This document shows, piece after piece, positions 1 to 64,000 of a DNA stretch of 64,000 bases. The DNA lies in the NCBI GenBank assembly GCA_035690365.1, contig DASSKP010000028.1, positions 11,483 through 75,482 of the forward strand. The letters are read 5' to 3'. The notes beneath the pieces were generated by a model. The model was given only the letters and a program-made list of their open reading frames with translations, had not been told where the DNA came from and searched no databases. This DNA comes from Mycobacteriales bacterium (GTDB taxonomy: Bacteria > Actinomycetota > Actinomycetes > JAFAQI01). The position numbers were made by a program, and so were the translations under genes. Positions within the stretch are counted from its first letter, which is position 1. Each line of letters starts with the position of its first letter.

Positions 1-353
1 GCGTCGTGGTGAGCAACCACGGCGGGCGGCAGATCGACGGTGAGATCGCGTCTCTCGACGCGCTGCCGGGCGTCGTCTCCGCGGTCGGCGACCGGATGGC
101 CGTCCTGCTCGACTCGGGTGTCCGCACCGGAAGCGACATCGTCAAGGCGATCGCGCTCGGGGCGCAGGCCGTCCTGCTGGGCCGGCCCTACGTCTACGGG
201 CTCGGTCTCGGGGGCGAGGACGGCGTGCGCCACGTGCTCCGCAGCCTGCTGGCGGAGCTCGACCTCACGATGGCGCTGGCCGGTTGCCGAAACCTGGCCG
301 ACCTGAGCGCCGAACTCCTCGCGCCAGCCGGGCGGAACACGCACGAACGGTAG
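1..353 (+). CDS. FMN-dependent alpha-hydroxy-acid oxidase/dehydrogenase (LldD / lactate 2-monooxygenase family), C-terminal fragment; 5' end lies outside the window
   Basis: The reading frame is open to the window edge. It carries the VVSNHGGRQ-DG active-site motif and a C-terminal TIM-barrel segment typical of the glycolate oxidase/LldD family. Confidence 0.8.
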   Translation, partial: VVVSNHGGRQIDGEIASLDALPGVVSAVGDRMAVLLDSGVRTGSDIVKAIALGAQAVLLGRPYVYGLGLGGEDGVRHVLRSLLAELDLTMALAGCRNLADLSAELLAPAGRNTHER

Positions 354-410
354 TCTTGTCGATGCATCCCAGGCTGCCGCGCGGCCGTTAGCCCATGGTG
401 AGGAACGTCG

Positions 411-1283
411 TTGACGCAGGCCGAGCACTCCGCGGGGCTCGCCGCTGAGTGGCGACACTGGTGGGACTACGAGCGCGGTCGGCTCCTCGGCGGAGGCCCT
501 GTCGCGCGCATCAACCAGATCCGCCGCCGGTCCAACGTCCTTTATGAGCTCATCGCCCGCGGGCTCAAGGTGCAGTACCGCGAGTCGTTCCTGGGCTACG
601 CCTGGTCTCTGCTCGAGCCGGCACTGCTCGTCGTCGTCTACTGGCTCGTCTTCGGTCGGGTCGCGCGGTTCGGGATGCCTCACTACCCGCTGTTCATCGC
701 GTCGGCGATCATGCCGTGGATGTTCTTCAACGGCACGCTGTCCCAGGCTGCCAACTCCCTACGCAGCAACTCGGGGCTCGTCCGCACCGTCACGTTGCCG
801 CGGGAGATCTACCCGCTCGCGGCCGTAGGCGAGCAGGGAGCGGAGTACCTCTTCAGCCTTCCGGTCGTCTTCCTCGTGGGTGCGCTGTACGGCGTCATGC
901 CGAGCCGCTACGTCCTGATGCTCCCCCTCGTCATCGTGGTCGAGGTGATCCTCGTGACGGGGCTCGGCCTGATGCTCGCCGCGCTCAACGCCCTCTTGCG
1001 GGACGTCTCGAAGATCCTGCGCGTCTCGCTTCGCGTCCTGTTCTACCTGTCACCGGTGCTCTATCCGTCCACCCGACTGCACGGGGTGGGCGCGAAACTG
1101 TTCCAGCTCAACCCGCTGGTCGGCATCCTTCAGCTGAACCGGGCCGTGTGGTACCCCACCCAGATCCCGGCCGGCACGCTGATGAGTCAGTTCATGATCT
1201 CGATCGCGGGCGCGCTGGTCTTCCTGGTCTTCGGCTGGTGGACGTTCATCACCCTCGAGCGACACGTGCTCAAGGAGCTCTGA
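411..1283 (+). CDS. ABC-2 type polysaccharide/teichoic-acid exporter permease (TagG/Wzm-like)
   Basis: The 290 aa product has the LKVQYRESFLGYAWSLLEP signature of ABC-2 permeases and about 6 hydrophobic segments. It has a TTG start with an upstream GAGGAA and is followed 2 nt later by the ATPase gene. Confidence 0.8.
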   Translation: MTQAEHSAGLAAEWRHWWDYERGRLLGGGPVARINQIRRRSNVLYELIARGLKVQYRESFLGYAWSLLEPALLVVVYWLVFGRVARFGMPHYPLFIASAIMPWMFFNGTLSQAANSLRSNSGLVRTVTLPREIYPLAAVGEQGAEYLFSLPVVFLVGALYGVMPSRYVLMLPLVIVVEVILVTGLGLMLAALNALLRDVSKILRVSLRVLFYLSPVLYPSTRLHGVGAKLFQLNPLVGILQLNRAVWYPTQIPAGTLMSQFMISIAGALVFLVFGWWTFITLERHVLKEL

Positions 1284-1285
1284 GC

Positions 1286-2047
1286 GTGTCCGACGTCATC
1301 ACCGTCTCCAACGTCGGGATCAACTTCGCGTCATCCCGGCGCCGGCGGCTCAGGGTGCAGGACTTCGTGGTGCGTAAGGCCACGATCACCGAACCCAACA
1401 CGTTTTGGGCGCTGCGCAACGTCTCGTTCCGCGTCCGTCAGGGTGAAGCCGTCGGCCTCGTCGGCCGCAACGGGTCGGGCAAGAGCACGTTGCTCCGCGT
1501 CATCGCCGGCGTGCTCCTGCCGGACGAAGGCGACGTGTGGGTGAACGGCGGTGTCGGTGCGATGCTCGAGCTCAACGCCGGCTTCAACCCGGAGCTGACC
1601 GGTCGCGACAACGTCTATCTGCTCGGCTCGCTGCACGGGTTCAGCCGCGAGCAGATCGCCGCGAAGTACAACCGCATCGTCCGATGGGCCCAGCTCGAGG
1701 GCTTCATGAACACGCCCTTGCGGCACTACTCGAGTGGCATGAAGTCCCGTCTCGGATTCTCCGTCGTGACGAGGCTCGAGGAACCGATCCTGCTCGTCGA
1801 CGAGGTCATGGCCGTGGGCGATCGGCAGTTCCGGCGTAAGTCGCACCGCGTGATGGAGCGGCTGCTCACCCAGGGCCGCACCGTGGTGCTGGTCTCGCAC
1901 AACGAGAACGAGCTGCGGCGCTTCTGTGAGCGCGGCATCTATCTCAGAGGCGGCACCAAGGTCGCGGACGGACCGATGGACGAGGTGCTCGAGCAGTACC
2001 AAGCCGACACTGACGTCGACGAGAACGAGGAGGATGACGCGCCGTGA
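1286..2047 (+). CDS. ABC transporter ATP-binding protein (TagH/Wzt-like, short form without a C-terminal carbohydrate-binding domain)
   Basis: It has Walker A GRNGSGKST, the ABC signature YSSGMKSRL and Walker B ILLVDE. The GTG at 1286 lies just after the permease stop. The longer tracked ORF (716..2047) is an out-of-gene N-terminal extension. Confidence 0.9.
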   Translation: MSDVITVSNVGINFASSRRRRLRVQDFVVRKATITEPNTFWALRNVSFRVRQGEAVGLVGRNGSGKSTLLRVIAGVLLPDEGDVWVNGGVGAMLELNAGFNPELTGRDNVYLLGSLHGFSREQIAAKYNRIVRWAQLEGFMNTPLRHYSSGMKSRLGFSVVTRLEEPILLVDEVMAVGDRQFRRKSHRVMERLLTQGRTVVLVSHNENELRRFCERGIYLRGGTKVADGPMDEVLEQYQADTDVDENEEDDAP

Positions 2048-4875
2048 AGACGGCTCCGCCGCCCAGCCCGAGCGAGCTGGTGGCGACGGCACCGCCCAAG
2101 GCGCCCGTCCGCGCGACGCTACGCAAGCTCCGGCCGCTCGCAGTCGTCGCCGTGGCCGGCGTCGTGATCTACGCGATCATCAACCTCATCGTCTCGGTCT
2201 ACACCAACTGGCTGTGGTTCGACTCGGTGCACGAGATCGGCAGCTACCGGCGACGCGTGTTGACCCAGGTCGTGATGTTCCTGGTGTTCGGTGGCGCCGC
2301 GGCGGTTGCCGTCGCCGTCAACCTCGTCGCGCTGCACCGACACACGCCGTACGACGGCCAGGCGGTGCAGACCCGGCTGTCCGTGCGGTTGCGCTATGCG
2401 CGCTGGATATACCCGCGACGTCGGCTCGCGACGGCCGTGGTGTCGCTTGCCGCGGGGCTCTGGGTGGGCCTGAACGCCGCAGCTCGATGGACGCTGTGGC
2501 TGCAGTGGCGCAATGCGACGTCGTTCGGCATCGCCGACCCACAGTTCCACCGCGACTACTCGTACTACGTGTTCGTCTACCCGATGCACCGTTACGCACT
2601 GACCGCGAGCTTCCGGATCGTGGTGCTGTGCGTGATCCTGCTCGCGGTCGCGGGCTACCTCAACGGAGGGTTCCGGCCGCGAGGAGAGCGACCGCGCTTG
2701 GCCGCGAAGATGCGCGTGCACGTCTGTCTTCTGCTGGGTGTGCTCGCCCTGATGAAGGCGCTCGCCTACTGGCTGGACCGATTCGCGACCGCAGTGTCGA
2801 ACCGTGGCGTCGTCACCGGTCCCTCCTACACCGACATCCACGCGGTGCTGCCGTCGAAGCTCATCCTGCTGGTCATCGCGGTCCTGCTCGCCGTCCTCTT
2901 CTTCGTCAACATGGCCTTCCGGAGCTGGAAGGCCACAACGGCGGGCGTTGTGACGCTGATGTTGAGCGGGGTGCTCTTCGGTGGTGTCGTTCCGTGGGTC
3001 GTGCAGCAGTACCACGTCAAGCCCGACGCTCAGGACGCCGAGGCACTGTCGATCGCCCGGGACATCGCCGCCACGAAGTACGCCTACGGCATCGGCGCGG
3101 CCACGGTGACGTCGGCGGGGCCGGCAACGGGCGGGTCCGCTCAAGCCGGCGATGCGGCAGCAGCGATAACCGCGGCCCAGCCGCAGCTGCTCGACCCGAA
3201 CCAGATGTCCCCGACCTTCACGCAGCTCCAGCAGGTCCGTGCCTTCTACGGCTTCAAGAACACGCTCGACGTGGACCGCTACGACATCGGTGGGGTCCAC
3301 GACGTGGCTCTGGCCGTCCGCGAGCTCCGGCTGGCCGGCCTTCCTTCCGGGCAACGAACCTGGAGCAACCTGCACCTGGTCTATACCCATGGCTACGGCG
3401 TCGTCGCCGCACCGGTCGATGCGGTGCAGGACGGAACACCCAAGTTCGTCGAGGCCGATGTGCCTCCGACGGGTGCACTCGGGACTTTCGAGCCTCGGAT
3501 CTACTTCGGCCAGAGCTCGCCGTCGTACTCCCTCGTGGGAGCGCCGGCCAACGTACGGCCGCACGAGTTCGACCGCCCCGGAGCGGGAGGCGGCCAGGTC
3601 GACACCACCTACACGGGCAACGGTGGCGTTCCGGTCGGCTCGTTCTGGCGTCAGCTCGTCTACGCCTGGAGAATGGGCGACAAGAACATCCTCTTCTCCG
3701 CGGGGGTCAACAGCCGTTCGCGTCTGCTGTACATCCGTGACCCGCGGCAGCGGGTGCGAACCGTCGCGCCGTGGCTGACGCTCGACGGCGCGGCCTATCC
3801 CGTCGTCGCCGGCGGCCGGGTGCTCTGGGTCGTGGACGGCTACACGACTGCCAACTCCGTGCCCTACTCGCAACAGCAGAACCTGCGCGCCGGGGCCTCG
3901 GACAGCTACGTCACCAACGGCTCCACGGTCGCGCAGCCCGGTCAGAGCATCAACTACATCCGCAACTCGGTGAAGGCGACCGTCGACGCGTACGACGGCA
4001 GCGTGCACCTCTACCAGTGGGACAACGAGACCGGTCTCGGCCGGGACCCCGTGCTCGCGACCTGGATGAAGGCGTTCCCGGGTCTGGTCCAGCCGGCTAC
4101 CGCGATGCCGGCAGAGGTGCGCGCCCATCTGCGCTACCCGCGAGACCTGTTCAACGTCCAGCGGACGATGCTCGCGCGCTACCACGTCAGTGATCCGCGG
4201 ACCTTCTACAACGGCAGCGACTTCTGGCGCATCCCGTCCGATCCGACCGTCAAGGGCTCGGCGGCTCAACCGCCCTACTACCTACGCCTGCCGACGTCCG
4301 GTGGTCAGACGGAGTTCTCCCTCGCGTCTCCGTTCGTCTCCTTGAACGGCCGTGCCATGACCGCCTATCTGTCCGTCGGTGCGGACCCGGGTTCCGGGTA
4401 CGGCCGCATGCGACTGCAGACGCTGCCGGCAGGTGTCGAAGGGCCGGGCCAGATCCGCAACGACATCGAGTCGGACCCGGGTGTGGCCCAGCAACTCACC
4501 CTGCTGCGCGGTGGCGGCTCGCGGGTCGTTCTCGGCAACCTCCAGCCGATTCCCGCTGACGGGTCCGTGATCTGGGTCGAGCCCATCTACTCGCGGGCCG
4601 CCGGGGGAACGTCGTTCCCCATCCTGCGGCGTGTGGTCGTCGTGCGCGGCGGCACCATCGCGTTCGAGCCGACGCTGAACCTTGCGCTCGCCGACGCCGT
4701 CGGTAACGGCGCCACCCCGGGCGCGCGGCTGGCGCGAGCCGTTGCCGCGGCGCAGCAGGCGCAAGCACGGGCCCAGGCCGCGCTTGCGGCCAACAACCGC
4801 ACGGAGTACGAGCGGCAGGAACGGCTGTTGGAGGCGGCTCTCGCGGCGATCGCCGCCTCACAACCCAACGGCTAG
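2044..4875 (+). CDS. UPF0182 family large membrane protein
   Basis: The 943 aa product has an N-terminal multi-TM region (NWLWFDS..., YSYYVFVYP) and a long extracytoplasmic C-terminal part characteristic of actinobacterial UPF0182. Its GTG start overlaps the upstream stop as GTGA. Confidence 0.85.
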   Translation: MKTAPPPSPSELVATAPPKAPVRATLRKLRPLAVVAVAGVVIYAIINLIVSVYTNWLWFDSVHEIGSYRRRVLTQVVMFLVFGGAAAVAVAVNLVALHRHTPYDGQAVQTRLSVRLRYARWIYPRRRLATAVVSLAAGLWVGLNAAARWTLWLQWRNATSFGIADPQFHRDYSYYVFVYPMHRYALTASFRIVVLCVILLAVAGYLNGGFRPRGERPRLAAKMRVHVCLLLGVLALMKALAYWLDRFATAVSNRGVVTGPSYTDIHAVLPSKLILLVIAVLLAVLFFVNMAFRSWKATTAGVVTLMLSGVLFGGVVPWVVQQYHVKPDAQDAEALSIARDIAATKYAYGIGAATVTSAGPATGGSAQAGDAAAAITAAQPQLLDPNQMSPTFTQLQQVRAFYGFKNTLDVDRYDIGGVHDVALAVRELRLAGLPSGQRTWSNLHLVYTHGYGVVAAPVDAVQDGTPKFVEADVPPTGALGTFEPRIYFGQSSPSYSLVGAPANVRPHEFDRPGAGGGQVDTTYTGNGGVPVGSFWRQLVYAWRMGDKNILFSAGVNSRSRLLYIRDPRQRVRTVAPWLTLDGAAYPVVAGGRVLWVVDGYTTANSVPYSQQQNLRAGASDSYVTNGSTVAQPGQSINYIRNSVKATVDAYDGSVHLYQWDNETGLGRDPVLATWMKAFPGLVQPATAMPAEVRAHLRYPRDLFNVQRTMLARYHVSDPRTFYNGSDFWRIPSDPTVKGSAAQPPYYLRLPTSGGQTEFSLASPFVSLNGRAMTAYLSVGADPGSGYGRMRLQTLPAGVEGPGQIRNDIESDPGVAQQLTLLRGGGSRVVLGNLQPIPADGSVIWVEPIYSRAAGGTSFPILRRVVVVRGGTIAFEPTLNLALADAVGNGATPGARLARAVAAAQQAQARAQAALAANNRTEYERQERLLEAALAAIAASQPNG

Positions 4876-4884
4876 AGGCCTGCC

Positions 4885-5874
4885 TTACTTGCCGGTCGAG
4901 ACCAGCTGGTCGATGCGGGCCACGGTCCACTTGACGCCGTTGGCGTCAATCCGTCCGGCGTAGGTGACCGCCGCGGAGTGCACTGCGGTCCGGGCTGCGC
5001 TGAGGACGGCCGAGGACGAGTCGAGACGCCAGTTGTGCTCGGCGTTCTCGTCGAACCAGACCATCGCCTTCGCGCCCACCGAACGCGCCGCGGTGACGCT
5101 CTTCGACACCCAGGTCGGCTTCTCGGAGTCCGTGGTCGCACCGACCTCGGCCACCATCAGCGGCTTGCTCGGGGCGAGGTCGCGGATGGCCTTGACGGTC
5201 GGGGAGAACAGAGCGTACGGCCACGCGAACGGGTGGCTGGCGTCGTCGTAGTTGTAGGCGTCGAAAGCGACCCAGTTGACGTAGGAGTAGCCGGGCCACA
5301 CCGACTTGAGCGGCGTTGCCGTCGAGTAGATGCGGTAGGGGCACCAGATGAACGCGACGTTGTGCGCGCCGGCGTTGCGCATGAGGGTGACGACGTGCCG
5401 CCATGCCGTCCGGAACTGCGAGGCGGTGTTGCTGCCGTAGCCCGGCGAGTAGCTGTGCGACTTCTGGTTCATCTCCGGGAACAGCCGCATGTACATGGGG
5501 TGGCCCCAGGACGCGAAGGTGTGCGCCCACGCGCGCAGCGCGCCGTCGTACTTGCCGGCGTTGATCGCGCTCAGCGTGGCGGACTTCGGCGGCTGCAGGG
5601 TCAGCATCGGCGCTGCCCCCGCATCGCGGATCCAGGTCATGTAGTTGCTGATCGACGTGCGGTGGGTGCTCGTCACGATCCAGGTGTCGAAGTGGTCGAC
5701 GACCCCGGCGTGCATGTTGAGCTCGTTGCCGTCGTGGGTGATCTGGTCTTTCCACGAGTCGGTGAAGCCGAACAGGACCGGGGCGGTGCCCGCGTGAGCG
5801 GCCGTGCCGGAGGTGACCAGGCCGGCGGAGGACGCCGCAAGGGCAGCGGCGGCGGCAAGAAGTCGAAGTCGCAT
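4885..5874 (-). CDS. Secreted glycoside hydrolase, GH26-like (beta-mannanase family fold)
   Basis: The product starts at MRLRLLAAAAALAASSAG, a signal peptide. The motifs MYMRLFPEMNQ (acid/base Glu context), WPGYSYVNWVAFDAYN and MVAEVG (nucleophile Glu context) fit the GH26 pattern. The part of the tracked ORF upstream of this Met looks non-coding. Confidence 0.65.
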   Translation of the reverse strand: MRLRLLAAAAALAASSAGLVTSGTAAHAGTAPVLFGFTDSWKDQITHDGNELNMHAGVVDHFDTWIVTSTHRTSISNYMTWIRDAGAAPMLTLQPPKSATLSAINAGKYDGALRAWAHTFASWGHPMYMRLFPEMNQKSHSYSPGYGSNTASQFRTAWRHVVTLMRNAGAHNVAFIWCPYRIYSTATPLKSVWPGYSYVNWVAFDAYNYDDASHPFAWPYALFSPTVKAIRDLAPSKPLMVAEVGATTDSEKPTWVSKSVTAARSVGAKAMVWFDENAEHNWRLDSSSAVLSAARTAVHSAAVTYAGRIDANGVKWTVARIDQLVSTGK

Positions 5875-5955
5875 ATCTTTTCCTTCGGCGGCAGGGAAGG
5901 GCGGATGTAGTGCCAATGGCGCAACGTCGATGTCACCTCGCCCTACGCAGGATCG

Positions 5956-5986
5956 CCCGAATTCTTCCCGAATCCGCCTATTCGGG
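5956..5986. promoter_or_regulatory. Three copies of the heptamer CCCGAAT (two direct, one inverted) in a divergent promoter region
   Basis: CCCGAAT occurs at 5956-5962 and 5967-5973, and ATTCGGG at 5980-5986. The element sits between the divergent starts at 5874 (-) and 6041 (+) and is locally AT-richer than the surrounding sequence. Confidence 0.3.
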
Positions 5987-6040
5987 CGGCCCGGCGGCCG
6001 GGACCGCCCGGCTGCACACCGCGTGTGATGAGGTTGGCGC

Positions 6041-6772
6041 ATGATCGGCCTTGTCCTCGCCGCCGGCGCCGGCCGGCGTCTGGCCCCCCTGACCGACGAC
6101 CTGCCGAAGACCCTCCTCCCTGTCGCCGAGGACACCACCATCCTCGACATCGCGTTGCACAACCTCGCGCAGGCCGGGCTCTCGGACGTGGTCGTGGTGA
6201 CCGGCTTCGCCGCGCACCAGATCGACAGCCGCGTGGAAGCGCTGCAGCGCCGCCACGGAGTGCGCCTGCGCACGGTCTTCAACGACAAGGCGACCGTCTG
6301 GAACAACGCCTACTCGCTGTGGCTCGCGCGTGAGTTCTTCGCGGAGGGTGTGCTGCTGTGCAACGGCGACACCGTCCATCCCGACTCGGTGGAGAAGACG
6401 CTGCTCGCCCTCGACCCCCGCGAGATCCTTCTCGCGATGGACGACGTCAAGCCCCTCGCCGAGGAAGAGATGAAGGTCGTGCTCGGTCCGGCCGGCACCA
6501 TGGTGCGGATCAACAAGGCTCTCGACCCTGCGCAGGTCGCGGGGGAGTACATCGGCGTCACGCGCATCGCGCCGGCCGCCGCCGACGGGCTCGCTGACGC
6601 GCTCGAGGCGACCTGGCGTCGCGACACCGGGCTCTACTACGAGGACGGCTACCAGGAGTATGCCGACCGCGGTGGCCTGGTCGAGGTCGCCCCGATCGGC
6701 TCGGTCGCCTGGGTCGAGGTCGACAACCACGACGACCTGGCCAAGGCGCGGGAGATCGCGTGCCACTACTAG
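6041..6772 (+). CDS. Nucleotidyltransferase (LicC / IPCT-like alcohol-phosphate cytidylyltransferase)
   Basis: The N-terminal sequence GLVLAAGAGRRLAPLTDDLPKTLLPV is an NTP-transferase loop. NNAYSLW, NGDTV and the C-terminal VEVDNHDDLAKA resemble the LicC and inositol-1-P cytidylyltransferase type. Confidence 0.8.
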   Translation: MIGLVLAAGAGRRLAPLTDDLPKTLLPVAEDTTILDIALHNLAQAGLSDVVVVTGFAAHQIDSRVEALQRRHGVRLRTVFNDKATVWNNAYSLWLAREFFAEGVLLCNGDTVHPDSVEKTLLALDPREILLAMDDVKPLAEEEMKVVLGPAGTMVRINKALDPAQVAGEYIGVTRIAPAAADGLADALEATWRRDTGLYYEDGYQEYADRGGLVEVAPIGSVAWVEVDNHDDLAKAREIACHY

Positions 6773-7815
6773 CGCGCATGATCGCGTCGCCTCTCACGGT
6801 CGACGTGCGGCGCGGCGCCATCACGGGCCTCCGCCAGCTGCTGGCCGAGGGCGGCATCTCCGCCGGTGGCAAGGTGGCCGTGCTCGTCGGCCCGGGCCAG
6901 GGCGAGGCGATCGCCGAGGTGTTGGCGCCGACCCTCAGCGACGCCGACGTGCTGCCGGTCGAGGACGCGTCGGTGGACGCCGCACGTGACCTGGCGGTCA
7001 AGCTGCGACAGTCGTCGTACGACGCCGTGGTGGGCATCGGTGGCGGCCGCACCCTCGACGTCGCGAAGTACACCGCGAGCCTGACCGGGCTGCCGATGGT
7101 CGCCGTGGCGACCAACCTGTCGCACGACGGCATCGCCTCGCCCGTCGCCTCTCTCGAGCACGAGGGGCGCAAGGGGTCCTACGGCGTGCACATCCCCTTG
7201 GCCGTGTTCGTCGACCTCGACTACGTGCAGCGAGCGCCGCAGCGGATGGTCCGCTCCGGCATCGGCGATGTCGTGAGCAACCTCTCGGCGCTCGCGGACT
7301 GGCAGCTGGCCGCCGACGAGCGCGGGGAGCAGATCGACGGGTTGGCGGCGGCGATGGCCCGCGCCGCCGCGGACGCCGTCGTCTTCCGCCCCGACTCGAT
7401 CGACTCGGTCGACTTCCTCGTGACGCTCGCCGAGGCGCTGATCCTCTCCGGGCTCGCGATGGCCGTGGCCGGCAGCAGCCGGCCGTGCAGCGGCGGTGAC
7501 CACGAGATCCTGCACGCGATCGACCAGCTCTATCCCGGGGTGAGCAACCACGGCGAGCTCGCAGGGGTGGGGGCGTTGTTCTGCGCGTTCCTGCGCGGCG
7601 ACGACCACCAGCAGGAGCTGATCGACAACTGTCTACGCCGGCACGAGCTGCCGAGGCTGCCGGCCGACATCACGCTGACCACCGAGCAGTTCACGGCAGC
7701 GGTCGTGCACGCACCCACGACGCGACCGGAGCGGTTCACCATCCTCGAGCACCTCGATCTCTCGGAGGCAGACGTCCGCAAGCGGGTCGATGACTATGTC
7801 GCAGCCTTCGGCTGA
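6760..7815 (+). CDS. sn-glycerol-1-phosphate dehydrogenase-like enzyme (EgsA/AraM family, iron-ADH superfamily)
   Basis: It has GIGGGRTLDVAKY (NAD-binding glycine motif) and ATNLSHDGIASP, which matches the SHDGIASP motif of G1P dehydrogenases. The GTG at 6760 overlaps the upstream gene; an alternative ATG lies at 6778. Confidence 0.7.
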   Translation: MPLLARMIASPLTVDVRRGAITGLRQLLAEGGISAGGKVAVLVGPGQGEAIAEVLAPTLSDADVLPVEDASVDAARDLAVKLRQSSYDAVVGIGGGRTLDVAKYTASLTGLPMVAVATNLSHDGIASPVASLEHEGRKGSYGVHIPLAVFVDLDYVQRAPQRMVRSGIGDVVSNLSALADWQLAADERGEQIDGLAAAMARAAADAVVFRPDSIDSVDFLVTLAEALILSGLAMAVAGSSRPCSGGDHEILHAIDQLYPGVSNHGELAGVGALFCAFLRGDDHQQELIDNCLRRHELPRLPADITLTTEQFTAAVVHAPTTRPERFTILEHLDLSEADVRKRVDDYVAAFG

Positions 7816-8587
7816 GCGCGCGCGGCCCTCTCTCGAGGAGCTGCGCGCGATCGTTCATCCGCCGAAACTCGTCACCGACGTCAGCCGCGAGCACTGGATG
7901 GGCCGGCTCTACATGCGCCGCGTCTCACTTCGGTTCACGCGTTGGTTGATCCCGACCCGCGCGACGCCCGACGGACTCACCTGGCTGATGGTCGTGAGCG
8001 GGATGGCCGCAGCGCTCGTGCTGACCATCCCGTCGGCCTGGTCGGACTTCGTCGCCGTGCTGCTCATCCAGCTCCAGGTGCTGTGTGACTGCTCGGACGG
8101 TGAGCTCGCACGCTGGCGTTCCTGGAGCAGTGCCCGTGGCATCTACCTCGACCGCTTCGGCCACTACACCACCGATGCGGCGGTGGTGTGCGCCGTCGGT
8201 GTGCATGCGGACGGCGGACTCGGGTCGATCGGCGGCTGGACGACGCTGGGACTGCTCGGTGCGGTGCTCGTGCTGGTCAGCCGCTCGGAGACCGACCTCG
8301 TGCACGTCGCCCGTGCTTACGTCGGGCTGCCCCGGTTCGAGCCGGGCGCGGTGGCCCCGCAGGTCTCCGGCATCCGCCGGCTGCGTCGGCTCGCCTACGC
8401 CGTCCCCATCAACCGTTTGCTGCTCGCCTGGGACCTGTCGGTCGCGCTCATCGTCGTCGCCGTCGTGGACCTCATCGCCGGGTCGACGGTGGGACATCAG
8501 GTCCTTGCGGTGATCCTCGCCGTCGTCGGCGTGCTGGTCTGTTTGCTGCACCTCGTGACGATCCTGACGTCGGCTCGGTTGCGATGA
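7790..8587 (+). CDS. CDP-alcohol phosphatidyltransferase family membrane protein
   Basis: The full family motif D-x2-D-G-x2-A-R...G-x3-D-x3-D is present in DCSDGELARWRSWSSARGIYLDRFGHYTTD. The product has multiple TM segments, and its start overlaps the end of the upstream gene. Confidence 0.85.
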   Translation: MTMSQPSAERARPSLEELRAIVHPPKLVTDVSREHWMGRLYMRRVSLRFTRWLIPTRATPDGLTWLMVVSGMAAALVLTIPSAWSDFVAVLLIQLQVLCDCSDGELARWRSWSSARGIYLDRFGHYTTDAAVVCAVGVHADGGLGSIGGWTTLGLLGAVLVLVSRSETDLVHVARAYVGLPRFEPGAVAPQVSGIRRLRRLAYAVPINRLLLAWDLSVALIVVAVVDLIAGSTVGHQVLAVILAVVGVLVCLLHLVTILTSARLR

Positions 8588-9444
8588 CCGACATCGGTTG
8601 CGTCGTTCTGACGATGGGCAACCGACCGGAGCTGCTGGACCGGGCGCTGCAGTCGATCCTGTCCCAGCGCGGCGTGTCGGTCGACGTCGTCGTCGTCGGC
8701 AACGGCTGGCAGCCGACAGGGTTGCCGCCGCAGGTGCGTGGCGTCGGCCTACCGCGCAACGTCGGCATCCCCGCGGGCCGCAACGCCGGCGTGCCGCATG
8801 TCGCCGGCGAGCTGCTGTTCTTCCTCGACGACGACGCCGCGCTTTCGGGCGACGACGTTCTTGCCAAGGGCGCCCGGCTTCTTGCCGAACGTCGGGACAT
8901 CGGAGTCGTCCAGCTGCGGCCGGTCGACCCGGTGACCGGACGGACCCCGCGCTCGTTCGTGCCCCGGCTCCGCGTCGGCGACCCTGCGCGTGACAGCGAC
9001 CTGACCGCGCTCTGGGAAGGAGCGGTCCTCGTGCGCCGCGAGGTGCTCGCGGCTGCCGGCGGCTGGCCGGAGGTGTACTTCTACCAGCACGAGGGCGTCG
9101 AGCTCGCCTGGCGCGTCATCGACGAGGGCCACCGCGTCCACTACGCCGGTGACCTGGTCTGCTGGCACGACGCGAAGCAGCCGGGTCGCGACCCGTCCTA
9201 CTTCCGCATGCAGGGGCGCAACCGGGTCTGGCTCGCCCGGCGCAACCTGCCGCTCCCGCTCGCGGCGGCGTACCTGTGCACCTGGCTTGCCCTGACCGTC
9301 GCTCGCGTGCGCGGTCGAGCGGCGCTGGGGCAGGCGTTGCGCGGTTGGGTCGACGGGTTTCGCGAACCGTGCGGTGAGCGGCGACCGGTCAGCTGGCGCG
9401 CGGCCTGGCGGATGACGCGCGCGGGTCGGCCGCCGGTCATCTAG
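8584..9444 (+). CDS. GT2 family glycosyltransferase
   Basis: The ATG at 8584 overlaps the upstream stop as ATGA. The product has the N-terminal GT-A pattern VVLTMGNRPELL...VVVVGNG, the acidic motif FLDDDA and RNxG. Confidence 0.8.
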   Translation: MTDIGCVVLTMGNRPELLDRALQSILSQRGVSVDVVVVGNGWQPTGLPPQVRGVGLPRNVGIPAGRNAGVPHVAGELLFFLDDDAALSGDDVLAKGARLLAERRDIGVVQLRPVDPVTGRTPRSFVPRLRVGDPARDSDLTALWEGAVLVRREVLAAAGGWPEVYFYQHEGVELAWRVIDEGHRVHYAGDLVCWHDAKQPGRDPSYFRMQGRNRVWLARRNLPLPLAAAYLCTWLALTVARVRGRAALGQALRGWVDGFREPCGERRPVSWRAAWRMTRAGRPPVI

Positions 9445-9455
9445 CCGCCGGTCGA

Positions 9456-10661
9456 CTAGCGGAAGACGCCGGTGTGGCCGAGTGAGTAGCGGCCGGGCTG
9501 CGGATAGACGCAGAGTCCGTGCGGGCTGGAGCCGACCGGGATCTTCGCGAGAAGAGCACCGGTGCGGGCGTTGAGCGCATAGACGACGCTGTTGTATCGG
9601 CCGGACAACCAGAGCACCTTGCCGTCGGCGGACAGGCCGCCCATGTCCGGGCTGCCGCCGCCGGGGATGTGCCAGGTGTGGACGACCTTGCGGGTCCGCA
9701 GGTCGATGACGCTAACGCTTCCCTCGCGCCGGTTCGTCACGTAGAGCCAGGTCGACGAACGGTTGACGTAGAGCCCGTGCGCGCCTACGCCCGTGTGCAG
9801 GAAGCCGATCTCGCGGAAGCGCTTCGGGTCGATGATCTGCACGCCGTTGGCGTACTGGTCGGCGACGTACATCACCTTGCCGTCGGGCGAGGTCTTGACG
9901 TCCTGCGGCGAGCCGCCTTCCTTGACGTGAATCATGCCGACGACCTTCTGCTTCGCAACGTCGAGCTTGAGCAGCTTGCCGGAGAACTCGCACGAGAACA
10001 CGGCATAGCGACCGTCGGCGGTGAAGTCGGCGTGGTCGATGCCCAGGCAGTCGACCGGGAGGCTGTGCACCAGCTGCATCGTCTTGGCGTTGAGGAAGTC
10101 GAGCCGCTGCAACGCCTCCGCGACAACGATGGCGTACTTGCCGTCCGGAGTGAAGTACATGTTGTAGGGGTCGGTCACCGGCAGAGTGGCGCCCAGCTTG
10201 CCGGTGCGCGGGTTGATGACCGTGACACTGTTGCCCTGGTCGTTGAGCACGTAGAGCCGACGCATGTCGTAGGACGGCGTGACGTGCTGCGGCAGCCGGC
10301 CGACCTGGTAGTGGCCCACGATCTGGAACGTCTTCTGGCTGATGACGTCGAGGGTGCCCGACTCGCTGTTGGGCACGTAGACGAGCGCCGGGTCGTGGCG
10401 CACCACGGGGGAGAGCCGTCCGGGGCGGTCAGCGGCGTAGATGTCCGTCGCGGACAGCGGGGCCGGCATGCCCGGCAGCAGCCCCCGGCGCGACACGGGC
10501 GGCCGCGTGGCATGCGGCGTGGCGCTCGTGGACGGCGCCGTCACCGCGGCCGATGCGGACGGGGACGCGCCCGTGGTCACCCGCTCGGACTGACCGCTCG
10601 TCCCGCTACAGGCCGTGAGGGCCAGGGCGGCAACGGCGAGACCGGCGGGGAAGCGACGCAT
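9456..10661 (-). CDS. Lipoprotein with YVTN/YncE-like beta-propeller repeats
   Basis: The signal peptide carries a lipobox (LALTAC). It is followed by a Ser/Thr/Pro-rich linker and then repeated segments of about 40 aa of the type (V/Y)..N..s.tVsViD. Confidence 0.65.
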   Translation of the reverse strand: MRRFPAGLAVAALALTACSGTSGQSERVTTGASPSASAAVTAPSTSATPHATRPPVSRRGLLPGMPAPLSATDIYAADRPGRLSPVVRHDPALVYVPNSESGTLDVISQKTFQIVGHYQVGRLPQHVTPSYDMRRLYVLNDQGNSVTVINPRTGKLGATLPVTDPYNMYFTPDGKYAIVVAEALQRLDFLNAKTMQLVHSLPVDCLGIDHADFTADGRYAVFSCEFSGKLLKLDVAKQKVVGMIHVKEGGSPQDVKTSPDGKVMYVADQYANGVQIIDPKRFREIGFLHTGVGAHGLYVNRSSTWLYVTNRREGSVSVIDLRTRKVVHTWHIPGGGSPDMGGLSADGKVLWLSGRYNSVVYALNARTGALLAKIPVGSSPHGLCVYPQPGRYSLGHTGVFR

Positions 10662-10697
10662 CGGAGCCAGCCTACGCGTGGATTCTTAAGGTCTCGT

Positions 10698-10931
10698 TCA
10701 ACCCGCGGGTCGTGAGCTCGCCACCCAGCGACCGGGACCGTGGTCGAGGGGGTGGCGCAGCATCGCGCGTCGATCGGCCCAGCCGGACCGTCGCGGCGCA
10801 GCCTGGTCGGTGGGGGCGTGGACAGAACTCAAGGCGACGACGAGAGCCGCGAGCGCCTCGGGCCCCGGATCGCCCCCGTGGACGACGCGCAGCAGCGGCA
10901 CGTCGGCGTCACTGTCCCCGGCGGTGCTCAC
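10698..10931 (-). CDS. Acyl-CoA carboxylase epsilon subunit
   Basis: The 77 aa product ([22 protein letters not shown]) is typical of AccE/PccE. Its GTG start overlaps the stop of the beta-subunit gene as GTGA. Confidence 0.7.
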
Positions 10932-12523
10932 AGCGGGATGTTCCCGTGCTTCTTCGGCGGGAGCGACTCGCGCTTCGTGCGCAGCAACCTGAGGGCGCGG
11001 ATCAGCTCACGTCGGGTCGTCGACGGACGGATGACCGCGTCGACGTAGCCGCGTTCGGCGGCGATGTAGGGGTTGGCGAAGTGGTCTTCGTAGTCGGCGA
11101 CGAGCTCCTTGCGCCGAGCGTCGGGATCGTCGGCGTCCGCAAGCTCTCTGCGGTAGAGGATGTTGGCCGCGCCCTGCGCGCCCATCACCGCGATCTCCGC
11201 CGTCGGCCACGCGAGGTTGACGTCGGCCCGGAGGTGCTTCGAGCCCATGACGTCGTACGCCCCGCCGTAGGCCTTGCGCGTGATGACGGTGACCTTCGGC
11301 ACCGTCGCCTCGGCGTAGGCGTAGAGCAGCTTCGCGCCGCGCCGGATGATGCCGCCCCACTCCTGCGCCGTCCCGGGCAGGAACCCGGGTACGTCGACAA
11401 AGGTCACGATCGGGATGTTGAAGGCGTCACACGTGCGGACGAACCTTGCCGCCTTCTCCGAGGCGTCGATGTCCAGCGTGCCGGCGAACGACATCGGCTG
11501 GTTGGCGACGCAGCCCACGCTGCGACCGTCGATGCGGGCGAAGCCACAGACGATGTTCGGCGCGAACAACGCGTGCACCTCGAGGAACTCACCATCGTCG
11601 ACGACGTGCTCGATGACGGTCTTGATGTCGTAGGGCTGGTTCGACGAGTCCGGGATGAACGTGTCGAGGAACGCGTCGTCGGTCAGCCCGTTGAGGTCCT
11701 CGTCGTCGTAGGCCGGCGGGTCGTCCAGGTTGTTGCTCGGCAGGTAGGACAGCAACGCGCGGGTCAGCTCGAGGCAGTCGGTCTCGTCGTCGGCGACGAA
11801 GTGGGCGACACCGGACTTCGTGTTGTGCGTCCGCGCGCCGCCGAGCTCCTCGAACGTCACGTCCTCACCGGTCACGGTCTTGATGACATCGGGACCGGTG
11901 ATGAACATGTGCGAGGACTCGTCGACCATCAGGATGAAGTCGGTGATCGCCGGCGAGTAGACGGCGCCGCCGGCGCACGGCCCCATCACCAGGGAGATCT
12001 GCGGGACGACACCGCTCGCCATGACGTTGCGGTAGAAGATCTCGGCGTAGAGGCCGAGCGCGACGACGCCTTCCTGGATGCGGGCGCCACCGGAGTCGTT
12101 GATGCCGACGAGTGGGCAGCCCATCTTCATCGCCAGGTCCATGACCTTGACGATCTTCTCGCCGAAGACCTCGCCGAGGCTTCCGCCGAAGACCGTGAAG
12201 TCCTGGCTGAACACGCACACCGGGCGGCCGTCGACCGTCCCGTGCCCCGTGATCACGCCGTCGCCGTAGGGCCGCTTCTCCTCGACACCGAAGCCGTGCG
12301 CGCGGTGCCGGGCGAGCGCGTCGAGCTCGACGAAGGAGCCGGGATCGAGCAGGGCCTCGATCCGCTCGCGCGCCGTCATCCGCCCGGCCTCATGCCGCTT
12401 GTCGACGGCCTGCTGCGACCCGGCGTGCGCTGCCTCGTCGAGCTTGTGGTCGAGCTGCGCGAGCTTTCCCGCGGTGGTGTGCAGGTCGGGGTGCGCCGGC
12501 GTGTCCTGCGGCTCCGCTGTCAT
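10928..12523 (-). CDS. pccB: Acyl-CoA (propionyl-CoA) carboxylase carboxyltransferase beta subunit
   Basis: The 531 aa product matches the PccB/AccD5 type along its full length ([47 protein letters not shown]). The epsilon subunit gene lies immediately downstream. Confidence 0.9.
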
Positions 12524-12540
12524 GGCCGTAGCGTACGAGC

Positions 12541-14178
12541 ATGCCCGCGGTGTCGGTCGTCGTCATCTGCTTCAACGACGCTGAGCACCTCGGCACGGCC
12601 GTCCGGTCGGCGACGGCACAGACGCTCCGTGACCTCGAGGTCGTCGTCGTGGACGACGGCTCGGACGACGCCACCCCGGACCTCGCCGCCGCTCTCGCAG
12701 CAGCCGATCCACGCGTCCGCTATCACCGGCTGGAGACGAACAGCGGCGGCTGCAGCCGTCCGCGCAACGTCGGCATGTCGCTCGCGACCGGCGACTACGT
12801 CACGTTCCTCGACAGCGACGACGTGCTGCCGCGCCTCGCGTGCACTCGCCTGCTCCGCGCCGCCCGGCGGACCGACGCGGACATCGTCTGCGGCAGATGG
12901 GTGCGCCGCCACCACCGGCCGACCCGCTACATCGAGGCGCACCGCGAGCTCTACGCGCGTGCGGCTCTGGTCGACGGGATCGCCGAGCGGCCGCAGCAGC
13001 TGTTCGACACACCCGCGCCGGGCAAGCTCTACCGGCGCAGCTTCCTCGTCGAGCAGCAGCTGACATTTCCCGAGGGGCTGCTCTACGAGGACCTGCTCTT
13101 CACGACGGAGGCCTATGTCAGCGCCCGGCGGATCGCCGTCGTGCCCGACCTCGTCTACGTCTGGAACGTGCGTCGCGACGCCGAGACGCCGTCGATCACC
13201 AACCGCGCGGAGCTGCGCAACTGGCGTGACCGCTTCGAGGTGCATCGCCGCATCGACGCCCATCTCGCTCGGGCCGGCGTGCCGCTCGCCGTCGTACGAG
13301 CCAAGCAGGCGAAGTTCCTGTCGGCGGACTTCACGGTGTTCCTCCGCGACCTGAGAAGTCGCCGCACCGACGAGCGGTCGGCCCTTCTCGAGCTCGCACG
13401 GGCCTACCTGTCCGGCATCGACGAGCAGAGCTGGCCGCAACAGCCGGTCGGTCCGCGGGTCGCGGCTGTGCTCGCTGCCCGAGGTGACCTTCCCGGCGTG
13501 CTGGCGGCCGCGGACTTCGCGGTCACCGGCGGCCTGATGGCCCGGCTCAGCGCCCAGGGCGACCGGCTGCGCTGGACGGCCGACCACGCCGACGCGGGAG
13601 ACGCACTCGACGTCACCACGACCGGCCTACTGACCACCGACTTCGCGTCGACGCCGTTCCTGGCGACGTTTGAGCATGCCCGGTGGGAGGGGGACCGCCT
13701 GTCGTTCGACGGCCGCGTGTACGACGTCCTGCACCGGCTCGCTCCGGCGCAGTCGCTCACCGGCCGGTTGCTGGTGCGCGGCCGGATCGGCGGAGTGCTC
13801 TGGTCGGCTCCGCTGGTGCTGTCGGACGCCGGCGGCGACGTCAGGTTCAGCGGCCGGGTCGACCTTGCGGCGCTGGGCAGGACGCTCGGCCGGCCGACCG
13901 TCGGTCATGAGCTGCGCCTGCTCGTCGAGCTGCGCCGGGGGGACCAGCGGGTCGTCCGCCCGCTGACCGGGCGCGATGCCGAACTCCCGCCCGCCGACCA
14001 TCAGCTGCCGACCCCCTGGCGCCGGCTGGTGGGTGACCGGGTCCGGCTGGCCGAGGTCAACGGCCGGCTCGTCCTGCAGCTCACCGCGTTGCCGCAGATC
14101 ACCGACCGCGCGATCGCGGCGGGTTCGTGGGCGCGTTACGTCGCCCAGCAGGCCGCGGGGCGCCTCCACCGGTCGTAA
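12541..14178 (+). CDS. GT2 glycosyltransferase with a long C-terminal extension of unknown function
   Basis: The N-terminus [20 protein letters not shown]...[10 protein letters not shown] and the motif LDSDD are GT2 hallmarks. The N-terminal half resembles the GT2 at 33337..34449. Confidence 0.75.
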
Positions 14179-14187
14179 CGTGGCCGG

Positions 14188-14994
14188 GTGTCGCAGTGGT
14201 CGGACCTCGAGCGGCCGCCACTGTCGGCGGCCCGGCTGGGCGCTGTCCTCCGCGACGACCCGCTGTGGACCGCGGTCGAGGTCCGGCCGTCGACGACGTC
14301 GACCAACGCCGATGTCGCCGCGGCGGCCCGCGAGGGCGCCGCGGAGGGGCTGGTCGTCCTCGCCGAGGAGCAACGGGCCGGCCGTGGCCGGCTCGGCAGG
14401 TCGTGGGAGGCGCCCGCGCGTTCGTCCGTGCTGATGTCGCTCCTGCTCCGCCCGGACCTGCCGGTCGCCTCGCTGCCGTTGATTCCGTTGCTCACGGGTG
14501 TCGCTGTTGTCGAGTCGACGCGCGGGGTGGGCGAGGTGTCGAGCTCCCTGAAGTGGCCGAACGACGTGCTCGTGTCCGGCCGCAAGCTCGGCGGCATCCT
14601 CGTCGAGCGGCTCGACGCCGCGGTCGTCGTCGGCATCGGGCTCAACGTCACGCTCCGTGCGGAGGAGCGACCGGTCGAGACGGCGACCAGCCTCGCGATC
14701 GAGGGTGGCAGCACCGATCGGGAGCCGCTGGTGAAGGAGATGCTGCGCTCGTTCTCCCGGCGATACCGCGCATTTGTGGACGCACACGGTGCGGCGGACG
14801 CGGTGATGCCGGCGTACCGCTCGGTCTGCGAGACGATCGGCAGGCAGGTGCGAATCGAGCTGCCAGGGGGGCGCACAGTGACCGGTCGAGCGGTGGACGT
14901 CGATGACAGCGGGCAGCTCCTCGTCGAGGACTCCGAGGGCGTGACCGCCGGCTGGTCCGCCGGCGACGTGACGCACGTCAGGAGCGCGGACTGA
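14188..14994 (+). CDS. birA: Biotin--[acetyl-CoA-carboxylase] ligase
   Basis: It has the GRGRLGRSW biotin-binding motif and LKWPNDVL.SGRKLGGILVE. It lies next to the biotin-dependent carboxylase genes. Confidence 0.85.
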   Translation: MSQWSDLERPPLSAARLGAVLRDDPLWTAVEVRPSTTSTNADVAAAAREGAAEGLVVLAEEQRAGRGRLGRSWEAPARSSVLMSLLLRPDLPVASLPLIPLLTGVAVVESTRGVGEVSSSLKWPNDVLVSGRKLGGILVERLDAAVVVGIGLNVTLRAEERPVETATSLAIEGGSTDREPLVKEMLRSFSRRYRAFVDAHGAADAVMPAYRSVCETIGRQVRIELPGGRTVTGRAVDVDDSGQLLVEDSEGVTAGWSAGDVTHVRSAD

Positions 14995-15521
14995 TGTCGC
15001 CGTTCCCGACCCGGCTGCTGGGTGATGACGAGCAGGTCGTCCTCGACCTGCATCCGCACTGGAAGCGGATCATCGTCCCGGCCTTGCTCGTGCCGGTCGT
15101 CGTCGGACTGGCGTCGTACCTCGTCTTCCTGGTCCCGGACGGCTCGTTCCGCACTCCGCTGCGCTGGGCGATCCTCGTGGTGGCGGTGCTCGTCCTGCTG
15201 CGCTGGTCGCTGTGGCCGTTCCTGAAGTGGCTGACGACGCGCTACGTCCTCACCAACCGCCGCGTCGTCATCCGCAGTGGCGTCCTGTCACGGTCGGGGC
15301 GTGACATCCCGCTGACCCGGGTCAACGACGTGTCCTTCCGGCATTCGGTCATCGACCGGATGTTGCGGTGCGGGACCTTGACCATCGAGTCCGCCGGGGA
15401 GCAGGGGCAGGTGGTCCTGCCGGAGGTGCCGGACGTCGAGTCGGTCCAGCGCCAGGTGCTGCGGCACGCCGAGGACGAGACGCTGCGGGTGGCGCGGGCG
15501 ACGGACGCGCAGACGTCCTGA
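14994..15521 (+). CDS. Membrane protein with a bacterial PH (bPH_2/YdbS-like) domain
   Basis: Two N-terminal TM helices are followed by YVLTNRRVVIRSGVLSRSGRDIPLTRVNDV. The ATG shares one base with the birA stop (TGATG). Confidence 0.6.
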   Translation: MSPFPTRLLGDDEQVVLDLHPHWKRIIVPALLVPVVVGLASYLVFLVPDGSFRTPLRWAILVVAVLVLLRWSLWPFLKWLTTRYVLTNRRVVIRSGVLSRSGRDIPLTRVNDVSFRHSVIDRMLRCGTLTIESAGEQGQVVLPEVPDVESVQRQVLRHAEDETLRVARATDAQTS

Positions 15522-15535
15522 GGCAGTATCGAGCG

Positions 15536-16513
15536 GTGCCGTCGGACGATGTCCCCGCCGCCCTCGAGCGTGAGCTGCTCGGAGGCGACCGCCGTTACAC
15601 GCGGGTGGAGGTGGCGGAGCAGGCCGGTGTTCCGGTCGAGCAGGCGCGCATCTTGTGGCGGGCTCTCGGCTTCGCGGACGTCGGCGACGACAACGTCGCC
15701 TTCACGGAGCAGGACGTGGAGGCGCTGCGCGCGGTCGACGGGCTCGTGCAGCGCGGCGTCATCGACGCGAGCACGCAGCTGGCGATGACGCGGGCGATGG
15801 GCCAGTCGTTGGCGCGGCTGGCCGACTGGCACGTGTCTGCCATCACGTCGGCACTCGAAGCCGAAGCGCCCGCGGATGCCGAGGACGCCGCGGCGGTGGC
15901 GCACGAGCTCGTTCCGGTCGTCGAAGGACTGATCGGCTACATCTGGCGGCGCCATCTGGCGGCGACGGCGAGCCGCGCCCTCGCCGACGACCGTACGTCG
16001 CCATCGACGTCGCTCGTCGTGGGGTTCGCTGACCTCGTCGGCTTCACGTCGTTGACCCGCGACGTCGGCGAAGCAGAGCTGGCCGGCGTCGTGGAGACCT
16101 TCGAGGCGCTCGCGTCCGATGTCATCGCCGAGCACTCGGGCCGGGTCGTGAAGACGCTCGGCGACGAGGTGATGTTCACGGCCGACGACCCCGCCCAGGG
16201 GGCGCAGATCGCACTCGAGCTCGCCGACCGGGTCGACGCGGCGGATGGCGTTCCCGATGTGCGGATCGGCCTTGCCTGGGGCGCGGTGCTCGCCCGGCTC
16301 GGTGACGTCTACGGCGAGCCGGTCAACATCGCCAGCAGGCTGACCTCCATCGCCCGGCCGGCCAGCATCCTCGTCGACCGCGAGCTCGCGACCGAGCTCG
16401 AGGAGGACCCGAGGTTCCGGTTGCGCCGGGTGCCGCCACGGCCGGTGCGCGGTTACGCGTTGCTCCACGCGAGCCGGTTGCGCCGCGCGGAAGCCGAGGA
16501 CAAGGCCGACTAG
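15536..16513 (+). CDS. Class III adenylate cyclase with an N-terminal helical regulatory domain (Rv1264-like architecture)
   Basis: The catalytic core motifs are VVGFADLVGFTSL, VKTLGDEVMF and GEPVNIASRL. The GTG start at 15536 was chosen just after the upstream stop and is uncertain. Confidence 0.75.
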   Translation: MPSDDVPAALERELLGGDRRYTRVEVAEQAGVPVEQARILWRALGFADVGDDNVAFTEQDVEALRAVDGLVQRGVIDASTQLAMTRAMGQSLARLADWHVSAITSALEAEAPADAEDAAAVAHELVPVVEGLIGYIWRRHLAATASRALADDRTSPSTSLVVGFADLVGFTSLTRDVGEAELAGVVETFEALASDVIAEHSGRVVKTLGDEVMFTADDPAQGAQIALELADRVDAADGVPDVRIGLAWGAVLARLGDVYGEPVNIASRLTSIARPASILVDRELATELEEDPRFRLRRVPPRPVRGYALLHASRLRRAEAEDKAD

Positions 16514-16522
16514 CCTGGGCTC

Positions 16523-17440
16523 GTGAGCGACCTTCCTCAGCGGATCAGCCTGCGCGAGGTCGGGCCGCGCGACGGCTTGCAGAACGAAGCGCCGGTGCCC
16601 ACCGAGGCCAAGGTCGAGCTGATCGACGCGCTGTCCCGGACCGGGGTCGGCCGGATCGAAGCGGTCAGCTTCGTGCATCCCAAGGCCATCCCGCAGATGG
16701 CAGATGCCGCCGAGGTGTGGCAGCACGTCACTCGCAACGACGACGTGCGCTACTCCGCTCTCGTGCCCAACCTCAAGGGCGCACAGCGGGCGCTCGACGC
16801 CGGCTTCCGCGAGCTCGAGATCGTGGTCAGTGCGAGTGACACGCACAACCGCAAGAACATCAACCGTTCCACCGACGAGTCTCTCGACGAGATCGCGGAG
16901 GTCATCGACGTCGTCCACGACAACGGTGCGACCCTGCAGGTCATCGTCTCGACCGCATGGGGCTGCCCCTACGAAGGCGACGTGCCGGTCGAGCGGGTCG
17001 TCGCGGTCGCGTCCCGCGCGGTGCGCGACGGAGCCGACGGGGTGTCGTTCGGCGACACGACCGGCATGGCGACGCCGGCGCGCGTGACGCGGCTCGTCGG
17101 CGAGCTGCGGTCGGCACATCCGGAGATCCCGCTGAACCTGCACTTCCACAACACCCGCGGCACCGGCCTGGCGAACGTGCTGGCCGCCCTCGAGCTCGGT
17201 GTCGCCGACTTCGACGCGAGTGTGGGTGGGCTGGGTGGCTGTCCTTACGCACCAGGCGCGACGGGCAACGTCGCGACCGAGGAGCTCGTCCACATGGTCG
17301 AGGACATGGGGGTCGCGACCGGCATCGATCTCGACGCAATGATCGACGTCGCGGCGACGGCCGAGCGGATCGTCGGCCGCACACTGCCGTCACAGGTGCT
17401 TCGCGCGGGGCCGCGCAGTCGCACCGTGCCGGTCGGCTGA
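16523..17440 (+). CDS. Hydroxymethylglutaryl-CoA lyase
   Basis: The HMGL-like TIM barrel is indicated by REVGPRDGLQNE, SFVHPKAIPQMAD, HFHNTRGTGLAN and GGLGGCPYAPGATGN. Confidence 0.85.
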   Translation: MSDLPQRISLREVGPRDGLQNEAPVPTEAKVELIDALSRTGVGRIEAVSFVHPKAIPQMADAAEVWQHVTRNDDVRYSALVPNLKGAQRALDAGFRELEIVVSASDTHNRKNINRSTDESLDEIAEVIDVVHDNGATLQVIVSTAWGCPYEGDVPVERVVAVASRAVRDGADGVSFGDTTGMATPARVTRLVGELRSAHPEIPLNLHFHNTRGTGLANVLAALELGVADFDASVGGLGGCPYAPGATGNVATEELVHMVEDMGVATGIDLDAMIDVAATAERIVGRTLPSQVLRAGPRSRTVPVG

Positions 17441-17468
17441 GCCTGCGCCGACCGGCCATGCTGTGCCG

Positions 17469-18110
17469 CTAGACGTGCTCGGCGGCGGTTGCGGGTGTGG
17501 TGCTCGCGCGCTGCGCCGGCACCGCACCACCGTGGGCGCTGTGCTCCAGTCGCGCTATCTGCAGTCGGGCCAGCGCGATGCCGACGGCCGCGCCGACCGT
17601 CGGGAAGAGCCAGGCCCATCCGCCGGCCGGCTTGGTGGCCATGACGAACACGATGCCGAGGAAGCCGAACGTCGCGATGTGCCCGGGATACCAGATCTTC
17701 GGGTCGCGCGCCGCGGTGCGCAGCTCGGCACTCGGCGGGCCGTCCGGCGCCTCGTGGATGGCGGCGACCAACCGCTTCGCGGTCGGCGCGAGCAGGGCGC
17801 CCGCGATTCCCTCGATCACGACGAGCGTGACGATCGAGGTGATGACCCAACCGTCCTTGAACGAGAACCCGTCGCCCGTGTGCGCGCCGAGGTGCACCAG
17901 CCACGAGCCGAGGCCCAGCAGGACCAGCGCGACCACTGGGAACAGCGGATCGAGCCGGTGCAGCAGCACCGCCCACGGTCGCATGTGGGACACGTCGCGT
18001 GCGCTCGCCATGGCAGGCAGGCCGGCATGCACGATGCCGGCCATCGCGAACGCGACGACCACGAACGAGATGTGCAGGAACAGGACGAAACCGAACAGTG
18101 TGATGCCCAT
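17469..18110 (-). CDS. Hypothetical integral membrane protein (about 5 TM segments)
   Basis: The start was taken at MGITLFGFVLFLH (ATG at 18110). The profile is hydrophobic throughout and third-position GC is high. No family was recognised. Confidence 0.5.
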   Translation of the reverse strand: MGITLFGFVLFLHISFVVVAFAMAGIVHAGLPAMASARDVSHMRPWAVLLHRLDPLFPVVALVLLGLGSWLVHLGAHTGDGFSFKDGWVITSIVTLVVIEGIAGALLAPTAKRLVAAIHEAPDGPPSAELRTAARDPKIWYPGHIATFGFLGIVFVMATKPAGGWAWLFPTVGAAVGIALARLQIARLEHSAHGGAVPAQRASTTPATAAEHV

Positions 18111-18193
18111 CGGGACCCCCTCGTCGGCCTGAGGGTAAGGGCGGTGGCGACGTCGCGCAGGCAGATCGACCCGAATCGCTACGCTTCCGCTCG

Positions 18194-19756
18194 ATGAGCG
18201 ACTCCGAGGCCCTCCCGACCACGCAGGACGACCCCGGCCACCCGCACCTGTCACAGCTGCACGACCGGGTGCTCGCCGGTGGTCCGGCGAAGTACCACGT
18301 AGCCAACGCCGAGAAGGGCAAGCTGTTCGCCCGCGAGCGGATCCGGCTGCTCGTCGACGAAGGGTCCTTTGTCGAGGACGGCCTCTACGCCAACGTGCTG
18401 GCGGGCGACCTGCCCGCCGACGGCGTCGTCACCGGTACGGCGACCGTGGACGGCCGGCCGGTGTGGCTGATGGCCAACGACTCGACGGTGAAGGCCGGCT
18501 CGTGGGGTGCGCGCACCGTCGAGAAGATCATCCGGGCGATCGAGTCGGCGTACCGCACCGGCGTACCGATGGTGTGGCTCGTCGACTCCGCGGGCGCGCG
18601 CATCACCGACCAGGTCGAGATGTTCCCCGGCCGTCGTGGCGCAGGGAAGATCTTCCACACGCAGGTCCGGGCGTCCGGCAGCATTCCTCAGGTCTGCGCG
18701 CTGTTCGGGCCGAGTGCAGCTGGTGGCGCCTACATTCCCGCGTTCTGCGACGTCGTCGTCATGGTCGACGGCAACGCCTCCATGTACCTCGGGTCCGCGC
18801 GCATGGTCGAGATGGTCGTCGGCGAGAAGACGACGCTCGAGGAGATGGGCGGCGCGAAGATGCACTGCTCGGTCTCCGGCGTCGGCCACTTCCTGGCACC
18901 GGACGAGCCGCAGGCGATCGAGACCGTCCGGCGCTACCTGTCCTACCTTCCGTCGAACTGGACGCAGCCGCCGCCCGCGGTCGAGGCTCGCGAGCCGGGC
19001 AAGGGTGACCTGCGGGCGCTGGTGCCGGCGAGCGAGCGGCAGGCCTTCGACATGCGCAAGTACGTCAAGGCGCTGCTCGACGACGACTCGTTTCTCGAGA
19101 TCCACGCGCTCTGGGCGAAGGAGCTCGTGGTCGGCTTCGGCCGGCTCGACGGCGAAGTCGTCGGCATCGTGGCCAACAACCCGATGTTCAAAGGCGGCGT
19201 GCTGTTCACCGACTCCGCCGACAAGGCTGCGCGGTTCATCCAGCTGTGCGACGCGTTCAACGTGCCGCTGCTCTTCCTCGCCGACGTGCCCGGCTTCATG
19301 GTCGGCACCGCGGTGGAGCGCGAAGGCATCATCCGGCACGGCGCCAAGATGATCAGCGCCGTCTCGGAGGCGACGGTGCCGAAGATCTCGGTCATCGTCC
19401 GCAAGGCCTACGGCGCGGGCCTCTATGCCATGGCCGGCCCGGGCTTCGAGCCCGATGCGACGATCGCCTTGCCCACGGCGATGATTGCGGTCATGGGTGC
19501 CGAGGCGGCCGTCAACGCCGTCTACTACAACCGCATCCAGGCGATCGAGGACGAGGACGAGCGCGCCGCGTTCGTGCAGAAGCTGCGCGACGAGTACAAC
19601 GCCGACATCGACGTCGTGCGGCTCGCGAGCGAGCTCGTCGTCGACGCGATCGTCGAGCCGGAAGAGCTGCGCACCGACCTGATCCGGCGCCTGGCGACGT
19701 ACCGGTCGAAGGACCGTTCGTTCTCCCGGCGCCGCCACGGCGTCACGCCCGTTTGA
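18194..19756 (+). CDS. Acyl-CoA carboxylase carboxyltransferase subunit (second paralog; methylcrotonyl/other acyl-CoA type)
   Basis: The carboxyl-transferase domain motifs are ARERIRLLVDEGSF, VDSAGARI and GPSAAGGAYIPA. The neighbouring HMG-CoA lyase suggests branched-chain acyl-CoA catabolism. Confidence 0.8.
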   Translation: MSDSEALPTTQDDPGHPHLSQLHDRVLAGGPAKYHVANAEKGKLFARERIRLLVDEGSFVEDGLYANVLAGDLPADGVVTGTATVDGRPVWLMANDSTVKAGSWGARTVEKIIRAIESAYRTGVPMVWLVDSAGARITDQVEMFPGRRGAGKIFHTQVRASGSIPQVCALFGPSAAGGAYIPAFCDVVVMVDGNASMYLGSARMVEMVVGEKTTLEEMGGAKMHCSVSGVGHFLAPDEPQAIETVRRYLSYLPSNWTQPPPAVEAREPGKGDLRALVPASERQAFDMRKYVKALLDDDSFLEIHALWAKELVVGFGRLDGEVVGIVANNPMFKGGVLFTDSADKAARFIQLCDAFNVPLLFLADVPGFMVGTAVEREGIIRHGAKMISAVSEATVPKISVIVRKAYGAGLYAMAGPGFEPDATIALPTAMIAVMGAEAAVNAVYYNRIQAIEDEDERAAFVQKLRDEYNADIDVVRLASELVVDAIVEPEELRTDLIRRLATYRSKDRSFSRRRHGVTPV

Positions 19757-21804
19757 CCGAGCGGGAGCCGGGCCCCGCCCGGCTGCGCAGCGAGACCGTC
19801 GCGTTCGGGTTCGTCGACGGTGCGGTGGTGACGTTCGCCTGGTTCACGCTGCTCGCCCACCTGTGGGACATCGTCAACGGGCGGACGACGGTCCTGCTCG
19901 TCGTCTGGGTGATGACCGCACCCCTTGTCCAGCTGGCGTTGCGCCGCTTCGGGTCGCGGTCGCTGCCCGGTCGGCACGAGCCGCCGGCGTGGACCGTGCG
20001 GCTGCAGCGCGCAACCGCCGGCCACCGGCGCCGACTGGTCGTTGCCGCGATGGTGTGCGCCGTGACGGGGTCGGTGCTTCTCGGTACGTCGACCCGGGCG
20101 AGCTGGCTGCTCGGTTGGGCGCTCGCGCTGATCGCCGTGGTGGTCGGCGGTCTCGCCGTCGTCATCGCCGGAGACGGTGCCGGCGACGGGGCCCGGGACA
20201 GCGACCCGCGGCCGGCGCTCGGCCATCGGGCCGCGCGGACGGGGTTGGCGGTCGCGGTGATCGCCGGGCTCGGTCTCGGTCTCTGCAGCCTGTTCACGGT
20301 GTCACCGACCGACGACGACACCTACTACGTCAACCGCACCACGTGGATCGCGCAGCACGGAAGCATCCCCGACCACGACACGGTGTTCAGTCACGACCGG
20401 CTGCCCAGTCTCTACGAACCTGCGATCGGGACCTTCGAGACCTTTGCCGGAGCTGTCGGACACCTCACCGGCGCCAGTGGCGCGACGATGTCCTATCTCG
20501 TGCTCGGGCCGATGCTGCTCGCCCTCCTGCCGTTGGCTCTCTGGCGCGCGATCGTGGCCGTGCGGCTCGACCGGCCGGTGCTCGGCCTCGTCGTGGCTCT
20601 GACGTTCCTCGTCATGACCGGCGGCGGGCAGCAGTGGTTCGGGGAGATGGTGCTGCGGCGACCGTGGCAGACCAAGGAGATGTTCGCGGCCGTGATGGTG
20701 CCGCTGCTCTACGGCTACGCACTGGAGTTCGGTCGCACCCGGCGCGTCGGCGCCGCAGCTCTGGCCCCCCTGGCGGTGGTCTGCTCGGTCGGGCTCACGT
20801 CATCAGCCGCGGCGCTTGCACCGGCCGTGGTCGTCGTGCTCGCGGTCACGGGCTACCTGTGCTGGGGGAGCCGCTTCCTCGCGCCGCTCGCCGTGGCACT
20901 CGTCTACCCGCTCATCTGCCTGTTCGCCTACCGGCAGGGTGGGTCCTCGTCCGCTTTCAGCTCGACGACGCGCGCGGCGTATCACGTTCCCTACGACCTC
21001 TGGCACTGGTTCCTCGGCGCCGGGCTCGTCGGTGTTCTGGTCGGTCTCGCTCTCAGCGCCGGTTATCTCGGCTCGGGCTGGCGACCTGCGCGGCTCGCGC
21101 TGCTCGGCGGTGCGCTCGCGGTGCTCGTCGCACTCAGTCCACGGGTGCTCGACGCCGCCGGGCCGCTTCTCGGTGGCGCGCCGACAGCGTGGCGCATGAC
21201 CTGGGTCGCGCCGCTGCTGCTGCTCGTGGCCGGTGTGGTCCCGGCCGTCGGTGCCGTAGCGGTCGTGGCCGGTCGCCGGCTGCCCGGACGCGCTCTCACG
21301 GTGGTCGCCGCGGTGGTGGTGGCGGCGCTGGCGGCACTGGGGACGCCTGTCTCGTCGAGCACGGACACGCACTGGTCCGCGCGGCCGCGTTTCGATCTCG
21401 GGCCGGAAGCGGCAGCCGCTGCCGATCTGGTCCGTCTCGCGCGAAACCGGGGGACGGTCGCCGGGCCGGAGCCGGTCAACCTTGCGGTCGCTGTGGCCCA
21501 CGCCGGTGACGTGCTCGCTCTCGACCCGCGCAGCTACTACGGGCAGCTCCTCGCGAAGCGAGCACACGGTGCGATGAAGATGAGGCGTCGGGTGCAGCTG
21601 ACGCTGTGGCTCACCGGTGGCATCGGCGGACTGCCCAATCGGGTGCAGGCGGCACGGCTCGCCCAGTGGCCGGTGACCGCTGTGTGCGTCAACCGCGCCA
21701 TGCCCGTGGAAGAGGCGGCCGCCGTCGTCACCGCTCTCCGTCGCGCCGGCTACCGGTCTGCGGGCAGCGACCGCTTCTGTGAGCTGCTCGCCCGGCCGGG
21801 CTGA
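19753..21804 (+). CDS. Large polytopic membrane protein, paralog A; putative GT-C-type glycosyltransferase/polymerase
   Basis: The product is about 683 aa with at least 12 predicted TM segments and the loop motif SPTDDDTYYVNRTTWIAQHG. It aligns over its full length with 37326..39410. A TTG start overlapping the upstream stop (TTGA) was chosen by alignment with the paralog and is uncertain. Confidence 0.7.
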   Translation: MTEREPGPARLRSETVAFGFVDGAVVTFAWFTLLAHLWDIVNGRTTVLLVVWVMTAPLVQLALRRFGSRSLPGRHEPPAWTVRLQRATAGHRRRLVVAAMVCAVTGSVLLGTSTRASWLLGWALALIAVVVGGLAVVIAGDGAGDGARDSDPRPALGHRAARTGLAVAVIAGLGLGLCSLFTVSPTDDDTYYVNRTTWIAQHGSIPDHDTVFSHDRLPSLYEPAIGTFETFAGAVGHLTGASGATMSYLVLGPMLLALLPLALWRAIVAVRLDRPVLGLVVALTFLVMTGGGQQWFGEMVLRRPWQTKEMFAAVMVPLLYGYALEFGRTRRVGAAALAPLAVVCSVGLTSSAAALAPAVVVVLAVTGYLCWGSRFLAPLAVALVYPLICLFAYRQGGSSSAFSSTTRAAYHVPYDLWHWFLGAGLVGVLVGLALSAGYLGSGWRPARLALLGGALAVLVALSPRVLDAAGPLLGGAPTAWRMTWVAPLLLLVAGVVPAVGAVAVVAGRRLPGRALTVVAAVVVAALAALGTPVSSSTDTHWSARPRFDLGPEAAAAADLVRLARNRGTVAGPEPVNLAVAVAHAGDVLALDPRSYYGQLLAKRAHGAMKMRRRVQLTLWLTGGIGGLPNRVQAARLAQWPVTAVCVNRAMPVEEAAAVVTALRRAGYRSAGSDRFCELLARPG

Positions 21805-21810
21805 CGCCGA

Positions 21811-22293
21811 TCAGACCAGTGCGGCGCGCTCCGCATCCGCCGTGCGGGACGGCTCGGGCTCCAGGAACACCCAGCGCTTGAACGACCAGAAGCGGAACAC
21901 CATCGCGACGCCGACGCCGACGATGTTGCCCCAGAAGTTGCGGGCGAGCAGCGAGTCCTGGTGCAGGACGTACTCGCCGAAGGCGAGACAGCCCAGCGTG
22001 ATGCCCAGCGCGATGGCGCTCAGCACCAGGAACAGGAGGTACTCCCGCCGGACGCCCGTGCGCGCCCGGTCCTTCCACGTCCAGTGCCTGTTCATGAAGT
22101 ACGACGACGTGGCCGCGACGATCGTGGAGATGCCCTTCGCCGTCAGCGGCCGGCTGGACAGCAGGCTGACGACGAGAATGTTGAACAGCCCGACGTCGAC
22201 CACGTAGTTGATCGCTCCGACGATGCCGAACTTGGCGATCTCGTGGATCAGGGTCTGGAACGGCGAGTAGACGTTGCGGAGCCGAGCAAGCAC
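21811..22293 (-). CDS. GtrA family membrane protein (putative lipid-linked sugar flippase)
   Basis: The 160 aa product has 4 TM segments and the motifs KFGIVGAINYVVDVGLFN and RFWSFKRWVF, which are typical of GtrA-like proteins. Confidence 0.8.
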   Translation of the reverse strand: MLARLRNVYSPFQTLIHEIAKFGIVGAINYVVDVGLFNILVVSLLSSRPLTAKGISTIVAATSSYFMNRHWTWKDRARTGVRREYLLFLVLSAIALGITLGCLAFGEYVLHQDSLLARNFWGNIVGVGVAMVFRFWSFKRWVFLEPEPSRTADAERAALV

Positions 22294-22340
22294 CTCATCA
22301 CCGTACTGGTCCGCTCACCGGCGATCCCGCTCCGCGTGGG

Positions 22341-23516
22341 TCAGCCGAGCAGCTCGTCGAACAGACGCTCCCAGCGTTGCGCGACCGCATCCACCTGCAG
22401 GGAGGCAACGCTGCGCCGTGCTGCGGACCCCAACGCGGTCCGCAGCTCAGGGTTGCTGATGACTCGCTCCAGGCCGTCGGCGAGCGCCCCGGCGTCGCCG
22501 GGCGGGACCACGATGCCGTCGACACCGTCGTCGATGATCTGGCGGATTCCCGGTGCGCAGTCGACGGCGACGCAGGGCACTCCGCAGGCCATGGCTTCGA
22601 GCAGCACGAGGGGCAGGCCTTCACGGTCCGAGGAGAGCGCCAGGGCCGACGCTCCCATGAGTGCCGCGGCGACGTCGTCGGTCGGACCCATCAGCTGCAC
22701 ACCGTCCTGGAGGTGTGCCCGGGCGATCTCCTGCTCGAGATCGGCGTGCAGGCTGCCTTCGCCGTAGATCCGGAGCTGCCACTGCGGGTGGCGGTCCCGC
22801 AAGAGCCGCCACGCTGCGACCAGCAGGTCGTAGCGCTTCTCGGGCTCGAGGCGGCCGATCGCGACGACGACGGGAGCGGTGAGCTGCGAGACCCGGTCCG
22901 GCCACAGCGGCAGCGGGTTGGGCATGACCTGCACGTTCGGCAGGCCCTCCTGTCGCCACTTGTCGGCGTCGGCGTCCGTGAGGAGGAGGACGGCGTCGAG
23001 GTCGCGGTAGAGCCGGCGGACGCGTTCGTACCGTGACGGGCCGGTCGTTCCCGGCTGCAGCACGTGCGAGGCCTCGAACGACTCGTGGCTCATGCCGACG
23101 ACCTTCAGGTGCCGCGTGTCGGCGTCCGCGACCCAGCGCATCGCCCAGACCTGGGCGACGATCACGATTCCGCTGTCGACCTCCGCGAAGAGTTGTTGCA
23201 GCCGCTTCACGTGCCGGCGGTGCAGAACGCGGCGCAACACCTCGCGGGCGACCTCCGACGGATGGATGTAGTCGGGAAAGCTCCGTGGTTCCCAGGGGGC
23301 TGGTTCGCCGCGGCCGAGTGTCACGGTGACGTAACCGGCGCCCGGCCGCAGCTTGCGCGAGCCGGCACCTGGCCCGACGCCGATCAGCTCGACGCGATGT
23401 CCGCGCGCCGCCAGGCCGGCGGCGACGGCATGCACGACGCGTTGCACACCGCCGATCTCCTCGACGTTGTTGGCGACGATGAACACGTTGCGCCGCTTGT
23501 CGGCCCCGCCGTTCAC
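22341..23516 (-). CDS. GT4 family glycosyltransferase
   Basis: It has the GT-B C-terminal motifs GRLEPEKRYDLL and SDREGLPLVLLEAMACGVPCVA. The GTG start at 23516 overlaps the stop of the upstream TagF-like gene as GTGA. The tracked ORF extension to 23939 is Arg/Pro-rich and looks non-coding. Confidence 0.85.
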   Translation of the reverse strand: MNGGADKRRNVFIVANNVEEIGGVQRVVHAVAAGLAARGHRVELIGVGPGAGSRKLRPGAGYVTVTLGRGEPAPWEPRSFPDYIHPSEVAREVLRRVLHRRHVKRLQQLFAEVDSGIVIVAQVWAMRWVADADTRHLKVVGMSHESFEASHVLQPGTTGPSRYERVRRLYRDLDAVLLLTDADADKWRQEGLPNVQVMPNPLPLWPDRVSQLTAPVVVAIGRLEPEKRYDLLVAAWRLLRDRHPQWQLRIYGEGSLHADLEQEIARAHLQDGVQLMGPTDDVAAALMGASALALSSDREGLPLVLLEAMACGVPCVAVDCAPGIRQIIDDGVDGIVVPPGDAGALADGLERVISNPELRTALGSAARRSVASLQVDAVAQRWERLFDELLG

Positions 23517-24721
23517 CGGGCGGTTCCGAAGACCGAGTGACGCACGCGCTCGGCGGCATCGCCGTGCTCGAAGCCGCAGAAGCGGCGGACGAAGGCGTCG
23601 TAACGCTCGCTGTAGGAGTCGTGTGCAGCCTGTGGTTGACGTAACCAGCCGACCACCTCGTCCATGTCCTGCACGACGGGGCCCGGCGCGACAACCTGCA
23701 GGTCGAAGTAGGAACCCCGCCGCCGGTTGTAGACCTCCAGGTCGGGCGCGTAGAAGAGCATCGGCCGCCGGAGCAGCGCGAAGTCGAACATCACCGACGA
23801 GTAGTCCGTGATGAGCGCGTCCGCTGCCAGCAGGAGCTCGGTGACGTCGGCGTGCGTCGAGACGTCGCGAGCGATCTCGGGGAAGGCGTCGGTCTCGGCC
23901 GGCCGGTCGAGGTAGTGGGCGCGCACGAGGATGAGGCATCGCTCGCCGATGTCTGCTGCGATGCGCGCGAGGTCGAGCCGCGCGGTGCCGTCCGCTCCGC
24001 GATCCCAGTCGCGGAACGTCGGGGCGTAGAGCACGACCAGCCGGTCGGTGGGCAGGCCCAGACTCCGGCGATGCTCGGCCTTCCGCGACTGGACGTCCGG
24101 CGCGAGCAGCGGGTCGTTGCGCGGATACCCCGTCCGCAACACCTGCGCCTTGTGCCGGAACGCCGCCGCGAACGTCTGCTCGGCGGTCTCGCTCTGGACG
24201 CAGAGGTGCGTCCAGCGTCCGACGGCCGCGGCGAACGCCTGCCGGCGGTCGTGACCTGCGTCGCGAAGCTCCGGTTGGTCGAAGCCCATGGTCTTGTACG
24301 CCGACCCGTGCCAGGTCTGCAGGTAGGTCGTTGCCCGCCTGCGCCGCGCGATCGCGGGGAAGCCCTGGTCGTCCACCCAGAACTCGGCACGCGCCAGCTC
24401 GAGGAGGTAGCGCCAGCTGCCGCGGCGTACGAGGACGGCGTCGGACGGAAAACCGTTGGGGTCGTCGAGATACGACCAGACGACCCTTCGCCGGTCACCG
24501 GACGCGCGCAGCGCGAGATACAGGTATTTCGGGCTGTCCGTGAAAGCGCGCCCCAGCCCGCTTTCGAACACCGCGGACCCGCGACGCATCGGGAGCCGCA
24601 TGAGGACGGCTCGGTACGTGATCGCCTTGACCGAGCGGCTCGACGGGAGGCGCCGGATGCGACGCATCAGGCGGGCCGGAGCGGAGCCGATGGGCGTCGC
24701 CCGGGCAGTCCGCACGCGCAC
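23513..24721 (-). CDS. CDP-glycerol (or CDP-alditol) glycerophosphotransferase, TagB/TagF family
   Basis: The Glyphos_transf hallmarks are present: YLQTWHGSAYKTMG, VLYAPTFRD and ALITDYSSVMFDFALLRRPMLFYAPDLEVY...RGSYFD. Confidence 0.85.
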   Translation of the reverse strand: MRVRTARATPIGSAPARLMRRIRRLPSSRSVKAITYRAVLMRLPMRRGSAVFESGLGRAFTDSPKYLYLALRASGDRRRVVWSYLDDPNGFPSDAVLVRRGSWRYLLELARAEFWVDDQGFPAIARRRRATTYLQTWHGSAYKTMGFDQPELRDAGHDRRQAFAAAVGRWTHLCVQSETAEQTFAAAFRHKAQVLRTGYPRNDPLLAPDVQSRKAEHRRSLGLPTDRLVVLYAPTFRDWDRGADGTARLDLARIAADIGERCLILVRAHYLDRPAETDAFPEIARDVSTHADVTELLLAADALITDYSSVMFDFALLRRPMLFYAPDLEVYNRRRGSYFDLQVVAPGPVVQDMDEVVGWLRQPQAAHDSYSERYDAFVRRFCGFEHGDAAERVRHSVFGTAR

Positions 24722-24795
24722 ATCCTAGGGAGGTCGCACCCTCCCGCTGCTTGTCATCGAGCCCCGCCGGTGCCGGCGTTATGCTGCCGCCAGCC

Positions 24796-25833
24796 ATGAG
24801 CGACAGCCCCGGAAGCCGTCATCTGGTGCTCGTGGTCGGCGCCGGGCGCAGCGGCACGAGCCTCACTGCCGGCATCTTCGGCCAGCTCGGGTTTCACGTC
24901 CCGCAGCCAGAGGTGCAGGCCAACTTCACCAACCCGCGCGGCTTCGGAGAACCGCGGTGGGTCGTCGACTTCCACGCAGGGTTGATGCGGCAGCAGGACA
25001 TCGAGCTGTTCGACGCGCGACCCGAGGCATGGGATGCGGCCGTGAGCGCGACTGCGTCACCCGAAGCCGCCCAGCAGCTGCACTCCTGGCTGACGACGCA
25101 GTTCGCGTCGCACGACCGCGTCGTCGTGAAGGACCCACGGACGGTCTGGTTCCTGCCGCTCTGGCAGCGGTGTGTCGGCGACCTCGGGATCCGCCTCCAC
25201 TACGTCACGACGCTCCGTCATCCGACCGAGGTGCTGAGGAGCATCCGCACGACCGCCGGTGCGGAGCAGACGGAGGCGAGCCGAGCGGCTTGGTGGGTGG
25301 CGACGACTCTCCATGCGGAACATGCGACGCGCGGTGCGGCGCGCGCCTTCCTGCTCTACGACGACCTGCTCGTCGACTGGCGCCGTGAGCTCGAGCACGT
25401 CGAGCGTGCGGCCGGCCTGCCGCTCGTGAGCTCGGCGGACGCAGCGGCGCTAACGGCGGTGGACGAGCTCGTCGACCCCTCGCTACGACGTTCGGAGTCG
25501 GGTTGGGCCGACGTGGACGTACCCGGGCCCGTGCAGCAGCTGGCAGAGAACGTGTGGGGGCAGATGACGATGCTCGCCCGCGGCGACGCCGCTCAGGAAA
25601 CCGGCGCGGCCCTCGACGAGCTGCGTTCCGCCTACGACCGCCTCTATCGAGAAGCTGCGTCGATCGCGGACTCCACTGTGCAGCACGCTGTCCGCTCGCG
25701 GGCTGCCACGGCCGCTGCGCACGCACCGGCCCCCACGGGATGGACGCGACGGATGGTCCGCCGGCTTCCGCCGCCCGTGCTCACGCGTGTCCGCCGGATG
25801 CGACGGCACCTCGGTGGTCAGCGGCGGCGATAG
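24796..25833 (+). CDS. Sulfotransferase family protein, paralog 1
   Basis: It has an N-terminal P-loop-like 5'-PSB motif (VVGAGRSGTS) and a 3'-PB-like motif (LRHPTEVLRS). It aligns with 27796..28848 and 32304..33332. The ATG at 24796 was chosen by paralog alignment. Confidence 0.7.
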   Translation: MSDSPGSRHLVLVVGAGRSGTSLTAGIFGQLGFHVPQPEVQANFTNPRGFGEPRWVVDFHAGLMRQQDIELFDARPEAWDAAVSATASPEAAQQLHSWLTTQFASHDRVVVKDPRTVWFLPLWQRCVGDLGIRLHYVTTLRHPTEVLRSIRTTAGAEQTEASRAAWWVATTLHAEHATRGAARAFLLYDDLLVDWRRELEHVERAAGLPLVSSADAAALTAVDELVDPSLRRSESGWADVDVPGPVQQLAENVWGQMTMLARGDAAQETGAALDELRSAYDRLYREAASIADSTVQHAVRSRAATAAAHAPAPTGWTRRMVRRLPPPVLTRVRRMRRHLGGQRRR

Positions 25834-27719
25834 AGATCCGGCCGCACTTCGCGATGCAAGGCACGAAGCCGCGACTTCTCCTGCGGCAGCCACTCCGACC
25901 GGACGTAGTCGATCACGTTGACGCCGTCGGTCGAGTCGACCCGGACGAGTCCGTCCGGTAGCCGCTGGCCGTCGGCGGCCAGTGCCTGGAAGACCTCCAG
26001 CTCTCGCCGCTTGCGGCTGGTGCGTCCGCTCGCGGTGAAGTCGGCGTCGGACCAGTGCGCGAACTCGTCGACGTCCAGATGCTTGAGCTCGACACACGAC
26101 CAGTCCGGAAGAGAGATGGTCCGTCCCGCCTCCGGCCAGGTCGACAGCTCCCACTCGAACGCCTTGGAGTGCTCGTAGCCCTTGCGATTCGGCCACGCCC
26201 AGTACTCCCGGTTGGCCACCCATGCGTCGAGATACGCGGTGTTGTCGTTGGCGACGTACAAGGGGTAGCGCGGCATCACCACGACGAACTCGCCGGTCTC
26301 CGTCTGCCACTCGAGGTCGCGCAACGCGGCGATGCCCGTGTCGGTCAGCACCATGTCGCCGTCCCACTTCAACGCGTAGGTCGTCGGCACGTGGGAGAAG
26401 GCCCAGTTGTAGAAGTAGGTCAGCGAGTGGATGGAGTCCGCTGCGGTGCCGAGATGCTCCGGCCCGCAACGCGACACGCTGAACGGGTAGGTCAGCACCT
26501 CGAACCGGTCGGCGGCGCCCGCTTCCGCTGCGAGACGCTGCGCCACCTCGGGTGTCCCGTCGGTGGAGCCGTTGTCGACCAGCAGCACTGAACGCACGGC
26601 GGCGAACAGCCACGGCAGCACGAACGGCAGTGCGTTCGCCTCGTTCTTGACTCTCAGCACGGCGGTGAACCCCGGCTGCAACGGAGCGTCCTCCGCCCAT
26701 CGCCAGCTGATGTCGAACGCGGACTCACCCTCACGGTTGACGATCGCGGCCTTCGCCGCGCGGCCCGCCCCGGCGGCTGTCACGCCCGTCAGCTCGCGCT
26801 CGAGCTCACGCACCCTCTGGCGCAGCCGCTGCGCCTCGTCGCCGGTGATGCCCTCTCGCACAGCGAGTCCGAGGACGCCGATGCGCGAGTGACGGTCCGC
26901 GAGTGCGTGCACGGCAGGCAGGAGCTGCTCGGTCTCCGGCGCCCATCGCTCGTCCGCAGGGCCGGCCTCGACAGCCGGGTAGCCGAAGGCGTCGAAGTCG
27001 CCGCGGTAGACGTGGTTCACCGTGGCGGCGGCCTCGGCGTCGTAGGCGTCCGACGGCATGCGGATGAGAGCCGGGTTGTCGCGGCCCGGCCGCGCCGCAC
27101 CGGTGAGCTCCTCGCCCACGTGTTCGGCGAGCAACGTCAAGGTCTCGTCCAGCCGCTCGATCCGCCCGACGTGCGTCAACGGCAGTGCGTCGGTGAGCTC
27201 GTGCTGCACCGCCCAGTGCACGTCGTGCGGTCCGCTCGGTCCGAGAGCGGCGACAAAACGACGGAAGTCGGCGACGACGTCGTCCGGCTTGCCCGGCATC
27301 CTCGGGAACCACGGCTCGGCGCCGAAGTCGTGCACGAACCTGGGCTCGCGCAAAAGCAGCTTCGACTGCCATGCGGACCACAGGCGAGCCGCCGGGTCGC
27401 GGACGAGCGCGAACCGGAGCCAGCCTGGCTCGGTCAGGGCGCGCTCGCGCAGCTCCGGCGACAGCGAACCGAGCTGATGAGACGGGCCCCACACGCGCAT
27501 GTCGTGCACGGTCAGCTCGCGGGTGACCTCGCCACCGGTCGACCGCTCGAACCGTTCGCGGGGGAGGCCGGCGAGTCGGGCGAGCAGCCACAGCACCGAC
27601 GTGCATCCGGTCTTGGGCACCGGGAGGAAGAGCAGCTTGCGGTCCGGCAGCACGATCGTGCGCGACAGGAGGTGTTCGCTGTGCGGATGTGTGTCGGCCC
27701 GGCGGGCCTCGTCCGTCAT
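25818..27719 (-). CDS. Fusion protein: N-terminal sulfotransferase (Sulfotransfer_2-like), a central helical linker and a C-terminal GT2-like glycosyltransferase
   Basis: The N-terminal part has LFLPVPKTGCTSV, ALVRDPAARLWSAW and YRGDFDAFGY. The middle has a coiled-coil-like segment, EAQRLRQRVRELERELT. The C-terminal part has VLRVKNEANALP...LLVDNGSTDGT and WDGDM. Confidence 0.7.
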   Translation of the reverse strand: MTDEARRADTHPHSEHLLSRTIVLPDRKLLFLPVPKTGCTSVLWLLARLAGLPRERFERSTGGEVTRELTVHDMRVWGPSHQLGSLSPELRERALTEPGWLRFALVRDPAARLWSAWQSKLLLREPRFVHDFGAEPWFPRMPGKPDDVVADFRRFVAALGPSGPHDVHWAVQHELTDALPLTHVGRIERLDETLTLLAEHVGEELTGAARPGRDNPALIRMPSDAYDAEAAATVNHVYRGDFDAFGYPAVEAGPADERWAPETEQLLPAVHALADRHSRIGVLGLAVREGITGDEAQRLRQRVRELERELTGVTAAGAGRAAKAAIVNREGESAFDISWRWAEDAPLQPGFTAVLRVKNEANALPFVLPWLFAAVRSVLLVDNGSTDGTPEVAQRLAAEAGAADRFEVLTYPFSVSRCGPEHLGTAADSIHSLTYFYNWAFSHVPTTYALKWDGDMVLTDTGIAALRDLEWQTETGEFVVVMPRYPLYVANDNTAYLDAWVANREYWAWPNRKGYEHSKAFEWELSTWPEAGRTISLPDWSCVELKHLDVDEFAHWSDADFTASGRTSRKRRELEVFQALAADGQRLPDGLVRVDSTDGVNVIDYVRSEWLPQEKSRLRALHREVRPDLYRRR

Positions 27720-27795
27720 TGCACCTCCAGCGTCGCGACCAGTCTAGGAACGCGGGTCGGCTGGTAACCTGACCGCGCCCCGACGAGAGGACCAG

Positions 27796-28848
27796 ATGGA
27801 CGGCGCGACGAGCCCCTCACGTCGCTCGATCGTCTTCGTCGCCGGGTCCGGGCGCAGCGGCACGAGCATGTTCTCCGGGATCCTCCAGCGTCTCGGCTAC
27901 GCCATCCCGCAGCCTGAGGTGCCGGCGGACGACAGCAACCCCAAGGGGTTCGCCGAGTCGCGGTGGGTCGTCGACTTCCACGCGCGGTTGCTGCGGACGG
28001 CGCAGGTGCAGACCGCCGATGCGCGTCCGACCGCATGGACCGACACGATGGCGGCGAGCACGGATGCTGTCGCCGAGGAGCTTCGCGCGTTCCTCAAAGA
28101 GCAGTTCAGCGCCGCCGATCACGTGCTGATCAAGGACCCGCGACTGATCTGGTTCCTGCCGCTGTGGCGACGTGTCGCGATCGACCTCGGCGTCACGCCG
28201 CGATTCGTCACGATGCTGCGCCACCCCGCTGCCGTCATCGACAGCAAGAGCCGGCACTACGGCGCCTGGGCCGACGTCGCGGGTGACGTCAGCCGGACGG
28301 CGGGCTGGATCAACACGATGCTCTACACCGAGCGGGCGACGCGTGAAGGACTGCGCATCGCCGTGCAGTACGAAGACCTGCTGGCCGACTGGCCCAAGAC
28401 GATCGCGAGGGTGTCCGACGCGCTGACGCTGGAGCCCGTCGCCACGGCCACGGCGACCCGGATCCGCGCCGCCGAGGCATTCGTGGATCCCTCGCTTCGC
28501 CGGTCGTCGTCCTCCTGGGAAGGACTCGGCATCCCGGCTGCTCTGCAGGAGCAGGCGGAGCACGTGTGGAGCCTCCTCACCCGGCTGACGGAGGACGACG
28601 CGGACGTCGACGAGCTCAGCCGCTCGCTCGACGAGGCTCGCGAGAGCTACATCACGCTCTACCAGGAGGCCGAGGCCATCGCGCAGGCCTCCATCACGGC
28701 CGCGGCCCGGCGCCGCGACCGGGCAGCCAAGAAGGCAGCGGCCAAGCCGGCACCGTCCGCGTTGCGCCGCGTGGGCCGCAAGCTGCCGCCCAGGTGGAAG
28801 CGGCTCGCCCGCAGCTGGATCGACAGGAGTCCCGCGCGCAGCGCGTGA
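27796..28848 (+). CDS. Sulfotransferase family protein, paralog 2
   Basis: The motifs are VAGSGRSGTS, IKDPRLIWFLPLW and LRHPAAVIDS. It is colinear with the paralogs at 24796 and 32304. Confidence 0.7.
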   Translation: MDGATSPSRRSIVFVAGSGRSGTSMFSGILQRLGYAIPQPEVPADDSNPKGFAESRWVVDFHARLLRTAQVQTADARPTAWTDTMAASTDAVAEELRAFLKEQFSAADHVLIKDPRLIWFLPLWRRVAIDLGVTPRFVTMLRHPAAVIDSKSRHYGAWADVAGDVSRTAGWINTMLYTERATREGLRIAVQYEDLLADWPKTIARVSDALTLEPVATATATRIRAAEAFVDPSLRRSSSSWEGLGIPAALQEQAEHVWSLLTRLTEDDADVDELSRSLDEARESYITLYQEAEAIAQASITAAARRRDRAAKKAAAKPAPSALRRVGRKLPPRWKRLARSWIDRSPARSA

Positions 28849-28860
28849 CACACTCCGGCT

Positions 28861-30015
28861 GTGGACTTCCGGCTGAGCGACGAGCACGAGTCGCTGCGCA
28901 AGACGGTCGAGCAGTTCGCGCGCGAGGTGGTCGCGCCGCAGGCTGTGGAGTCGGACCGCGAGGAGCGCTTTCCGTACGACGTCGTACGTCAGATGGGCGA
29001 GCTGGGCCTGTTCGGTCTGCCGTTCCCCGAGGAGTACGGCGGGATGGGTGGCGACTTTCTCGCGCTGTGCCTGGCGATCGAGGAGCTCGCACGGGCGGAC
29101 TCCTCCGTCGCGATCACGCTCGAGGCCGCCGTCGGTCTGGGCTCCATGCCGGTGTTCCGGTTCGGCAGCGAGGAGCAGAAGCAGCGGTGGCTCCCCGAGC
29201 TGTGCGCCGGCACCGCGCTCGCCGCGTTCGGTCTCACGGAGCCCGGTGGTGGATCGGACGCCGGCAACCCCAAGACGAAGGCGGAGCTCGACGGTGCCGA
29301 GTGGGTCATCGACGGGTCCAAGTCCTTCATCACCAACTCCGGCACCGACATCACCAGCCTCGTCACCGTCCTCTGCCGGACCGGTGAGCGAGCCGACGGG
29401 CGCCCCGAGCTCACGTCGTTGATGGTTCCGGTCCCGCACGAGGGCTTCCGCGCCGGTCAGAAGTACTGGAAGGTCGGCTGGCACGCGTCCGACACCAGGG
29501 AGCTGGTCTTCGAGAGCTGCCGGGTGCCGGCGGACAACGTGCTGGGTGAACGCGGCCGTGGCTATGCGCAGTTCCTCTCGACGCTCGACGAGGGCCGTAT
29601 CGCGATCAGTGCTCTGGCGGTCGGGCTCGCCCAGGCGTGCGTCGACGAGGCGGTCCGTTACTCGAAGGAGCGGGAGGCGTTCGGGCAGCGCATCGGCTCC
29701 TACCAGGCGGTCGCCTTTCGCATCGCGGACATGCAGATGCGCACACACGTGGCTCGGCTGGCCTACTACGACGCCGCTGCCCGAATGGCCGCCGGCGAAC
29801 CGTTCAAGCAGGAAGCGGCGATCGCGAAGCTCTACTCGTCGACGATCGCCGTCGACAACGCGCGCGATGCGACGCAGGTGTTCGGCGGCTACGGCTTCAT
29901 GAACGACTACGCGGTCGCGAGGCACTGGCGCGATGCGAAGATTCTCGAGATCGGTGAGGGCACGAGCGAGGTGCAGCGGCTGCTGATCGCGCGCGGCCTC
30001 GGCCTGCCGGTCTGA
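28861..30015 (+). CDS. Acyl-CoA dehydrogenase
   Basis: The full-length ACAD pattern is present: GLTEPGGGSDAG, a C-terminal FGGYGFMNDYAVARHWRDAKILEIGEGTSEVQ and a catalytic Glu context. It has a GTG start. Confidence 0.9.
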   Translation: MDFRLSDEHESLRKTVEQFAREVVAPQAVESDREERFPYDVVRQMGELGLFGLPFPEEYGGMGGDFLALCLAIEELARADSSVAITLEAAVGLGSMPVFRFGSEEQKQRWLPELCAGTALAAFGLTEPGGGSDAGNPKTKAELDGAEWVIDGSKSFITNSGTDITSLVTVLCRTGERADGRPELTSLMVPVPHEGFRAGQKYWKVGWHASDTRELVFESCRVPADNVLGERGRGYAQFLSTLDEGRIAISALAVGLAQACVDEAVRYSKEREAFGQRIGSYQAVAFRIADMQMRTHVARLAYYDAAARMAAGEPFKQEAAIAKLYSSTIAVDNARDATQVFGGYGFMNDYAVARHWRDAKILEIGEGTSEVQRLLIARGLGLPV

Positions 30016-30093
30016 CCCGACGCGACGGGTCCGGCACCCGCAGTCCGGTAGCCTGATCGGGTCGATGAGCGGGCACGACGACGGAGGAGGAGC

Positions 30094-32307
30094 TTGACCA
30101 CCGCGCGGCCCGTGGGCGACTCCGAGGACGCAGTGGTGCTGTCCATGGTGTTCGCCGTACACGGCGACCAGGCCTATCTCGACGGTGCCGTTCGCTCGGT
30201 CCTCGAGCATCCGGGTCGAGACGTCGAGGTCGTCGTGGTCGACAACGGGTCGACCGACCACGTGCCCGAAGTCCTCGCGGAGCTGAGCCAGCTCGACGAC
30301 CGGATCGTGCCGATTCGGCTCGACGAAGCGGTGCCGCAAGGCACCGCGCGCCAGGTCGGCCTCGAGGCGGCTCGCGGTCGCTATGTCTGGTTCATGGACG
30401 CGACCGACCTCCTCCAGCCCGGCGCGGTCGCGGCGGTGGTCCGGTTGGTCGACCGCCGGTCGCCCGACGTGGCGGTGCTCGACTTCGTGACCGGGGGGTC
30501 GCTGGCCCTGCTGCCCAGCCCCCACAGCCCGCTCGTGCGCCGGATCGCTGCCGCGGGGTCCGTGTCCGTGGAGGCGATGCCGGAGCTGCTCGACCTCGCT
30601 CCCTGGTGGTGGAGCCTGGTGGTCAAGAAGGCGCTGCTCGACGAGTGGGGGATCGACCAGCGCGGCCAGCGCTCGGATGCCGCGTTCGGCTACTGCGCTC
30701 TGCTCGCGGCGGGTGAGGTGACGGCAACGGCATCCGCGCTGTACCGGCGACGTCGGCCGTTCAACACGGTGAACTCCCCGGCGGTGACCGGCGACGAGAA
30801 GGACCTCCTCGACGCGGTTGCCACCGTCTTCAGCTTTCTCTCCGCGCATCCGGTCATCGCGGACCGGCGCCGGTTCGCGACCGGGCGGATCGTCGGTCTG
30901 GCCACGCAGCGACTGAACCGCCTCCCGGCGTCGCGACGCCGTGATTTCGCCGAGCGACTGATCGAGGTCAGCCGGCGGCAGATCGGCCCCACAGACGCGC
31001 TGCCGCCGGGTCGGGTCACGGCTCTCCGGATGCGGCTGGTGCGAGGCGGGCACCGCACGGCGTACCTCGCGGTCGAAGCCGCGCTCCGCATCGCGCGCAG
31101 GCTGGTCCTGGCTTCCGGGCGCTTTCGGGCCCGTCTTGCGCCGCGGCTCGCGCGGGTCGTCGAACGGCTGCGGCTCCTGGAGTACTCCCTGCACCGCCGG
31201 TTGCCGTTGCGCCGCGACCTCGCCGTCTTCGCTGCGTACTGGTACCGCAGCTACGCCTGCAACCCCCGCGCCATCTACGAGAAGCTGCGCGAGCTGGCTC
31301 CAGAGGTCCGCGGCGTGTGGGTGGTGCTCCCTGGCGTCAAGGTCCCCGACGGCGTCGACTCCGTCGTCGTCGGCACGCGCGCCTACTACCGCCTCCTCGC
31401 CCGGGCGACCTACTTCGTCAACAACGTGGGCTTCCCGGACCACTGGAAGAAGCGTCGCGGCACTGTGCTTCTGCACACCCATCACGGGACGCCGTTGAAG
31501 AAGATGGGCCTCGACCAGTACGACGTCGGCGGCCCGCTGCAACGCCCGCTGCCGGCGAAGCACCTGTCGCGTTGGCAGCGCTGGGACTACAGCCTGTCGT
31601 CCAACCTGTTGTCGACGTTGGTCTGGGAGCGCGTCTACCCGGCGGCCTACCGCACGTTGGAGTACGGCTACCCCCGCAACGACCGGCTCGTCACCGCCGG
31701 CGCAGACGAGGCCGCGCCGATCAAGGCGGCCCTCGGCATCGAGGCGGACCGCAAGGTGCTTCTTTATGCGCCGACGCACCGCGAGTACGAACGCACGTTG
31801 CGGCAGATTCTCGATCCGGTGGCGTTGGCCCGCTCGCTCGGTGACGATTGGGTGATCCTGTCGCGAGCGCACTACTACAACGCCACGGGCCAGCCGATCG
31901 CGAAGCTGGCCGGCGGCAGGGTGGTCGACGTCACGTCGTACGAGTCGGTCGAGGAGCTGTGCCTCGCTGCTGACGTGCTGGTCACCGACTACTCGTCCAT
32001 CATGTTCGACTACGCCGTCCTCGACCGGCCGATCCTCATCTACGCGCCGGACTGGGAGATCTACCAGCTGCTGCGCGGCACCTACTTCGACTTGATGAAC
32101 GAGGCGCCCGGCGTCGTGTGCCGGACCCAGGCCGAGCTCGCCGAGGCGCTGACGTCCGGTGCCTACTGCGGTGACGTCGCCACCAAAGCGCTGGAGCTGT
32201 TCCGCAATCGGTTCTGTGCATGGGAGGACGGGATGGCCGCAGAGCGGGTCGTTCGGCGGCTCTTCCTGGGCGAGCAGCCACCTCTACCTCTGCGTCCGCC
32301 CGCGTGA
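30094..32307 (+). CDS. Bifunctional GT2 glycosyltransferase / TagF-family glycerophosphotransferase
   Basis: The N-terminal part is GT2 (VVVVDNGSTD, FMDATD). The C-terminal part is Glyphos_transf (LLHTHHGTPLKKMG, LLYAPTHREY, VLVTDYSSIMFDYAVLDRPILIYAPDWEIY..RGTYFD). It has a TTG start with a strong upstream GGAGGAGGA. Confidence 0.85.
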   Translation: MTTARPVGDSEDAVVLSMVFAVHGDQAYLDGAVRSVLEHPGRDVEVVVVDNGSTDHVPEVLAELSQLDDRIVPIRLDEAVPQGTARQVGLEAARGRYVWFMDATDLLQPGAVAAVVRLVDRRSPDVAVLDFVTGGSLALLPSPHSPLVRRIAAAGSVSVEAMPELLDLAPWWWSLVVKKALLDEWGIDQRGQRSDAAFGYCALLAAGEVTATASALYRRRRPFNTVNSPAVTGDEKDLLDAVATVFSFLSAHPVIADRRRFATGRIVGLATQRLNRLPASRRRDFAERLIEVSRRQIGPTDALPPGRVTALRMRLVRGGHRTAYLAVEAALRIARRLVLASGRFRARLAPRLARVVERLRLLEYSLHRRLPLRRDLAVFAAYWYRSYACNPRAIYEKLRELAPEVRGVWVVLPGVKVPDGVDSVVVGTRAYYRLLARATYFVNNVGFPDHWKKRRGTVLLHTHHGTPLKKMGLDQYDVGGPLQRPLPAKHLSRWQRWDYSLSSNLLSTLVWERVYPAAYRTLEYGYPRNDRLVTAGADEAAPIKAALGIEADRKVLLYAPTHREYERTLRQILDPVALARSLGDDWVILSRAHYYNATGQPIAKLAGGRVVDVTSYESVEELCLAADVLVTDYSSIMFDYAVLDRPILIYAPDWEIYQLLRGTYFDLMNEAPGVVCRTQAELAEALTSGAYCGDVATKALELFRNRFCAWEDGMAAERVVRRLFLGEQPPLPLRPPA

Positions 32308-33332
32308 GCGCCGGCGACCGGAGGCTGCTGCTCGTGGTCGGCATCGGCCGGAGCGGCACGAGCATGTTCACCGGGATCCTCGGCCAGCTGGGCTGGCACG
32401 TGCCACAGCCCGAGGTGCAGGCCGACGACACCAACCCCGCCGGATTCGGCGAGCCGCAGTGGGTCGTCGACTTCCACAAGCAGCTGCAACGATCCTGCCG
32501 GGTCACCAACATGGACTCGCGGCCGGCAGCTTTCGATCTCGCTGCGGCGAAGGCGACCGACCCGCAGGTCGTCACCCGGTTGCGCGAGTGGCTCGGCGAG
32601 CAGTTCGAACAGTCCGCGCACGTCGTGGTCAAGGACCCGCGGGTGGTGTGGTTCCTGCCGTTGTGGCAGCAAGCCGCGGCCGACCTCGGTGTGGAGACGT
32701 CGTTCGCGACGATGCTCCGGTACCCGACCGAGATCCTGAAGAGTGCTCGGACCTGGTACGGCGCATGGCAGAGCGACGCGAGCCGCGCGGCCAGCTGGCT
32801 CAACGTGATGTTGCGCACCGAGCAGCTGACCCGAGGCGCACCACGCGCGTTCGTGCGCTACGACGAGCTGCTGTCCGACTGGGAGGCGCAGATCACGCGG
32901 ATCGCGGCGCCACTGCGGGCCGAGTGGATGGCCGACCTGTCGCCGTCCGGACGCGACGCCGTCAACGAGTTCGTCGATCCCACGCTGCGCAGGTCGCAGG
33001 TGGGATGGGACGAGATCGTGGTTCCCGAAGTCGTCCGGTCGATGGTGGACCTCGCCTGGGAACGGTTCGTGCCGCTGGCGGCCGGCAGCAGTGAACCGGC
33101 AGATGCCGCTCGCCCGCTCGACGAGCTGGCAGAGCGCTACCAGCAGTTCTACGCGGAGGTGGAGGCGACGGCGCAGTCCTCGATCCACGCGGCCCGACGG
33201 CTGGCGCCGGCGGCGCCCAAGCCACCGCCGCCGCCCCCGACCCGCCGCCAGGTGCTCGCTCGGCGGATGCCGGCCCGAGTGCGTGCGCTCGTCCCGGTCC
33301 GGCTTCGCCGGCGAATGCTCGGGCGAGGTTGA
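32304..33332 (+). CDS. Sulfotransferase family protein, paralog 3
   Basis: The motifs are VVGIGRSGTS, VKDPRVVWFLPLW and LRYPTEILKS. The GTG start overlaps the upstream stop as GTGA. Confidence 0.7.
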   Translation: MSAGDRRLLLVVGIGRSGTSMFTGILGQLGWHVPQPEVQADDTNPAGFGEPQWVVDFHKQLQRSCRVTNMDSRPAAFDLAAAKATDPQVVTRLREWLGEQFEQSAHVVVKDPRVVWFLPLWQQAAADLGVETSFATMLRYPTEILKSARTWYGAWQSDASRAASWLNVMLRTEQLTRGAPRAFVRYDELLSDWEAQITRIAAPLRAEWMADLSPSGRDAVNEFVDPTLRRSQVGWDEIVVPEVVRSMVDLAWERFVPLAAGSSEPADAARPLDELAERYQQFYAEVEATAQSSIHAARRLAPAAPKPPPPPPTRRQVLARRMPARVRALVPVRLRRRMLGRG

Positions 33333-33336
33333 CGAC

Positions 33337-34449
33337 GTGCCGCGGGTCAGTGTCGTCGTACCGATCTACAACGTCGAGCCCTTCCTCGAGGAGTGCCTGC
33401 AGTCGGTCGAGACGCAGACGTTCACGGACTTCGAGGTCGTCATGGTCGACGACGGCTCCACCGACGGAAGCGCTCGGATCGCGCGCGAGTTCGAGCAACG
33501 CGACGGCCGCTTTCGTCTCGTGCAGCAAGCCAACGGCGGCCTCGGCTGCGCACGCAACACGGGCATCGACCGGTCGGTCGGCGACACGATGCTGTTCCTC
33601 GACAGCGACGACGTGCTGCCGCCGGACGCGCTCCAGCTCCTGCTGACGGCGCTGGACACGAGCGGGTCGGACTTCGCAACCGGCAACGTCTGGCGGATCC
33701 GGCCAGCCGGCCTCATGCCGTCCACGTGGCTGGCTCCGGTGTTCGCAGAGTCCCGCCTGGCGACGCACGTGACGAAGTTCCGCCCGTTGATCGCCGACCG
33801 GTTGGCGTGCAACAAGCTGTGGCGTCGGTCCTTCTGGGACGAGCACGGTTTGCGCTTCCCCGAGGGCGTGCTGCACGAGGACATCTACGTCACGGTGCCC
33901 GCGCACTTCCTGGCGCGTTCGGTGGACGTCGTGAGCGAGCCGGTCTACTACTGGCGGGCCCGCGTCGGCGACGTTCGCTCGATCACCCAGCGACGGACCG
34001 AGATCACCACGATCCAGCACCGGCTGGCGGCGATCGACCACGTTCGTCAGTTCCTGCGTGCGCAGCAGCTGCCCGAGGCGCTCCGCTGGTACGACGCCAG
34101 TGTCGTCGCCGACGACCTCCGGCCGTTCATCACCTTGCTCCTTCGCGCCGACGAGGACTATCGCCGGCAGTTCCTCGACCTGGTCAACGACTTCCTCGAC
34201 GACACCGACCCGAGCATCTTCGACGAGCTCCCGCCGGACGAGAGACAACGCTGGGAGCTCGTCCGCGCCCGGGACCTCGACGGACTCTTCGCCCTCCTCC
34301 GCCGTCAGCGCCGCGAAGGTCGGCAGACGCCCGTGGACGTCCAGCCGCCGACGCTCGTGGAACGCGTCGCACGGCGTGTTCCACAATCAGTACGCAGACT
34401 CGTGCCGAGAAGCGTCCGGCGTCGGCTGTTGCGACCAGGCGGGAGATGA
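33337..34449 (+). CDS. GT2 family glycosyltransferase
   Basis: The motifs are VSVVVPIYNVEPFLEECLQS, VVMVDDGSTDGS, NGGLGCARN and LDSDD. The GTG lies 4 nt after the upstream stop. Confidence 0.8.
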   Translation: MPRVSVVVPIYNVEPFLEECLQSVETQTFTDFEVVMVDDGSTDGSARIAREFEQRDGRFRLVQQANGGLGCARNTGIDRSVGDTMLFLDSDDVLPPDALQLLLTALDTSGSDFATGNVWRIRPAGLMPSTWLAPVFAESRLATHVTKFRPLIADRLACNKLWRRSFWDEHGLRFPEGVLHEDIYVTVPAHFLARSVDVVSEPVYYWRARVGDVRSITQRRTEITTIQHRLAAIDHVRQFLRAQQLPEALRWYDASVVADDLRPFITLLLRADEDYRRQFLDLVNDFLDDTDPSIFDELPPDERQRWELVRARDLDGLFALLRRQRREGRQTPVDVQPPTLVERVARRVPQSVRRLVPRSVRRRLLRPGGR

Positions 34450-35570
34450 CCGTGGGAATGCTTCCGACGCCGGGCATGGTCGGTGGCGGGCAGCTCGCCC
34501 GGATGACGCACCAGGCGGCCATCGGGCTGGGCCTGTCGTTGCGTGTTCTTGCGGCCGAGCCCAGTGACGCCGCGGCGTTCGTCGCCGCCGACGTGGAGCT
34601 CGGCGCACCGGACGACCTGTCGGCGCTGCGTCGGTTCGCCAAGGGTTGCGACGTCGTCACGTTCGACCATGAGCACGTCCCTCAGGAGGCGCTGCGCGCG
34701 TTGGCCGAGGACGGTGTCGTCCTGCGACCAGGTCCGTCCGCGCTTCTCTTCGCCCAGGACAAGCTCGAGCAGCGACGCCGGCTGCAGCAGCTGGATCTGC
34801 CCGTCCCGACCTTCGCTGCCGTGGACAGTGTCGAGGACGTGAAGCGGTTCGGCGAGGAGCACGGCTGGCCCGTGGTCGTGAAGGCCGTCCGCGGAGGCTA
34901 CGACGGACGCGGCGTCTGGGTCGCCTACGAAGCTCCTGCCTCGCTGCCCGGCCCGAACGTCTACGTCGAGCAGCGGGTCCCGCTCATCCACGAGCTCGCC
35001 GTCCAGGTGGCCCGCCGCCCGTCCGGAGAGACCGTGGCCTACCCCGTCGTCGAGACCGTGCAGCAGGACGGGATCTGCGTCGAGGTGGTGGCACCCGCGC
35101 CGAGGCTCAGCCCTGGCCTTGCCACGGACGCCGAGCGGATCGGTATCGCGATCGCTGAGGCGCTCGACGTCGTGGGACTCCTCACGGTCGAGCTGTTCGA
35201 GGCTCCGGGTGGCCTGCTGGTCAACGAGCTGGCCATGCGTCCGCACAACTCCGGCCACTGGTCGATCGAAGGCGCGACGACGAGCCAGTTCGAGCAGCAC
35301 CTGCGCGCCGTCCTCGACTGGCCGCTCGGTGACACCAAGCCACGCGCGCCGGTGTCCGTGATGGTCAACCTGCTCGGCGGTTCCTCCACCGACTTCGCGC
35401 GGACACTGCCGCGCATGCTGGGTGAGGTGCCGGACGCGTCGGTCCATCTCTACGGCAAGGATCCGCGGCCGGGTCGCAAGCTCGGTCACGTGACGGTGCT
35501 CGGTGACGACGTCGTCGAGACCAGAGCACGTGCGCGGCGAGCCGTGGAGCTGTTGCGGGGTGACGTATGA
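34446..35570 (+). CDS. purK: N5-carboxyaminoimidazole ribonucleotide synthase
   Basis: The ATP-grasp pattern is present ([44 protein letters not shown]). The ATG overlaps the GT2 stop as ATGA, and purE follows. Confidence 0.92.
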
Positions 35571-36079
35571 GCGCCGTCGTCGGTGTGGTGATGGGCAGCG
35601 ACTCCGACTGGCCGACCATGCAGCCCGCGGCTGCCACCCTCGACGAGTTCGCCATCCCGCACGAGGTGCGCGTCGTCTCTGCACATCGGATGCCGCGCGA
35701 CATGCTCGAGTACGGCGCGTCGGCCGCCGATCGCGGGCTGCGCGTCATCATCGCCGGCGCGGGAGGTGCCGCGCATCTGCCGGGGATGCTCGCGTCGGTG
35801 ACACCACTGCCGGTCATCGGTGTGCCCGTGCCGCTGCAGCGGCTCGACGGCCTCGACTCTCTCCTGTCGATCGTCCAGATGCCCGCCGGAGTGCCCGTCG
35901 CGACGGTCTCCATCGGCGGTGCCCGCAACGCCGGGTTGCTGGCGGTGCGGATCCTCGCGGCCTCGGATGCCGATCTGATGGCGCGGATGGCGGACTTCCA
36001 GGCCCAGCTGCGGGCGACTGCGCAGGACAAGGATGCGCAGCTGCAGGCGATGAGGGACGAGAGCGGGGATTCCTCGTGA
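35567..36079 (+). CDS. purE: 5-(carboxyamino)imidazole ribonucleotide mutase
   Basis: The motifs are [34 protein letters not shown] and PVIGVPV. Confidence 0.95.
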
Positions 36080-37329
36080 CGCGTCCCGCCGCCGACCCTG
36101 TCGAGCTCGTTGCGTGGAGCGTCGAGGTCGACGACCCCGGCGATCTGCTGTCGTGGCTGCCGGCCGGAGACGCCTATGCGTTCCTTCGCGGCGGCGACGG
36201 CATCGTGGGCTGGGGCGTCGCCGCGCGGCTGCCGCTGACGCGATCGCCGCGCACCGGCAAGGAGATCGCCGAGGAGACTGAGCGGCTGCTGTCGTCGATG
36301 ACGGTCCGCGACGACGTGGCCGTTCCGGGCAGCGGCCCCGTGGCCCTCGTCAGCCTTGCCTTCGACCCTGCCGAGTCAGGGTCCGTGGTCGTCGTACCGA
36401 AGGTCATGCTGGGTCGGCGTGACGGCCGCAGCTGGCTGACGCTCGTCACCCCGCAAGGCGCGGTCGCGGTGCCGCGGCTGCGCCGACGGCCCACGTCGGC
36501 GGCTCGACCCGTCGATGCTCACCTGTGCGCTCAGGTGCCCGCAGAGGACGAGTGGCGCGACAGCGTGGCGATCGCGGTCGAGCGCCTGCGCCGCGACGAG
36601 ATCGAGAAGGTCGTGCTCGCTCGCGCGGTCGACGTCGAGGCGGCGCAGCCGGTCGATCCCCGCGTCGTCGCGGCGCGGCTCTCCGAGCGGTTCCCAGCTT
36701 GCTTCACCTATGTCGTCGACGGCCTCGTCGGCGCCTCGCCGGAGCTGCTCGTCCGTCGCACCGGACGGCAGGCGGAGTCGCTCGTACTCGCGGGATCGGT
36801 CCGTCGAGGTGCTTCCGCGGAGGAGGACGCGCAGCTGGAGGCCGGCCTGCTCGCGTCGGCCAAGGACGGGCACGAGCACCGGCTCGCCGTGGACTCGGTA
36901 CGCGACACGTTGGCCCGCGTCGCCGTGGACGTCGCCACCGACCCCGCACCGCAAGTCGTCCGACTGGCGAACATCTCGCATCTGGGCACCCTGGTGCAGG
37001 CGTGGCTGCCGCAGCCGCCGCCGTCCGCCATCGGCCTGGCCACGACGTTGCATCCCACCGCCGCCGTCGGCGGCGTGCCGAGCAGTGACGCACTGACGAT
37101 GATTCGCGAGCTCGAGGCCGCGTCCCGGCAGCGCTACGCCGGGCCGGTCGGTTGGGTCGACGCCAACGGCGACGGCGAGTTCGCGATCGCGTTGCGCTGC
37201 GCGCAGATCGACGGTCGGCGGGCGCGAGTCTGGGCAGGAGCAGGCGTCGTCGCGGAGTCGCAGCCCGAGGCCGAGGTCGCGGAGACGACCGTCAAGCTCG
37301 AGGCAGCGCTCGGCGCCTTGCTGGGCTAG
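36076..37329 (+). CDS. menF: Isochorismate synthase
   Basis: The chorismate-binding C-terminal motifs are [18 protein letters not shown] and [13 protein letters not shown]. The GTG overlaps the purE stop as GTGA. Other men genes lie nearby. Confidence 0.8.
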
Positions 37330-39410
37330 CTGCCGGCGAGTTTGAAGTAGATGCACGACCGGTCGGCGCCTACGCGCGTGTAGCCGGCCGACTGCAGTGC
37401 GGTGCTCCGGTGCAACCGTCGCGAGTGAACCATCGAGCGGCTCAGGCACACCGCGGCAACCGGCCAGGTGCGCAGCTCGGTGGCCGCAGCGTCGGGCTGC
37501 AAGCGCGACCCCGCGCCGCCCAGCCACATGGTGAGCAGCTCGCGCTGCTTCATGCGGAAGCTGCTGCCGGCTCGCGCCGAGATCAGATGTCCGTAGTAGG
37601 TGCGGGCGTCCAGCGGGTGTACGCGAGTGGTCGTGAGCCCCGCGGCAAGAGACACCTGGGTGGGTCCGGCGACGACCGCGTCGTCGGGCGCGAGTCGCAC
37701 CAGGTGCCGAGCGGCACTGAGCGACGCCGGCGCGATGTCCCACCTCGGCCGCGACTCGAACGTCGTGTTCCTGGACGACCACAGCGGCGTCTCGAAGACA
37801 GCCAGGAGTACGACGAGCACGGCGGCGAACGCCGGAGCCGTCGCGCGGGTCAGCGGCGCGCCGATCCGTAAACCGAAGCTGTCGACGGCCGACGGCACGA
37901 GCGCCAGCAGCAAGGGGAGGGGGGCGACCCAGAGCACGCGCCACGCGGTCGGTGCGCCGCCGAGAAGCGGGCCCGCCTTGCCGAGCACGCCGGGCGCCAG
38001 CGTCAGCATCACGGCCAGGCTGCCGCCACCGAGCATCAGCTTTCCGGCGAGTGTCCGAGCGCCGAGGAAGCCGGCCACCAGCGCGAGGCCCGCCGCGAAC
38101 CCGACCACGCCGTTGCCGACGAACCACTGCCAGATGTCGTAGGAGATCTTGTAGTGGGCAACCGACGTCGAGCTGAACGCCGACGACGAGCCGCTGAGGC
38201 GGTAGGCCGCGAGACAGATGATGGGGTAGGCGAGGGCGGCGCCGACGATCGCGAGCATCCTCTTGCCGCATGCGAGGTAGCCGGCGATGCCGGCAGCGAC
38301 GAGCGCGACCGGTGCGAGTCCTGCCGCGGACGACGAGAAGCCGAGCGCGGCGATCGTTGCCGCCGCGAGGAGCGCCGGCGCGCGCCAGCCGCGGCGGTGG
38401 GCCGAGAGAGCGGCGTAGGTGTAGATCAGCGGCACCATCGCGGCGGCGAAGAACTCCTTCGTCTGCCACGACCGCCGGAGCACCATCATCCCGAACCACT
38501 GCGGTCCTCGGGAGGTGAGCACGAGGAAAGCGACCACCACGAGCATGCCGAGCACGGGACGGCGTACGCGCAGGCCGACGAGGCAGCGCCACAGCACGAG
38601 CGGCATCAGTGCGGCGAGGATCGGCCCGAGCAGCATGTAGTCGACTGATGGACCGGCGACACCGAGCACGTGCGCGATGCCGCCGGCGAACGTCTCGAAG
38701 GTGCCGATCGCCGGTTGGTAGAGCGTCGGGAAGACGTTGTTGCCGAACATCGTGTCCCGGTCGGGGATCGCACCATGCTGTGCGATCCAGGTGACGCGGT
38801 TGACGTAGTAGGCGTCGTCGGGGTCCGGTGACACCGCGAAGAGTGCGAAGAGCCCGAACGCGATGCCCGCGACGACAGCGATGAGCAGTGCATACGCCGC
38901 GGCCCGACCGGAGGGCCCGGTGACGATCTCGTGTTCCGGGGCCGATCCGTCGTCGTCGGCGGAGCGCCGGCTCAGCAGCAGCGCCAGCAGGCCGACGACC
39001 AGGCCGACGAGAGCGACCGCCCATCCGAGCCGCCAGACGACGCGGTGCGGAACGGCGAGCAGGAGGGCAGCGACGGCGACGAGCAGTGCGAACGCCAGCA
39101 CGGCGCGGCGGCTCGGTCTCGGGCGGGTCGACAGGCGCCGCAGCCAGCCCGGTCGCTCGTCACCGTCGGCCACGGGCCCCGGCGCCAGCCGGTGCACCAG
39201 GAACAGTGGCAACGGAAGGGTCAGCACCCAGACCAGCAGCAACGGGTCGACGCGCAGGTTGGCGATGTCCCACACGTGGGCGAGCACCGTGAACCACGCG
39301 AACGCGACCACGCCGCCGTCGACGGCGGCGATGACCGCACGGACCAGCGGCGTCCGGCCGGGTGCCCGCTCCGCTGTCGGTGCTGGCCGCTCGGAGCTCG
39401 TCGCCGTCAC
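37326..39410 (-). CDS. Large polytopic membrane protein, paralog B; putative GT-C-type glycosyltransferase/polymerase
   Basis: The 694 aa product is colinear with 19753..21804, including SPDPDDAYYVNRVTWIAQHG, PAIGTFETFAG, RRSWQTKEFF, GSSSAFSST and LLGGAPTAWR. Its start overlaps the stop of the upstream GT2 gene. Confidence 0.7.
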   Translation of the reverse strand: MTATSSERPAPTAERAPGRTPLVRAVIAAVDGGVVAFAWFTVLAHVWDIANLRVDPLLLVWVLTLPLPLFLVHRLAPGPVADGDERPGWLRRLSTRPRPSRRAVLAFALLVAVAALLLAVPHRVVWRLGWAVALVGLVVGLLALLLSRRSADDDGSAPEHEIVTGPSGRAAAYALLIAVVAGIAFGLFALFAVSPDPDDAYYVNRVTWIAQHGAIPDRDTMFGNNVFPTLYQPAIGTFETFAGGIAHVLGVAGPSVDYMLLGPILAALMPLVLWRCLVGLRVRRPVLGMLVVVAFLVLTSRGPQWFGMMVLRRSWQTKEFFAAAMVPLIYTYAALSAHRRGWRAPALLAAATIAALGFSSSAAGLAPVALVAAGIAGYLACGKRMLAIVGAALAYPIICLAAYRLSGSSSAFSSTSVAHYKISYDIWQWFVGNGVVGFAAGLALVAGFLGARTLAGKLMLGGGSLAVMLTLAPGVLGKAGPLLGGAPTAWRVLWVAPLPLLLALVPSAVDSFGLRIGAPLTRATAPAFAAVLVVLLAVFETPLWSSRNTTFESRPRWDIAPASLSAARHLVRLAPDDAVVAGPTQVSLAAGLTTTRVHPLDARTYYGHLISARAGSSFRMKQRELLTMWLGGAGSRLQPDAAATELRTWPVAAVCLSRSMVHSRRLHRSTALQSAGYTRVGADRSCIYFKLAGS

Positions 39411-40453
39411 AGCCTGCTGTCGTCCGCGGCGTGCCGGGACATGTGCTCGGCGTTGTTGGCCGCGATCTGCAGCAGGTCACGGCGCAGGGTGCGCGTGCGT
39501 TCGAGCAGCCAACCGGACGTCAGCAGCAACATCGCGACGATGAAGGTCGCGGTGCCGGCGATGAAGCTCGGGAAGCGCTCCACCTTGCCGGTCTGGAAGT
39601 ACTCCACGATCGGCGGGATGACCAGCACGAGTGTCGCGACGAACCACACCGAGGACAGCGCCGCGAAGGCCACAAAGGGCTGGAGATCGCGGTGCAGACG
39701 GAAGATCGCGCGCAGGATCGACAGACCGTCGCGGTAGGTGGAGAGCTTCGAGGAGCTGCCCTCCGGACGGGCGCCGTACGACGCCGGCATCTCGGCGTAG
39801 GCGAAGTCCATGGCGACCGCGTGGCTCGCGATCTCCACCTCGAGCTGGAAACGCTTCGACCGCACCGGGAACGACGCCACGAACCGGCGGCTCATCGCCT
39901 TGTAGCCGGTGAGGATGTCGCTGAGGCGGATGCCGGTGAGGGTCCGTTGCAGCGACGTCAGCGCCTTGTTGCCGATCTGGTGACCGCTGCGGTAGGTGGC
40001 GGTGTCCATCTCGCCTTCGTCGGTCACCCGCTGCACGTTGACGAGGTCGTAGCCCTCGCAGAACACCTTGTGCACGAGAGCCGGGGCGACGCTGGGGTCG
40101 TAGGTCGCATCGCCGTCGACGAGGAGGACGACGTCCTCGTCGACGACCTCGAAGGCCCGGCGGACCGCCCGCCCCTTGCCGGGGTTGGGCACCTGCAGCA
40201 CGTCAGCGCCTGTTGTGCGCGCACGCTCCGTGGTGTCGTCCGTCGAGAGGTTGTCGACGACGACCATGCGCGCCCGCGGCAGGACTTCGCGGAAGCCGTT
40301 GACGACGGCCGCAACGGTGGTTCCCTCGTTGTGGCAGGGAACGACCACGGCGACCCTTGCATCGGCGCACCGGGGACACGGTGTCGGAACCGGTTGGGTC
40401 ACCGGTGCAGGCTCCTTGCGAGAGGTGGGGGGCGCCTCGACGGGCTGACTCAA
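39407..40453 (-). CDS. GtrB/Ppm-like GT2: putative polyprenyl-phosphate sugar synthase
   Basis: The GT2 core motifs are VVVPCHNEG, VVVDNLSTDDT, GKGRA and LVDGDATY. Two C-terminal TM helices give the architecture of bactoprenol/dolichol-phosphate glycosyltransferases. Confidence 0.8.
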   Translation of the reverse strand: MSQPVEAPPTSRKEPAPVTQPVPTPCPRCADARVAVVVPCHNEGTTVAAVVNGFREVLPRARMVVVDNLSTDDTTERARTTGADVLQVPNPGKGRAVRRAFEVVDEDVVLLVDGDATYDPSVAPALVHKVFCEGYDLVNVQRVTDEGEMDTATYRSGHQIGNKALTSLQRTLTGIRLSDILTGYKAMSRRFVASFPVRSKRFQLEVEIASHAVAMDFAYAEMPASYGARPEGSSSKLSTYRDGLSILRAIFRLHRDLQPFVAFAALSSVWFVATLVLVIPPIVEYFQTGKVERFPSFIAGTATFIVAMLLLTSGWLLERTRTLRRDLLQIAANNAEHMSRHAADDSRL

Positions 40454-40587
40454 GGTTACGTCACGACTCGCGCCGTTCCCGGCAGGCCCGGCTCCGGACG
40501 ACGCGTGGTGGCGGTTGCCTCCACGGGCAACGGGTGCGTTCCGCGCGATCGGAGCGGCCGGGGCGGCGCGGTTCGCTAGGCTCCCGC

Positions 40588-42255
40588 ATGCTCATGAGAA
40601 TTGCCGTCAGCAGGGTCGCTCGTCTGGACCTCGCGGCTTGTCTGGGCACGGTCGTCGTCTTCCTCGTCGCCCAGGCCCTGCTGCTGCACGGCCCCCAGCC
40701 CTACGACCCGGGCAACTACTTCCGCTCGGCTCTGAACTTTCCGAACGTCCCGGCAGATGCGTGGACGCTGCGGATCGGCCTGATGGGTCCCTTGGCGATG
40801 ATCGTCCGCTCGCTGGGCCCGTCCGAGCTCACGTTGTTCGCCATCCCTGTGACTGCCTCGGCCGTGCTCGCGGCGTCGGTCTTCGGCATCATCAGGGTGC
40901 TCTTCCACGACCGGCTGGTCGCGGTGTGCGCGGCGCTGGTCGTCGTGCTGAACCAGGACTACCTGCTGGATTCGACGTCGCTGTTCCCCGACGTGCTCGC
41001 CACCGCGGTGTTCGCCGCCGGACTGTTCTTCCTGCTGCTCGCCCGCGATCGTGAACAGCCGGTCCTCGAGGATCAGCCGGCCCTCGAGGATCAGCCGGGC
41101 GATCGGAAGCGACGCCGACCCTCCGCGCCGACCGTCGCGGCCGCAGTCGCCGGTGCGCTGTTCGGCTGGACCTATCTGATCCGGGAGTTCAGCCCGGTCC
41201 TGTTCCCTGTCGTGCTCCTCGCGCTCGTGCTGTGGAGATATCCCCGGCGACGAACGCTCGTCGTCGTCGGGTCCGCCGCCATCGTCATCTGCATCGAGTT
41301 CGTCTACGGATACGTGCGCTACGGCAACGCGCTGGAACGCCTCAAGGTGCTGACCACGCTGCGCTCATCGCACGAGCTGGCTCAATGGACGCCCTACTTC
41401 AAGCGGGTGCACAACATCCCGGAAGCTGCGTGGGTCCTGCCCCGCACCTTGCTGACCTGGCGCACGGGCTGGCCGGTGCTGCTCCTGCTGGTGGTGTTCA
41501 TCGTGGGAGTGGCCCGCTTCAGGGACAGGCGGCTGTGGCTGCTGGCTGCCTGGCTGGGCATCTACTGGGCGATGATGGCGGTGCTCGGCGGGGTGCGGAC
41601 GAAGTACGGCGCGCCGCGACTGGGTATCGGCTACGTGCGCTACTGGTATCCCGCACTGCCGGCCTTCCTGATGGGCGGCATTGCCGCGGTCTGGCTTTTC
41701 GTGCGCGGCTCCGGTGACCCGCCGCCCCGACGGCGCAAGGTTGCCCATCTCGCCGTGGTCGTCGTCGCTCTTGCGGCCGTCGTGCCGGGTGTTGTCGAGT
41801 ACTCCGGCTGCGAGTCGAAGGACGTGTGGGACACCGAACCGCTGCAGCGTTGGGAGCAGGTGGCCGGGTGGCTCGCCACGCCGACAGCGGCGCGTTACGA
41901 CCGGATCATGTCCGACGTCCCGTCACGGCGGATGCTGCCGGCGTTCACGCGCACCGCCATCGGCAAGATCGTGTGGCACGGGAAGCTCGGCGTCATCCCA
42001 CTGGGTGACCTCAGCCTTCGCCCATCCCGCGACACGCTCGTGCTGGTCGATCGGCGGCATGGTCCGACCGACATCATGCAGCGACTCGGCCCGCACTGGT
42101 CGCTGACGTTCGTCACCTCCGATGGCGTCATCGGGATCATGGCCAAGCATGTACGGAGCGCCAGCCCGGCTGCCTTGATGCGCTGGCAGCTGCCGCCCAC
42201 CGGCTTTCACGGGCAGGCCGACACCTGCGGGGTCAGCCCTTACCGCGTCTACTGA
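40588..42255 (+). CDS. Polytopic membrane protein with a C-terminal extracytoplasmic domain; possible GT-C (ArnT/PMT_2-like) glycosyltransferase
   Basis: The product is about 555 aa with at least 9 hydrophobic segments and a soluble tail of about 170 aa. The gene is divergent from the GtrB-like gene. No unambiguous catalytic motif was recognised. The ATG at 40588 follows a 134 nt intergenic region. Confidence 0.5.
   Translation: MLMRIAVSRVARLDLAACLGTVVVFLVAQALLLHGPQPYDPGNYFRSALNFPNVPADAWTLRIGLMGPLAMIVRSLGPSELTLFAIPVTASAVLAASVFGIIRVLFHDRLVAVCAALVVVLNQDYLLDSTSLFPDVLATAVFAAGLFFLLLARDREQPVLEDQPALEDQPGDRKRRRPSAPTVAAAVAGALFGWTYLIREFSPVLFPVVLLALVLWRYPRRRTLVVVGSAAIVICIEFVYGYVRYGNALERLKVLTTLRSSHELAQWTPYFKRVHNIPEAAWVLPRTLLTWRTGWPVLLLLVVFIVGVARFRDRRLWLLAAWLGIYWAMMAVLGGVRTKYGAPRLGIGYVRYWYPALPAFLMGGIAAVWLFVRGSGDPPPRRRKVAHLAVVVVALAAVVPGVVEYSGCESKDVWDTEPLQRWEQVAGWLATPTAARYDRIMSDVPSRRMLPAFTRTAIGKIVWHGKLGVIPLGDLSLRPSRDTLVLVDRRHGPTDIMQRLGPHWSLTFVTSDGVIGIMAKHVRSASPAALMRWQLPPTGFHGQADTCGVSPYRVY
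41056..41100 (+). repeat. 18-bp tandem duplication (about 2.5 copies) inside the CDS
   Basis: The sequence is CAGCCGGTCCTCGAGGAT / CAGCCGGCCCTCGAGGAT / CAGCCGGGC, encoding QPVLED-QPALED-QPG in a loop of the 40588..42255 product. Confidence 0.9.
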
Positions 42256-42335
42256 CGGTCGAGGGCGGACCGCCATTCGGGGGACGGTGGCGCGGCGATT
42301 ACAGATCGAGGTGCGATCCGTCCGACATCTGTCTG

Positions 42336-42623
42336 GTGACCCGCATCGTGATCGGCGGGCTGGCCGCGTGCTGGCTCGCCGTTGCCCTTTCCGCCTGGCG
42401 CAACCGGCGACGTGACGTCGCGCGGCACATGCCCGTGCGCTGGCATCGTGCCGTCGCAACGCTCAACCGATGGTCCGCGGGCTGCGACGACGATCTGCCC
42501 GTGGCCGCGACCTGGTGCCGTCCGCTGGTCAAGCCGCTCTTCGTGGCGCACGACCTGCCACAGCAACGCGGCGGTGTCGCCGACGAGTCGGTGGCAGAGC
42601 TCAGCGGCTCGCCACGACGGTGA
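42336..42623 (+). CDS. Hypothetical small membrane-anchored protein
   Basis: The 95 aa product has a GTG start, one N-terminal TM segment (IVIGGLAACWLAVALSAW) and high third-position GC. No family was recognised. Its 3' end overlaps the convergent lipoprotein gene by 23 nt. Confidence 0.35.
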   Translation: MTRIVIGGLAACWLAVALSAWRNRRRDVARHMPVRWHRAVATLNRWSAGCDDDLPVAATWCRPLVKPLFVAHDLPQQRGGVADESVAELSGSPRR

Positions 42624-43047
42624 CCGACCAGCGGCCCTGCTTGCCGGTGCAGCGCATGGCCTCGCCGCAGGACACCCGGCCGGCGACGATGCGCGTCGTG
42701 CCGGCCTGCGCCACCCGGTAGTCGGCACGCACCGTCCCGCAACCGCTGCCCGGCACGGACGGGGAGCAGGACGCGCCACCGGGCTCCGCCTGCGGAGCCC
42801 CGACCGCCACCAGCACGCCACCGGAGGGGTCGCCCACCTGCCAGTAGGTGCTGTGCAGAGTCACCACGACGTCGTCGCCCACATGCGCCTGCACGGTGGC
42901 ACCACTGTCCGTGTCCGACACCTGGTGGGTGACCGGATTCCCTCCGGACCGAAGCGACGCGCTGCTGCCGCCACCCCCGCAGGCGGCAGCCACCAGCAAC
43001 GCCAATGATCCCGGGACGAGCGCGACCGCCAACCGCTGCCTGGTCAT
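42601..43047 (-). CDS. Small secreted lipoprotein, Cys-containing, function unknown
   Basis: The start was taken at MTRQRLAVALVPGSLALLVAAAC, which carries a lipobox. The mature part of about 125 aa has 4 further Cys residues. Third-position GC is high. Confidence 0.6.
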   Translation of the reverse strand: MTRQRLAVALVPGSLALLVAAACGGGGSSASLRSGGNPVTHQVSDTDSGATVQAHVGDDVVVTLHSTYWQVGDPSGGVLVAVGAPQAEPGGASCSPSVPGSGCGTVRADYRVAQAGTTRIVAGRVSCGEAMRCTGKQGRWSVTVVASR

Positions 43048-43117
43048 GTGACACCTCCGCAGGTGAGACGGACCGGTGCGGTGCGCGGCTCCCCGCGAGT
43101 GTCGTTGTTTCCGATCC

Positions 43118-43137
43118 GTGACCTGGTGTGACCTGGT
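43118..43137. repeat. Perfect 10-bp tandem direct repeat, GTGACCTGGT x2
   Basis: It was read directly at 43118-43127 and 43128-43137. It lies in the 98 nt gap between the menD stop (43146) and the lipoprotein start (43047). Confidence 0.9.
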
Positions 43138-43145
43138 CGGGGCGC

Positions 43146-44846
43146 TCATCGGAGCGCCGCAGCGGCAGCCGCACGCAGCTGCCGGTGCAGCTCGGCGTTG
43201 GCGGCCCGGTCGGTGCGAACCTCCACGAGGTGAATGCCGTCAGGGCGTGCGGTGACGGCCTCGGTGAGAGCGGCAGGTGTCGAGATGCGCGAGTGCCGGA
43301 CGCCGTACGCCGCCGCGAGCTGACCGACGTCGACGCCGTGCGGCGTGCCGAAGAGCCGCTCGAACGTCGCGGCGTCGTCGCCGCCGGCCTGCGGGAGCAG
43401 CGAGAAGATGCCACCACCGTCGTTGTTCACGACGACGATCGTGAGGTCGGGCCGCGGGTCCGCGAGCAGCCCGTTGCCGTCGTGCAGCAACGACAGGTCA
43501 CCGGCGAGCGCCACGGTGGGGCCGTCGTGCGACAGCGCGACGCCGACGGCCGTGGAGATGAACCCGTCGATGCCGGACACGCCGCGGTTGGCGACGATGC
43601 GAAGGCCGTCGCGAGGCTGCATCGTCAGGTCGAGGTCGCGGATCGGCATGCTCGAGGCGACGACGAGCGCTCCACCCGCGGGCAGGCTCGCCGCAAGGTC
43701 GCGAGCCACTCGGGGTTCGGTCAGACCGGAGCGGTCGAGCACATCGTCGATCGCCCTGCCGGCTGCGACGCCGGCCGCGTGCCACGAGTCGGCCCATCCG
43801 GCCTCGGCCTTCGCCGAGCACGTCGCGAGAGCGGCCGGCGCCGTACCGAGCACGGCTGCCGCCGAACGCGTCGGATCGGCCCACGCGCCGTCCCGGTCGA
43901 CGACCACGTGAGGCTGATTCGCAAGCCAACCGAGGAAGGGGCGAGTGAGGCCGGCGCGGCCGGCGACCACGACGAGGTCGGGTCGGTGACTCTCCACGAA
44001 GCGAGGGTCGGACAACAACGCGTCGACAGCACGGAGCGCGCCGGCGCGACGGGCGTTGCTGTGCGGTTCGGCGAGCAGCGGCCACCCACTGTCGGCGCAG
44101 AAGCGCAGCAGGCCGTCGACGTCGCGCGCGTCGAGCCCGTCCCCGGCGACCGCGACCCCCCGTTCGCTGCCCTCCAGCAACGCAACGAGTTCGGCGGGAG
44201 CGCCGGCGTCGCCACGGGCCGCGATCGACCAGGGCGCCCCGTCGGCTCGGCCGTCGAGCGGCCAGTCGAAGCCCACCCCGTCGTCGTCCGGAGTGAGCGG
44301 TTCCCGCAACGGCAGGTTGAGATGCACGGGACCGGCGGGTCCACCCGACTGCCCGAGGGCCACCGCTACGGCGCGGCTCGTCAGCGACCGCCAGTAGCGC
44401 ACCGAGTCGGGCCGCGGTTCCGGCACGCCGACATCGACCGACCAGCGCGTGGCGGTGCCGTAGACGCCGATCTGGTCGACCGTCTGGTTGGCGCCGACGC
44501 CGCGAAGCTCCGGTGGCCGGTCCGCGGTCAGCACGAGCAGCGGGACGCGCGACTGGTCGGCTTCCATCACCGCACCGTGGAAGTGCGCGGTCGCCGTTCC
44601 CGACGTGCACAGCACCGGCACAGGTCGTCCGGTCGTGCGCGCGATGCCGAGGGCGACGTACGACGCCGAGCGCTCGTCGATGCGGACGTGCAAGCGGATT
44701 CGCGTGTCGCCTGCAAGTGCAAGAGCGATCGGTGTCGATCGCGACCCCGGGGCGAGCACTGCATCGGTGACACCGTGCCGGGCGAGCTCGTCGACGAGCA
44801 CCAGGGCGAACGCATGACCGGCGTTGCGGGCGATGTTGTCAGCCAT
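43146..44846 (-). CDS. menD: 2-succinyl-5-enolpyruvyl-6-hydroxy-3-cyclohexene-1-carboxylate (SEPHCHC) synthase
   Basis: This ThDP enzyme has the MenD N-terminus NAGHAFALVLVDELARHGV..APGSRSTP, then LLVLTADRPPELR and a C-terminal GVSGIDG. The start was taken at MADNIARN (44846). Confidence 0.9.
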   Translation of the reverse strand: MADNIARNAGHAFALVLVDELARHGVTDAVLAPGSRSTPIALALAGDTRIRLHVRIDERSASYVALGIARTTGRPVPVLCTSGTATAHFHGAVMEADQSRVPLLVLTADRPPELRGVGANQTVDQIGVYGTATRWSVDVGVPEPRPDSVRYWRSLTSRAVAVALGQSGGPAGPVHLNLPLREPLTPDDDGVGFDWPLDGRADGAPWSIAARGDAGAPAELVALLEGSERGVAVAGDGLDARDVDGLLRFCADSGWPLLAEPHSNARRAGALRAVDALLSDPRFVESHRPDLVVVAGRAGLTRPFLGWLANQPHVVVDRDGAWADPTRSAAAVLGTAPAALATCSAKAEAGWADSWHAAGVAAGRAIDDVLDRSGLTEPRVARDLAASLPAGGALVVASSMPIRDLDLTMQPRDGLRIVANRGVSGIDGFISTAVGVALSHDGPTVALAGDLSLLHDGNGLLADPRPDLTIVVVNNDGGGIFSLLPQAGGDDAATFERLFGTPHGVDVGQLAAAYGVRHSRISTPAALTEAVTARPDGIHLVEVRTDRAANAELHRQLRAAAAAALR

Positions 44847-45765
44847 CGGCAGCCGCCCGCATCCGGTCGAGCCACCAGGTCGTCGTCTCCTCGTCCGCGT
44901 GCACCAGTGCCGGATCGGGCTCGACCCGGCGCACCGGGAGGTGGCCGTCCACGGGCAGCAGCGGGTCGGCGGTGACATCTCCGTCCAGCAGCGAGACGGT
45001 GCCGAGCCCGCAGGCGAACGGCAGCTCGGGCAACGCGGCCGCGAGCGCGACGCCCGCCGCGATGCCGACTGACGTCTCCACCGCGCTCGACACGACGACG
45101 GGAAGCCCGCAGGCCTCGGCGACCTCCAGACAGCGGCGAACACCGCCGAGCGGTTGCACCTTCAGCACGACGACATCCGCCGCCTCGAGGCCGGCGATGC
45201 GCAGCGGATCGTCGGCCGTCCGCACCGACTCGTCGGCAGCGAGTCGCACGTCGACGCGGCGGCGCAGCTCGGCCATCTCGTCGAGACCGGCGACCGGTTG
45301 CTCGGCGTACTCGAGATCGAAGACGTCCAGGGCCTTCAGGGCTGCCACCGCTTCGTCGACCGACCACGCCGCGTTGGCGTCGACGCGGACCTTGCCGGAC
45401 GGGCCGAGGGCATCGCGCACCGCCTCGACTCTGGCGACGTCGTCGGCGAGCGTCTGTCCCGGTTCGGCGACCTTGACCTTCGCCGTCGTGCAGCCGGAGG
45501 CGCGGACCAGCGCATGCGCCTGCTGCGGGCTGACGGCGGGGACCGTCGTGTTGACGGGCACGCGGTCGCGTACGGCACGTGGCCAGCCGTCGTGCGCTGC
45601 CTCGCGCGCAGCGGCCAGCCAGCGGCCGCACGTCGCGGCCTCGTAGTCGGGGAAGGGGGAGAACTCGCCCCAGCCGGTAGCGCCGTGGACCAGCACTCCT
45701 GATCGTCGGGTCTGCCGGCGGAAGCGAACCCGCATCGGCAGGTCGAAGACCAGCAGCTCGCTCAT
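44839..45765 (-). CDS. menC: o-Succinylbenzoate synthase
   Basis: It is an enolase-superfamily OSBS of the actinobacterial type (FDLPMRVRFR, KVKVA, RVDANAAW, EQP, DES). It lies between menA and menD with overlapping junctions. Confidence 0.85.
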   Translation of the reverse strand: MSELLVFDLPMRVRFRRQTRRSGVLVHGATGWGEFSPFPDYEAATCGRWLAAAREAAHDGWPRAVRDRVPVNTTVPAVSPQQAHALVRASGCTTAKVKVAEPGQTLADDVARVEAVRDALGPSGKVRVDANAAWSVDEAVAALKALDVFDLEYAEQPVAGLDEMAELRRRVDVRLAADESVRTADDPLRIAGLEAADVVVLKVQPLGGVRRCLEVAEACGLPVVVSSAVETSVGIAAGVALAAALPELPFACGLGTVSLLDGDVTADPLLPVDGHLPVRRVEPDPALVHADEETTTWWLDRMRAAADG

Positions 45766-46634
45766 GCGAGGAGCAGGCCGGCGGCGAGCAGCACGGCGAC
45801 GGCGAGCTCGAGCCGGCCGGTGCCGCCGAGCGCCGGGATGAGAGCGCGGCCGACTCCGCCCTGTCGCACGACGGTGACCGGCTCACGCGCCAGCGGGACG
45901 GCGAGCAGCACCACGAGTGGCCACGCCGATCTCGCTGCCAGCGGCACTCCGACGGCGGCCAGCACCAACGCGAGGGCGATGAGTCCGACGAACAGGTTGC
46001 GGGTCCGAGCCTCGCCGATCCGGACGGCGACGGTGCGCTTGCCGGCGACCGCGTCGGTCGGGACGTCCCGGAGGTTGTTGACGACGAGGATGGCGACCGC
46101 GAGCAGGCCGGTCGCGACCGCGCCGACCCAGGCGCTCGCGGGCACCTGGCGATGCTGGACGTAGGCCGACCCCGCGGTCGCGACCAGACCGAAGAAGACG
46201 AAGACGAAGACCTCGCCGAGGCCCTCCGAGGCGTAGGGCCGCGGTCCGCCGCTGTAGCCCAGCAGCGCGATGAATGAACCGAGCCCGATGAGGAGCAGCC
46301 ACCACGAGACTGCGGCAGCGAGCACGACGCCGGCGACTGCTGCGACGGCGATGGCCACGAAGACCGCCGCGAGCATCTTCGGCGGCGACACCAGGCCGTT
46401 CGCGACCGCTCGCCGCGGTCCGGCACGCTGGACGGTGTCGACGCCGCGCACACCGTCGAAGTAGTCGTTGGCGTAGTTGACCGCCACCTGGACGGCGACC
46501 GCGACCAGGAGCGCGAGCGCGAAGCGCCAGACGACCAGCCCTCCGTGCGTCGCGCCCGCCGCGGTGCCGACGAGGACGGGTGCTGCCGACGCCGGCAATG
46601 TGCGCGGACGTGCCGCCTCGACCCAGACGTTCAC
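45762..46634 (-). CDS. menA: 1,4-dihydroxy-2-naphthoate polyprenyltransferase
   Basis: It is a UbiA-family membrane protein with NYANDYFDGVRG and NNLRDVPTD Asp-rich motifs and about 8 TM segments. Confidence 0.9.
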   Translation of the reverse strand: MNVWVEAARPRTLPASAAPVLVGTAAGATHGGLVVWRFALALLVAVAVQVAVNYANDYFDGVRGVDTVQRAGPRRAVANGLVSPPKMLAAVFVAIAVAAVAGVVLAAAVSWWLLLIGLGSFIALLGYSGGPRPYASEGLGEVFVFVFFGLVATAGSAYVQHRQVPASAWVGAVATGLLAVAILVVNNLRDVPTDAVAGKRTVAVRIGEARTRNLFVGLIALALVLAAVGVPLAARSAWPLVVLLAVPLAREPVTVVRQGGVGRALIPALGGTGRLELAVAVLLAAGLLLA

Positions 46635-46656
46635 GGTCCGGCGCCGCCTCCTCGTT

Positions 46657-47916
46657 GTGCGGATTCGCGATGTTCCTACTGTCGTAAGCGTGCCAGCCGG
46701 GTCCGCTCGTCACCTCGTCGCCCTGTCGTTGCCGCCGGGGGAGCAGTTCGTCGAGGTCGCTGAAGCCGTCTGGGCCGACGGTGGCGCGATCCTTCCCCTC
46801 GACCCGGATGCGCCGCAGGACGTCGTACGACGGCTGATCGACGAGCTGCGTCCTCATGCGATCGTCGACGCAGCCGGTGAGCATCAGCTGCCGTCCGGCG
46901 TGGACGTCGACGGCGACCTCGCCGTCGTGATCGCCACGTCCGGGTCGACCGGCCTCCCCAAAGGCGCCGAGCTGTCGCGCAGTGCACTCGAGGCGTCGGC
47001 GGACGCGACCGCGCAACGACTCGGTCGGGACTCCTCGGACAGGTGGTTGTCCTGCCTTCCCTGGCAGCACATCGGCGGTCTTCAGGTCTGGCTGCGGGCC
47101 CGGTCGGCCGGCGTGCCCCTGGAGGTGCAGCCGCGCTTCGATGTCGACGCGGTGGCCGCGACGCGGGCAACGCTGGTCTCTCTCGTGCCGACCCAGCTCA
47201 CCCGGCTGCTCGACGCCGGGGTCGACCTCAGCCGGTTCCGCGTGATCCTGCTCGGGGGAGCGGCGGCACCGGCGGCGTTGCTCGAGCGAGCCCGTGCCGC
47301 TGGCGGGCAGGTGGTGACGACCTACGGGATGAGCGAGACCTGTGGTGGGTGCGTCTACGACGGAGTGTCGTTGCCGGGCGTCGAGGTCGTGACCGCCGCC
47401 GACGACGGCCGGATTCGCATCCGTGGGCCGGTCCTGATGAACGGCTACCGCCTGCGTCCGGACCTCACGGAAGAGGTGCTCGTCGAAGGCTGGCTTGCGA
47501 CTCAGGACATCGGGAAGTTCGAGAACGGCCGCCTCGTCGTGCAGGGACGTCTCGACGACGTCATCGTGAGCGGCGGCGAGAACATCGCCGGCAGTGCGGT
47601 GGCCGAGGTGTTGAGCGGACATCCCGATGTCCGCGAGGTCGAGGTCACGGGAGTGCCGGACGAGGAGTGGGGCGAACGGCTCGTGGCCGTCGTCGTCGCC
47701 GGTGAGCGCGCTCCGACTCTCGAGGATCTGCGTCGCTGGGTCACCGCGCACGTCGGTAGCCGGGCGGCTCCCCGTGCGCTGGTGCTGGTGCCGCACATTC
47801 CACGGCTCAGCTCAGGCAAGGCGGACCGGCTGGCGGTCCGCGCGCTGGCTCAGGAGTCCTCTGTCGGCTCCGAGGGGTACGGGAGCCAGTCGGCTTCGCC
47901 ACCCTCGATCTCGTAG
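46657..47916 (+). CDS. menE: o-Succinylbenzoate--CoA ligase
   Basis: The adenylate-forming motifs are IATSGSTGLPKG, TYGMSET, GDIG-like TQDIGKF and SGKADR. The gene is divergent from menA. The start (GTG 46657 or 46690) is uncertain. Confidence 0.8.
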   Translation: MRIRDVPTVVSVPAGSARHLVALSLPPGEQFVEVAEAVWADGGAILPLDPDAPQDVVRRLIDELRPHAIVDAAGEHQLPSGVDVDGDLAVVIATSGSTGLPKGAELSRSALEASADATAQRLGRDSSDRWLSCLPWQHIGGLQVWLRARSAGVPLEVQPRFDVDAVAATRATLVSLVPTQLTRLLDAGVDLSRFRVILLGGAAAPAALLERARAAGGQVVTTYGMSETCGGCVYDGVSLPGVEVVTAADDGRIRIRGPVLMNGYRLRPDLTEEVLVEGWLATQDIGKFENGRLVVQGRLDDVIVSGGENIAGSAVAEVLSGHPDVREVEVTGVPDEEWGERLVAVVVAGERAPTLEDLRRWVTAHVGSRAAPRALVLVPHIPRLSSGKADRLAVRALAQESSVGSEGYGSQSASPPSIS

Positions 47917-48014
47917 ATCTGCTCGGCGTCCGGCGGCTCGGCGATGTCCACGAGAAGTGTCACCGGAACCCCATCACGAAGTAGACGCATCACGGGTTCT
48001 TGCTGACCCATCAT
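47850..48014 (-). CDS. Small acidic hypothetical protein (53-54 aa), below the ORF-track size cutoff
   Basis: My own translation is MMGQQEPVMRLLRDGVPVTLLVDIAEPPDAEQIYEIEGGEADWLPYPSEPTEDS. A GGAGG lies 2 nt and 5 nt upstream of the tandem ATGs. Third-position GC is high. The ORF overlaps the 3' end of menE convergently. Confidence 0.45.
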   Translation of the reverse strand: MMGQQEPVMRLLRDGVPVTLLVDIAEPPDAEQIYEIEGGEADWLPYPSEPTEDS

Positions 48015-48105
48015 GACCTCCGACCATCCCCCGCACTATTTGCTTCGGTCTGTGCCTGCGCGGGCTGGATGGGCCGAAGTAGTGAACGTGAGGTTTGTCC
48101 GGTTA

Positions 48106-49434
48106 TCAGGCGACTGGGCGGCCGAGTGCGCGGTAGTGCCAGCCGGCGGCTCGCCAGAGGCCCGCGTCGAGGGCGTTGCGCCCATCGACGATGTAGCGCC
48201 GGTTGACCACCTCACCCAGAACGTGCGGGTCCATGTCGCGGAACTCCCGCCACTCGGTCAGGTGCAGGACCACGTCGGCATCGCGCGCCGCGTCGAGCGC
48301 CGACGTGGCGTAGTGCAGGTCCGGGTAGTCACGCCGAGCGTTGTCGAGCGCGGCGGGGTCGTAGACGGTCACCTTCGCACCCGCCAGCGCGATGCGGGAC
48401 GCGACGTCGAGTGCGGGGGAGTCGCGGATGTCGTCGCTGTTGGGCTTGAACGCAGCCCCGAGAACGCCGACGCGGCGGCCGATCAACGAGTCGTCGAGGG
48501 CCTCACGCGCGAGGTCGACCATGCGGCTTCGCCTGCGCTGGTTGATCGCGTCGACCTCGCGGAGGAACGACAGCGCCTGGTCGACACCGAGCTCACCTGC
48601 GCGCGCCATGAAGGCGCGGATGTCCTTCGGCAGGCAACCGCCACCGAAACCGAGCCCGGCGTGCAGGAACCGGCCGCCGATGCGGCTGTCGTAGGACAGC
48701 GCCTCGGAGAGCTTCTTGACGTCGCCGTGCACGGTCTCGCAGACCTCGGCCATGGCGTTGATGAACGAGATCTTCGTGGCGAGGAACGCGTTGGCGGCGA
48801 CCTTGACGAGCTGCGCCGTCGCGAAGTCGGTGACCACGAGCGGCACACCGGCATCGATCAGTGGTGCGTAGACCTCGCGCATGGCCGTCTCGCCGCGTTC
48901 GGACTCGATACCGACAACGAGCCGGTCGGGGTGCAGCGTGTCCTCGATCGCCCAGCCCTCACGCAGGAACTCCGGGTTCCACACCAGCTCGACATCACGG
49001 CCCGCCGGTGCGTTGTCGTCCAGGTAGCTGCGGATGCGTTCCGCGGTGCCCACCGGCACCGTCGACTTGCCGACGACGACCGACGGCCGGTCGAGGTGTG
49101 GCGCGAGCGAGGCGACCGACGCGTCGACATAGCTCATGTCGGCGGCGTACTCGCCCTTCTTCTGCGGCGTCCCGACACACAGGAAGTGCACGTCGGTGTC
49201 GGCGGCGAGCTCGTCGTAGGACGTCGTGAACCGCACCCGCCCCGCGTCGAGGTTCTTGCGCAGCATCTCCTCGAGCCCCGGCTCGAAGAACGGCACCTCA
49301 CCGGCGTTGAGACGGGCAACCTTCGACTCGTCGACGTCGAGGCCGATGACGTCGTAGCCGATCTCGGCCATGCAGACGGCGTGCGTGGCGCCGAGATAAC
49401 CGGTGCCGATGACGGACAGCCGAGGCTTGGTCAT
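48106..49434 (-). CDS. ugd: UDP-glucose 6-dehydrogenase (UDP-glucose/GDP-mannose dehydrogenase family)
   Basis: The motifs are an N-terminal GTGYLGATHA Rossmann loop, GFGGGCLPKD with the catalytic Cys, and a C-terminal UDP-binding domain. Confidence 0.9.
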   Translation of the reverse strand: MTKPRLSVIGTGYLGATHAVCMAEIGYDVIGLDVDESKVARLNAGEVPFFEPGLEEMLRKNLDAGRVRFTTSYDELAADTDVHFLCVGTPQKKGEYAADMSYVDASVASLAPHLDRPSVVVGKSTVPVGTAERIRSYLDDNAPAGRDVELVWNPEFLREGWAIEDTLHPDRLVVGIESERGETAMREVYAPLIDAGVPLVVTDFATAQLVKVAANAFLATKISFINAMAEVCETVHGDVKKLSEALSYDSRIGGRFLHAGLGFGGGCLPKDIRAFMARAGELGVDQALSFLREVDAINQRRRSRMVDLAREALDDSLIGRRVGVLGAAFKPNSDDIRDSPALDVASRIALAGAKVTVYDPAALDNARRDYPDLHYATSALDAARDADVVLHLTEWREFRDMDPHVLGEVVNRRYIVDGRNALDAGLWRAAGWHYRALGRPVA

Positions 49435-49467
49435 CCGGTAATGCTAGGCACCGCCTAGAATTCTGCT

Positions 49468-50637
49468 GTGAACCCGACGTTCGACACCTTCGTCCTGCCC
49501 GAGGAGCACCAGCTCCTGCGCAAGACCGTCCGCGAGCTCGCCGACGACAAGATCGCCCCTCGCGCCGCCGAGATCGACGAGACCAGTGAGTTCCCGTGGG
49601 ACGTGCACGACGCCCTGGTCGCTGCTGACCTGCACGCGGTGCACGTGCCCGAGCAGTACGGCGGCATCGGAGCCGATGCCATTGCCTCGGCCATCGTCAT
49701 TGAAGAGATCGCCCGGGCGTGCTGCGCGTCCTCGCTGATCCCCGCGGTCAACAAGCTCGGCACGATGGGTCTGATGCTCGCCGGCAACGAGGAGCTGAAG
49801 CAGCACTACCTCGGCAAGCTGGCCCGCGGCGAAGGCATGTTCAGCTACTGCCTGTCGGAGCCGGAGGCCGGGTCCGACGCCGCCAACATGAAGACCAAGG
49901 CCGTCCGCGATGGTGACGCCTTCGTCCTCAACGGCACCAAGCGCTGGATCACCAACGCGGGGGTGTCGGAGTTCTACACCGTCATGGCGGTGACTGATGC
50001 CGACGCGGGAGCGCGTGGCATCTCCGCCTTCGTCGTCGAGAAGTCCGACGAGGGAGTGTCGTTCGGCGCACCCGAGAAGAAGATGGGCATCAAGGGTTCT
50101 CCCACCCGCGAGGTCTACTTCGACAACGTGCGCATCCCCGCCGACCGGATGATCGGCGAGGAAGGCACCGGCTTCAAGACCGCGTTGCGCACGCTCGACC
50201 ACACCCGCTTGACCATCGGCGCGCAGGCGCTGGGTGTCGCGCAAGGCGCCGTCGACTACTGCATCCGTTACGTGCAGGAGCGCAAGCAGTTCGGCAAGCC
50301 GATCGCGGAGTTTCAGGGCGTGTCGTTCATGTTGGCCGACATGGCGATGAAGACCGAGGCCGCGCGTGCACTCATCTACACCGCTGCGGCGATGGCCGAG
50401 CGGATGGATCCGCAGCTGACCTTCATGTCGGCGGCGGCCAAGTGCTTCGCCAGCGACGTCGCGATGGAGGTCACCACCAATGGTGTCCAGCTGCTCGGTG
50501 GCTACGGCTACACGCGCGACTACCCGCTCGAGCGGATGATGCGCGACGCGAAGATCACCCAGATCTACGAGGGCACCAACCAGATCCAGCGACTCGTCAT
50601 GTCCCGCAACCTGCTCAAGGCCAACCCCGTCCGCTAG
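49468..50637 (+). CDS. Acyl-CoA dehydrogenase (short/medium-chain type)
   Basis: The motifs are CLSEPEAGSDAA, RWITNAG and LGGYGYTRDYPLERMMRDAKITQIYEGTNQIQ. Confidence 0.9.
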   Translation: MNPTFDTFVLPEEHQLLRKTVRELADDKIAPRAAEIDETSEFPWDVHDALVAADLHAVHVPEQYGGIGADAIASAIVIEEIARACCASSLIPAVNKLGTMGLMLAGNEELKQHYLGKLARGEGMFSYCLSEPEAGSDAANMKTKAVRDGDAFVLNGTKRWITNAGVSEFYTVMAVTDADAGARGISAFVVEKSDEGVSFGAPEKKMGIKGSPTREVYFDNVRIPADRMIGEEGTGFKTALRTLDHTRLTIGAQALGVAQGAVDYCIRYVQERKQFGKPIAEFQGVSFMLADMAMKTEAARALIYTAAAMAERMDPQLTFMSAAAKCFASDVAMEVTTNGVQLLGGYGYTRDYPLERMMRDAKITQIYEGTNQIQRLVMSRNLLKANPVR

Positions 50638-50700
50638 CCGGCCGCGTCTGGGGTCAGCGGCAGCCGATGCGTCGCGCGCTGGCGACGGCGGCTTCGTCAC

Positions 50701-51216
50701 TCATCGCGCGGACGGTGTCACCACGAACACGGGGTGGTCCGCTGCGATCGCGCGAATCTCGGTGTCGGTCGACGTTGCGCCGACGCCGTTGAAGAAGATG
50801 CCGACCTCGGCTTTCCATCGCCGGAGGTAGGCGCGCAGGATCTCGACCTTGGCATCGTCCGGGATCTCCGTCGCCGCGAACGTCTCGACGCGTCGACCGA
50901 GACGCAGCCGTCCATCGCCGGCCACGCGCAGGTTGCGCACCCATTGCGTCACACCTCGTGGTGCGACGAGGTAGCGCGTCCCGTCGAGGGTCAACAGGTT
51001 GACCGGTGTCGCTCGCCACTCGCCGCTCTTCCGGCCGCGCACCTCGAGGACGCGAGACCCCCACACACTCAGCCCGGCGCGGGTCGCCAGGCTGACGATC
51101 CGGTTGAAGACGTTGCGCGTGAACCAGCCCGGTCGCACGTATCGCTCGGCCGACTCTGTCGTCACTGCTCCCTGCTTCCCGGGCGCCGCGTCGAGGCGCT
51201 CCAACGCGGCCATCAT
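50701..51216 (-). CDS. Deazaflavin (F420H2)-dependent nitroreductase/quinone reductase family protein (Ddn-like)
   Basis: The motifs are GRKSGEWRATPVNLLTLDGTRYLVAPRGVTQWVRNL and a C-terminal HPVFVV. The start was taken at MMAALERL and could instead be 51264. Confidence 0.75.
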   Translation of the reverse strand: MMAALERLDAAPGKQGAVTTESAERYVRPGWFTRNVFNRIVSLATRAGLSVWGSRVLEVRGRKSGEWRATPVNLLTLDGTRYLVAPRGVTQWVRNLRVAGDGRLRLGRRVETFAATEIPDDAKVEILRAYLRRWKAEVGIFFNGVGATSTDTEIRAIAADHPVFVVTPSAR

Positions 51217-51248
51217 GCTCTCCCGCAACCGCCGGCCGTTGCTGACGC

Positions 51249-52496
51249 GTGGAGGGCCTTCCACTCACCCGCAGGCCACAACTGCCCACGGAGCCGGATT
51301 TCTCCGGAAACGGACACACCGGCACGATCCGGCGGCGCACACTGGAAGACGTGCGCGGGGACCAGCTCATCGCTCTGGCTGCCGCCGTCGTCCTCGGCGG
51401 CGGCGTGGCCGTCGCTGCCACGACGACGCGCACCGACCGGCCGGCCGCCGCGCCTGGCGCGCGCCCTGCGGCGGTCACGACCAGCCCGCCCCCGCCGGCG
51501 ACGACGTCACCGGCCGCCACCGCGCGCTCACCCCGACCGGCGGCGCCCCGTCCCAAGCCTCGGCCCTCGGCCAAGCCGGTCGCCACACGTCCGCTGTTCC
51601 CGCTGCCGGCGCCCGCGGCCTACCCGCACCCCTGCCCGCCGCCGCCGATCCCGCCCGGCCCTCCGTTCCATGCGCCGAAGCCGTCGGTGAAGACCGCCAA
51701 CCTGCCCACACCGGTCGCTGTCCGCGCTCACCACCTCCGCGTCGACCCGATGCGCGGCAAAGGAATGTGGCTCACGACCTGGGCGGACACCCACATCGAC
51801 CTCTCGCGCGTCGTCGCCCAGGCCCGGGCGGCCGGACTTCACCAGCTGTGGATCCGCACCGGTGGAAGCACCTCGGGCTGGTACGGCGCCAGGTTCCTCG
51901 ACCGGCTTCTGCCCCAGGCTCACCGGGCGGGTCTCAAGGTCATCGCCTGGGACTTCCCGACGCTGTCCGACCCGGTTGCCGACGCGCAACGCGCCGCCCT
52001 CGTCACCCGGGGCACGTTCGCCGGCGAGAAGGTCGACGGCTTCAGCCCGGACATCGAGGAGATCTACGAGGGCACGTTCGACACCCCCCGACGGGTCGCG
52101 GTCTACCTCTCTCGGGTCCGGCGTGACGCCGGGGACCTTCCGATCGTCGCGACGGTGCTGCGGCCGCTCGACGGCAACCTGTCCACGCGGCCCTACCGTG
52201 CGATGGCGCCGTACGTCGACGCGTTCGCGCCGATGGTCTACTGGTCGTGCACCGAGCCCGGTGCCGCAGCGTTGAGTGCCCTGCGACCACTGTCGCGGCT
52301 GCGTCCCGTGCACCTGATCGGGCAGTCCTACGACATGGGTCCCGAAGGCGGCCGGCACGGCATGCCGACCGCGCGGGAGATCTGGCGCTTCCTCGACGTC
52401 GCCAAGCGGGCGGGCGCTCTTGGCGCGAGCCTCTACGTCTACGACCAGACCGGTGCTGCGCAATGGCGTGCGCTCGGTGGCTATCCCTGGCGGTGA
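51249..52496 (+). CDS. Membrane-anchored protein with a Pro-rich linker and a C-terminal glycoside-hydrolase-like (TIM barrel) domain
   Basis: A single TM segment (LIALAAAVVLGGGVAVAA) is followed by a Pro/Ala-rich region of about 110 aa. The C-terminal domain of about 250 aa has an alternating beta/alpha pattern (GMWLTTW, KVIAWDF, GFSPDIEE). The family assignment is tentative. An alternative start lies at GTG 51351. Confidence 0.45.
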   Translation: MEGLPLTRRPQLPTEPDFSGNGHTGTIRRRTLEDVRGDQLIALAAAVVLGGGVAVAATTTRTDRPAAAPGARPAAVTTSPPPPATTSPAATARSPRPAAPRPKPRPSAKPVATRPLFPLPAPAAYPHPCPPPPIPPGPPFHAPKPSVKTANLPTPVAVRAHHLRVDPMRGKGMWLTTWADTHIDLSRVVAQARAAGLHQLWIRTGGSTSGWYGARFLDRLLPQAHRAGLKVIAWDFPTLSDPVADAQRAALVTRGTFAGEKVDGFSPDIEEIYEGTFDTPRRVAVYLSRVRRDAGDLPIVATVLRPLDGNLSTRPYRAMAPYVDAFAPMVYWSCTEPGAAALSALRPLSRLRPVHLIGQSYDMGPEGGRHGMPTAREIWRFLDVAKRAGALGASLYVYDQTGAAQWRALGGYPWR

Positions 52497-52509
52497 CTAC
52501 CCTGCGCGC

Positions 52510-54462
52510 ATGACGCAGGAAGGCGAGCTGCTCTGGACGCCATCGGCGAAGTGGCGCGAGAACGCGCGCGTCACGCACCTCATGCAGTGGCTGGCGGCCA
52601 ACCGCGCGCACACCTTCACCACCTACGACGAGCTCTGGCGATGGTCGGTCGACGACCTCGAGGGGTTCTGGTCCGGCATCGCCGAGTGGCTGCGGATCCG
52701 CTGGCAGCAGCCCTCCCAGCGCGCGCTCGGCGACGCCGCCATGCCGGGCGCCGAGTGGTTTCCCGGTGGGCGGCTCAACTACGCGGAGCACGTGCTCTAC
52801 CCGGCCGGCGCCTCGACGGACAAGGACGAGGTCGCGGTCGTCTTCGCGCGCGAGGACGGGCTTCGCCGGACGCTGACATGGCGCGAGCTCCGGACGCAGG
52901 TCGCCGCCGTGCGGGCATGGCTCGTGAGCCACGGCGTCGGGGAGGGCGACCGGGTGGCGGCGCTGCTGCCGAACTGTCCCGAGGCGCTCGTCGCCATGCT
53001 CGCGACGACCTCGCTGGGCGCGATCTGGTCGTCGTGCTCGCCGGACTTCGGGCCGCGCGCCATCGCCGACCGTTTCACGCAGATCGAGCCCGTCGTTCTC
53101 TTCGCCGTCGACGGCTACCACTACGGCGGCAAAGCGGTGGACGTCATGCCCACCTTGCGCGCGTTGCACGGCGATCTGCCGACCGTCCGGGCCGTCGTCC
53201 TGCTGTCCTACCTGTCACCGGCCGCGTCGATGGAGGAGTCGGTCAGCTGGGAGTCGGTGCTGACCACGCCGGGCGAGCTGGCGTTCACCTACGTGCCGTT
53301 CGACGCGCCGCTGTGGATCCTCTACTCCTCCGGCACCACCGGACTGCCGAAGCCGATCGTGCACGGGCACGGCGGCATCCTGCTGGAGCACGTCAAACAG
53401 CTTGCGCTGCATCTCGATCTCGGGCCGGGCGATCGCTTCTTCTGGTTCAGCACGACCGGCTGGATGATGTGGAACCTGCTGGTCTCCGGTCTCGCCGTCG
53501 GGTCCGCGATCGTGCTGTACGACGGCAACCCCGCCTATCCGGGGCCGGACGCCTTGTGGCGGCTCGCCGAAGAGGTGGGCATCACGTCGTTCGGCGTCTC
53601 GGCGCCGTACATCCAGGCGTGCATGAAGGCCGATCTGCACCCCGGTCGTGACTTCGACCTCACCGCACTGCGGTCGGTCGGGTCGACGGGCGCGCCACTC
53701 GCGCCCGAGGGCTTCGCCTGGATCTACGACGAGGTCGGTGGCGACGTGATGCTGTCGTCGCTGTCCGGCGGCACCGATGTGTGCACGGCGTTCGTCGGCG
53801 GCGTCCCGTTGCTGCCGGTGCGGGCGGGTGAGATCCCTTGCCGGCTGCTGGGATGCAGGGTGGAGGCGTACGACGACCATGCGCACGCCGTCGTGGGGGA
53901 GGTCGGTGAGCTCGTCATCACCGCGCCGATGCCGTCGATGCCGGTCATGTTCTGGAACGACCCCGACAGGGCGCGTCTGCGCGAGGCCTACTTCGAGACC
54001 TACCCGGGCGTGTGGCGTCATGGTGACTGGATCAAGTTCACCGACGAGGGTTCGTGCGTCATCTACGGCCGTTCCGACTCGACCCTCAACCGTGGCGGCG
54101 TGCGGATGGGCACCAGCGAGTTCTACCGCGTCGTCGAGGAGCTCGCCGACGTCGAGGACTCGCTCGTCATCGACACCAGCGCCGCCGGCGTCGAGGGGCG
54201 GCTGCTGCTCTTCGTGGTGTTGCGTGAGGGCGCATCGCTCGACGACGTCAGCACCGAGCTGAGGCAACGCATTCGCTCACAGCTGTCGCCGCGTCACGTG
54301 CCGGACGAGATCACTGCGATCCCTGAGGTGCCGCGCACCCTCAACGGAAAGAAGTGCGAGGTACCCGTGAAGCGCGTCCTCGCGGGCGTCCCTCTGGAGA
54401 AGGCCGTCAGTGAAGGGGCGCTCAAGAACCCCGCGTCGATGCAGCCGTTCCTCGCCGGTTAG
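52510..54462 (+). CDS. Acetoacetate--CoA ligase (acetoacetyl-CoA synthetase)
   Basis: The N-terminus LWTPS......THLMQWL and the motifs WFPGGRLNYAEH, YSSGTTGLPKPIVH and a C-terminal NGKK.EVPVKR are typical of AACS. Confidence 0.9.
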   Translation: MTQEGELLWTPSAKWRENARVTHLMQWLAANRAHTFTTYDELWRWSVDDLEGFWSGIAEWLRIRWQQPSQRALGDAAMPGAEWFPGGRLNYAEHVLYPAGASTDKDEVAVVFAREDGLRRTLTWRELRTQVAAVRAWLVSHGVGEGDRVAALLPNCPEALVAMLATTSLGAIWSSCSPDFGPRAIADRFTQIEPVVLFAVDGYHYGGKAVDVMPTLRALHGDLPTVRAVVLLSYLSPAASMEESVSWESVLTTPGELAFTYVPFDAPLWILYSSGTTGLPKPIVHGHGGILLEHVKQLALHLDLGPGDRFFWFSTTGWMMWNLLVSGLAVGSAIVLYDGNPAYPGPDALWRLAEEVGITSFGVSAPYIQACMKADLHPGRDFDLTALRSVGSTGAPLAPEGFAWIYDEVGGDVMLSSLSGGTDVCTAFVGGVPLLPVRAGEIPCRLLGCRVEAYDDHAHAVVGEVGELVITAPMPSMPVMFWNDPDRARLREAYFETYPGVWRHGDWIKFTDEGSCVIYGRSDSTLNRGGVRMGTSEFYRVVEELADVEDSLVIDTSAAGVEGRLLLFVVLREGASLDDVSTELRQRIRSQLSPRHVPDEITAIPEVPRTLNGKKCEVPVKRVLAGVPLEKAVSEGALKNPASMQPFLAG

Positions 54463-55151
54463 TCGAGGCGTACGACGTCCGGCACCGCAACACCCGCGGT
54501 GTGCGTGACGTGCTCCGTCGCGCAGCGCTCGGCGAGCCTCGCCTCGTCGGCGTGGCTGACGAGCACCACTGATGCGCCTCCGGCGAGCGGCGCCAGAAGT
54601 CCCGCGTCGATGCCGTCCACCGTGTCGAGACCCATCGTCGTCAGCACCCGCGCGGTCCGGTCGATCAGATGGTGGGTGGCTGCGTGCGCCGCCGCCTCGC
54701 CGAGCGCGTCATGAGTCCATTCGCGCGCGCCGCTGCGCAGGGCGGGCGCGTCGCCGGCCACCGGCACGACGGGAACGAAGTGATCGGGCTGCGCAGCGAC
54801 CAGCCGCGACAGTCCGGCGCCCATCGGGTCGGGTTCGACGACGACATCGCTCCCCGTCGATGCGCCGATCGTCATGTCGCCCTCGGCATCGAGCGCGACC
54901 GCGCCCCCGCACGACCACACCGCGAGCAGCACGCAGGCCGTCTGCCAGTGCAGTGGCAGGTCGACATTGACGATGACGCCGGGTTCGACCTCGTGCTCGT
55001 CGGCGAGAAGTCCCGCGATCTTCGCGACCCAGTTGGCGGTCGTGGCAACCGACAGCTCGACGCGCGCGCCCGCGCTGTCGTCGTACCAGGTCAGCAGTGG
55101 CCGGGCACCGTCGTGGGACAGCTCACGGCGTAGCAGGTCGCTCGGCGTCAC
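54459..55151 (-). CDS. Actinobacterial conserved protein distantly related to AMP-dependent ligases (I believe this is the family named TIGR03089)
   Basis: The 230 aa product has the N-terminus LTWYDD..G.RVELS..T.ANWV.K.A.LL, resembling the substrate-binding half of adenylate-forming enzymes but without the P-loop. Confidence 0.55.
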   Translation of the reverse strand: MTPSDLLRRELSHDGARPLLTWYDDSAGARVELSVATTANWVAKIAGLLADEHEVEPGVIVNVDLPLHWQTACVLLAVWSCGGAVALDAEGDMTIGASTGSDVVVEPDPMGAGLSRLVAAQPDHFVPVVPVAGDAPALRSGAREWTHDALGEAAAHAATHHLIDRTARVLTTMGLDTVDGIDAGLLAPLAGGASVVLVSHADEARLAERCATEHVTHTAGVAVPDVVRLD

Positions 55152-55175
55152 GGCAGCCAGTCTGCCCTGCCGTCG

Positions 55176-56024
55176 TCAGGTGGCCGTGACGTCAGGCGAC
55201 GGGTTGTCGGCGTGCTCCTTGACCTTGTGCGGGACCTGCAGCAGCCGCAGCAGGGTGACGAGTGCGATGCCGCCGATCATGTTGCCGAGCGCAGCCCATG
55301 CGGCCGCCCCGGCCCAGTCGAGATAGCCGTACGACGTCATGTGGGTGTGCAGTCCGGCGAAGATGATGAGCGACGCGACGATCGCGTGGTTGAGCTGAAG
55401 CGCTGCCAACAGGAATCCGGTGGTGACCGCGGGGACGAGCTTGACGCCGAGCGACTGCGTCGCGTGCTGCATCCATGTCATCAACGTGATGACCGCACCA
55501 CCGAGCAGCGCGAGAGCGAACGAGCGCCACCCGATGCCGAGACCTGTGTAGTAGGCGCCCGCGTCGGCCGCCGTCTTCCGGACGGAGGGGAAGCCCGCGA
55601 TGATCAGCGCGGTGAAGATCCAGCCGCCGACGAGGTTTCCGGCTGCGGTCACCGCCCACAGCCGTCCGAGCTGACGCAGCGGCGCCTGCCGTGCGATGAC
55701 CGTGCCGACCGGCACGAGGAAGTCCTCGGTGAACAGCTCGCTGCGCGCCATGGCGAGCGCGATGAAGCCGATCGAGAAGGCCAGGCCGGCGAGCAGCTTG
55801 TTGCCGGTCTCCGACTCGACGACGAGCAGGGCCATGACGCCGGTGCCCACGTCGATGCCGCCGACGAGGCCGGTGGCGATCAGCGGCGCCCACGACCGGT
55901 CGAGCCGTCGCTTTCCTTCCTCGACGGTGCGTTGGAGGGTGTCCTCGACCTCCTGCTCGTTCGAGGCGACGACGTCGTCCTCGTCCTCGGTCTCGCCGGG
56001 ACGGGTCCGGGTGCCGACGGCCAT
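55176..56024 (-). CDS. Formate/nitrite transporter (FNT) family channel
   Basis: It has 6 TM segments, RSELFTEDF, GNLVGG and a NHAIVAS-type signature. Confidence 0.8.
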   Translation of the reverse strand: MAVGTRTRPGETEDEDDVVASNEQEVEDTLQRTVEEGKRRLDRSWAPLIATGLVGGIDVGTGVMALLVVESETGNKLLAGLAFSIGFIALAMARSELFTEDFLVPVGTVIARQAPLRQLGRLWAVTAAGNLVGGWIFTALIIAGFPSVRKTAADAGAYYTGLGIGWRSFALALLGGAVITLMTWMQHATQSLGVKLVPAVTTGFLLAALQLNHAIVASLIIFAGLHTHMTSYGYLDWAGAAAWAALGNMIGGIALVTLLRLLQVPHKVKEHADNPSPDVTAT

Positions 56025-56214
56025 GTCACCTCCGGGTCAGATCGAACTCTCGGTCGCGAGATGCCCGCGATCATGGCCCGCAACCCCGGCCGGTGCCGAA
56101 ACGGTCATATTCACCGCTCGACCGGCGTTTCACCTGCGTATGTGACTGAAGTGACAGGAGAGTGGAGCCGATCGACTACATGACCCCCCTGTCGTTCTGC
56201 TGGAGCTCTTCCTC

Positions 56215-58971
56215 GTGCGTCGCCTGCTGTCCGCGCTATCCGTCACGGCCGCCGTGCCGGTGCTCATCGCCGTGCCCGTCACGTCCCGGCCGGTCGCCCG
56301 GCCGCACCCGGTGGCGCCACATGTGGCGACACTCGCGCTTCACAGCGTCGGGCGTGGACCCGAGGGAGTGGCCGACACCGGGCCGCGGCCGACCAGCCGG
56401 TTCGACCTCGTCGGAGCCTCCTGGCCGGCGGGCGCGCTTGCCGCGGGTGCGCACCTGCAGGTGCGCGTGCATCAGTCCGGCGCCTGGTCAGGCTGGTCCG
56501 ACCTCGACGTGAGCGACGCCGGCCCGGACGGTGCCAGTGTCGACGCGCGGCGCTCCGCCGCCACGCACCACGGCACCGTCACCGCCGAGCCGCTCTGGGT
56601 GGGCGGCGCGGACGGCGTCGACGCGCGGGTCGTCACCGACGGCCGGACCGACACCTCGGTGCCGCCCGGAGTCAAGGTCGTTCTCGTCGACGGCGGGACG
56701 AGCGACGCCGACGCGCATCCCGGTGCTGCGATGCCGGTCGGCTCCGACGTCGCCGACGCCGCTGCCGGCCGGCCGACGATCTACACCCGTTCGCAGTGGG
56801 GCGCCGACGAGAGCCTGCGCCTGCACGCCTGCCCGGGCGGGCCGTCGTACGGCTCGACGATCACGATGGGCTTCATCCATCACACCGACAATGCCAACGG
56901 CTACACGCAGTCGCAGGTGCCGAGCATCATCCGGTCGATCTACGCCTACCACGTCAACAGCAACGGCTGGTGCGACATCGGCTACAACTTCCTCGTCGAC
57001 CGGTTCGGTCGCATCTGGGAAGGGCGCTACGGCGGCATCACGAGGCCGGTCATTGGCGCGCACACCGGTGGGTTCAACACCGACACCTTCGGTGCGTCGC
57101 TGATCGGCAACTTCGGATCCACCTCGCCGAGCTCGGCGATGCTGTCCGCCGTCGAGAAGCTGTTCGCCTGGAAGCTCGGCACCTACTACCGAGACCCGCT
57201 CGGCAAGACGACGGTGATCGCCGGCTACTTCAGTGGCTCTCGTTACAGCACCGGCCAGCGAGTCACCTTCAACACGATCTCCGGTCATCGTGATGCGGAC
57301 TTCACCACGTGTCCGGGAAGTGCGGCCTACTCCGACCTGGGCACGATCCGCAGCGCCGTGCGTCACGACATGGGCACCGGGTTCGTCGCGCCCACGTTGA
57401 CGAAGTCGTCGATCAGGATGGCCGGAGGGTCGGTCAGCATCTCCGCCGGTGCGGTCAGCGCCATGAGCTGGTCCCTGCAGGTCGTCGACCCGAGCGGCAC
57501 CGTCGTGCGCACCTTGCAAGGAACGGCGAGCCGCAGCACTCCGGTGAGTGCGAAGTGGGACCTCACCGACGCGATGAGCACGCCCGTGCAGCCCGGTGTC
57601 TACACACTGACGCTGACCGGTGCGACGAGCGGCGGTGCGACCGCACTGCCTTTCACCACGCATGTGACCGTCACGCCTCCCGTGTCACTCACCGTGCCGA
57701 CGAGGGCCGTCTACGACAGGTCGATCACCCCTGCAGGCACCGGCCGCCCGGGCGGCACGGTGTCGGTCGACGTCACCTCCAACGGCGTCGTCACGGACTT
57801 CGGTGTCCAGACCGTCGCCTCGGACGGCACGTGGCGACTGTCGGCCTCGCCGGTCGCCGCCGCGCACGACCTGACCTGGTCGGTCACGGACTCCGTCACC
57901 GGCTACGTCGCCCGTCGCACCACGAAGGTCACGCCGTCGATCGCGTCTCCGGCGACCACGGCGCTCGTCCGGTCGGGTGCTGCGCTGACGGTCAGCGGCA
58001 CCGCTCTGCCGGACAACGCCAACACCGTGGCTCTCATGACCCAACCCACTAGCACCACGACAGCGACGGCTGCCGCAGCTGTGCCGGTCAGCACGGCCGA
58101 CGGAAGCTGGCAGACGTCGTTCGTGCCGACGTCGCCGACGACGTTCTGGGCGCGTGACACCCGCAACCTCAGATCCCGCTCCCTGCTCGTCTACCCCGTC
58201 GGTACGGCGTCGGCCGCAGCGCCGACGAGTGGCTACGCCGGGCGGTCGGTGCGCGTGTCGGGCAACGCGGGCAACGCGCCGGCTCCCGTGACCCTGCAGT
58301 CGCGGATCAGCCCGGCGAGCTACGCGACGGTGGCGACGACGACGGCGGGCACGGACGGTCGCTTCAGCGTCCGGCTGCCGATCCCGGACAACGCCGGGTC
58401 GACGCTCACCTGGCGGCTCACGACCGGCTACAGCCCGGCCGTGACCGGCACGCTGTCGATCCTCGCGACGTTCCCGCCCACGGTCACCGGTCCGGCCGCT
58501 TCCCACTGGAACACCACCCACCAGCTCACCGGCACGGCCGTGCCGGGGGACCTGGTGACGGTCGCCACGCGGCCGGTCGGGCAGACCGCCTGGGTGCAGG
58601 CGGGCAGCACGCGGGCCTCCTCGAGCAAGCAGTGGGCGTTCCCGTTGACGTTCACCAAGGACACCGAGTGGCGGGTCACGTCGAGGTCGGGGACCTCAGG
58701 CATCGGCCGGACAGTGATCACGCCCACCATCTACGCGAAGTCGTCGGTGCCGGCCGGGACACGCGTGCTGGTTCACGGCATGGCGATCCCGGGTTCTTCC
58801 CTCACGCTCTACCGATCGCTGCCCGGGTCCTCGACGTGGTACGCCGCCAAGACGGTGACCGTCGGGGCCGACGGGAAGTGGAGCGTGGCGCGCTATCCGC
58901 GCCGAACGATGCGTTTCCGCGCGACATCCGGGGGCCACAACTCCCGGACCGTCACCGTGTCCACGACCTGA
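56215..58971 (+). CDS. Secreted N-acetylmuramoyl-L-alanine amidase (Amidase_2/PGRP domain) with C-terminal Ig-like repeats
   Basis: It has a signal peptide and the catalytic-domain motifs IHHTDN, YAYHVNSNGWCDIGYNFLVDRFGRIWEGR and TISGHRD...TCPG. About five modules of 80-90 aa follow, each ending in a (D)G.W/F motif. Confidence 0.8.
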   Translation: MRRLLSALSVTAAVPVLIAVPVTSRPVARPHPVAPHVATLALHSVGRGPEGVADTGPRPTSRFDLVGASWPAGALAAGAHLQVRVHQSGAWSGWSDLDVSDAGPDGASVDARRSAATHHGTVTAEPLWVGGADGVDARVVTDGRTDTSVPPGVKVVLVDGGTSDADAHPGAAMPVGSDVADAAAGRPTIYTRSQWGADESLRLHACPGGPSYGSTITMGFIHHTDNANGYTQSQVPSIIRSIYAYHVNSNGWCDIGYNFLVDRFGRIWEGRYGGITRPVIGAHTGGFNTDTFGASLIGNFGSTSPSSAMLSAVEKLFAWKLGTYYRDPLGKTTVIAGYFSGSRYSTGQRVTFNTISGHRDADFTTCPGSAAYSDLGTIRSAVRHDMGTGFVAPTLTKSSIRMAGGSVSISAGAVSAMSWSLQVVDPSGTVVRTLQGTASRSTPVSAKWDLTDAMSTPVQPGVYTLTLTGATSGGATALPFTTHVTVTPPVSLTVPTRAVYDRSITPAGTGRPGGTVSVDVTSNGVVTDFGVQTVASDGTWRLSASPVAAAHDLTWSVTDSVTGYVARRTTKVTPSIASPATTALVRSGAALTVSGTALPDNANTVALMTQPTSTTTATAAAAVPVSTADGSWQTSFVPTSPTTFWARDTRNLRSRSLLVYPVGTASAAAPTSGYAGRSVRVSGNAGNAPAPVTLQSRISPASYATVATTTAGTDGRFSVRLPIPDNAGSTLTWRLTTGYSPAVTGTLSILATFPPTVTGPAASHWNTTHQLTGTAVPGDLVTVATRPVGQTAWVQAGSTRASSSKQWAFPLTFTKDTEWRVTSRSGTSGIGRTVITPTIYAKSSVPAGTRVLVHGMAIPGSSLTLYRSLPGSSTWYAAKTVTVGADGKWSVARYPRRTMRFRATSGGHNSRTVTVSTT

Positions 58972-59024
58972 CGGCGTACGCTGACCGAGCAGAGCGACAC
59001 GTCCGCCATCACCGGGGAGGGAGC

Positions 59025-59045
59025 CGCACCGTGACCTCCGGTGCG
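59025..59045 (+). terminator. Possible stem-loop downstream of the amidase gene
   Basis: CGCACCG (59025-59031) pairs with CGGTGCG (59039-59045) across a 7 nt loop. There is no U-tract, so it is weak. Confidence 0.25.
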
Positions 59046-59074
59046 CAAAGCACGTCTTCTCCTGGCGCGCGCAC

Positions 59075-60208
59075 ATGACCGACAGCCCCCGAGTTCTCGT
59101 CGACGCAACGGCGGTGCCCGCTGACCGGGGTGGCGTCGGGCGCTACGTCGACGGCCTCCTCGCGGCGCTGTCCGCCTGCGGTGCCGACCTCGCGATCGTC
59201 TGTCAGCGGGCCGACGTCGAGCGCTATGCGCGGATGGCGCCCGAGGCCGATGTGGTCGCCGGACCGGCCGCGATCGCGCACCGTCCCGCTCGGCTCGCCT
59301 GGGAGCAGACCGGTCTGCCGCTCGTCGCCCACGAGGTCAACGCCCAGGTCGTCCACTCACCGCACTACACGATGCCGCTGCGAGTCGGGTGCCCGGTCGT
59401 GGTCACGATCCACGACGCGACGTTCTTCACCCAGCCTGATGTGCACACCGCCGTGAAGGGCACCTTCTTCCGGTCGGCGACCCGCACCGCGGTGCGCCGG
59501 GCCAACCGCGTGATCGTCCCGAGCAAGGCGACGCGCGACGAGCTCGTCCGTGTCCTCGACGCCGACTCCACTCGGATCGACGTCGCCTACCACGGCGTGG
59601 ACCCGGACCTGTTCCACGTGCCGAGTGACACCGACAAGGCCCGCGTGGCCGCCCGGCTCGGCCTGCACGGCGGCTACGTCGCGTTCCTCGGGCAGCTCGA
59701 GCCACGGAAGAACGTGCCCAACCTGATCCGCGGCTGGGCGCGCGCCGTGCACTGGCGCGACGATCCGCCGGCGCTCGTCCTGGCCGGTGGCAGCGGATGG
59801 GACGAGGACGTCGACGCGGCGATCTCCGAGGTGCCGTCGCACCTGCGTGTCGTCCGGCCCGGCTATCTCCGGTTCGCGGATCTTCCGGGCTACCTCGGGG
59901 GAGCAACCGTCGTCGCCTACCCGAGCCACGGTGAGGGTTTCGGCCTGCCCGTCCTCGAGGCGATGGCCTGCGGGACGCCGGTGCTGACGACGCACCGTTT
60001 GTCCCTGCCGGAGGTCGGCGGAGATGCGGTCGCCTACACCGAACGCGGTGTCGACGAGATCGCGGCGGCGTTGTCATCCCTGCTGGACGACCCGGAGCGA
60101 CGTCAGCTGTTGGCGAGTGCGGCATTGACCCGAGCGCGCGAGTTCACCTGGGCCGCCAGCGCTGAGGCGCATATGGCGGCCTACAGTCGCGCGGTGCACG
60201 CCGGCTAG
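59075..60208 (+). CDS. GT4 family glycosyltransferase
   Basis: The GT-B motifs are LGQLEPRKN and PSHGEGFGLPVLEAMACGTPVL. Confidence 0.8.
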   Translation: MTDSPRVLVDATAVPADRGGVGRYVDGLLAALSACGADLAIVCQRADVERYARMAPEADVVAGPAAIAHRPARLAWEQTGLPLVAHEVNAQVVHSPHYTMPLRVGCPVVVTIHDATFFTQPDVHTAVKGTFFRSATRTAVRRANRVIVPSKATRDELVRVLDADSTRIDVAYHGVDPDLFHVPSDTDKARVAARLGLHGGYVAFLGQLEPRKNVPNLIRGWARAVHWRDDPPALVLAGGSGWDEDVDAAISEVPSHLRVVRPGYLRFADLPGYLGGATVVAYPSHGEGFGLPVLEAMACGTPVLTTHRLSLPEVGGDAVAYTERGVDEIAAALSSLLDDPERRQLLASAALTRAREFTWAASAEAHMAAYSRAVHAG

Positions 60209-61275
60209 TGGAGGCGATCGTCCTCGTCGGTGGCCTCGGCACCCGGCTTCGACCACTGACGCTGGACACTCCCAAACCCATGCTGCCGGTCGCCGGCGTG
60301 CCTTTCCTGACGCATCAGCTCGCCCGACTCGCCGCTGTCGGTGTCGACCATGTCGTGCTGGCGACGTCGTACCGCCCGGAGGTCTTCGAAGCGCACTTCG
60401 GCGACGGGTCGGCACTCGGCCTGCGCATCGACTACGTCACAGAGAGCGAACCGCTCGGCACCGGCGGCGGAATCCGCAACGTCGCGTCGATGCTGACGTC
60501 CGAGGCGGCAGACCCGGTCATCGTGCTCAACGGCGACGTGCTGTCCGGTCATGACATCGGCGCACAGCTCGCGCTTCACGAGAAGTCTGCTGCGGCCGTG
60601 ACGCTGCACCTGGTCCGGGTCGACGACCCGCGGGCGTTCGGCTCCGTGCCGACCGACGAGTCCGGCCGCGTGACGGCCTTCGTCGAGAAGTCACCCGAGC
60701 CGGTCAGCGATCAGATCAACGCCGGTTGCTACGTCTTCCGCCGGTCGGTCATCGACACGATCCCCGCCGGCACGGTCGTCTCCGTCGAACGGGTGACGTT
60801 CCCGCAGCTGCTCGACGCCGGTGAACCGGTGCTCGGGTACGTCGACAACGCCTACTGGCTCGACGTCGGGACGCCGGCCGCGATCGTGCAGGCCAGTGCC
60901 GACCTCGTGCGTGGGGTCGCGCCTTCTCCTGCTGTCGCCCATCCCGGGGAGGCGCTCATCGCATCCTCGGCCGACGTCGTCACCTCGGCGACCGTCCGCG
61001 GAGGCAGCGCGATCGCCGAACGGGTCACGATCGGCGATGGCGCGGTCGTCGACGCCTCCATCGTGCTCGACGGCGCGTGCATCGACAGCGAGGCCGAGGT
61101 GGTGCGCAGTGTCGTCGGGACGGACGTGGTCGTCGGTCGCGGCTGCCGCCTCGTCGACGTCGTCATCGGTGCCGGCGCGCGCCTAGGCGATCGCAACGAG
61201 CTCGTGAAAGGCGCGCGGGTCTGGCCCGGCGTGACCTTGCCCGACGTCGCCGTGCGGTTCAGCAGCGACGCCTGA
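60208..61275 (+). CDS. NDP-sugar pyrophosphorylase (mannose-1-phosphate guanylyltransferase-like) with a C-terminal left-handed beta-helix
   Basis: The motifs are VLVGGLGTRLRPLT...PKPMLPV and LNGDVL, followed by hexapeptide-repeat-like C-terminal sequence. The GTG shares one base with the upstream stop. Confidence 0.85.
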   Translation: MEAIVLVGGLGTRLRPLTLDTPKPMLPVAGVPFLTHQLARLAAVGVDHVVLATSYRPEVFEAHFGDGSALGLRIDYVTESEPLGTGGGIRNVASMLTSEAADPVIVLNGDVLSGHDIGAQLALHEKSAAAVTLHLVRVDDPRAFGSVPTDESGRVTAFVEKSPEPVSDQINAGCYVFRRSVIDTIPAGTVVSVERVTFPQLLDAGEPVLGYVDNAYWLDVGTPAAIVQASADLVRGVAPSPAVAHPGEALIASSADVVTSATVRGGSAIAERVTIGDGAVVDASIVLDGACIDSEAEVVRSVVGTDVVVGRGCRLVDVVIGAGARLGDRNELVKGARVWPGVTLPDVAVRFSSDA

Positions 61276-61278
61276 CCG

Positions 61279-62142
61279 CTACTTCTTCTTCTTCTTCGTC
61301 GTCGTCGCGCTCGGCGACGAGCTCGGCGTCGCAGACGGTGCCGTGCTCGGGCCGGGCAGCACGTCCGGCGGGTAGTTGTCGGCTCCGCTGATCGGCGGCA
61401 GGCCCTTCTCCGGTGCGAGGTTGGAGTCGACGTGCTGGGAGACGAAGTTGCGGATCACGTCCGCCGACGCGGTGCCGCAGCGCTCGGTGCGACCCCATGA
61501 CGTCAGGGCGAGATGCTTGTCCGCGGGCAGGTCACCCTGCCACCAGCCGACGACGAGGAAGCGCGGCAGTGACGAGGCGAGCGTCTGCAGCGTCTTCACG
61601 TCGGCCGCCGAGAGCTTGCTGTCGTACCAGGCGACGACATAGCCGTGCTCGAGGTTGTGCACCGCGCGCTCCGGTCGCGGCTTCTCCGCCAACGAGTAGA
61701 AGCGCGTCTTGTCGCCGAGTGACAACGGGTTGTGCTTGCCACCTGTCGGGGGGATCGCCGGCGTCCCGCCTGCGGTGTCGCCGTACTTCTCCTTGGTGTA
61801 GTCGATCGGCGTCGTGAAGTGCTGTGCGGCGGCGGACAGCGGGTCCTGGTGCACGCCCGTGCAGCCGGCGGCCTTCTCCGCGGCGGTCGGCGCGAGCTGG
61901 ATGACCTGGCGCTCCTTCTTCCGAGCCTCGGCCGCCTTGTGCTTCTTCGCGCGGTCGTGCAGGTAGGTCGGGATCACCGCGCCCGCGATGAGCCCCACGG
62001 CGATCACGATGGCCGACCCGGTGAAGAGCAGGTTCTTCCGCCGCTCGGCGGAGCGCTGCTGGCGACGCAGCTCCTCGAGCCGCTGCCGACGGTCGCGGTT
62101 GGCCTTCCGAGTGTCGTTCTTGCGGGACGAGCCTTTGGGCAC
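61279..62142 (-). CDS. DUF3105-like membrane-anchored protein
   Basis: A basic N-terminus and one TM segment are followed by an extracytoplasmic domain with HNLEHGYVVAWYD and LTSWG motifs. The GTG start at 62142 is preferred, with an alternative at 62196. The C-terminus is SSSPSATTTKKKKK. Confidence 0.65.
   Translation of the reverse strand: MPKGSSRKNDTRKANRDRRQRLEELRRQQRSAERRKNLLFTGSAIVIAVGLIAGAVIPTYLHDRAKKHKAAEARKKERQVIQLAPTAAEKAAGCTGVHQDPLSAAAQHFTTPIDYTKEKYGDTAGGTPAIPPTGGKHNPLSLGDKTRFYSLAEKPRPERAVHNLEHGYVVAWYDSKLSAADVKTLQTLASSLPRFLVVGWWQGDLPADKHLALTSWGRTERCGTASADVIRNFVSQHVDSNLAPEKGLPPISGADNYPPDVLPGPSTAPSATPSSSPSATTTKKKKK
61282..61308. repeat. Trinucleotide run (CTT)5(CGT)3
   Basis: The sequence cttcttcttcttcttcgtcgtcgtcgc was read directly. 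On the minus strand it encodes the TTTKKKKK tail of the DUF3105-like protein. Confidence 0.9.
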
Positions 62143-62189
62143 CGGTGATCTCCGAGACGATCCGTCGGAAGGGACGCGCAGCAGTCTAG

Positions 62190-63125
62190 GTGGCACGGCA
62201 CACTCATCGGGTGACCGAGCCCGCGGCCCAGACGACCTGGCGCCCGGCCGTGCCGGTGTCGCTCGACCTCGCGATCGGTCCGCTGCAACGGGGGCGCGGC
62301 GACCCTGCGCACCTTCGCGACCCGGCCGGCGGCTGGTGGCGAACCAGCCGCACGCCGGCGGGGATCGCGACGCTGCACCTGTCGGCCGCCGGCAGAGACG
62401 TGCATGCTGCTGCGTGGGGCCCAGGCGCGGACTGGGCGATCGACAACGTCCCCGCGCTTCTCGGAGCGGGCGACGACGTTGCGGGATTCGAGCCGCAGCA
62501 TCCGGTGATCGCGTCCACGTGGCGACGGCTGCGCCATCTCAGGCTCGGCGCAACGGGCACCGTCTTCGAGCTGCTCGCACCGTCGGTGCTGGAGCAGCGG
62601 GTGACCGGTGTCGAGGCGCATCGCTCCTGGCGCGACCTGCTCCGCAGGTACGGCGACACCGCACCCGGGCCGGCGCCGTCAGGCATGCGGGTCGTGCCCG
62701 CGCCCGAGGTGTGGGCACGCATTCCGTCGTGGGAGTGGCATCGAGCGAACGTCGACCCCGGCCGTGCCCGCACGATCCGATCCGCCGCCATGGTCGCCGG
62801 TCGGCTCGAAGAGGCCACGCAGCTGCCACGCGACCAGCGACTCAAGCGGCTGCGCTACGTGCCCGGCGTCGGAGTCTGGACCGCAGCCGAGGTCGCGCAA
62901 CGGTCCTGGGGAGACCCCGACGCGGTTTCCGTCGGCGACTTCCACATTCCGGCGCTCGTCGGCTGGGCCCTCGTCGGCCGACCCGTCGACGACGACGAGA
63001 TGCTCGAGCTGCTGTCCTGCTACCCGGGCCACCGGCACCGGGCAGTGCGTCTCGTCGAAGCCTCCGGCGTTCGCAAGCCCGGCTTCGGCCCCCGCATGAC
63101 CGTCGGCGACATCCGCGCGATCTGA
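62190..63125 (+). CDS. DNA-3-methyladenine glycosylase II family protein (AlkA-like, HhH-GPD)
   Basis: The helix-hairpin-helix segment LRYVPGVGVWTAAEV is followed by a D..AV..GD catalytic Asp context. The start is uncertain (62190 or GTG 62211). Confidence 0.7.
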   Translation: MARHTHRVTEPAAQTTWRPAVPVSLDLAIGPLQRGRGDPAHLRDPAGGWWRTSRTPAGIATLHLSAAGRDVHAAAWGPGADWAIDNVPALLGAGDDVAGFEPQHPVIASTWRRLRHLRLGATGTVFELLAPSVLEQRVTGVEAHRSWRDLLRRYGDTAPGPAPSGMRVVPAPEVWARIPSWEWHRANVDPGRARTIRSAAMVAGRLEEATQLPRDQRLKRLRYVPGVGVWTAAEVAQRSWGDPDAVSVGDFHIPALVGWALVGRPVDDDEMLELLSCYPGHRHRAVRLVEASGVRKPGFGPRMTVGDIRAI

Positions 63126-63179
63126 CTTACTTGCGCGTTCGGCGCTCGTCGCGGGGGCAACCCCGCTCCGGTGGGCGCC

Positions 63180-64000
63180 TCAGCGGTCGACGACGAACGC
63201 CGACGTGTCCCTCTGTCGACGTTCCGGCGGAGCGGATGCGGCGTAGCCGACCGCGAGCGTGCCCATCGGATCCCAGTCGTCCGGAAGGTCGAGAACCTCG
63301 CGGACGATGTCGCGGCAGAACATCGTGCTCGACACCCACGCACTGCCCAGGCCCTCGGCGGCAAGTGCCACGAGGAAGTTCTCGACCGCGGCGCCGAGCG
63401 CGACCACGAACATCTCGCGCTCCGCCGCAGCCCGGCGGTCGTCGGGATAGTCGTGTGCGGCGCCGGTCGTGACCAGGCACGGCACCACGAGCAGGGGAGC
63501 GCGACGCAACACGTCACCCCGGCGCACCCGCCGCGCGATCTGGTCCTCCGTGAATTCATCGCGTCGTAGGTCCGCGGTCCATGCGGCGAGCATCGCGTCG
63601 AGCAGCTTCACGGCACGGTCGCGAACGACGGCGAAACGCCACGGTGTCGAGTGGTGCGGCGCGGGAGCGGTCACTGCCGCCGCAAGTGCTCGCTCGACCG
63701 CCTCGGAGGGCACCGGTTGTGCGGTGAACTCCCGGACCGTCCTGCGGTCGAGCACCGCCGCGCGCTTCGCCTCGGTGGTTCCGAGCCGGAACATGTCGTC
63801 GGCAGGCGGGCGGATCAATGGCCGCGCACCGGTTCCTGCGGCGTCGACGTCGTACCGCAGTCCCCGCACGATCGCGACGGGGACACCGGCGAGCTTTCCC
63901 TTGACGAGCTCGGCGGCCGACGCCACCTCGTCAGCGATCGCGGTCACCGTCATCTCGAGGGTGTGACCGTGGGCATCGGTCCGGCCCCGGTGATCGTCGA
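63180..64000 (-). CDS. fbiB: Bifunctional F420 biosynthesis protein FbiB, C-terminal nitroreductase-like domain plus the end of the CofE ligase domain; 5' end lies outside the window
   Basis: The frame stays open upstream of the tracked Met to the window edge (..[41 protein letters not shown]). The C-terminal part is an FMN/nitroreductase fold ([25 protein letters not shown]). Confidence 0.85.

Follow-up and report, generated by a model that had tools for sequence, protein, structure and literature searches.

We suggest, with moderate confidence, that four overlapping genes in the window (the whole 64-kb stretch of DNA that was analysed) form a module making activated glycerol phosphate for an envelope polymer of the teichoic acid type. 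The operon and its flanks comprise the following features:

5875–6040, no strand: divergent intergenic region of 166 nt preceding the operon, presumed to hold its promoter
6041–6772, + strand: gene 1, LicC/IPCT-type nucleotidyltransferase of 243 aa (Pfam NTP_transferase, 50.6 bits), proposed CTP:glycerol-1-phosphate cytidylyltransferase
6760–7815, + strand: gene 2, dehydrogenase of the sn-glycerol-1-phosphate dehydrogenase (G1PDH) branch, 351 aa from GTG 6760 or 345 aa from ATG 6778 (Pfam Fe-ADH_2, NCBIfam G1PDH)
7790–8587, + strand: gene 3, six-helix CDP-alcohol phosphotransferase (CDP-AP) of an atypical subfamily, 265 aa (Pfam CDP-OH_P_transf, 26.5 bits)
8087–8164, + strand: CDP-AP signature of gene 3, D100-x2-D103-G-x2-A-R-x8-G117-x3-D121-x3-H125, read directly from the sequence
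8584–9444, + strand: gene 4, GT2 glycosyltransferase of 286 aa with a C-terminal hydrophobic segment, ATGA-coupled to gene 3 (Pfam Glycos_transf_2, 42 bits)
9456–10661, − strand: convergent gene downstream of the operon

The four overlapping genes described earlier at 6041–9444 were recovered as open reading frames with coding-type GC3 (0.87–0.93), and all three junctions could be read in the sequence. Gene 1 stops at TAG 6770–6772, with the GTG start of gene 2 (6760) lying 13 nt inside it; gene 2 stops at TGA 7813–7815, downstream of the ATG of gene 3 at 7790; and genes 3 and 4 are joined by an ATGA at 8584–8587. The 6760 start of gene 2 is favoured because homologues share its N-terminal PLLAR residues. 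Such overlaps occur often in high-GC operons and are not noteworthy on their own. The operon is self-contained, being bounded by the divergent intergenic region before it and the convergent gene after it. The minus-strand upstream neighbour starts near 5874, where the signal peptide MRLRLL begins, and neither a sigma-70 consensus match nor an Rfam family was found in the intergenic region.

Further genes of the teichoic acid type are present in the window:

411–1283, + strand: TagG-like ABC-2 permease (Pfam ABC2_membrane), probable exporter of the product
1286–2047, + strand: TagH-like ATPase (Pfam ABC_tran), probable exporter of the product
12541–14178, + strand: GT2 glycosyltransferase of 545 aa (Pfam)
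22341–23516, − strand: GT4 glycosyltransferase
23513–24721, − strand: TarF-like CDP-glycerol glycerophosphotransferase (Pfam Glyphos_transf, 327 bits)
30094–32307, + strand: GT2–TagF fusion of 737 aa, a second CDP-glycerol-type transferase (Pfam Glyphos_transf, 387 bits, and Glycos_transf_2)

The exporter at 411–2047 scored 176 and 167 bits with the NCBIfam teichoic-acid export ATPase models. For both TagF-type enzymes, the best-scoring model is that of the glycerol-phosphate transferase TarF (NCBIfam, 220 bits against 106 for TarL at 23513–24721, and 201 bits at 30094–32307), and the products of the 22341–24721 pair are likely CDP-glycerol users. The preliminary description had remarked that these enzymes occur without a TagD, and this holds: no TagD-type gene was detected in the 64-kb window by Pfam searches of all called genes, by motif scans or by tblastn with a Bacillus subtilis TagD query, nor was one found in any of 80 related loci. 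A tagD gene may still lie in the genome outside the window.

The 80 Actinomycetota loci used for comparison span Frankiales, Streptosporangiales, Micromonosporaceae, Solirubrobacterales and Gaiellales, and in every one of them the transferase gene sits next to the G1PDH gene, overlapping or nearly abutting it. In L003, L004, L007 and L016 the cassette itself encloses TagG/TagH orthologues, whereas in L023, L044, L048, L052 and L079 these follow it. L004 and L007 each carry a single co-directional run of transferase, G1PDH, TagG, TagH, long CDP-AP, short CDP-AP, GT2, GT2–TagF and GT4 genes, in which most junctions overlap or nearly abut and two gaps measure 50–150 nt. Orthologues of the 22341–24721 pair (44–48% identity) belong to this run; the 545-aa GT2 of the window is 42% identical to L004 and L007 genes (tblastn), and its orthologous domain is fused there to TagF, the GT2 and Glyphos_transf fusion having been confirmed. 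The conserved neighbourhood also contains LCP ligases, a TarIJ-like enzyme and a membrane protein resembling TagF. TagF-type genes lie within 10 kb of the cassette in only 37 of the 80 loci. Comparative context links the cassette with TagGH, TagF and LCP genes. The same cassette has been listed with tagG and tagH among uncharacterised ‘orphan’ clusters in Streptomyces (PMC13118837).

A CDP-AP signature was found in 75 of the 80 loci, the other five being cut contigs of 2.6–13 kb. The motif of gene 3 had been called complete, which is incorrect: it reads DCSDGELARWRSWSSARGIYLDRFGH, so that His125 occupies the eighth and final signature position (D4), where Asp is the proposed catalytic base. 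Among 67 syntenic orthologues, this position holds His in 49 and Ala in 18, all of the latter from Nonomuraea, and never Asp. The 269 database relatives have His (214), Ala (5), Pro (1) or Thr (1), with 48 lacking the motif, so that Asp is again absent from all 221 motif-bearing sequences. In the subfamily, D1, D2, D3, the G, A and R residues, PDxxT in TM1 and many other positions are strictly conserved, and many Arg residues are conserved. AF2299 is the best solved relative by sequence and fold (36 bits; TM 0.55–0.59; model pLDDT 90), and gene 3 is accordingly predicted to encode an AF2299/DIPPS-like CDP-AP.

The gene 3 protein may be non-catalytic, given that D4 is missing, that Ala replaces it in Nonomuraea and that a D-to-N change at the fourth Asp nearly abolishes PIP synthase activity (PMC4634129). 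It is possible, though doubtful, that the variant is a non-catalytic paralogue that binds CDP-alcohol and partners or regulates a canonical long CDP-AP, in which case the window operon would be incomplete without a gene encoded elsewhere. Of the 75 signature-bearing loci, 71 have a canonical D4 enzyme, usually the long form, in which a transferase-like domain at the N-terminus precedes the membrane domain, and in 64 this enzyme accompanies the variant; moreover, solved CDP-APs are dimers (PMC4634129). The strict conservation of the remaining signature and TM1 residues argues for catalysis, as do the four loci that, like the window, have the His variant alone within 10 kb (no canonical D4 enzyme was found in the 64-kb window), and His125 could serve as the base. 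GT2 genes of the gene 4 type co-occur with the His/Ala variant in 63 loci, overlapping it by 4 nt in L004, L007 and L052.

The cassette might make a lipid instead of a wall polymer, with the CDP-AP moving glycerol phosphate to diacylglycerol or a glycolipid in a Kennedy-type reaction to yield phosphatidylglycerol directly, or a glycerophospho-glycolipid anchor or primer of lipoteichoic acid. The sn-1 configuration of glycerol 1-phosphate (G1P) is that of the phosphatidylglycerol head group and of lipoteichoic acid units (PMC7086022), the CDP-AP and GT2 are membrane proteins, and Actinobacteria make lipoteichoic acid without LtaS by a route that is an open question (PMC3196553). However, lipid-acceptor CDP-APs (CPT/EPT) have three to four additional helices, the six-helix form of gene 3 being linked to soluble acceptors (PMC4634129), and the exporter, LCP and TagF neighbours indicate a polymer, making a lipid product unlikely. 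This reading overlaps in part with the one we favour.

The same six-helix form, typical of soluble-acceptor enzymes (PMC4634129), would suit a DIPPS-like synthesis of a soluble phosphodiester from CDP-glycerol and a polyol phosphate; diglycerol phosphate, or a relative of it bearing a sugar, would be such a product. The layout is that of a split IPCT/DIPPS in which a G1P-forming enzyme replaces inositol-phosphate synthase, and the many conserved Arg residues would fit an anionic acceptor. Such a solute is nevertheless quite improbable, considering that hundreds of mesophilic soil actinomycetes share the cassette, that it sits amid TagGH exporters, LCP ligases, TagF-type enzymes and glycosyltransferases, and that no phosphatase gene is conserved beside it.

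In the route that we propose to activated glycerol phosphate, gene 2 would act first. Both GIGGGRTLDVAKY and NLSHDGIASP, reported previously, are found in its product, and the proposal that it is an EgsA/AraM-type G1PDH agrees with profile scores and predicted fold, which place it in the G1PDH branch and not with GldA or DHQS. The NCBIfam G1PDH model gives 250 bits, below the NCBI equivalog cut-off of 413, against 56 for the glycerol dehydrogenase GldA. Searched against the PDB, the family profile scores 197 bits with Methanocaldococcus jannaschii G1PDH, 174 with Pyrobaculum calidifontis G1PDH, 103 with B. subtilis AraM and at most 59 with GldA. The model (pLDDT 93; TM 0.83–0.87 to 4rgq) ranks 3ce9 first, followed by M. 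jannaschii G1PDH with DHAP, P. calidifontis G1PDH, AraM and GldA. SHDGIASP, GDVVSN, SSRPCSGGDHEILHA and HGE are common to gene 2 and characterised G1PDHs.

The solved structure nearest to gene 2, 3ce9, comes from structural genomics and bears the label glycerol dehydrogenase, with no assay known to us. This label fits a dehydrogenase that does not form G1P, as does the G1PDH score under the curated cut-off. Genes 1 and 2 would then resemble pneumococcal Gtp1/Gtp2 (CDP-2-glycerol), in whose pathway an Fe-ADH-family reductase is reportedly paired with a LicC-like transferase, or act on another small polyol or sugar phosphate. We consider this highly improbable: a Gtp3-type kinase is absent from the window and not conserved in the loci, the Arg of SSRPxSG is common to gene 2, both archaeal G1PDHs and AraM and missing in 3ce9, and the G1PDH profile scores are three to four times those of GldA. 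G1P for archaeal-type ether lipids, proposed for Streptomyces from its G1PDH, GGGPS and DGGGPS homologues (Coleman et al. 2019, PMC6431249, which also cites AraM feeding PcrB in B. subtilis), is scarcely credible here, with no GGGPS/PcrB gene in the window or among conserved neighbours, the only UbiA-family gene of the window sitting among menaquinone genes, and a nucleotidyltransferase instead of a prenyltransferase as the invariant G1PDH partner.

That partner, gene 1, had been described as LicC/IPCT-like, and its best solved relatives are indeed LicC (1jyk, 58.8 bits) and 4jd0 (49.9 bits), which we take to be Thermotoga maritima inositol-1-phosphate cytidylyltransferase. G1P is its proposed substrate and CDP-glycerol its proposed product.

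The placement of the proteins in families, the variant motif and the gene neighbourhood shared among loci are observations; we infer the substrates, products, stereochemistry and acceptor of the envelope polymer pathway. The G1PDH-branch enzyme, judging by its family, would convert DHAP to G1P. The nucleotidyltransferase, as strict gene pairing and LicC/IPCT similarity suggest, would join G1P and CTP into CDP-glycerol of sn-1 configuration, which is the enantiomer of what TagD makes. Membrane CDP-APs, of which the D4-His variant is the only nearby candidate in the window, may then use CDP-glycerol to place glycerol phosphate on an acceptor at the membrane face; AF2299 and DIPPS take soluble CDP-alcohol donors, which for AF2299 is CDP-glycerol (PMC4634129). 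The coupled GT2 may add or prepare a sugar, and the TarF-like enzymes elsewhere in the window would extend a glycerol-phosphate-containing chain with CDP-glycerol, provided that they accept its sn-1 isomer. Finally, the genomic context points to export by the TagG/TagH-type transporter, after which an LCP ligase would join the product to peptidoglycan, or the product may stay lipid-anchored like lipoteichoic acid. No characterisation of a G1P-to-polymer pathway was found in the searchable literature. To our knowledge, no protein from the actinobacterial families of the cassette has an established enzyme activity.

Several known systems resemble parts of this operon. In pneumococcal Gtp1–Gtp3 (CDP-2-glycerol) and LicA/LicC (CDP-choline), a LicC-like enzyme likewise activates the small phospho-alcohol with which surface polymers are decorated, and Gtp1 is an Fe-ADH-family reductase; Gtp1/Gtp2 are likened by description, and both systems need a kinase (Gtp3, LicA), which is not present here. 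AraM, a bacterial G1PDH proven to convert DHAP to G1P and acting with PcrB, has its fold and metal-site motifs in common with gene 2, although gene 2 is nearer archaeal EgsA (197 bits) than AraM (103 bits) and is always paired with a nucleotidyltransferase rather than a prenyltransferase.

IPCT/DIPPS of Archaeoglobus fulgidus and Thermococcales, which serves di-myo-inositol-phosphate synthesis, likewise combines a cytidylyltransferase with a six-helix CDP-AP using a soluble CDP-alcohol donor. The resemblance of genes 1 and 3 to a split version, noted in the preliminary description, is borne out by matches of both to the bifunctional model NF041135 and to structures 4jd0 and 4mnd. In the window, however, the genes are separate rather than fused, a G1PDH-type gene takes the place of inositol-1-phosphate synthase, the CDP-AP lacks the fourth Asp, and the context is one of envelope polymer genes rather than solute synthesis. 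A. fulgidus AF2299, solved with CDP-glycerol bound and the best sequence and fold match of the window CDP-AP, has the canonical fourth Asp instead of His, and a cytoplasmic N-domain that the window protein lacks; its layout is shared by the long CDP-AP of the related loci.

The TagD/TarD–TagB/TagF–TagGH pathway of Firmicutes has TarF-like enzymes and a TagG/TagH-type exporter in common with the window, and LCP ligases and a TarIJ-like enzyme in common with the related loci. It differs in that CDP-AP enzymes, which have no Firmicute counterpart, are added here, and in that the candidate source of CDP-glycerol is not a TagD-family cytidylyltransferase but a LicC-like fold fed by G1PDH, so that the opposite CDP-glycerol enantiomer would be expected.

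The cassette comprises four overlapping genes on the forward strand:

6041–6772 (+), gene 1, LicC/IPCT-type transferase
6760–7815 (+), gene 2, dehydrogenase of the sn-glycerol-1-phosphate dehydrogenase (G1PDH) branch
7790–8587 (+), gene 3, CDP-alcohol phosphotransferase (CDP-AP) family protein
8584–9444 (+), gene 4, GT2 glycosyltransferase

The window has a G+C content of ~70%, and the four reading frames, with GC3 values of 0.87–0.93, show the codon-position G+C pattern of coding genes. An identical protein is on record from the metagenome-assembled genome of a 'Mycobacteriales bacterium'. The junctions at 6760, 7790 and 8584 in the preliminary description were borne out by direct reading of the sequence: gene 2 starts with GTG at 6760, 13 nt within gene 1, gene 3 starts with ATG at 7790, 26 nt within gene 2, and genes 3 and 4 are joined by an ATGA at 8584–8587. 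Such overlaps are commonplace in operons of high G+C content. A divergent intergenic region of 166 nt separates gene 1 from the start of its minus-strand neighbour, and a convergent gene follows at 9456, downstream of the operon, which is therefore a self-contained four-gene unit. The minus-strand ORF 4885–6306, which appears to overlap gene 1, was over-called, as its signal peptide begins at ~5874. From that start, this divergent neighbour combines a signal peptide with a weak GH26 match and is predicted to be a secreted glycoside-hydrolase-like protein. No promoters or terminators above the shuffled background were found in a scan of 4700–10900, nor any Rfam families in a scan of the whole window.

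Gene 2 matched Fe-ADH_2 in Pfam (114 bits). Among the NCBIfam models, the G1PDH model scored 250 bits, short of the curated G1PDH equivalog cut-off (NF002022, 413 bits), compared with 56 for glycerol dehydrogenase (GldA) and 25 for dehydroquinate synthase (AroB). A profile built from 16 gene 2 homologues was run against all solved structures.

Scores of the gene 2 family profile against the PDB
3ce9 (structural-genomics entry only): 202 bits
M. jannaschii G1PDH: 197 bits
P. calidifontis G1PDH: 174 bits
B. subtilis AraM: 103 bits
All glycerol dehydrogenases: at most 59 bits

The AlphaFold model (pLDDT 93) has, in agreement with Pfam, the DHQS-like/Fe-ADH_2 fold, with a TM score of 0.83–0.87 to the DHAP-bound M. 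jannaschii G1PDH 4rgq, and its fold-based ranking follows that of the profile scores. The motifs SHDGIASP, GDVVSN, SSRPCSGGDHEILHA and HGE are common to gene 2 and characterised G1PDHs. The metal-site Asp/His/His and the motifs S-x-DGIASP, SSRPxSG-x-H-x3-H and HGE align with the M. jannaschii and P. calidifontis G1PDHs and with AraM, and these residues, with roles described in the G1PDH family literature, do not vary across the 16 homologues. Since the Arg of SSRP is found in the M. jannaschii and P. calidifontis enzymes and AraM and is missing from 3ce9, it provides a hint, not proof, that the substrate is phosphorylated. In published trees, Actinobacteria already fall within the bacterial clan of G1PDH (PMC6431249). 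Together, these lines of evidence, with profile scores and fold ranking taking the place of a phylogeny, agree with the earlier placement of gene 2 in the EgsA/AraM G1PDH branch rather than with GldA or DHQS. They support its assignment as a G1PDH-branch enzyme, whose putative activity would be the reduction of DHAP to the sn-1 enantiomer. The product is named G1PDH by JGI and 'iron-containing alcohol dehydrogenase family protein' by NCBI.

Gene 1 matched NTP_transferase in Pfam (50.6 bits) and has both the fold of this family and its N-terminal LAAGxGxRL loop. Its top solved relative is LicC (1jyk), a CTP:phosphocholine cytidylyltransferase (58.8 bits), followed by 4jd0 (49.9 bits), which we take to be the Thermotoga inositol-1-phosphate cytidylyltransferase, then by the phosphonate cytidylyltransferase 6pd1 (33.6 bits), with sugar-1-phosphate enzymes below. 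It also matched the N-terminal half of the bifunctional IPCT/DIPPS model. The LicC/IPCT-like character proposed earlier thus holds, the two nearest solved relatives being enzymes that use phospho-alcohols. A homologue search with the transferase found no fusion proteins, and the names returned were automatic ones, 'choline kinase' and 'sugar phosphate nucleotidyltransferase'. What points to CTP and glycerol-1-phosphate as its putative substrates is one observation, namely that its gene is always paired with that of the G1PDH. When one genome per species was scanned, at least 583 relatives of gene 2 were confirmed. The best 80, from Frankiales, Sporichthyaceae, Streptosporangiales, Micromonospora, Actinoplanes, Solirubrobacterales and Gaiellales, were retrieved with flanks of 10 kb, and in all 80 of these best-scoring loci the transferase gene lies directly upstream of the G1PDH gene.

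Gene 3, annotated at source as 'phosphatidylglycerophosphate synthase', matched the CDP-alcohol phosphotransferase family in Pfam (PF01066, 26.5 bits), and its top sequence match was AF2299 (36 bits). Its model (pLDDT 90) shows the six-helix CDP-AP membrane fold, ranking AF2299 first, IPCT-DIPPS second and PIP synthases third, and the TM1 motif P(D/N)xx(T/S) is read directly as TPDGLT. The donors of AF2299 and DIPPS are soluble CDP-alcohols, and CDP-glycerol is bound by AF2299 (PMC4634129). The family signature, D1xxD2GxxAR...GxxxD3xxxD4, comprises eight residues described as 'absolutely conserved'; the fourth Asp (D4) is the proposed catalytic base, and its D-to-N replacement in a PIP synthase nearly abolished activity with substrate binding unaffected (PMC4634129). 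Gene 3 reads D100-CS-D103-G-EL-A-R-x8-G117-IYL-D121-RFG-H125. The CDP-AP motif, initially regarded as complete, is therefore not so, D4 being replaced by His125.

This replacement is a property of the entire gene 3 subfamily. Of 67 syntenic orthologues, 49 have His at D4 and 18, all from Nonomuraea, have Ala. Among 269 database relatives, a set that takes in representatives of 148 clusters at E up to 1e-30, His occupies the position in 214, Ala in 5, Pro in 1, Thr in 1 and Asp in none; the motif is missing in the other 48, mostly fragments. Conservation across the subfamily extends to the remaining signature residues, to the PDxxT motif of TM1 and to many Arg residues. Three apparent G1PDH-CDP-AP or CDP-AP-GT2 fusions (P0335, P0359 and P0365) were left uncounted, as they look like frameshifted or read-through calls over the overlapping junctions. 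One further database representative of 591 aa (P0264) has a 340-aa N-terminal domain fused to a His-variant CDP-AP; this domain has no match in Pfam, and the protein therefore offers no functional clue.

CDP-AP signatures were detected in 75 of the 80 loci, the remaining five being contigs of 2.6–13 kb. Most loci encode a canonical protein, with Asp at D4, as well as the variant.

CDP-AP signatures in related loci
Canonical and His variant: 45 of 75
Canonical and Ala variant: 18 of 75
Canonical alone: 7 of 75, Micromonospora and Actinoplanes among them
His variant alone, as in the window: 4 of 75
Three signatures (Asp, Gly and His at D4): 1 of 75

In Micromonospora and Actinoplanes (loci L059, L061, L072, L073, L075 and L076; about 11020–11750), a 241-aa canonical CDP-AP directly follows the G1PDH gene and there is no GT2 partner; these loci represent a minimal version of the system with three genes. 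In most cases the canonical partner is a protein of 500–620 aa with a weak N-terminal MobA-like transferase domain followed by the CDP-AP domain, and DUF5941 is fused to it or encoded beside it. In most relatives, this long protein is encoded upstream of the gene 1–gene 2 pair (L022, 6847–8445; L004, 12754–14628; L052, 6854–8626; and 58 other loci). Neither it nor DUF5941 was found in the 64-kb window. A GT2 gene accompanies the His/Ala variant in 63 loci, often with a 4-nt overlap. In the window, this is gene 4, a GT2 glycosyltransferase with a hydrophobic segment at its C-terminus; its only solved relative, a weak match, is PglI, whose substrate is an undecaprenyl-PP-linked glycan.

The conserved neighbours of the pair include genes for LCP ligases, another GT2 and TagG/TagH-type ABC transporters, together with a TarI-TarJ-like fusion (IspD plus short-chain dehydrogenase) in 44 loci and a membrane TagF-like protein in 34. 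In loci L004 and L007, a co-directional run encodes the transferase, G1PDH, TagG, TagH, long CDP-AP, short CDP-AP, GT2, a GT2-TagF fusion and GT4, with mostly overlapping or near-abutting junctions and two gaps of 50–150 nt. The gene families of this run are present in the window, but scattered:

411–2047, TagG/TagH
12541–14178, GT2
22341–24721, GT4 and TagF-type gene (Glyphos_transf, 327 bits)
30094–32307, GT2-TagF fusion (Glyphos_transf, 387 bits)

The TagH-like ATPase scored 176 bits, and both TagF-type proteins scored highest with TarF, the glycerol-phosphate transferase, above TarL, the ribitol-phosphate polymerase, so that a TagG/TagH exporter and TagF-family glycerophosphotransferases are both encoded here. 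Neither TagD nor TarI, nor any further candidate for a CDP-polyol synthase, was detected in the window by Pfam scans, a TagD query sequence and motifs, in line with the earlier remark that TagD is missing despite two TagF-type enzymes. TagD/TarD (PF01467) was likewise not found in the 80 related loci; the Pfam scans carry most of the negative result for TagD. Only 37 of the 80 loci have TagF-type genes within 10 kb, and the CDP-APs, not TagF, are therefore the tightest partners of the pair.

Several other genes of the window deserve mention. Four sulfotransferase-family genes, at 24826–25833 (+), 25818–27719 (−), 27796–28848 (+) and 32304–33332 (+), are interspersed with the two TagF-type genes; the product made here may carry sulfate groups, which would be an uncommon modification in a polymer of the teichoic-acid type. 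The TagH-like ATPase gene (1286–2047) overlaps by 4 nt (GTGA) a UPF0182 gene (2044–4875) encoding a 943-aa conserved actinobacterial membrane protein with no assigned function, an arrangement suggesting that it may be translated together with the exporter. Two large DUF6077 membrane proteins are encoded at 19753–21804 (+), beside a GtrA-family gene (21811–22293, −), and at 37326–39410 (−), overlapping a Ppm/AglJ-like polyprenyl-phosphate glycosyltransferase gene (39407–40348, −). Both sets resemble modules for extracytoplasmic glycosylation (lipid-sugar synthase, flippase and membrane transferase), a resemblance that would point to a function for DUF6077.

Family placement, motif variant and synteny are established, and from them we infer every chemical step of the following scheme, which we consider the most likely one. 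G1PDH would convert DHAP to sn-glycerol-1-phosphate (G1P), from which the LicC/IPCT-like enzyme would form CDP-glycerol. The CDP-APs would then transfer glycerol phosphate onto an acceptor at the membrane, and the GT2 would act immediately before or after this step. TarF-like enzymes would extend the chain, TagGH would export the product, and an LCP ligase would attach it unless it is kept lipid-anchored. It is conceivable, albeit doubtful, that many actinomycetes use archaeal-type G1P to make CDP-glycerol, and from it intracellular glycerol-phosphate polymers with a stereochemistry so far considered unique to LtaS-made lipoteichoic acid, primed by the CDP-AP subfamily lacking D4.

Least certain in this proposal is what the His/Ala variant does. 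In the priming step, His might serve as the base; alternatively, a phosphate acceptor such as polyprenyl phosphate, for which no base is needed, might attack and give a pyrophosphate-linked glycerol primer. Real weight must also be given to the variant being a non-catalytic partner of a canonical CDP-AP, because Ala occupies D4 throughout one genus, Nonomuraea, and the variant usually occurs together with a canonical paralogue. For the cassette as a whole, rival readings are that it serves Kennedy-type lipid or lipoteichoic-acid-anchor synthesis, or that it makes a DIPPS-like soluble solute. A CDP-2-glycerol route like that of Gtp1/Gtp2 is a further rival; that pathway has a glycerol kinase/phosphotransferase (Gtp3) beside its reductase and transferase, and no kinase-family gene was found either in the window or in the conserved neighbourhood of the related loci. 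The supply of G1P to archaeal-type ether lipids, a published speculation for Streptomyces (PMC6431249), is poorly supported, since the constant neighbour of the G1PDH gene is a nucleotidyltransferase and no GGGPS/PcrB gene lies nearby. The window also contains menaquinone-type genes at 43146–47916 (TPP enzyme, enolase-like, UbiA prenyltransferase and AMP-binding), and its UbiA gene is part of that set rather than of an ether-lipid pathway.

Full-text literature searches found no functional (biochemical or genetic) study of the cassette. Its sole mention in the literature searched is a 2026 synteny survey, which places it with tagG, tagH and 'araM' among the orphan clusters of the Streptomyces pan-proteome (PMC13118837). 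All four families, and the logic of polyol-phosphate activation followed by transfer, are already known. The new elements would be a G1P-derived CDP-glycerol and therefore its handedness, CDP-APs in a teichoic-type pathway, and a CDP-AP subfamily without the Asp. If true, the G1P-based scheme would explain the purpose of bacterial G1PDH homologues and offer a concrete answer to how Actinobacteria without LtaS synthesize poly(glycerol phosphate), their lipoteichoic acid synthesis having been stated as an open question (PMC3196553). Actinobacterial G1PDH homologues, treated in 'lipid divide' studies as possible archaeal-lipid genes (PMC6431249), would likewise be re-interpreted. The cassette, present in at least several hundred species, antibiotic producers included, is widespread and directly testable, and the subfamily lacking D4 is a useful test of the catalytic mechanism proposed for the family. 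Pipeline names such as 'choline kinase', 'phosphatidylglycerophosphate synthase' and 'iron-containing alcohol dehydrogenase family protein' likely mislead metabolic reconstructions.

The proposed pathway can be set beside known systems. In the textbook scheme, TagD-derived CDP-sn-3-glycerol is the precursor of wall teichoic acid, whereas lipoteichoic acid consists of sn-1 glycerol phosphate derived from phosphatidylglycerol via LtaS; a cytoplasmic, G1P-based route to CDP-glycerol would break this strict split. The long canonical CDP-AP of the related loci recalls the layout of AF2299 and IPCT-DIPPS. Pfam scans of the window found no inositol-1-phosphate synthase, consistent with the preliminary view that a G1P-forming enzyme stands in its place: in the IPCT/DIPPS solute system the alcohol phosphate comes from inositol-1-phosphate synthase, whereas the operon has a G1PDH gene at the equivalent position.

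Follow-up and report, generated by a model that had tools for sequence, protein, structure and literature searches.

Which reaction would be carried out by the large polytopic membrane protein that is encoded beside a GtrA-family gene in the window, that is, in the whole 64,000-nucleotide stretch of DNA analyzed here? From its layout, this protein (A) had been likened to GT-C enzymes, and a full-length paralog (B) had been placed 15 kb away. Three genes raise the question:

19753..21804, + strand: gene A, a DUF6077-family protein of 683 residues with a predicted GT-C fold (open reading frame, PF19554, AlphaFold2 model)
21811..22293, − strand: GtrA-family small membrane protein of 160 residues, a candidate polyprenyl-phosphate-sugar flippase (PF04138)
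37326..39410, − strand: gene B, a DUF6077 paralog of 694 residues (PF19554, 58.3 bits)

The open reading frame of gene A is real and encodes 683 residues rather than the 680 originally given. Third-position GC is ~0.85 in the downstream two-thirds of its stop-to-stop frame. The TTG start codon overlaps the TGA stop codon of a carboxyltransferase gene (18194..19756) as TTGA, with the last two bases of the TTG located inside the upstream TGA. An orthologue (P0002) that is 78% identical to A has its start at the matching position of the alignment and likewise overlaps its upstream gene by 4 nt. A and this orthologue exhibit a dN/dS of 0.25 at a dS of 0.56, and gene A is therefore under purifying selection. 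The GtrA assignment of the neighbor is borne out by a score of 88.8 bits on PF04138 (GtrA_DPMS_TM), and the two genes are indeed convergent, with stop codons 6 nt apart.

The original prediction named no family for A with confidence, but an HMM search matched A to Pfam DUF6077 (PF19554; 47.3 bits, cutoff 27). Both A and B exceed the gathering threshold, and on this sequence evidence A belongs to a named, uncharacterised and large actinobacterial family, for which a literature search found no descriptive paper. A profile search retrieved 2948 cluster representatives at E ≤ 1e-3, and the best 150 of these are mostly full length (~620–760 residues). B and A share 48% identity over 677 residues (E = 6e-162). 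The 40 identities counted by eye in a 60-residue stretch are reproduced at residues 181–240, and the best 60-residue window (residues 174–233) contains 41. B is nonetheless nearer to two other family members (P0004 and P0007, 57% identity each) than to A and, judged by these identities, is in an orthologue group separate from A. A matched no Pfam family besides DUF6077 at E ≤ 10. PDB chains yielded no match to A, the family profile, the loop peptide or the loop-core profile, and sequence-level comparisons of DUF6077 with known GT-C families were all negative, including an hhalign comparison with the PMT_2-like family (1.3% probability).

The predicted structure points to the GT-C fold class as the most likely one for A. 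The AlphaFold2 model has a pLDDT of 86.8 and a pTM of 0.90. In a Foldseek search of the PDB with this model as the query, all matches with a probability of at least 0.69 are GT-C enzymes, led by AftA (E = 1e-4; TM-scores of 0.42/0.47), DPY19 (5e-4) and PglB (8e-4) and further including AglB, STT3, EmbB, AftB, ALG12 and ALG9. The GT-C matches have E-values of 1e-4 to 1e-2 and TM-scores below 0.5. Non-GT-C membrane proteins, including transporters, reach a probability of at most 0.08 and a TM-score of at most 0.13, and the 50 matches listed include no Wzy/WaaL-type protein; only GT-C enzymes are credible, as anticipated, and the predicted fold resembles neither a transporter nor Wzy. The search was calibrated by comparing another GT-C of the window with GT-C families other than its own:

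40588..42255, + strand: third GT-C, PMT_2/ArnT-like, 555 residues, divergent from a GT2 gene (homologs, Foldseek)

This protein gave values in the same range as A (AftA, 2e-3, TM-score 0.41; DPY19, 3e-4, TM-score 0.43). It has no Pfam match of its own, but its 120 homologs include proteins with PF13231 or PF02366 that are annotated as ArnT-like or GT39, and its model (pLDDT 89.8) matches AglB (1e-7) and ArnT (4e-7; TM-score 0.56). The GT-C assignment of A is a prediction based on the modeled fold, on conserved residues and on the gene neighborhood.

The model of A contains ~15 predicted TM helices, in line with the many expected, and the following elements:

19786..20166, + strand: four-TM N-terminal extension (residues 12–41, 45–67, 89–110 and 115–138) ahead of the GT-C core (AlphaFold2)
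20293..20373, + strand: motif FTVSPTDDDTYYVNRTTWIAQHGSIPD, residues 181–207 (family conservation, AlphaFold2 loop)
20314..20319, + strand: D188-D189, proposed catalytic or metal-binding pair (conservation)
20377..20379, + strand: D209, near-invariant, predicted outer loop or membrane edge
20659..20661, + strand: R303, near-invariant, predicted outer loop or membrane edge
20674..20676, + strand: K308, near-invariant, in the first turn of helix 307–329, outer loop or membrane edge
21193..21195, + strand: R481, near-invariant, predicted outer loop or membrane edge
21340..21801, + strand: C-terminal soluble α/β domain, residues 530–683, predicted extracytoplasmic (AlphaFold2)
21685..21687, + strand: C645, conserved cysteine of the C-terminal domain
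21778..21780, + strand: C676, conserved cysteine of the C-terminal domain

In the predicted layout, a cytoplasmic N-terminus and four accessory TM helices precede an eleven-helix GT-C core. The N-terminal extension is modeled with pLDDT values of 81 to 97 (10-residue block means) and is the part least conserved with the close orthologue (65% identity). The DDxYYVNR loop motif noted before is present and does follow a TM helix directly, but this is the fifth predicted helix (158–179) and not the first; because four extra helices precede the core, the loop that holds the motif is not the first when loops are counted from the N-terminus. The orientation was derived from a hand count on the AlphaFold2 helices using the positive-inside rule. 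The predicted inner loops contain 14 K/R in 67 residues and the outer loops 8 K/R in 145, which places the first long loop after TM5 outside the cytoplasm, so that the DD motif is predicted to face outward as proposed. This loop (residues 180–242; 2 K/R and 8 D/E) forms two helices, 188–202, opened by D188 and D189, and 227–239. The soluble tail, put at about 170 residues before, measures ~150 in the model and comprises five strands and six helices.

Conservation was assessed in 159 DUF6077 representatives with a median identity of 26% to A. The DD motif is conserved as predicted (D188 in 158 and D189 in 157), and the same holds for D209 (158), R303 (154), K308 (159) and R481 (158). C645 and C676 are both present in 151 representatives and probably form a disulfide in the modeled C-terminal domain. 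If A were no enzyme but a transporter, scaffold or inactive relic of a GT-C, this would fit with the lack of a detected sequence relation to active GT-C enzymes. Such a non-enzymatic role is scarcely credible, since transporters match poorly (TM-score ~0.1 at the probability given above), gene A is under purifying selection, and outer-loop acidic and basic residues invariant across divergent members indicate a conserved active site.

The published GT-C plan places a catalytic Asp on a two-helix first long loop and an Arg on the lipid phosphate (PMC10265970). The best structural match to A, the M. tuberculosis priming arabinofuranosyltransferase AftA (GT85; PDB 8IF8), resembles A in its extra N-terminal TM helices outside the core, the conserved Asp that opens the two-helix loop, the conserved Arg/Lys in later outer loops and the periplasmic α/β C-terminal domain (PMC10265970). 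AftA has two non-core N-terminal helices, in contrast to four in A; Emb proteins likewise carry additional helices ahead of the core, and AftA and other bacterial GT-C enzymes hold an α5-β5 C-terminal domain above the active site (PMC10265970). The agreement of A with this plan supports the GT-C reading. By topological position only, D188 and D189 are proposed to correspond to the Asp that is catalytic in AftA or PglB. D209, R303, K308 and R481 are proposed to hold the lipid phosphate of the donor, a role modeled on that of AftA R415 (PMC10265970).

The genes around A and B suggest where donor and acceptor may come from:

39407..40453, − strand: membrane-anchored GT2, 348 residues, candidate polyprenyl-phosphate-sugar synthase (PF00535)
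22341..34449: wall-polymer gene block between A and B, including a GT4 (Pfam, NCBIfam)
23513..24721: TagF-type gene (Pfam/NCBIfam)
30094..32307: GT2+TagF fusion (Pfam/NCBIfam)
33091..34449: GT2 with TarS linker (Pfam/NCBIfam)
24751..25833, 25818..27719, 27796..28848 and 32220..33332: four sulfotransferase-family genes (Pfam/NCBIfam)

The end of the GT2 gene and the start of gene B share 4 nt (GTGA), which include the GT2 stop codon. The GT2 has two C-terminal TM helices (residues 261–279 and 294–312), a GtrB/DPM-synthase architecture, and its best NCBIfam matches, none of which reaches its curated cutoff, are AglJ, dolichyl-phosphate hexose transferase and PpgS. The three components in the window are split over two sites 15 kb apart, and the block between the paralogs is a candidate source of the acceptor polymer.

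The type of this GT2 bears on whether A might, in the manner of AftA, transfer a pentofuranose (arabinofuranose type) from decaprenyl-phosphate-arabinose or a related donor. In favor are AftA's rank as the best Foldseek match, the origin of the window in a Mycobacteriales MAG, and Rv3789, a GtrA-family gene encoded near aftA. We nevertheless regard this role as quite improbable. AftA leads DPY19 and PglB only slightly and has no detectable sequence similarity to A. The window contains no decaprenyl-phosphate-arabinose pathway genes, with neither DprE1/DprE2 nor phosphoribosyltransferase genes found, and its sole UbiA-family gene (45762..46634) is accompanied by MenC-like and MenD-like genes, which points to MenA. 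The GT2 linked to B is of the hexose-phosphate-lipid synthase type, whereas the lipid-sugar synthase of AftA is a phosphoribosyltransferase.

At DUF6077 loci elsewhere, a membrane-type GT2 gene lies within 10 kb of the DUF6077 gene in L001 (7 nt), L002, L004, L008, L013 and L015. A candidate flippase gene is nearby in most loci and belongs to one of three families: GtrA (L015 and L020), Wzx/MATE-type (L004, L008, L013 and L014) or LPG_synthase_TM (L001, L002, L003 and the P0019 contig). The A–GtrA arrangement was confirmed only in L020, which is a close relative and so not independent. Homologs of the PMT_2-like GT-C, which shares fold class and conserved neighborhood with A (as an ArnT/PMT_2-type enzyme, GT83/GT39) but lacks the four-helix N-terminal extension, adjoin DUF6077 genes in L002, L004, L008, L013 and L014. 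No GT2 or flippase gene is found beside the DUF6077 gene in L009, L010, L018, L021 and L022, where some contigs are short.

The four loci with a Wzx-type (Polysacc_synt/MatE) flippase, in which no Wzy gene was recognised, could also be read differently. A GT-C of this family might use a polyprenyl-diphosphate-linked oligosaccharide or polymer and no single sugars, as an OST-like enzyme or as the polymerase or ligase of a Wzx-dependent pathway. The DUF6077 gene of L005 adjoins an initiating phosphoglycosyl transferase gene (Bac_transf), and the three invariant basic outer-loop residues could bind a diphosphate. The best structural matches also include PglB, AglB and STT3 (GT66), whose donors are diphosphate-linked; these have TM-scores of 0.37–0.44 normalised to the query and a periplasmic or lumenal C-terminal α/β domain. 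Such a donor is unlikely, because the window and six other loci link a GtrB-type GT2, the maker of monophosphate-linked single sugars, and GtrA-family proteins go with monophosphate-linked donors (PMC13390465). A MATE-type flippase also serves undecaprenyl-phosphate-ribofuranose (PMC11127046) and is therefore no sign by itself of a diphosphate donor. Moreover, the polymerases of the window are cytoplasmic TagF-type enzymes. GT66 enzymes transfer diphosphate-linked oligosaccharides to peptides, whereas the context of A points to single-sugar monophosphate donors.

The acceptor might instead be a protein, as for O-mannosyltransferases, or a membrane lipid, rather than the neighboring wall polymer. 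PMT, PglB and DPY19 families act on proteins and appear among the matches, L009, L010 and L021 are without polymer-synthesis neighbors, and one B-type orthologue adjoins an LpqB-like lipoprotein gene. We consider this improbable, since most of the informative loci are polysaccharide or teichoic-acid-type clusters and the PMT_2-like GT-C of the window is better suited to that role.

Judged by the fold class of the predicted model, the conserved residues, the predicted topology and the linked genes, A and B are probably GT-C membrane enzymes that add lipid-carried sugars to an extracellular wall polymer. The GT2 (39407..40453) would use a nucleotide sugar to charge polyprenyl phosphate with the sugar at the inner membrane face, the GtrA protein (21811..22293) would move the lipid-linked sugar to the outer face, and A and B would each transfer it to a cell-envelope glycopolymer. 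D188 and D189 would provide the catalytic base or the ligands of a metal, R303, K308 and R481 may hold the lipid phosphate of the donor, and the C-terminal domain may help position the acceptor, which is likeliest a teichoic-acid-like, possibly sulfated polymer encoded between the paralogs.

A GT-A, flippase and GT-C scheme is established for Gram-positive wall polymers, as described in PMC5836110, PMC7389260 and PMC13390465. The same division of labor as in the window is found in the CsbB or GtlA GT2, the GtcA (GtrA-family) flippase and the YfhO or GtlB GT-C (PMC13390465, PMC5836110 and PMC7389260), and in GtrA/GtrB/GtrC of Shigella and Salmonella phages. The window has all three part types, beside TagF-type teichoic-acid genes. 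It differs in that the GT-C comes from the sequence-unrelated DUF6077, three GT-C genes apparently share a single GT2 and a single GtrA, and the flippase type varies among related loci. A variant with a MATE flippase is represented by GT136 (ORF12 of Citrobacter youngae O1/O2), a sequence-orphan GT-C that was recognised by predicted fold and context and founded a new CAZy family (PMC11127046). Its Wzx/MATE-type flippase goes with a monophosphate-linked donor (PMC11127046), and those of L004, L008, L013 and L014 may do likewise. Compared with A by description, GT136 differs in its phosphoribosyltransferase-made pentofuranose donors and carbohydrate-binding module, and its activity has been shown, whereas that of DUF6077 is predicted. 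If read rightly, DUF6077 would supply the third part of a GT2/flippase/GT-C system for decorating a wall polymer on the outer side of the membrane.

Gene A, which encodes a DUF6077 protein of 683 aa, occupies an open frame on the forward strand (19753..21804) of the window, in which the G+C content is ~70% throughout. The start codon of A is TTG, and its last two bases lie inside the TGA stop codon of the upstream carboxyltransferase gene (TTGA overlap, 19753..19756). The TTG start is supported because P0002, a 78%-identical orthologue, exhibits the same aligned start and the same 4-nt overlap with its upstream gene. The 4-nt overlap is also observed in L020 (1439..1442), a locus closely related to the window, and a P0005-type homolog in another locus, L010, likewise overlaps its upstream gene (387..390). 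Third-position GC in the A frame is ~0.85 in the downstream two-thirds of the stop-to-stop frame. Comparison of A with its orthologue in L020 yielded a dN/dS of 0.25 at a dS of 0.56, which indicates that gene A is real and under purifying selection. The open frame proposed in the original prediction is borne out by the shared start and by this selection, with a product of 683 rather than 680 residues. A is the fastest-evolving gene of the block at 18194..23360 in the comparison with L020 (78% amino acid identity), with its neighbours at 90-96% amino acid identity and dN/dS values of 0.07-0.17 (carboxyltransferase, 96% and 0.07; GtrA, 92.5% and 0.14; GT4, 90% and 0.17). The least conserved part of A in this comparison is its four-helix N-terminal extension (65%).

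The carboxyltransferase gene upstream of A is unrelated to it and lies among HMG-CoA-lyase-like and other acyl-CoA-metabolism genes. A gene set upstream of A at 10928..17440 (carboxyltransferase, 545-aa GT2, biotin ligase, adenylate cyclase and HMGL-like gene) matches positions 2450..8986 of L010, beside the P0005-type DUF6077 gene and in a different orientation, and this common set places this DUF6077 subgroup at a conserved chromosomal position. Nearby, a 261-aa reverse-strand product (17469..18254) has no Pfam or NCBIfam match and looks hydrophobic by eye.

A full-length paralog of A had been predicted at 37326..39410, and the protein encoded there on the reverse strand (B, 694 aa) is 48% identical to A over 677 residues (E = 6e-162). 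The 40 identities originally counted by eye in a 60-residue stretch are reproduced at residues 181-240, and the best 60-residue window between the two proteins contains 41. B is 57% identical to the homologs P0004 and P0007 and thus closer to them than to A, which points to an old A/B duplication. Judged from these identities, A and B belong to separate orthologue groups.

A search with profile models, as suggested by the original prediction, placed both proteins in DUF6077 (PF19554) above the gathering cutoff of 27 bits (A, 47.3 bits; B, 58.3 bits), and the homologs retrieved bear the same annotation. The PF19554 model spans only residues ~105-400. DUF6077 is the only Pfam family that matches A at E ≤ 10, with no match to Wzy_C (PF04932), and no NCBIfam model matches A or B. 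A word-indexed search retrieved 26 relatives. A 25-sequence profile, run against 1.84 billion cluster representatives (50% identity), retrieved 2948 at E ≤ 1e-3 and 1117 at E ≤ 1e-30, and the 150 best matches listed are mostly full length. Named members are from Micromonospora and include WP_434743521.1 of Micromonospora sp. SH-82, and MAGs of Actinomycetes, Gaiellaceae and Nostocoides supplied the related loci. No mention of DUF6077 or PF19554 was found in the literature searched.

Homology between DUF6077 and the characterised GT-C families (GT39/PMT, GT83/ArnT, GT66/STT3, GT85/AftA and GT53/Emb) was undetected by HMM or profile-profile comparison. Against PDB sequences, phmmer found no match for protein A or for a 77-aa peptide covering TM5 and its loop. 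The 25-sequence family profile matched only triosephosphate isomerase by hmmsearch (E = 0.39, noise), and a loop-plus-core profile of 22 diverse members matched only a designed repeat protein in the PDB, spuriously, via DGDD repeats. Comparison of DUF6077 with the PMT_2-like family of the window by hhalign gave a probability of 1.3%. A is a member of DUF6077 and, by these searches, of no characterised GT-C sequence family.

The fold of A was predicted with AlphaFold2 from the 25-sequence alignment (mean pLDDT 86.8, pTM 0.90), and the model was searched against the PDB with Foldseek. All matches with a probability ≥ 0.69 are GT-C enzymes, led by the following structures.

Leading Foldseek matches to the AlphaFold2 model of A (E-value; TM-score normalized to the query)
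AftA (8IF8): 1e-4; 0.42
DPY19 (7ZLI): 5e-4; 0.44
PglB (3RCE): 8e-4; 0.44

The next matches are AglB, STT3, EmbB, AftB, ALG12 and ALG9. Other matches (transporters, pumps and a few soluble proteins) have probabilities ≤ 0.08 and TM-scores of ~0.1, except for one small methyltransferase (probability 0.21), and Wzy- or WaaL-type structures are absent from the 50 matches listed. A transporter or Wzy/WaaL fold, named in the original prediction as the outcome that would count against a GT-C enzyme, was rejected for A, which has no credible structural match of this kind; the credible matches are all GT-C, in support of the fold originally proposed. Because the TM-scores to the GT-C matches are modest (0.4-0.47), the PMT_2-like GT-C of the window itself (40588..42255) was used as a calibration query and scored against GT-C families to which it does not belong. 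It matched AftA (2e-3, TM-score 0.41), DPY19 (3e-4, 0.43) and PglB (1e-5, 0.48). A scores in the same range, which is the behaviour of a GT-C family in its own right. The assignment of A to GT-C is at the level of the predicted fold, not of a sequence family.

The model of A contains ~15 TM helices and a C-terminal domain, arranged as follows.

Predicted architecture of A in the AlphaFold2 model
Residues 12-41, 45-67, 89-110 and 115-138: N-terminal TM helices
Residues 158-179: TM5
Loop after TM5: 63 residues, with helices at 188-202 and 227-239
After the DD loop: ten further TM helices
Residues 530-683: C-terminal α/β domain of five strands and six helices

The acidic motif of the original prediction is present (FTVSPTDDDTYYVNRTTWIAQHGSIPD, residues 181-207). 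It is located after predicted TM5 rather than after an early TM helix, and the soluble tail comprises ~150 aa in the model instead of ~170. The first loop helix begins exactly at D188. Among 159 aligned full-length representatives of the family, whose median identity to A is 26%, the candidate active-site residues are almost invariant: D188 in 158, D189 in 157, D209 in 158, R303 in 154, K308 in all 159 and R481 in 158. The DD motif is thus conserved among the homologs, contrary to what had been named as an argument against the GT-C assignment. The predicted cytoplasmic loops contain 14 K/R in 67 residues and the predicted outer loops 8 K/R in 145 residues. The DD loop, with 2 K/R and 8 D/E, is placed outside by these counts, in agreement with the outward-facing motif originally expected. 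In the model, the conserved acidic pair would open the first long two-helix extracytoplasmic loop of A, as expected of a GT-C enzyme. C645 and C676 are both cysteine in 151 of the 159 members and would fit a disulfide in an exported C-terminal domain. A non-enzymatic role for A is a rival reading, and a very unlikely one given this near-invariance.

The overall plan of A matches the published description of AftA (PMC10265970). The GT-C core of AftA is formed by TM3-13, with two extra N-terminal helices outside the core, and the catalytic Asp128 is located on the first long outer loop, which has two crossed helices. Arg415 of AftA holds the lipid phosphate, and an α5-β5 C-terminal sandwich domain covers the active site (PMC10265970). 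Residues of the candidate active site of A may be equivalent to these AftA residues, as judged from the predicted model. The likeness also raises the rival reading that A is an AftA-like pentofuranosyl transferase. In the window, the only UbiA-family gene is located beside MenC-like and MenD-like genes and no DprE-type genes were found, and a decaprenyl-phosphate-arabinose pathway was rejected on this basis.

The genes that bear on the donor of A and B are distributed over two sites 15 kb apart, one with GtrA and A and the other with the GT2 and B.

Genes of the window around the two DUF6077 paralogs
19753..21804, forward strand: A
21811..22293, reverse strand: GtrA-family gene (PF04138, 88.8 bits), stop codon 6 nt from the A stop
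24751..25833, forward strand: sulfotransferase-family gene
25818..27719, reverse strand: sulfotransferase-family gene (633 aa)
27796..28848, forward strand: sulfotransferase-family gene
32220..33332, forward strand: sulfotransferase-family gene
37326..39410, reverse strand: B
39407..40453, reverse strand: membrane GT2, 348 aa (PF00535), TM helices at aa 261-279 and 294-312
40588..42255, forward strand: polytopic PMT_2/ArnT-like GT-C, 555 aa, divergent from the GT2, no Pfam or NCBIfam match

The GtrA assignment and the 6-nt spacing agree with the original prediction. In NCBIfam, the GT2 scores best with AglJ, dolichyl-phosphate hexose transferase and PpgS, in each case below the equivalog cutoff, and its sequence has the architecture of a GtrB-type polyprenyl-phosphate-sugar synthase. 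The GT2 stop codon overlaps the GTG start of B by 4 nt (GTGA, 39407..39410), which argues for a single GT2-B operon with possible translational coupling. The divergent gene at 40588..42255 encodes a third GT-C of the window, judging from its homologs, some of which (among 120) carry PMT_2 or PMT domains, and from its AlphaFold2 model (pLDDT 89.8), which matches AglB (1e-7) and ArnT (4e-7, TM-score 0.56) in Foldseek. It is flanked by a reverse-strand gene (42299..43417, 372 aa) without a Pfam or NCBIfam match. The interval between the paralogs contains a GT4, two TagF-type glycerophosphotransferases (one GT2-fused), a GT2 with a TarS linker and the four sulfotransferase-family genes; after this polymer block come purK, purE and a gene for a chorismate-binding enzyme. 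An acyl-CoA dehydrogenase gene (28861..30015, forward strand) is also found amid the sulfotransferase and TagF-type genes.

Nineteen further loci (L001-L004 and L008-L022) and the P0019 contig were examined by tblastn and Pfam annotation; L005-L007 represent the same gene on three contigs. A first metagenome scan gave no loci, a genome scan with closer sequences gave three and a second metagenome scan gave seven. The context statistics rest on ~16 loci, several of which are interrelated, so that the positive loci count as approximately four independent lineages. A recurring module, spanning Mycobacteriales and Gaiellaceae MAGs, is observed in the window, L002 (Gaiellaceae), L004, L008, L013, L014 and L015, and in part in L012. 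Its DUF6077 gene forms a tandem pair in three related metagenomic loci (L008, 8019..11989; L013, ~8505..11758; L014, ~8401..11923), echoing the two paralogs of the window. A PMT_2-like GT-C, 35-38% identical to the window copy, adjoins the DUF6077 genes in L002, L004, L008, L013 and L014 (two copies in L014). The module also contains a membrane GT2, an NAD-dependent epimerase, a Sulfotransfer_3 protein and a Sulfotransfer_2 protein of 630-640 aa that is 51-55% identical to the product of 25818..27719. The Sulfotransfer_2 homologs lie beside DUF6077 genes in six loci (L002, L008, L012, L013, L014 and L015), and L008 additionally encodes ATP sulfurylase and APS kinase. A second type of context (L001, L003 and the P0019 contig) combines DUF6077 with LPG_synthase_TM and amino-sugar enzymes (DegT, GFO_IDH and hexapeptide acetyltransferase), with a GtrB-type GT2 located 7 nt away from the DUF6077 gene in L001. 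L005 represents a third type, an ABC-transporter-type polysaccharide cluster.

The linkage to a GT2 recurs in six loci besides the window. The flippase family varies and is missing from some loci, and the candidates belong to three unrelated families.

Candidate flippases in DUF6077 loci
GtrA: window, L015 and L020
Wzx/MATE type: L004, L008, L013 and L014
LPG_synthase_TM (PF03706): L001 (5229..6329), L003 (5484..6758), L002 (13994..14992) and the P0019 contig

LPG_synthase_TM proteins adjoin DUF6077 or GT2 genes in loci without GtrA or Wzx and may flip the lipid-linked sugar in their place. Under a GT2/flippase/GT-C scheme, one role filled by different flippase families is to be expected. The idea that GtrA accompanies DUF6077 universally was rejected; an HMM built from two GtrA genes matches only the window, L015 and L020. 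No GT2 or flippase neighbours were found in L009, L010, L018, L021 or L022, and the GT2-B adjacency was not seen for the B-type orthologues on the short contigs L021 and L022.

The overall observation of the original prediction is confirmed and its interpretation supported. Predicted fold class, conservation, predicted topology and gene linkage best support a three-component system in which A and B would act as the outer-face transferases. The GT2 would make a polyprenyl-phosphate-sugar, GtrA would flip it to the outer face and each GT-C would transfer the sugar onto an envelope polymer. D188 and D189 would serve as the base or bind a metal, with the lipid phosphate held by R303, K308 and R481. 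Since three GT-C genes are accompanied by a single GT2 and a single GtrA, the enzymes may use a common donor and differ in acceptors or linkages; a protein or lipid as the acceptor of A is a rival and unlikely reading. Such a system resembles CsbB/GtcA/YfhO or GtrA/B/C. Gram-positive wall polymers are known to be decorated by this scheme (PMC5836110, PMC7389260 and PMC13390465), and a variant with a MATE flippase has been described (PMC11127046). The most serious rival is that the donor is diphosphate-linked and that A acts as an oligosaccharyltransferase, polymerase or ligase. It is favoured by the good structural matches to PglB and STT3 and by the lack of a recognised Wzy in the Wzx-containing loci. 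The GtrB-type GT2 and the GtrA gene of the window point instead to a lipid-phosphate-linked donor, which A would use at the outer face.

Protein A resembles GT-C enzymes of the AftA, PglB or ArnT structural type, from which DUF6077 is set apart by its four-helix N-terminal extension and its recurrent link to sulfotransferase genes. Sulfated bacterial polysaccharides are regarded as rare outside cyanobacteria, and a 2026 Actinoplanes study raised sulfated envelope polymers only as a possibility (PMC13390465). The sulfotransferases amid TagF-type genes, their homologs in six loci and the sulfate activation genes of L008 suggest a sulfated envelope polymer. A bolder and rather doubtful reading is that DUF6077 is a new sequence-orphan GT-C family deserving its own CAZy family and, alongside the PMT_2-like GT-C, membrane GT2, flippase and PAPS-dependent sulfotransferases, is a core component of a conserved actinobacterial pathway that builds or decorates a sulfated cell-envelope glycopolymer.

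Because the GT2/flippase/GT-C concept is well established, the DUF6077 result extends known biology and overturns nothing. A large family whose only annotation is a domain of unknown function thereby gains a functional hypothesis that can be tested. If activity is shown, a CAZy GT-C family of its own would probably follow for DUF6077, as it did for GT136 (PMC11127046), and the enzymes known to decorate actinobacterial wall polymers outside the cytoplasm would be extended by a new type. The recurrent sulfotransferase linkage points to an envelope polymer of Actinomycetota that may be sulfated.

Follow-up and report, generated by a model that had tools for sequence, protein, structure and literature searches.

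The window analysed here (a stretch of 64,000 nucleotides from a soil bacterium of the Mycobacteriales) contains a GT2 glycosyltransferase gene that overlaps the gene of a large polytopic membrane protein, which raises the question of whether the former makes a lipid-linked sugar donor for the latter. An earlier note had proposed such a pairing of a donor-maker with a GT-C-type transferase, and the proposal is supported by the analysis described below. Systems combining a GT2, a flippase and a GT-C enzyme are already established (PMC8035078, PMC5836110); the mechanism is a known one, and the newly recognised part would be the DUF6077 family as GT-C-type transferases.

The GT2 gene and its junction with DUF6077 paralog B

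Both open reading frames were located on the minus strand of the window sequence, with DUF6077 paralog B at 37326..39410 and the GT2 ending at 39407, as previously described. However, the 5΄ end of the GT2, earlier placed at 40453, had been over-extended: the TTG at 40453 is merely the longest possible start (348 aa), and this form was absent from the public collection, where ENA lists 331 aa starting at 40402 and NCBI and JGI list 313 aa starting at 40348. An AAGGAG Shine–Dalgarno sequence lies 9 nt 5΄ of the GTG at 40402, which is the likely start of a 331-aa protein (39407..40402).

The GT2 matched Glycos_transf_2 in Pfam (8.5e-17) and belongs to the polyprenyl-/dolichyl-phosphate hexose synthase class (GtrB/DPMS/AglJ-like). 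Its best NCBIfam match was AglJ (TIGR04182; 6.8e-51, full length), followed by Dol-P hexose transferase, PpgS and ArnC; none of these scores reached its equivalog cutoff. The sequence matches of the GT2 in the PDB included the Pyrococcus furiosus DPMS (5mlz) and ArnC. In haloarchaeal N-glycosylation, AglJ serves as dolichyl-phosphate hexose synthase. The alignment with AglJ runs end to end and includes the C-terminal membrane region (residues 34–326 against model positions 2–288 of 293), but at 173 bits the score stays short of the cutoff (325), so the GT2 is not an equivalog; moreover, it is bacterial, and its expected carriers are polyprenyl instead of dolichyl lipids. Two hydrophobic segments (residues 261–279 and 294–312 in the numbering of the 348-aa frame) bear out the two C-terminal transmembrane (TM) helices that had been noted. 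The GT2 is probably an enzyme that attaches a sugar to a lipid carrier in the membrane.

At the junction (...AGG CTG TGA), paralog B starts at a GTG that lies within the end of the GT2 gene, so that the two genes share the four nucleotides GTGA (39407..39410, minus strand); NCBI (HET7310563.1) and JGI call the same start and a protein of 694 aa. This overlap indicates that the GT2 and paralog B are co-transcribed. The translational coupling that the earlier note had read from it is possible, but overlaps of this kind are common in the window, with at least three more of 4 nt: TTGA between an accD-like gene and paralog A (19753–19756), GTGA between TagF and GT4 genes (23513–23516) and ATGA between menA and menC (45762–45765). 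Because paralog A likewise overlaps an apparently unrelated acyl-CoA carboxyltransferase gene, the overlap is weak and non-specific evidence for a functional pairing.

Predicted folds of paralog B and protein C

Paralog B matched PF19554 (DUF6077; 7.6e-16), a family that forms no fewer than 3,119 clusters at 50% identity and for which we found no literature. It carries the motif SPDPDDAYYVNRVTWIAQHG at residues 194–213, as had been reported, and is predicted to have ~15 TM helices, with an alpha/beta domain of ~135 aa at the C-terminus. The AF2 model, built on a 12-sequence alignment, had a pLDDT of 74.5 and a pTM of 0.72, with low pLDDT (33–72) in the putative catalytic loop. In a Foldseek search with this model, the top 10 matches were all GT-C enzymes (probability 1.0, TM-scores 0.39–0.48), and the GT-C matches comprised DPY19, AftA, STT3/PglB, Emb and ArnT, whereas other membrane proteins reached probabilities of at most 0.33 and TM-scores below 0.2. 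WaaL, Wzy and SEDS-type enzymes were absent from the top 50 structural matches. A fold unlike GT-C had been named in advance as refuting the pairing, and the only confident matches were GT-C enzymes.

The model shares with DPY19 (7zli), AftA (8if8) and STT3/PglB (6ftg, 3rce) the GT-C order of a TM helix, an acidic motif, an external loop containing two short helices and further TM helices, as well as a C-terminal extracytoplasmic domain, although sequence identities were only 11–15%. No profile-level similarity of paralog B to PDB entries was found, and DUF6077 showed no sequence relationship to YfhO or to any other GT-C Pfam family. D198, D199 and D219 were invariant in 156–158 of 159 DUF6077 representatives, and in the model their loop, with two short helices, directly follows a TM helix. 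Since the density of K+R was 0.20 in predicted inner loops and 0.06 in outer loops, the motif comes to lie on the outer side by the positive-inside rule, and the Asp198/Asp199/Asp219 loop is predicted to face outward. Structure prediction, together with the gene-neighbourhood statistics presented below, indicates that DUF6077 proteins are outward-facing sugar transferases of the GT-C type that act on the cell wall, a family not recognised until now.

A third GT-C, from a different family and divergent from the GT2, lies beside it and was passed over in the earlier note: protein C (40594..42255, plus strand; 553 aa; HET7310565.1, a 'hypothetical protein' at NCBI). Protein C itself had no Pfam match, but PMT and PMT_2 were matched by 16 and 12 of 42 members of its family, respectively. 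Its AF2 model (pLDDT 89.8, pTM 0.92) matched AglB, ArnT, ALG12/9, Pmt4 and PglB in Foldseek, and the best-fitting structure was ArnT (TMq 0.58), consistent with an ArnT/PMT-like GT-C. The intergenic region of ~190 bp that separates it from the GT2 (40403..40593), in which we found no sigma-70-like consensus, is presumed to be a common regulatory region. As a candidate client of the GT2, protein C is as plausible as paralog B.

Gene linkage in the window and across DUF6077 loci

Paralog A (19753..21804, plus strand; 683 aa; HET7310549.1) is 48% identical to paralog B over the full length. The only GtrA-family gene in the window, encoding a small membrane protein and putative lipid-linked-sugar flippase (21811..22293, minus strand; PF04138, 3.9e-25), is convergent with paralog A, 6 bp from its end and 15 kb from paralog B, just as had been observed. 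The arrangement of paralog A, GtrA and GT4 is kept in locus L009, and GtrA-like genes adjoin DUF6077 not only in the window and in L009 but also in L020, L022, L027, L046, L082 and L085. The candidate acceptor-polymer genes at 22341..34449, assigned by Pfam matches, encode a GT4, a TagF-like glycerophosphotransferase, four sulfotransferases, an acyl-CoA dehydrogenase, a GT2–TagF fusion and a GT2 with a TarS linker; orthologous sulfotransferases are neighbours of protein C, GT2 and DUF6077 in L002, L020, L032, L054, L064 and L071. These data fit the suggestion that the system is split across the locus and that one synthase serves several transferases.

The pairing had also been made to depend on conserved adjacency in other genomes. 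Using a DNA pattern that samples approximately one-quarter of the DUF6077 family, we found that 23 of 55 de-replicated DUF6077 loci had a synthase-class GT2 nearby; among the 27 with 4 kb of flank or more, the number was 16. The GT2 was directly 5΄ of DUF6077 on the same strand in seven independent loci and adjoined it in another orientation in four more; in several such loci no other GT-C lies between them. By contrast, none of 23 control loci, which were not taxonomically matched, had such a GT2 (0 matches in 117 kb versus 8.3 expected; Poisson P ~2.5e-4). The adjacency thus survived this test. In L002, from a Gaiellaceae MAG, protein C, GT2 and DUF6077 form one co-directional block, and the trio is conserved across actinobacterial classes. 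Protein C also adjoins DUF6077 in L012/13, L032/33, L060 and L063.

The linked GT2s are mutually similar (E 1e-50 to 1e-116 to the L002/L003 seeds) and best match Dol-P hexose transferase, PpgS, AglJ and ArnC, with DPMS and ArnC as structures. They are ~30% identical to the window GT2 and mostly lack the TM hairpin; the recurrent partner is a different lineage. In the two closest homologs of paralog B (P0003, 57%; P0002, 56%), the upstream gene is LpqB or a small ORF and not a GT2, and among DUF6077 loci with sufficient flank approximately half are without one.

A candidate pathway, its alternatives and related systems

We consider the following pathway, taken as a whole, to be reasonably probable. 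The GT2 would be held in the membrane by its C-terminal two-helix hairpin and would transfer a hexose from a nucleotide sugar to polyprenyl phosphate at the cytoplasmic face. GtrA would flip the lipid-linked sugar, and GT-C-fold enzymes would pass it to an extracytoplasmic acceptor, with the invariant Asp loop as the putative catalytic site. The transferring enzymes would be paralog B, probably paralog A, and the unrelated protein C, and the acceptor is most likely a glycerol-phosphate-containing, possibly sulfated wall polymer encoded at 22–34 kb.

The GT2 might instead serve protein C or other PMT-like GT-Cs, whereas paralog B might use another lipid-linked donor, such as polyprenyl-P-mannose or decaprenyl-P-arabinose, with the overlap reflecting operon packing only. 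ArnT, the closest structural match of the confident GT-C protein C, is the classic partner of the ArnC synthase; a PMT/PMT_2-like GT-C lies directly 3΄ of the GT2 in L022, L027 and L097 and is apparently fused to it in L054/L057 (DUF6077 being 1.4–2.9 kb away in these loci); and L015 has the GT2 with protein C but without DUF6077. The GT2-free closest homologs of paralog B, the abundance of 4-nt overlaps and the structural match to AftA, which uses decaprenyl-P-arabinose, point the same way. We nevertheless regard this explanation as somewhat unlikely in view of the loci where the GT2 precedes or adjoins DUF6077, and DUF6077 also occurs in Gaiellaceae, Nocardioides and Acidimicrobiia, which, to our knowledge, lack arabinogalactan. 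Both readings may also hold at once, since a single synthase can supply the two enzymes.

It is quite improbable that DUF6077, while GT-C-like, polymerises, ligates or exports a teichoic-acid-like polymer from a polyprenyl-diphosphate-linked or other substrate instead of adding monosaccharides, and that the GT2 directly helps to assemble the polymer in the cytoplasm. The moderate fold matches of paralog B include STT3/PglB, which use diphosphate-linked oligosaccharides, and DUF6077 adjoins ABC2-type exporter, GT4, TagF-like and Wzx-like genes, forms tandem arrays of 2–3 copies (L032, L033 and L063) and in approximately half of the loci lacks a synthase-type GT2. However, the GT2s associated with DUF6077 look throughout like synthases of monophosphate-lipid sugars and not like polymer-building GT2s; GtrA, a family tied to the flipping of monophosphoryl sugars, recurs near DUF6077; and WaaL, Wzy and SEDS-type enzymes are missing from the top 50 structural matches. 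That the adjacency is meaningless, with unrelated envelope genes packed into a cell-wall neighbourhood, appears highly improbable: GT2 genes are generally abundant in cell-wall loci, and the overlap of paralog A and the nearest homologs of paralog B fit such packing, but the linked GT2s form a specific rather than a generic group, the control DNA lacked them and the trio recurs in L002.

The preferred pathway shares its three-step logic and GT2 architecture with GtrA/GtrB/GtrC, the O-antigen glucosylation cassette of Shigella phages, and ArnC/ArnEF/ArnT, which modifies lipid A. ArnC structures match the partner GT2s and ArnT best fits protein C, but those systems are compact three-gene cassettes of Gram-negative bacteria acting on LPS, whereas the window genes are dispersed over 20 kb.

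An order-level relative is the PpgS (Rv3631)–Rv3632–Rv3779 system of Mycobacterium tuberculosis, which, according to the summary in PMC3485146, decorates arabinogalactan with GalN through a GT2 polyprenyl-P-sugar synthase, a small membrane protein and a GT-C transferase encoded at separate genomic sites, similar to the split arrangement here. With the PpgS model, the match was 2.3e-11 for the window GT2 and reached 4.5e-28 among the partner GT2s, although all scores were far below its equivalog cutoff (370 bits), and the gene surroundings here are teichoic-acid-like and not related to arabinogalactan. The CsbB/GtlA–GtcA–YfhO/GtlB systems of teichoic acid glycosylation in Bacillus, Listeria and Staphylococcus (PMC5836110, PMC7389260, PMC8035078) are alike in having a GT2 with a C-terminal TM anchor that makes C55-P-sugar, a GtrA-family flippase and a polytopic GT-C acting outside. 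They act on a glycerol-phosphate polymer, and the window locus is flanked by TagF-like genes. In contrast to these teichoic acid systems, the GT-C here (DUF6077) has approximately four extra N-terminal TM helices, the host is actinobacterial, two or three GT-Cs of two unrelated families share one locus, and sulfotransferases are part of the recurrent cassette.

Predicted fold and candidate active site of DUF6077

DUF6077 (PF19554) is the sole Pfam match of paralog B, a 694-aa protein (37326..39410, minus strand). Word-indexed searches with B, run with the single sequence and then with a profile, gave only 11–12 proteins, since the candidate list of such searches fills up with hydrophobic words; an exhaustive profile search was needed to obtain the size of the family. 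This search returned no fewer than 3,119 clusters (50% identity, E ≤ 1e-3), of which 1,220 reach E ≤ 1e-30. Nearly all of the cluster proteins are full-length (about 650–700 aa), and the family occurs mostly in soil metagenomes. DUF6077 carries no functional annotation, and neither name was mentioned in the literature that we searched. By sequence, the family is isolated: 12 members matched no other Pfam family even at E values up to 1, DUF6077 falls outside the described GT-C families of Pfam (PMT, PMT_2, Arabinose_trans, AftA, STT3, YfhO and others), and sequence and profile searches against PDB sequences found no match.

We computed an AlphaFold2 model of B from a 12-sequence alignment (mean pLDDT 74.5, pTM 0.72) and compared it with the PDB using Foldseek. 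The best ten matches were all GT-C enzymes, namely the C-mannosyltransferase DPY19 (E = 4e-5), the arabinosyltransferase AftA (E = 7e-5) and eukaryotic and bacterial oligosaccharyltransferases including STT3 and PglB; EmbA/B/C, AftB and ArnT came after the top ten. Probabilities of the GT-C matches ranged from 0.84 to 1.0 and TM-scores from 0.39 to 0.48, compared with at most 0.33 and less than 0.2, respectively, for unrelated transporters. With all confident matches of the model being GT-C proteins, a GT-C fold is predicted for DUF6077. Compared with canonical GT-Cs, about four extra TM helices (residues 21–146) appear to precede the GT-C core in the model.

Three acidic residues were near-invariant in an hmmalign alignment of 159 DUF6077 representatives: Asp198 (158/159), Asp199 (156/159) and Asp219 (156/159). 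In the model, the loop that carries them follows helix 168–191 and holds two short helices, a layout like that of the catalytic first external loop of GT-C enzymes. The density of lysine and arginine in B is 0.20 in predicted inner loops versus 0.06 in outer loops, so that the positive-inside rule would place this loop outside the cell. The conserved acidic residues are found at the start of the first predicted extracytoplasmic loop of the GT-C core, and the DD...D loop is a candidate for the catalytic site of DUF6077.

Among the DUF6077-related loci on other contigs (numbered L002, L009 and so on), two or three DUF6077 genes were observed in tandem beside a homolog of protein C, the membrane protein encoded beyond the GT2 gene (L063, 1806–7754; L032, 1199–5148; L033, 2559–5808). 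These arrays point to repeated duplication, possibly with differing acceptor or linkage specificities.

The upstream GT2 gene and its recurrence at DUF6077 loci

The window has a G+C content of ~70%, and exact matches of its proteins (NCBI HET73105xx) trace it to a metagenome-assembled 'Mycobacteriales bacterium'. The GtrB-like GT2 gene and the 694-aa ORF of B named in the earlier note are both found on the minus strand, and the TGA stop of the former overlaps the GTG start of the latter in GTGA at 39407–39410; NCBI and JGI call the same start for B. The 5΄ end that had been given to the GT2 gene is the one part of its extent that we do not retain: TTG at 40453 is only the start of the longest ORF, and was rejected as the start codon since AAGGAG lies 9 nt upstream of GTG at 40402 and public calls are shorter (331 or 313 aa). 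The 348-aa form was not found in the public collection. The gene probably starts at GTG 40402, which gives it the extent 39407..40402.

The GT2 protein contains a Pfam Glycos_transf_2 domain (8.5e-17, residues 36–191) with a DxD motif (VDGDATYDP), and hydrophobic segments at residues 261–279 and 294–312 agree with the two C-terminal TM helices previously described; it thus has the catalytic domain with DxD and the C-terminal TM hairpin by which GtrB/DPMS-type enzymes are recognised. Its best curated-family match was AglJ (6.8e-51, end-to-end), with 173 bits against a cutoff of 325, followed by the haloarchaeal Dol-P hexose transferase (78 bits, cutoff 375), PpgS (44 bits, cutoff 370) and ArnC (24 bits, cutoff 529), and it reached the equivalog threshold of none of these four models. 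All of these best curated matches attach sugar to dolichyl or polyprenyl phosphate, and the PDB sequence matches include Pyrococcus DPMS (5mlz, aligned over residues 32–255) and ArnC. Sequence class and architecture fit a membrane-linked GT-A-fold polyprenyl-phosphate sugar synthase.

We collected DUF6077 loci from reference genomes (6) and metagenomes (62 confirmed), the latter found by a DNA pattern that we designed by hand to encode DDx[FY]Y-13aa-PxRD and that captures only about one in four family members, and de-replicated them at 90% identity into 55 clusters. Culturable bacteria with DUF6077 include Nocardioides speluncae YIM ART13 and N. litoris DSM 103718 (loci L003 and L005). A small GT2 gene was present in the available flank of 23 of the 55 clusters, and of 16 out of 27 with at least 4 kb of flank. 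By comparison, none of 23 taxonomically unmatched control loci, which were chance matches of the pattern totalling 117 kb, contained a GT2 gene, versus 8.3 expected (Poisson P about 2.5e-4). The GT2 gene was directly adjacent to DUF6077 in 11 clusters, and 7 of these show the arrangement of the window, with the GT2 gene immediately upstream and on the same strand. Genetic linkage of a putative synthase with the predicted GT-C thus recurs across genomes (23/55 versus 0/23).

The GT2 proteins near DUF6077 on other contigs resemble one another (E values of 1e-50 to 1e-116), and give their best matches with Dol-P hexose transferase, PpgS, AglJ and ArnC as well as the DPMS and ArnC structures. This recurrent partner type and the window GT2 share only about 30% identity. 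The partners usually lack the two-TM hairpin; their C-termini instead show a conserved ...TWWRE sequence. In some loci (L022, 4560–6107; L037, 5034–6908; L086, 1–2169; L097, 3052–4926), the partner also seems to be extended at its N terminus by about 300 aa of polytopic sequence, with the conserved motifs RWGxWRWL ... WWPVAGxLGxTALLRGRRGR. GtrA-like genes likewise recur beside DUF6077.

At three loci (L022, L027 and L097), the gene directly after the GT2 encodes a PMT/PMT_2-like GT-C of about 505 aa, and in L054/L057 a single 763-aa ORF seems to hold both the GT2 and a PMT_2-like domain; DUF6077 lies 1.4–2.9 kb further off in this group, often past an epimerase or GtrA gene. Since PMT-like GT-Cs follow the GT2 or appear fused with it, the synthase would be common to several GT-C families and not dedicated to DUF6077. 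The ORF at 6679–8970 of L054 (and 4559–6334 of L057) comprises a Dol-P-hexose-synthase-like GT2 domain and a C-terminal polytopic region weakly matching PMT_2. Natural fusion of a donor synthase and a GT-C transferase is one possible origin of this ORF, and a sequencing or assembly artefact another.

Protein C, paralog A and GtrA

Protein C (40594..42255, plus strand), a 553-aa 'hypothetical protein' absent from the earlier note, is encoded divergently from the GT2 gene at a distance of about 190 bp. The window protein itself has no Pfam match; among 42 homologs, PMT was matched by 16 and PMT_2 by 12. Its model (pLDDT 89.8, pTM 0.92) matched AglB, ArnT (TMq 0.58), ALG9/12, Pmt4 and PglB, and all confident Foldseek matches were GT-C proteins, so that a polytopic GT-C-fold transferase is predicted. 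Sequence and profile searches against PDB sequences found no match. That protein C might be a third DUF6077 paralog was rejected, as BLAST found nothing and hhalign of the two families gave a probability of 12%; protein C belongs to a GT-C family other than DUF6077. The putative synthase is consequently flanked by two candidate GT-C clients of unrelated families. Homologs of protein C abut DUF6077 in L012/13, L032/33, L060 and L063, and in L002, which belongs to a MAG of the Gaiellaceae and thus to another class of actinobacteria, two sulfotransferases, protein C, GT2 and DUF6077 follow one another in one compact block.

The other DUF6077 paralog was also confirmed: paralog A (19753..21804, plus strand) is 48% identical to B, and the gene for the GtrA-family putative flippase assigned to its side is indeed next to it (21811..22293, minus strand; PF04138, 3.9e-25; bit score 88.8, cutoff 26.1), with 15 kb between it and the GT2 gene. 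An acyl-CoA carboxyltransferase gene (18194..19756) precedes paralog A, and its TGA stop shares 4 nt (TTGA) with the TTG start of paralog A (19753). The result of an independent gene caller agrees with this overlap, and the arrangement is the same on a related contig; on the independent contig L009, the order carboxyltransferase, DUF6077, GtrA, GT4 is repeated. At paralog A, a gene of lipid metabolism and one for a predicted envelope GT-C form a conserved pair.

Overlaps of 4 nt also occur at TagF/GT4 and menA/menC. Because the junction of paralog A with the carboxyltransferase gene and these two others have the same form, we rejected the 4-nt overlap as specific evidence of functional coupling. 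A scan of 37.0–42.6 kb found no promoter-like site and no excess of terminator-like sites over shuffled sequence, and Rfam and tRNA scans of the window gave no matches. At its other end, the stop codon of B overlaps that of a convergent isochorismate-synthase-like gene (plus strand, end 37329) by 4 nt (37326–37329), so that a terminator would not fit between the two genes.

Proposed pathway and its wall-polymer setting

The region between the DUF6077 paralogs encodes a GT4, a TagF-like CDP-glycerol glycerophosphotransferase, four sulfotransferases, a GT2-TagF fusion and a GT2 with a TarS linker, a gene content that, judged from sequence, is that of a teichoic-acid-like wall polymer. No relation to this cluster is apparent for the purK/purE and menaquinone genes, which lie between and beside the modules. 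The four sulfotransferase genes were observed within 24751–33332. Two of them have close orthologs (E values of 1e-100 to 1e-210) directly beside protein C, GT2 and DUF6077 on several unrelated contigs (L002, 361–3356; L020, L032, L054, L064 and L071). This arrangement suggests that a cassette for a sulfated wall glycopolymer has been conserved; the recurrent linkage of DUF6077 with sulfotransferase and TagF-like genes points towards a wall polymer not characterised so far. According to a 2026 paper (PMC13390465), sulfated polysaccharides in bacteria were believed to be essentially limited to cyanobacteria. The Actinoplanes gsf cluster of that paper was rejected as a described homolog, as its 11-TM protein has no InterPro domain and is thus not DUF6077; it is a loose analogue only.

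In the reading that we consider probable, for which we infer every step, the GT2 would make a polyprenyl-phosphate hexose on the inner leaflet, GtrA would flip the lipid-linked hexose, and B would move the sugar to a wall polymer outside the membrane, with the DD...D loop as its catalytic site; paralog A and protein C would probably carry out the same outside transfer. The logic of these steps is that of established multi-component transmembrane glycosylation systems (PMC8035078, PMC5836110). The separation of components has a counterpart in M. tuberculosis, where PpgS/Rv3632 and the GT-C Rv3779 are likewise at separate loci (PMC3485146).

We weighed three other readings against this pathway. 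The linkage of synthase and DUF6077 is recurrent but not universal, and is missing at the nearest homologs of B: the two closest (56–57% identity) have LpqB or a small ORF upstream and no GT2. A fortuitous adjacency of GT2 and B would be consistent with this, and given the enrichment over control loci we regard it as very improbable. It is less far-fetched, and still unlikely, that the GT2 primarily serves protein C while B takes another donor. The window GT2 gene has the gene for this second predicted GT-C close by. The seven clusters with the GT2 immediately upstream of DUF6077 argue for B as a client.

The remaining alternative concerns the role of DUF6077 itself. It could be a polymerase- or ligase-like GT-C relative, a possibility that we rate as low. 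We retain, as the probable reading, the transfer of a GtrA-flipped hexose onto a wall polymer by DUF6077. A broader proposal, which we put forward as speculative, is that DUF6077 and protein C represent two unrecognised GT-C families, which together with a dedicated Dol-P-hexose-synthase-like GT2, GtrA and the conserved sulfotransferase pair would form a cassette widespread in soil Actinobacteria (Mycobacteriales, Gaiellaceae, Nocardioides and others), building or decorating a sulfated teichoic-acid-like wall glycopolymer of a class undescribed there. In this proposal, the two- to three-copy tandem arrays and the extra N-terminal four-helix module suggest that DUF6077 might be more than a simple decorating enzyme.

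Multi-component transmembrane glycosylation systems are best known from Firmicutes and Gram-negative bacteria, and these results would extend them to a new enzyme family in Actinobacteria. The type of system is already well known; because its mechanism is conventional, the result is useful rather than surprising to specialists. New are the GT-C assignment of DUF6077, its candidate active site and its statistical link to the synthase, GtrA, a second GT-C family and sulfotransferases. The assignment provides a directly testable function for thousands of genes, and with it come predicted catalytic-loop candidates (D198/D199/D219) and a statistically supported synthase partner.

Two further proteins of the window were observed. 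The 633-aa protein at 25818–27719 combines a Sulfotransfer_2 domain at its N terminus with a weak GT2-like signal below threshold (residues 350–410), and is the cassette member most strongly conserved across loci (E = 1e-210 in L002). At 56215–58971, a 918-aa secreted protein has an N-acetylmuramoyl-L-alanine amidase/PGRP-like region, recognised by eye from the translation, followed by long Thr/Ser/Ala-rich repeats; it seems unrelated to the synthase and GT-C genes.
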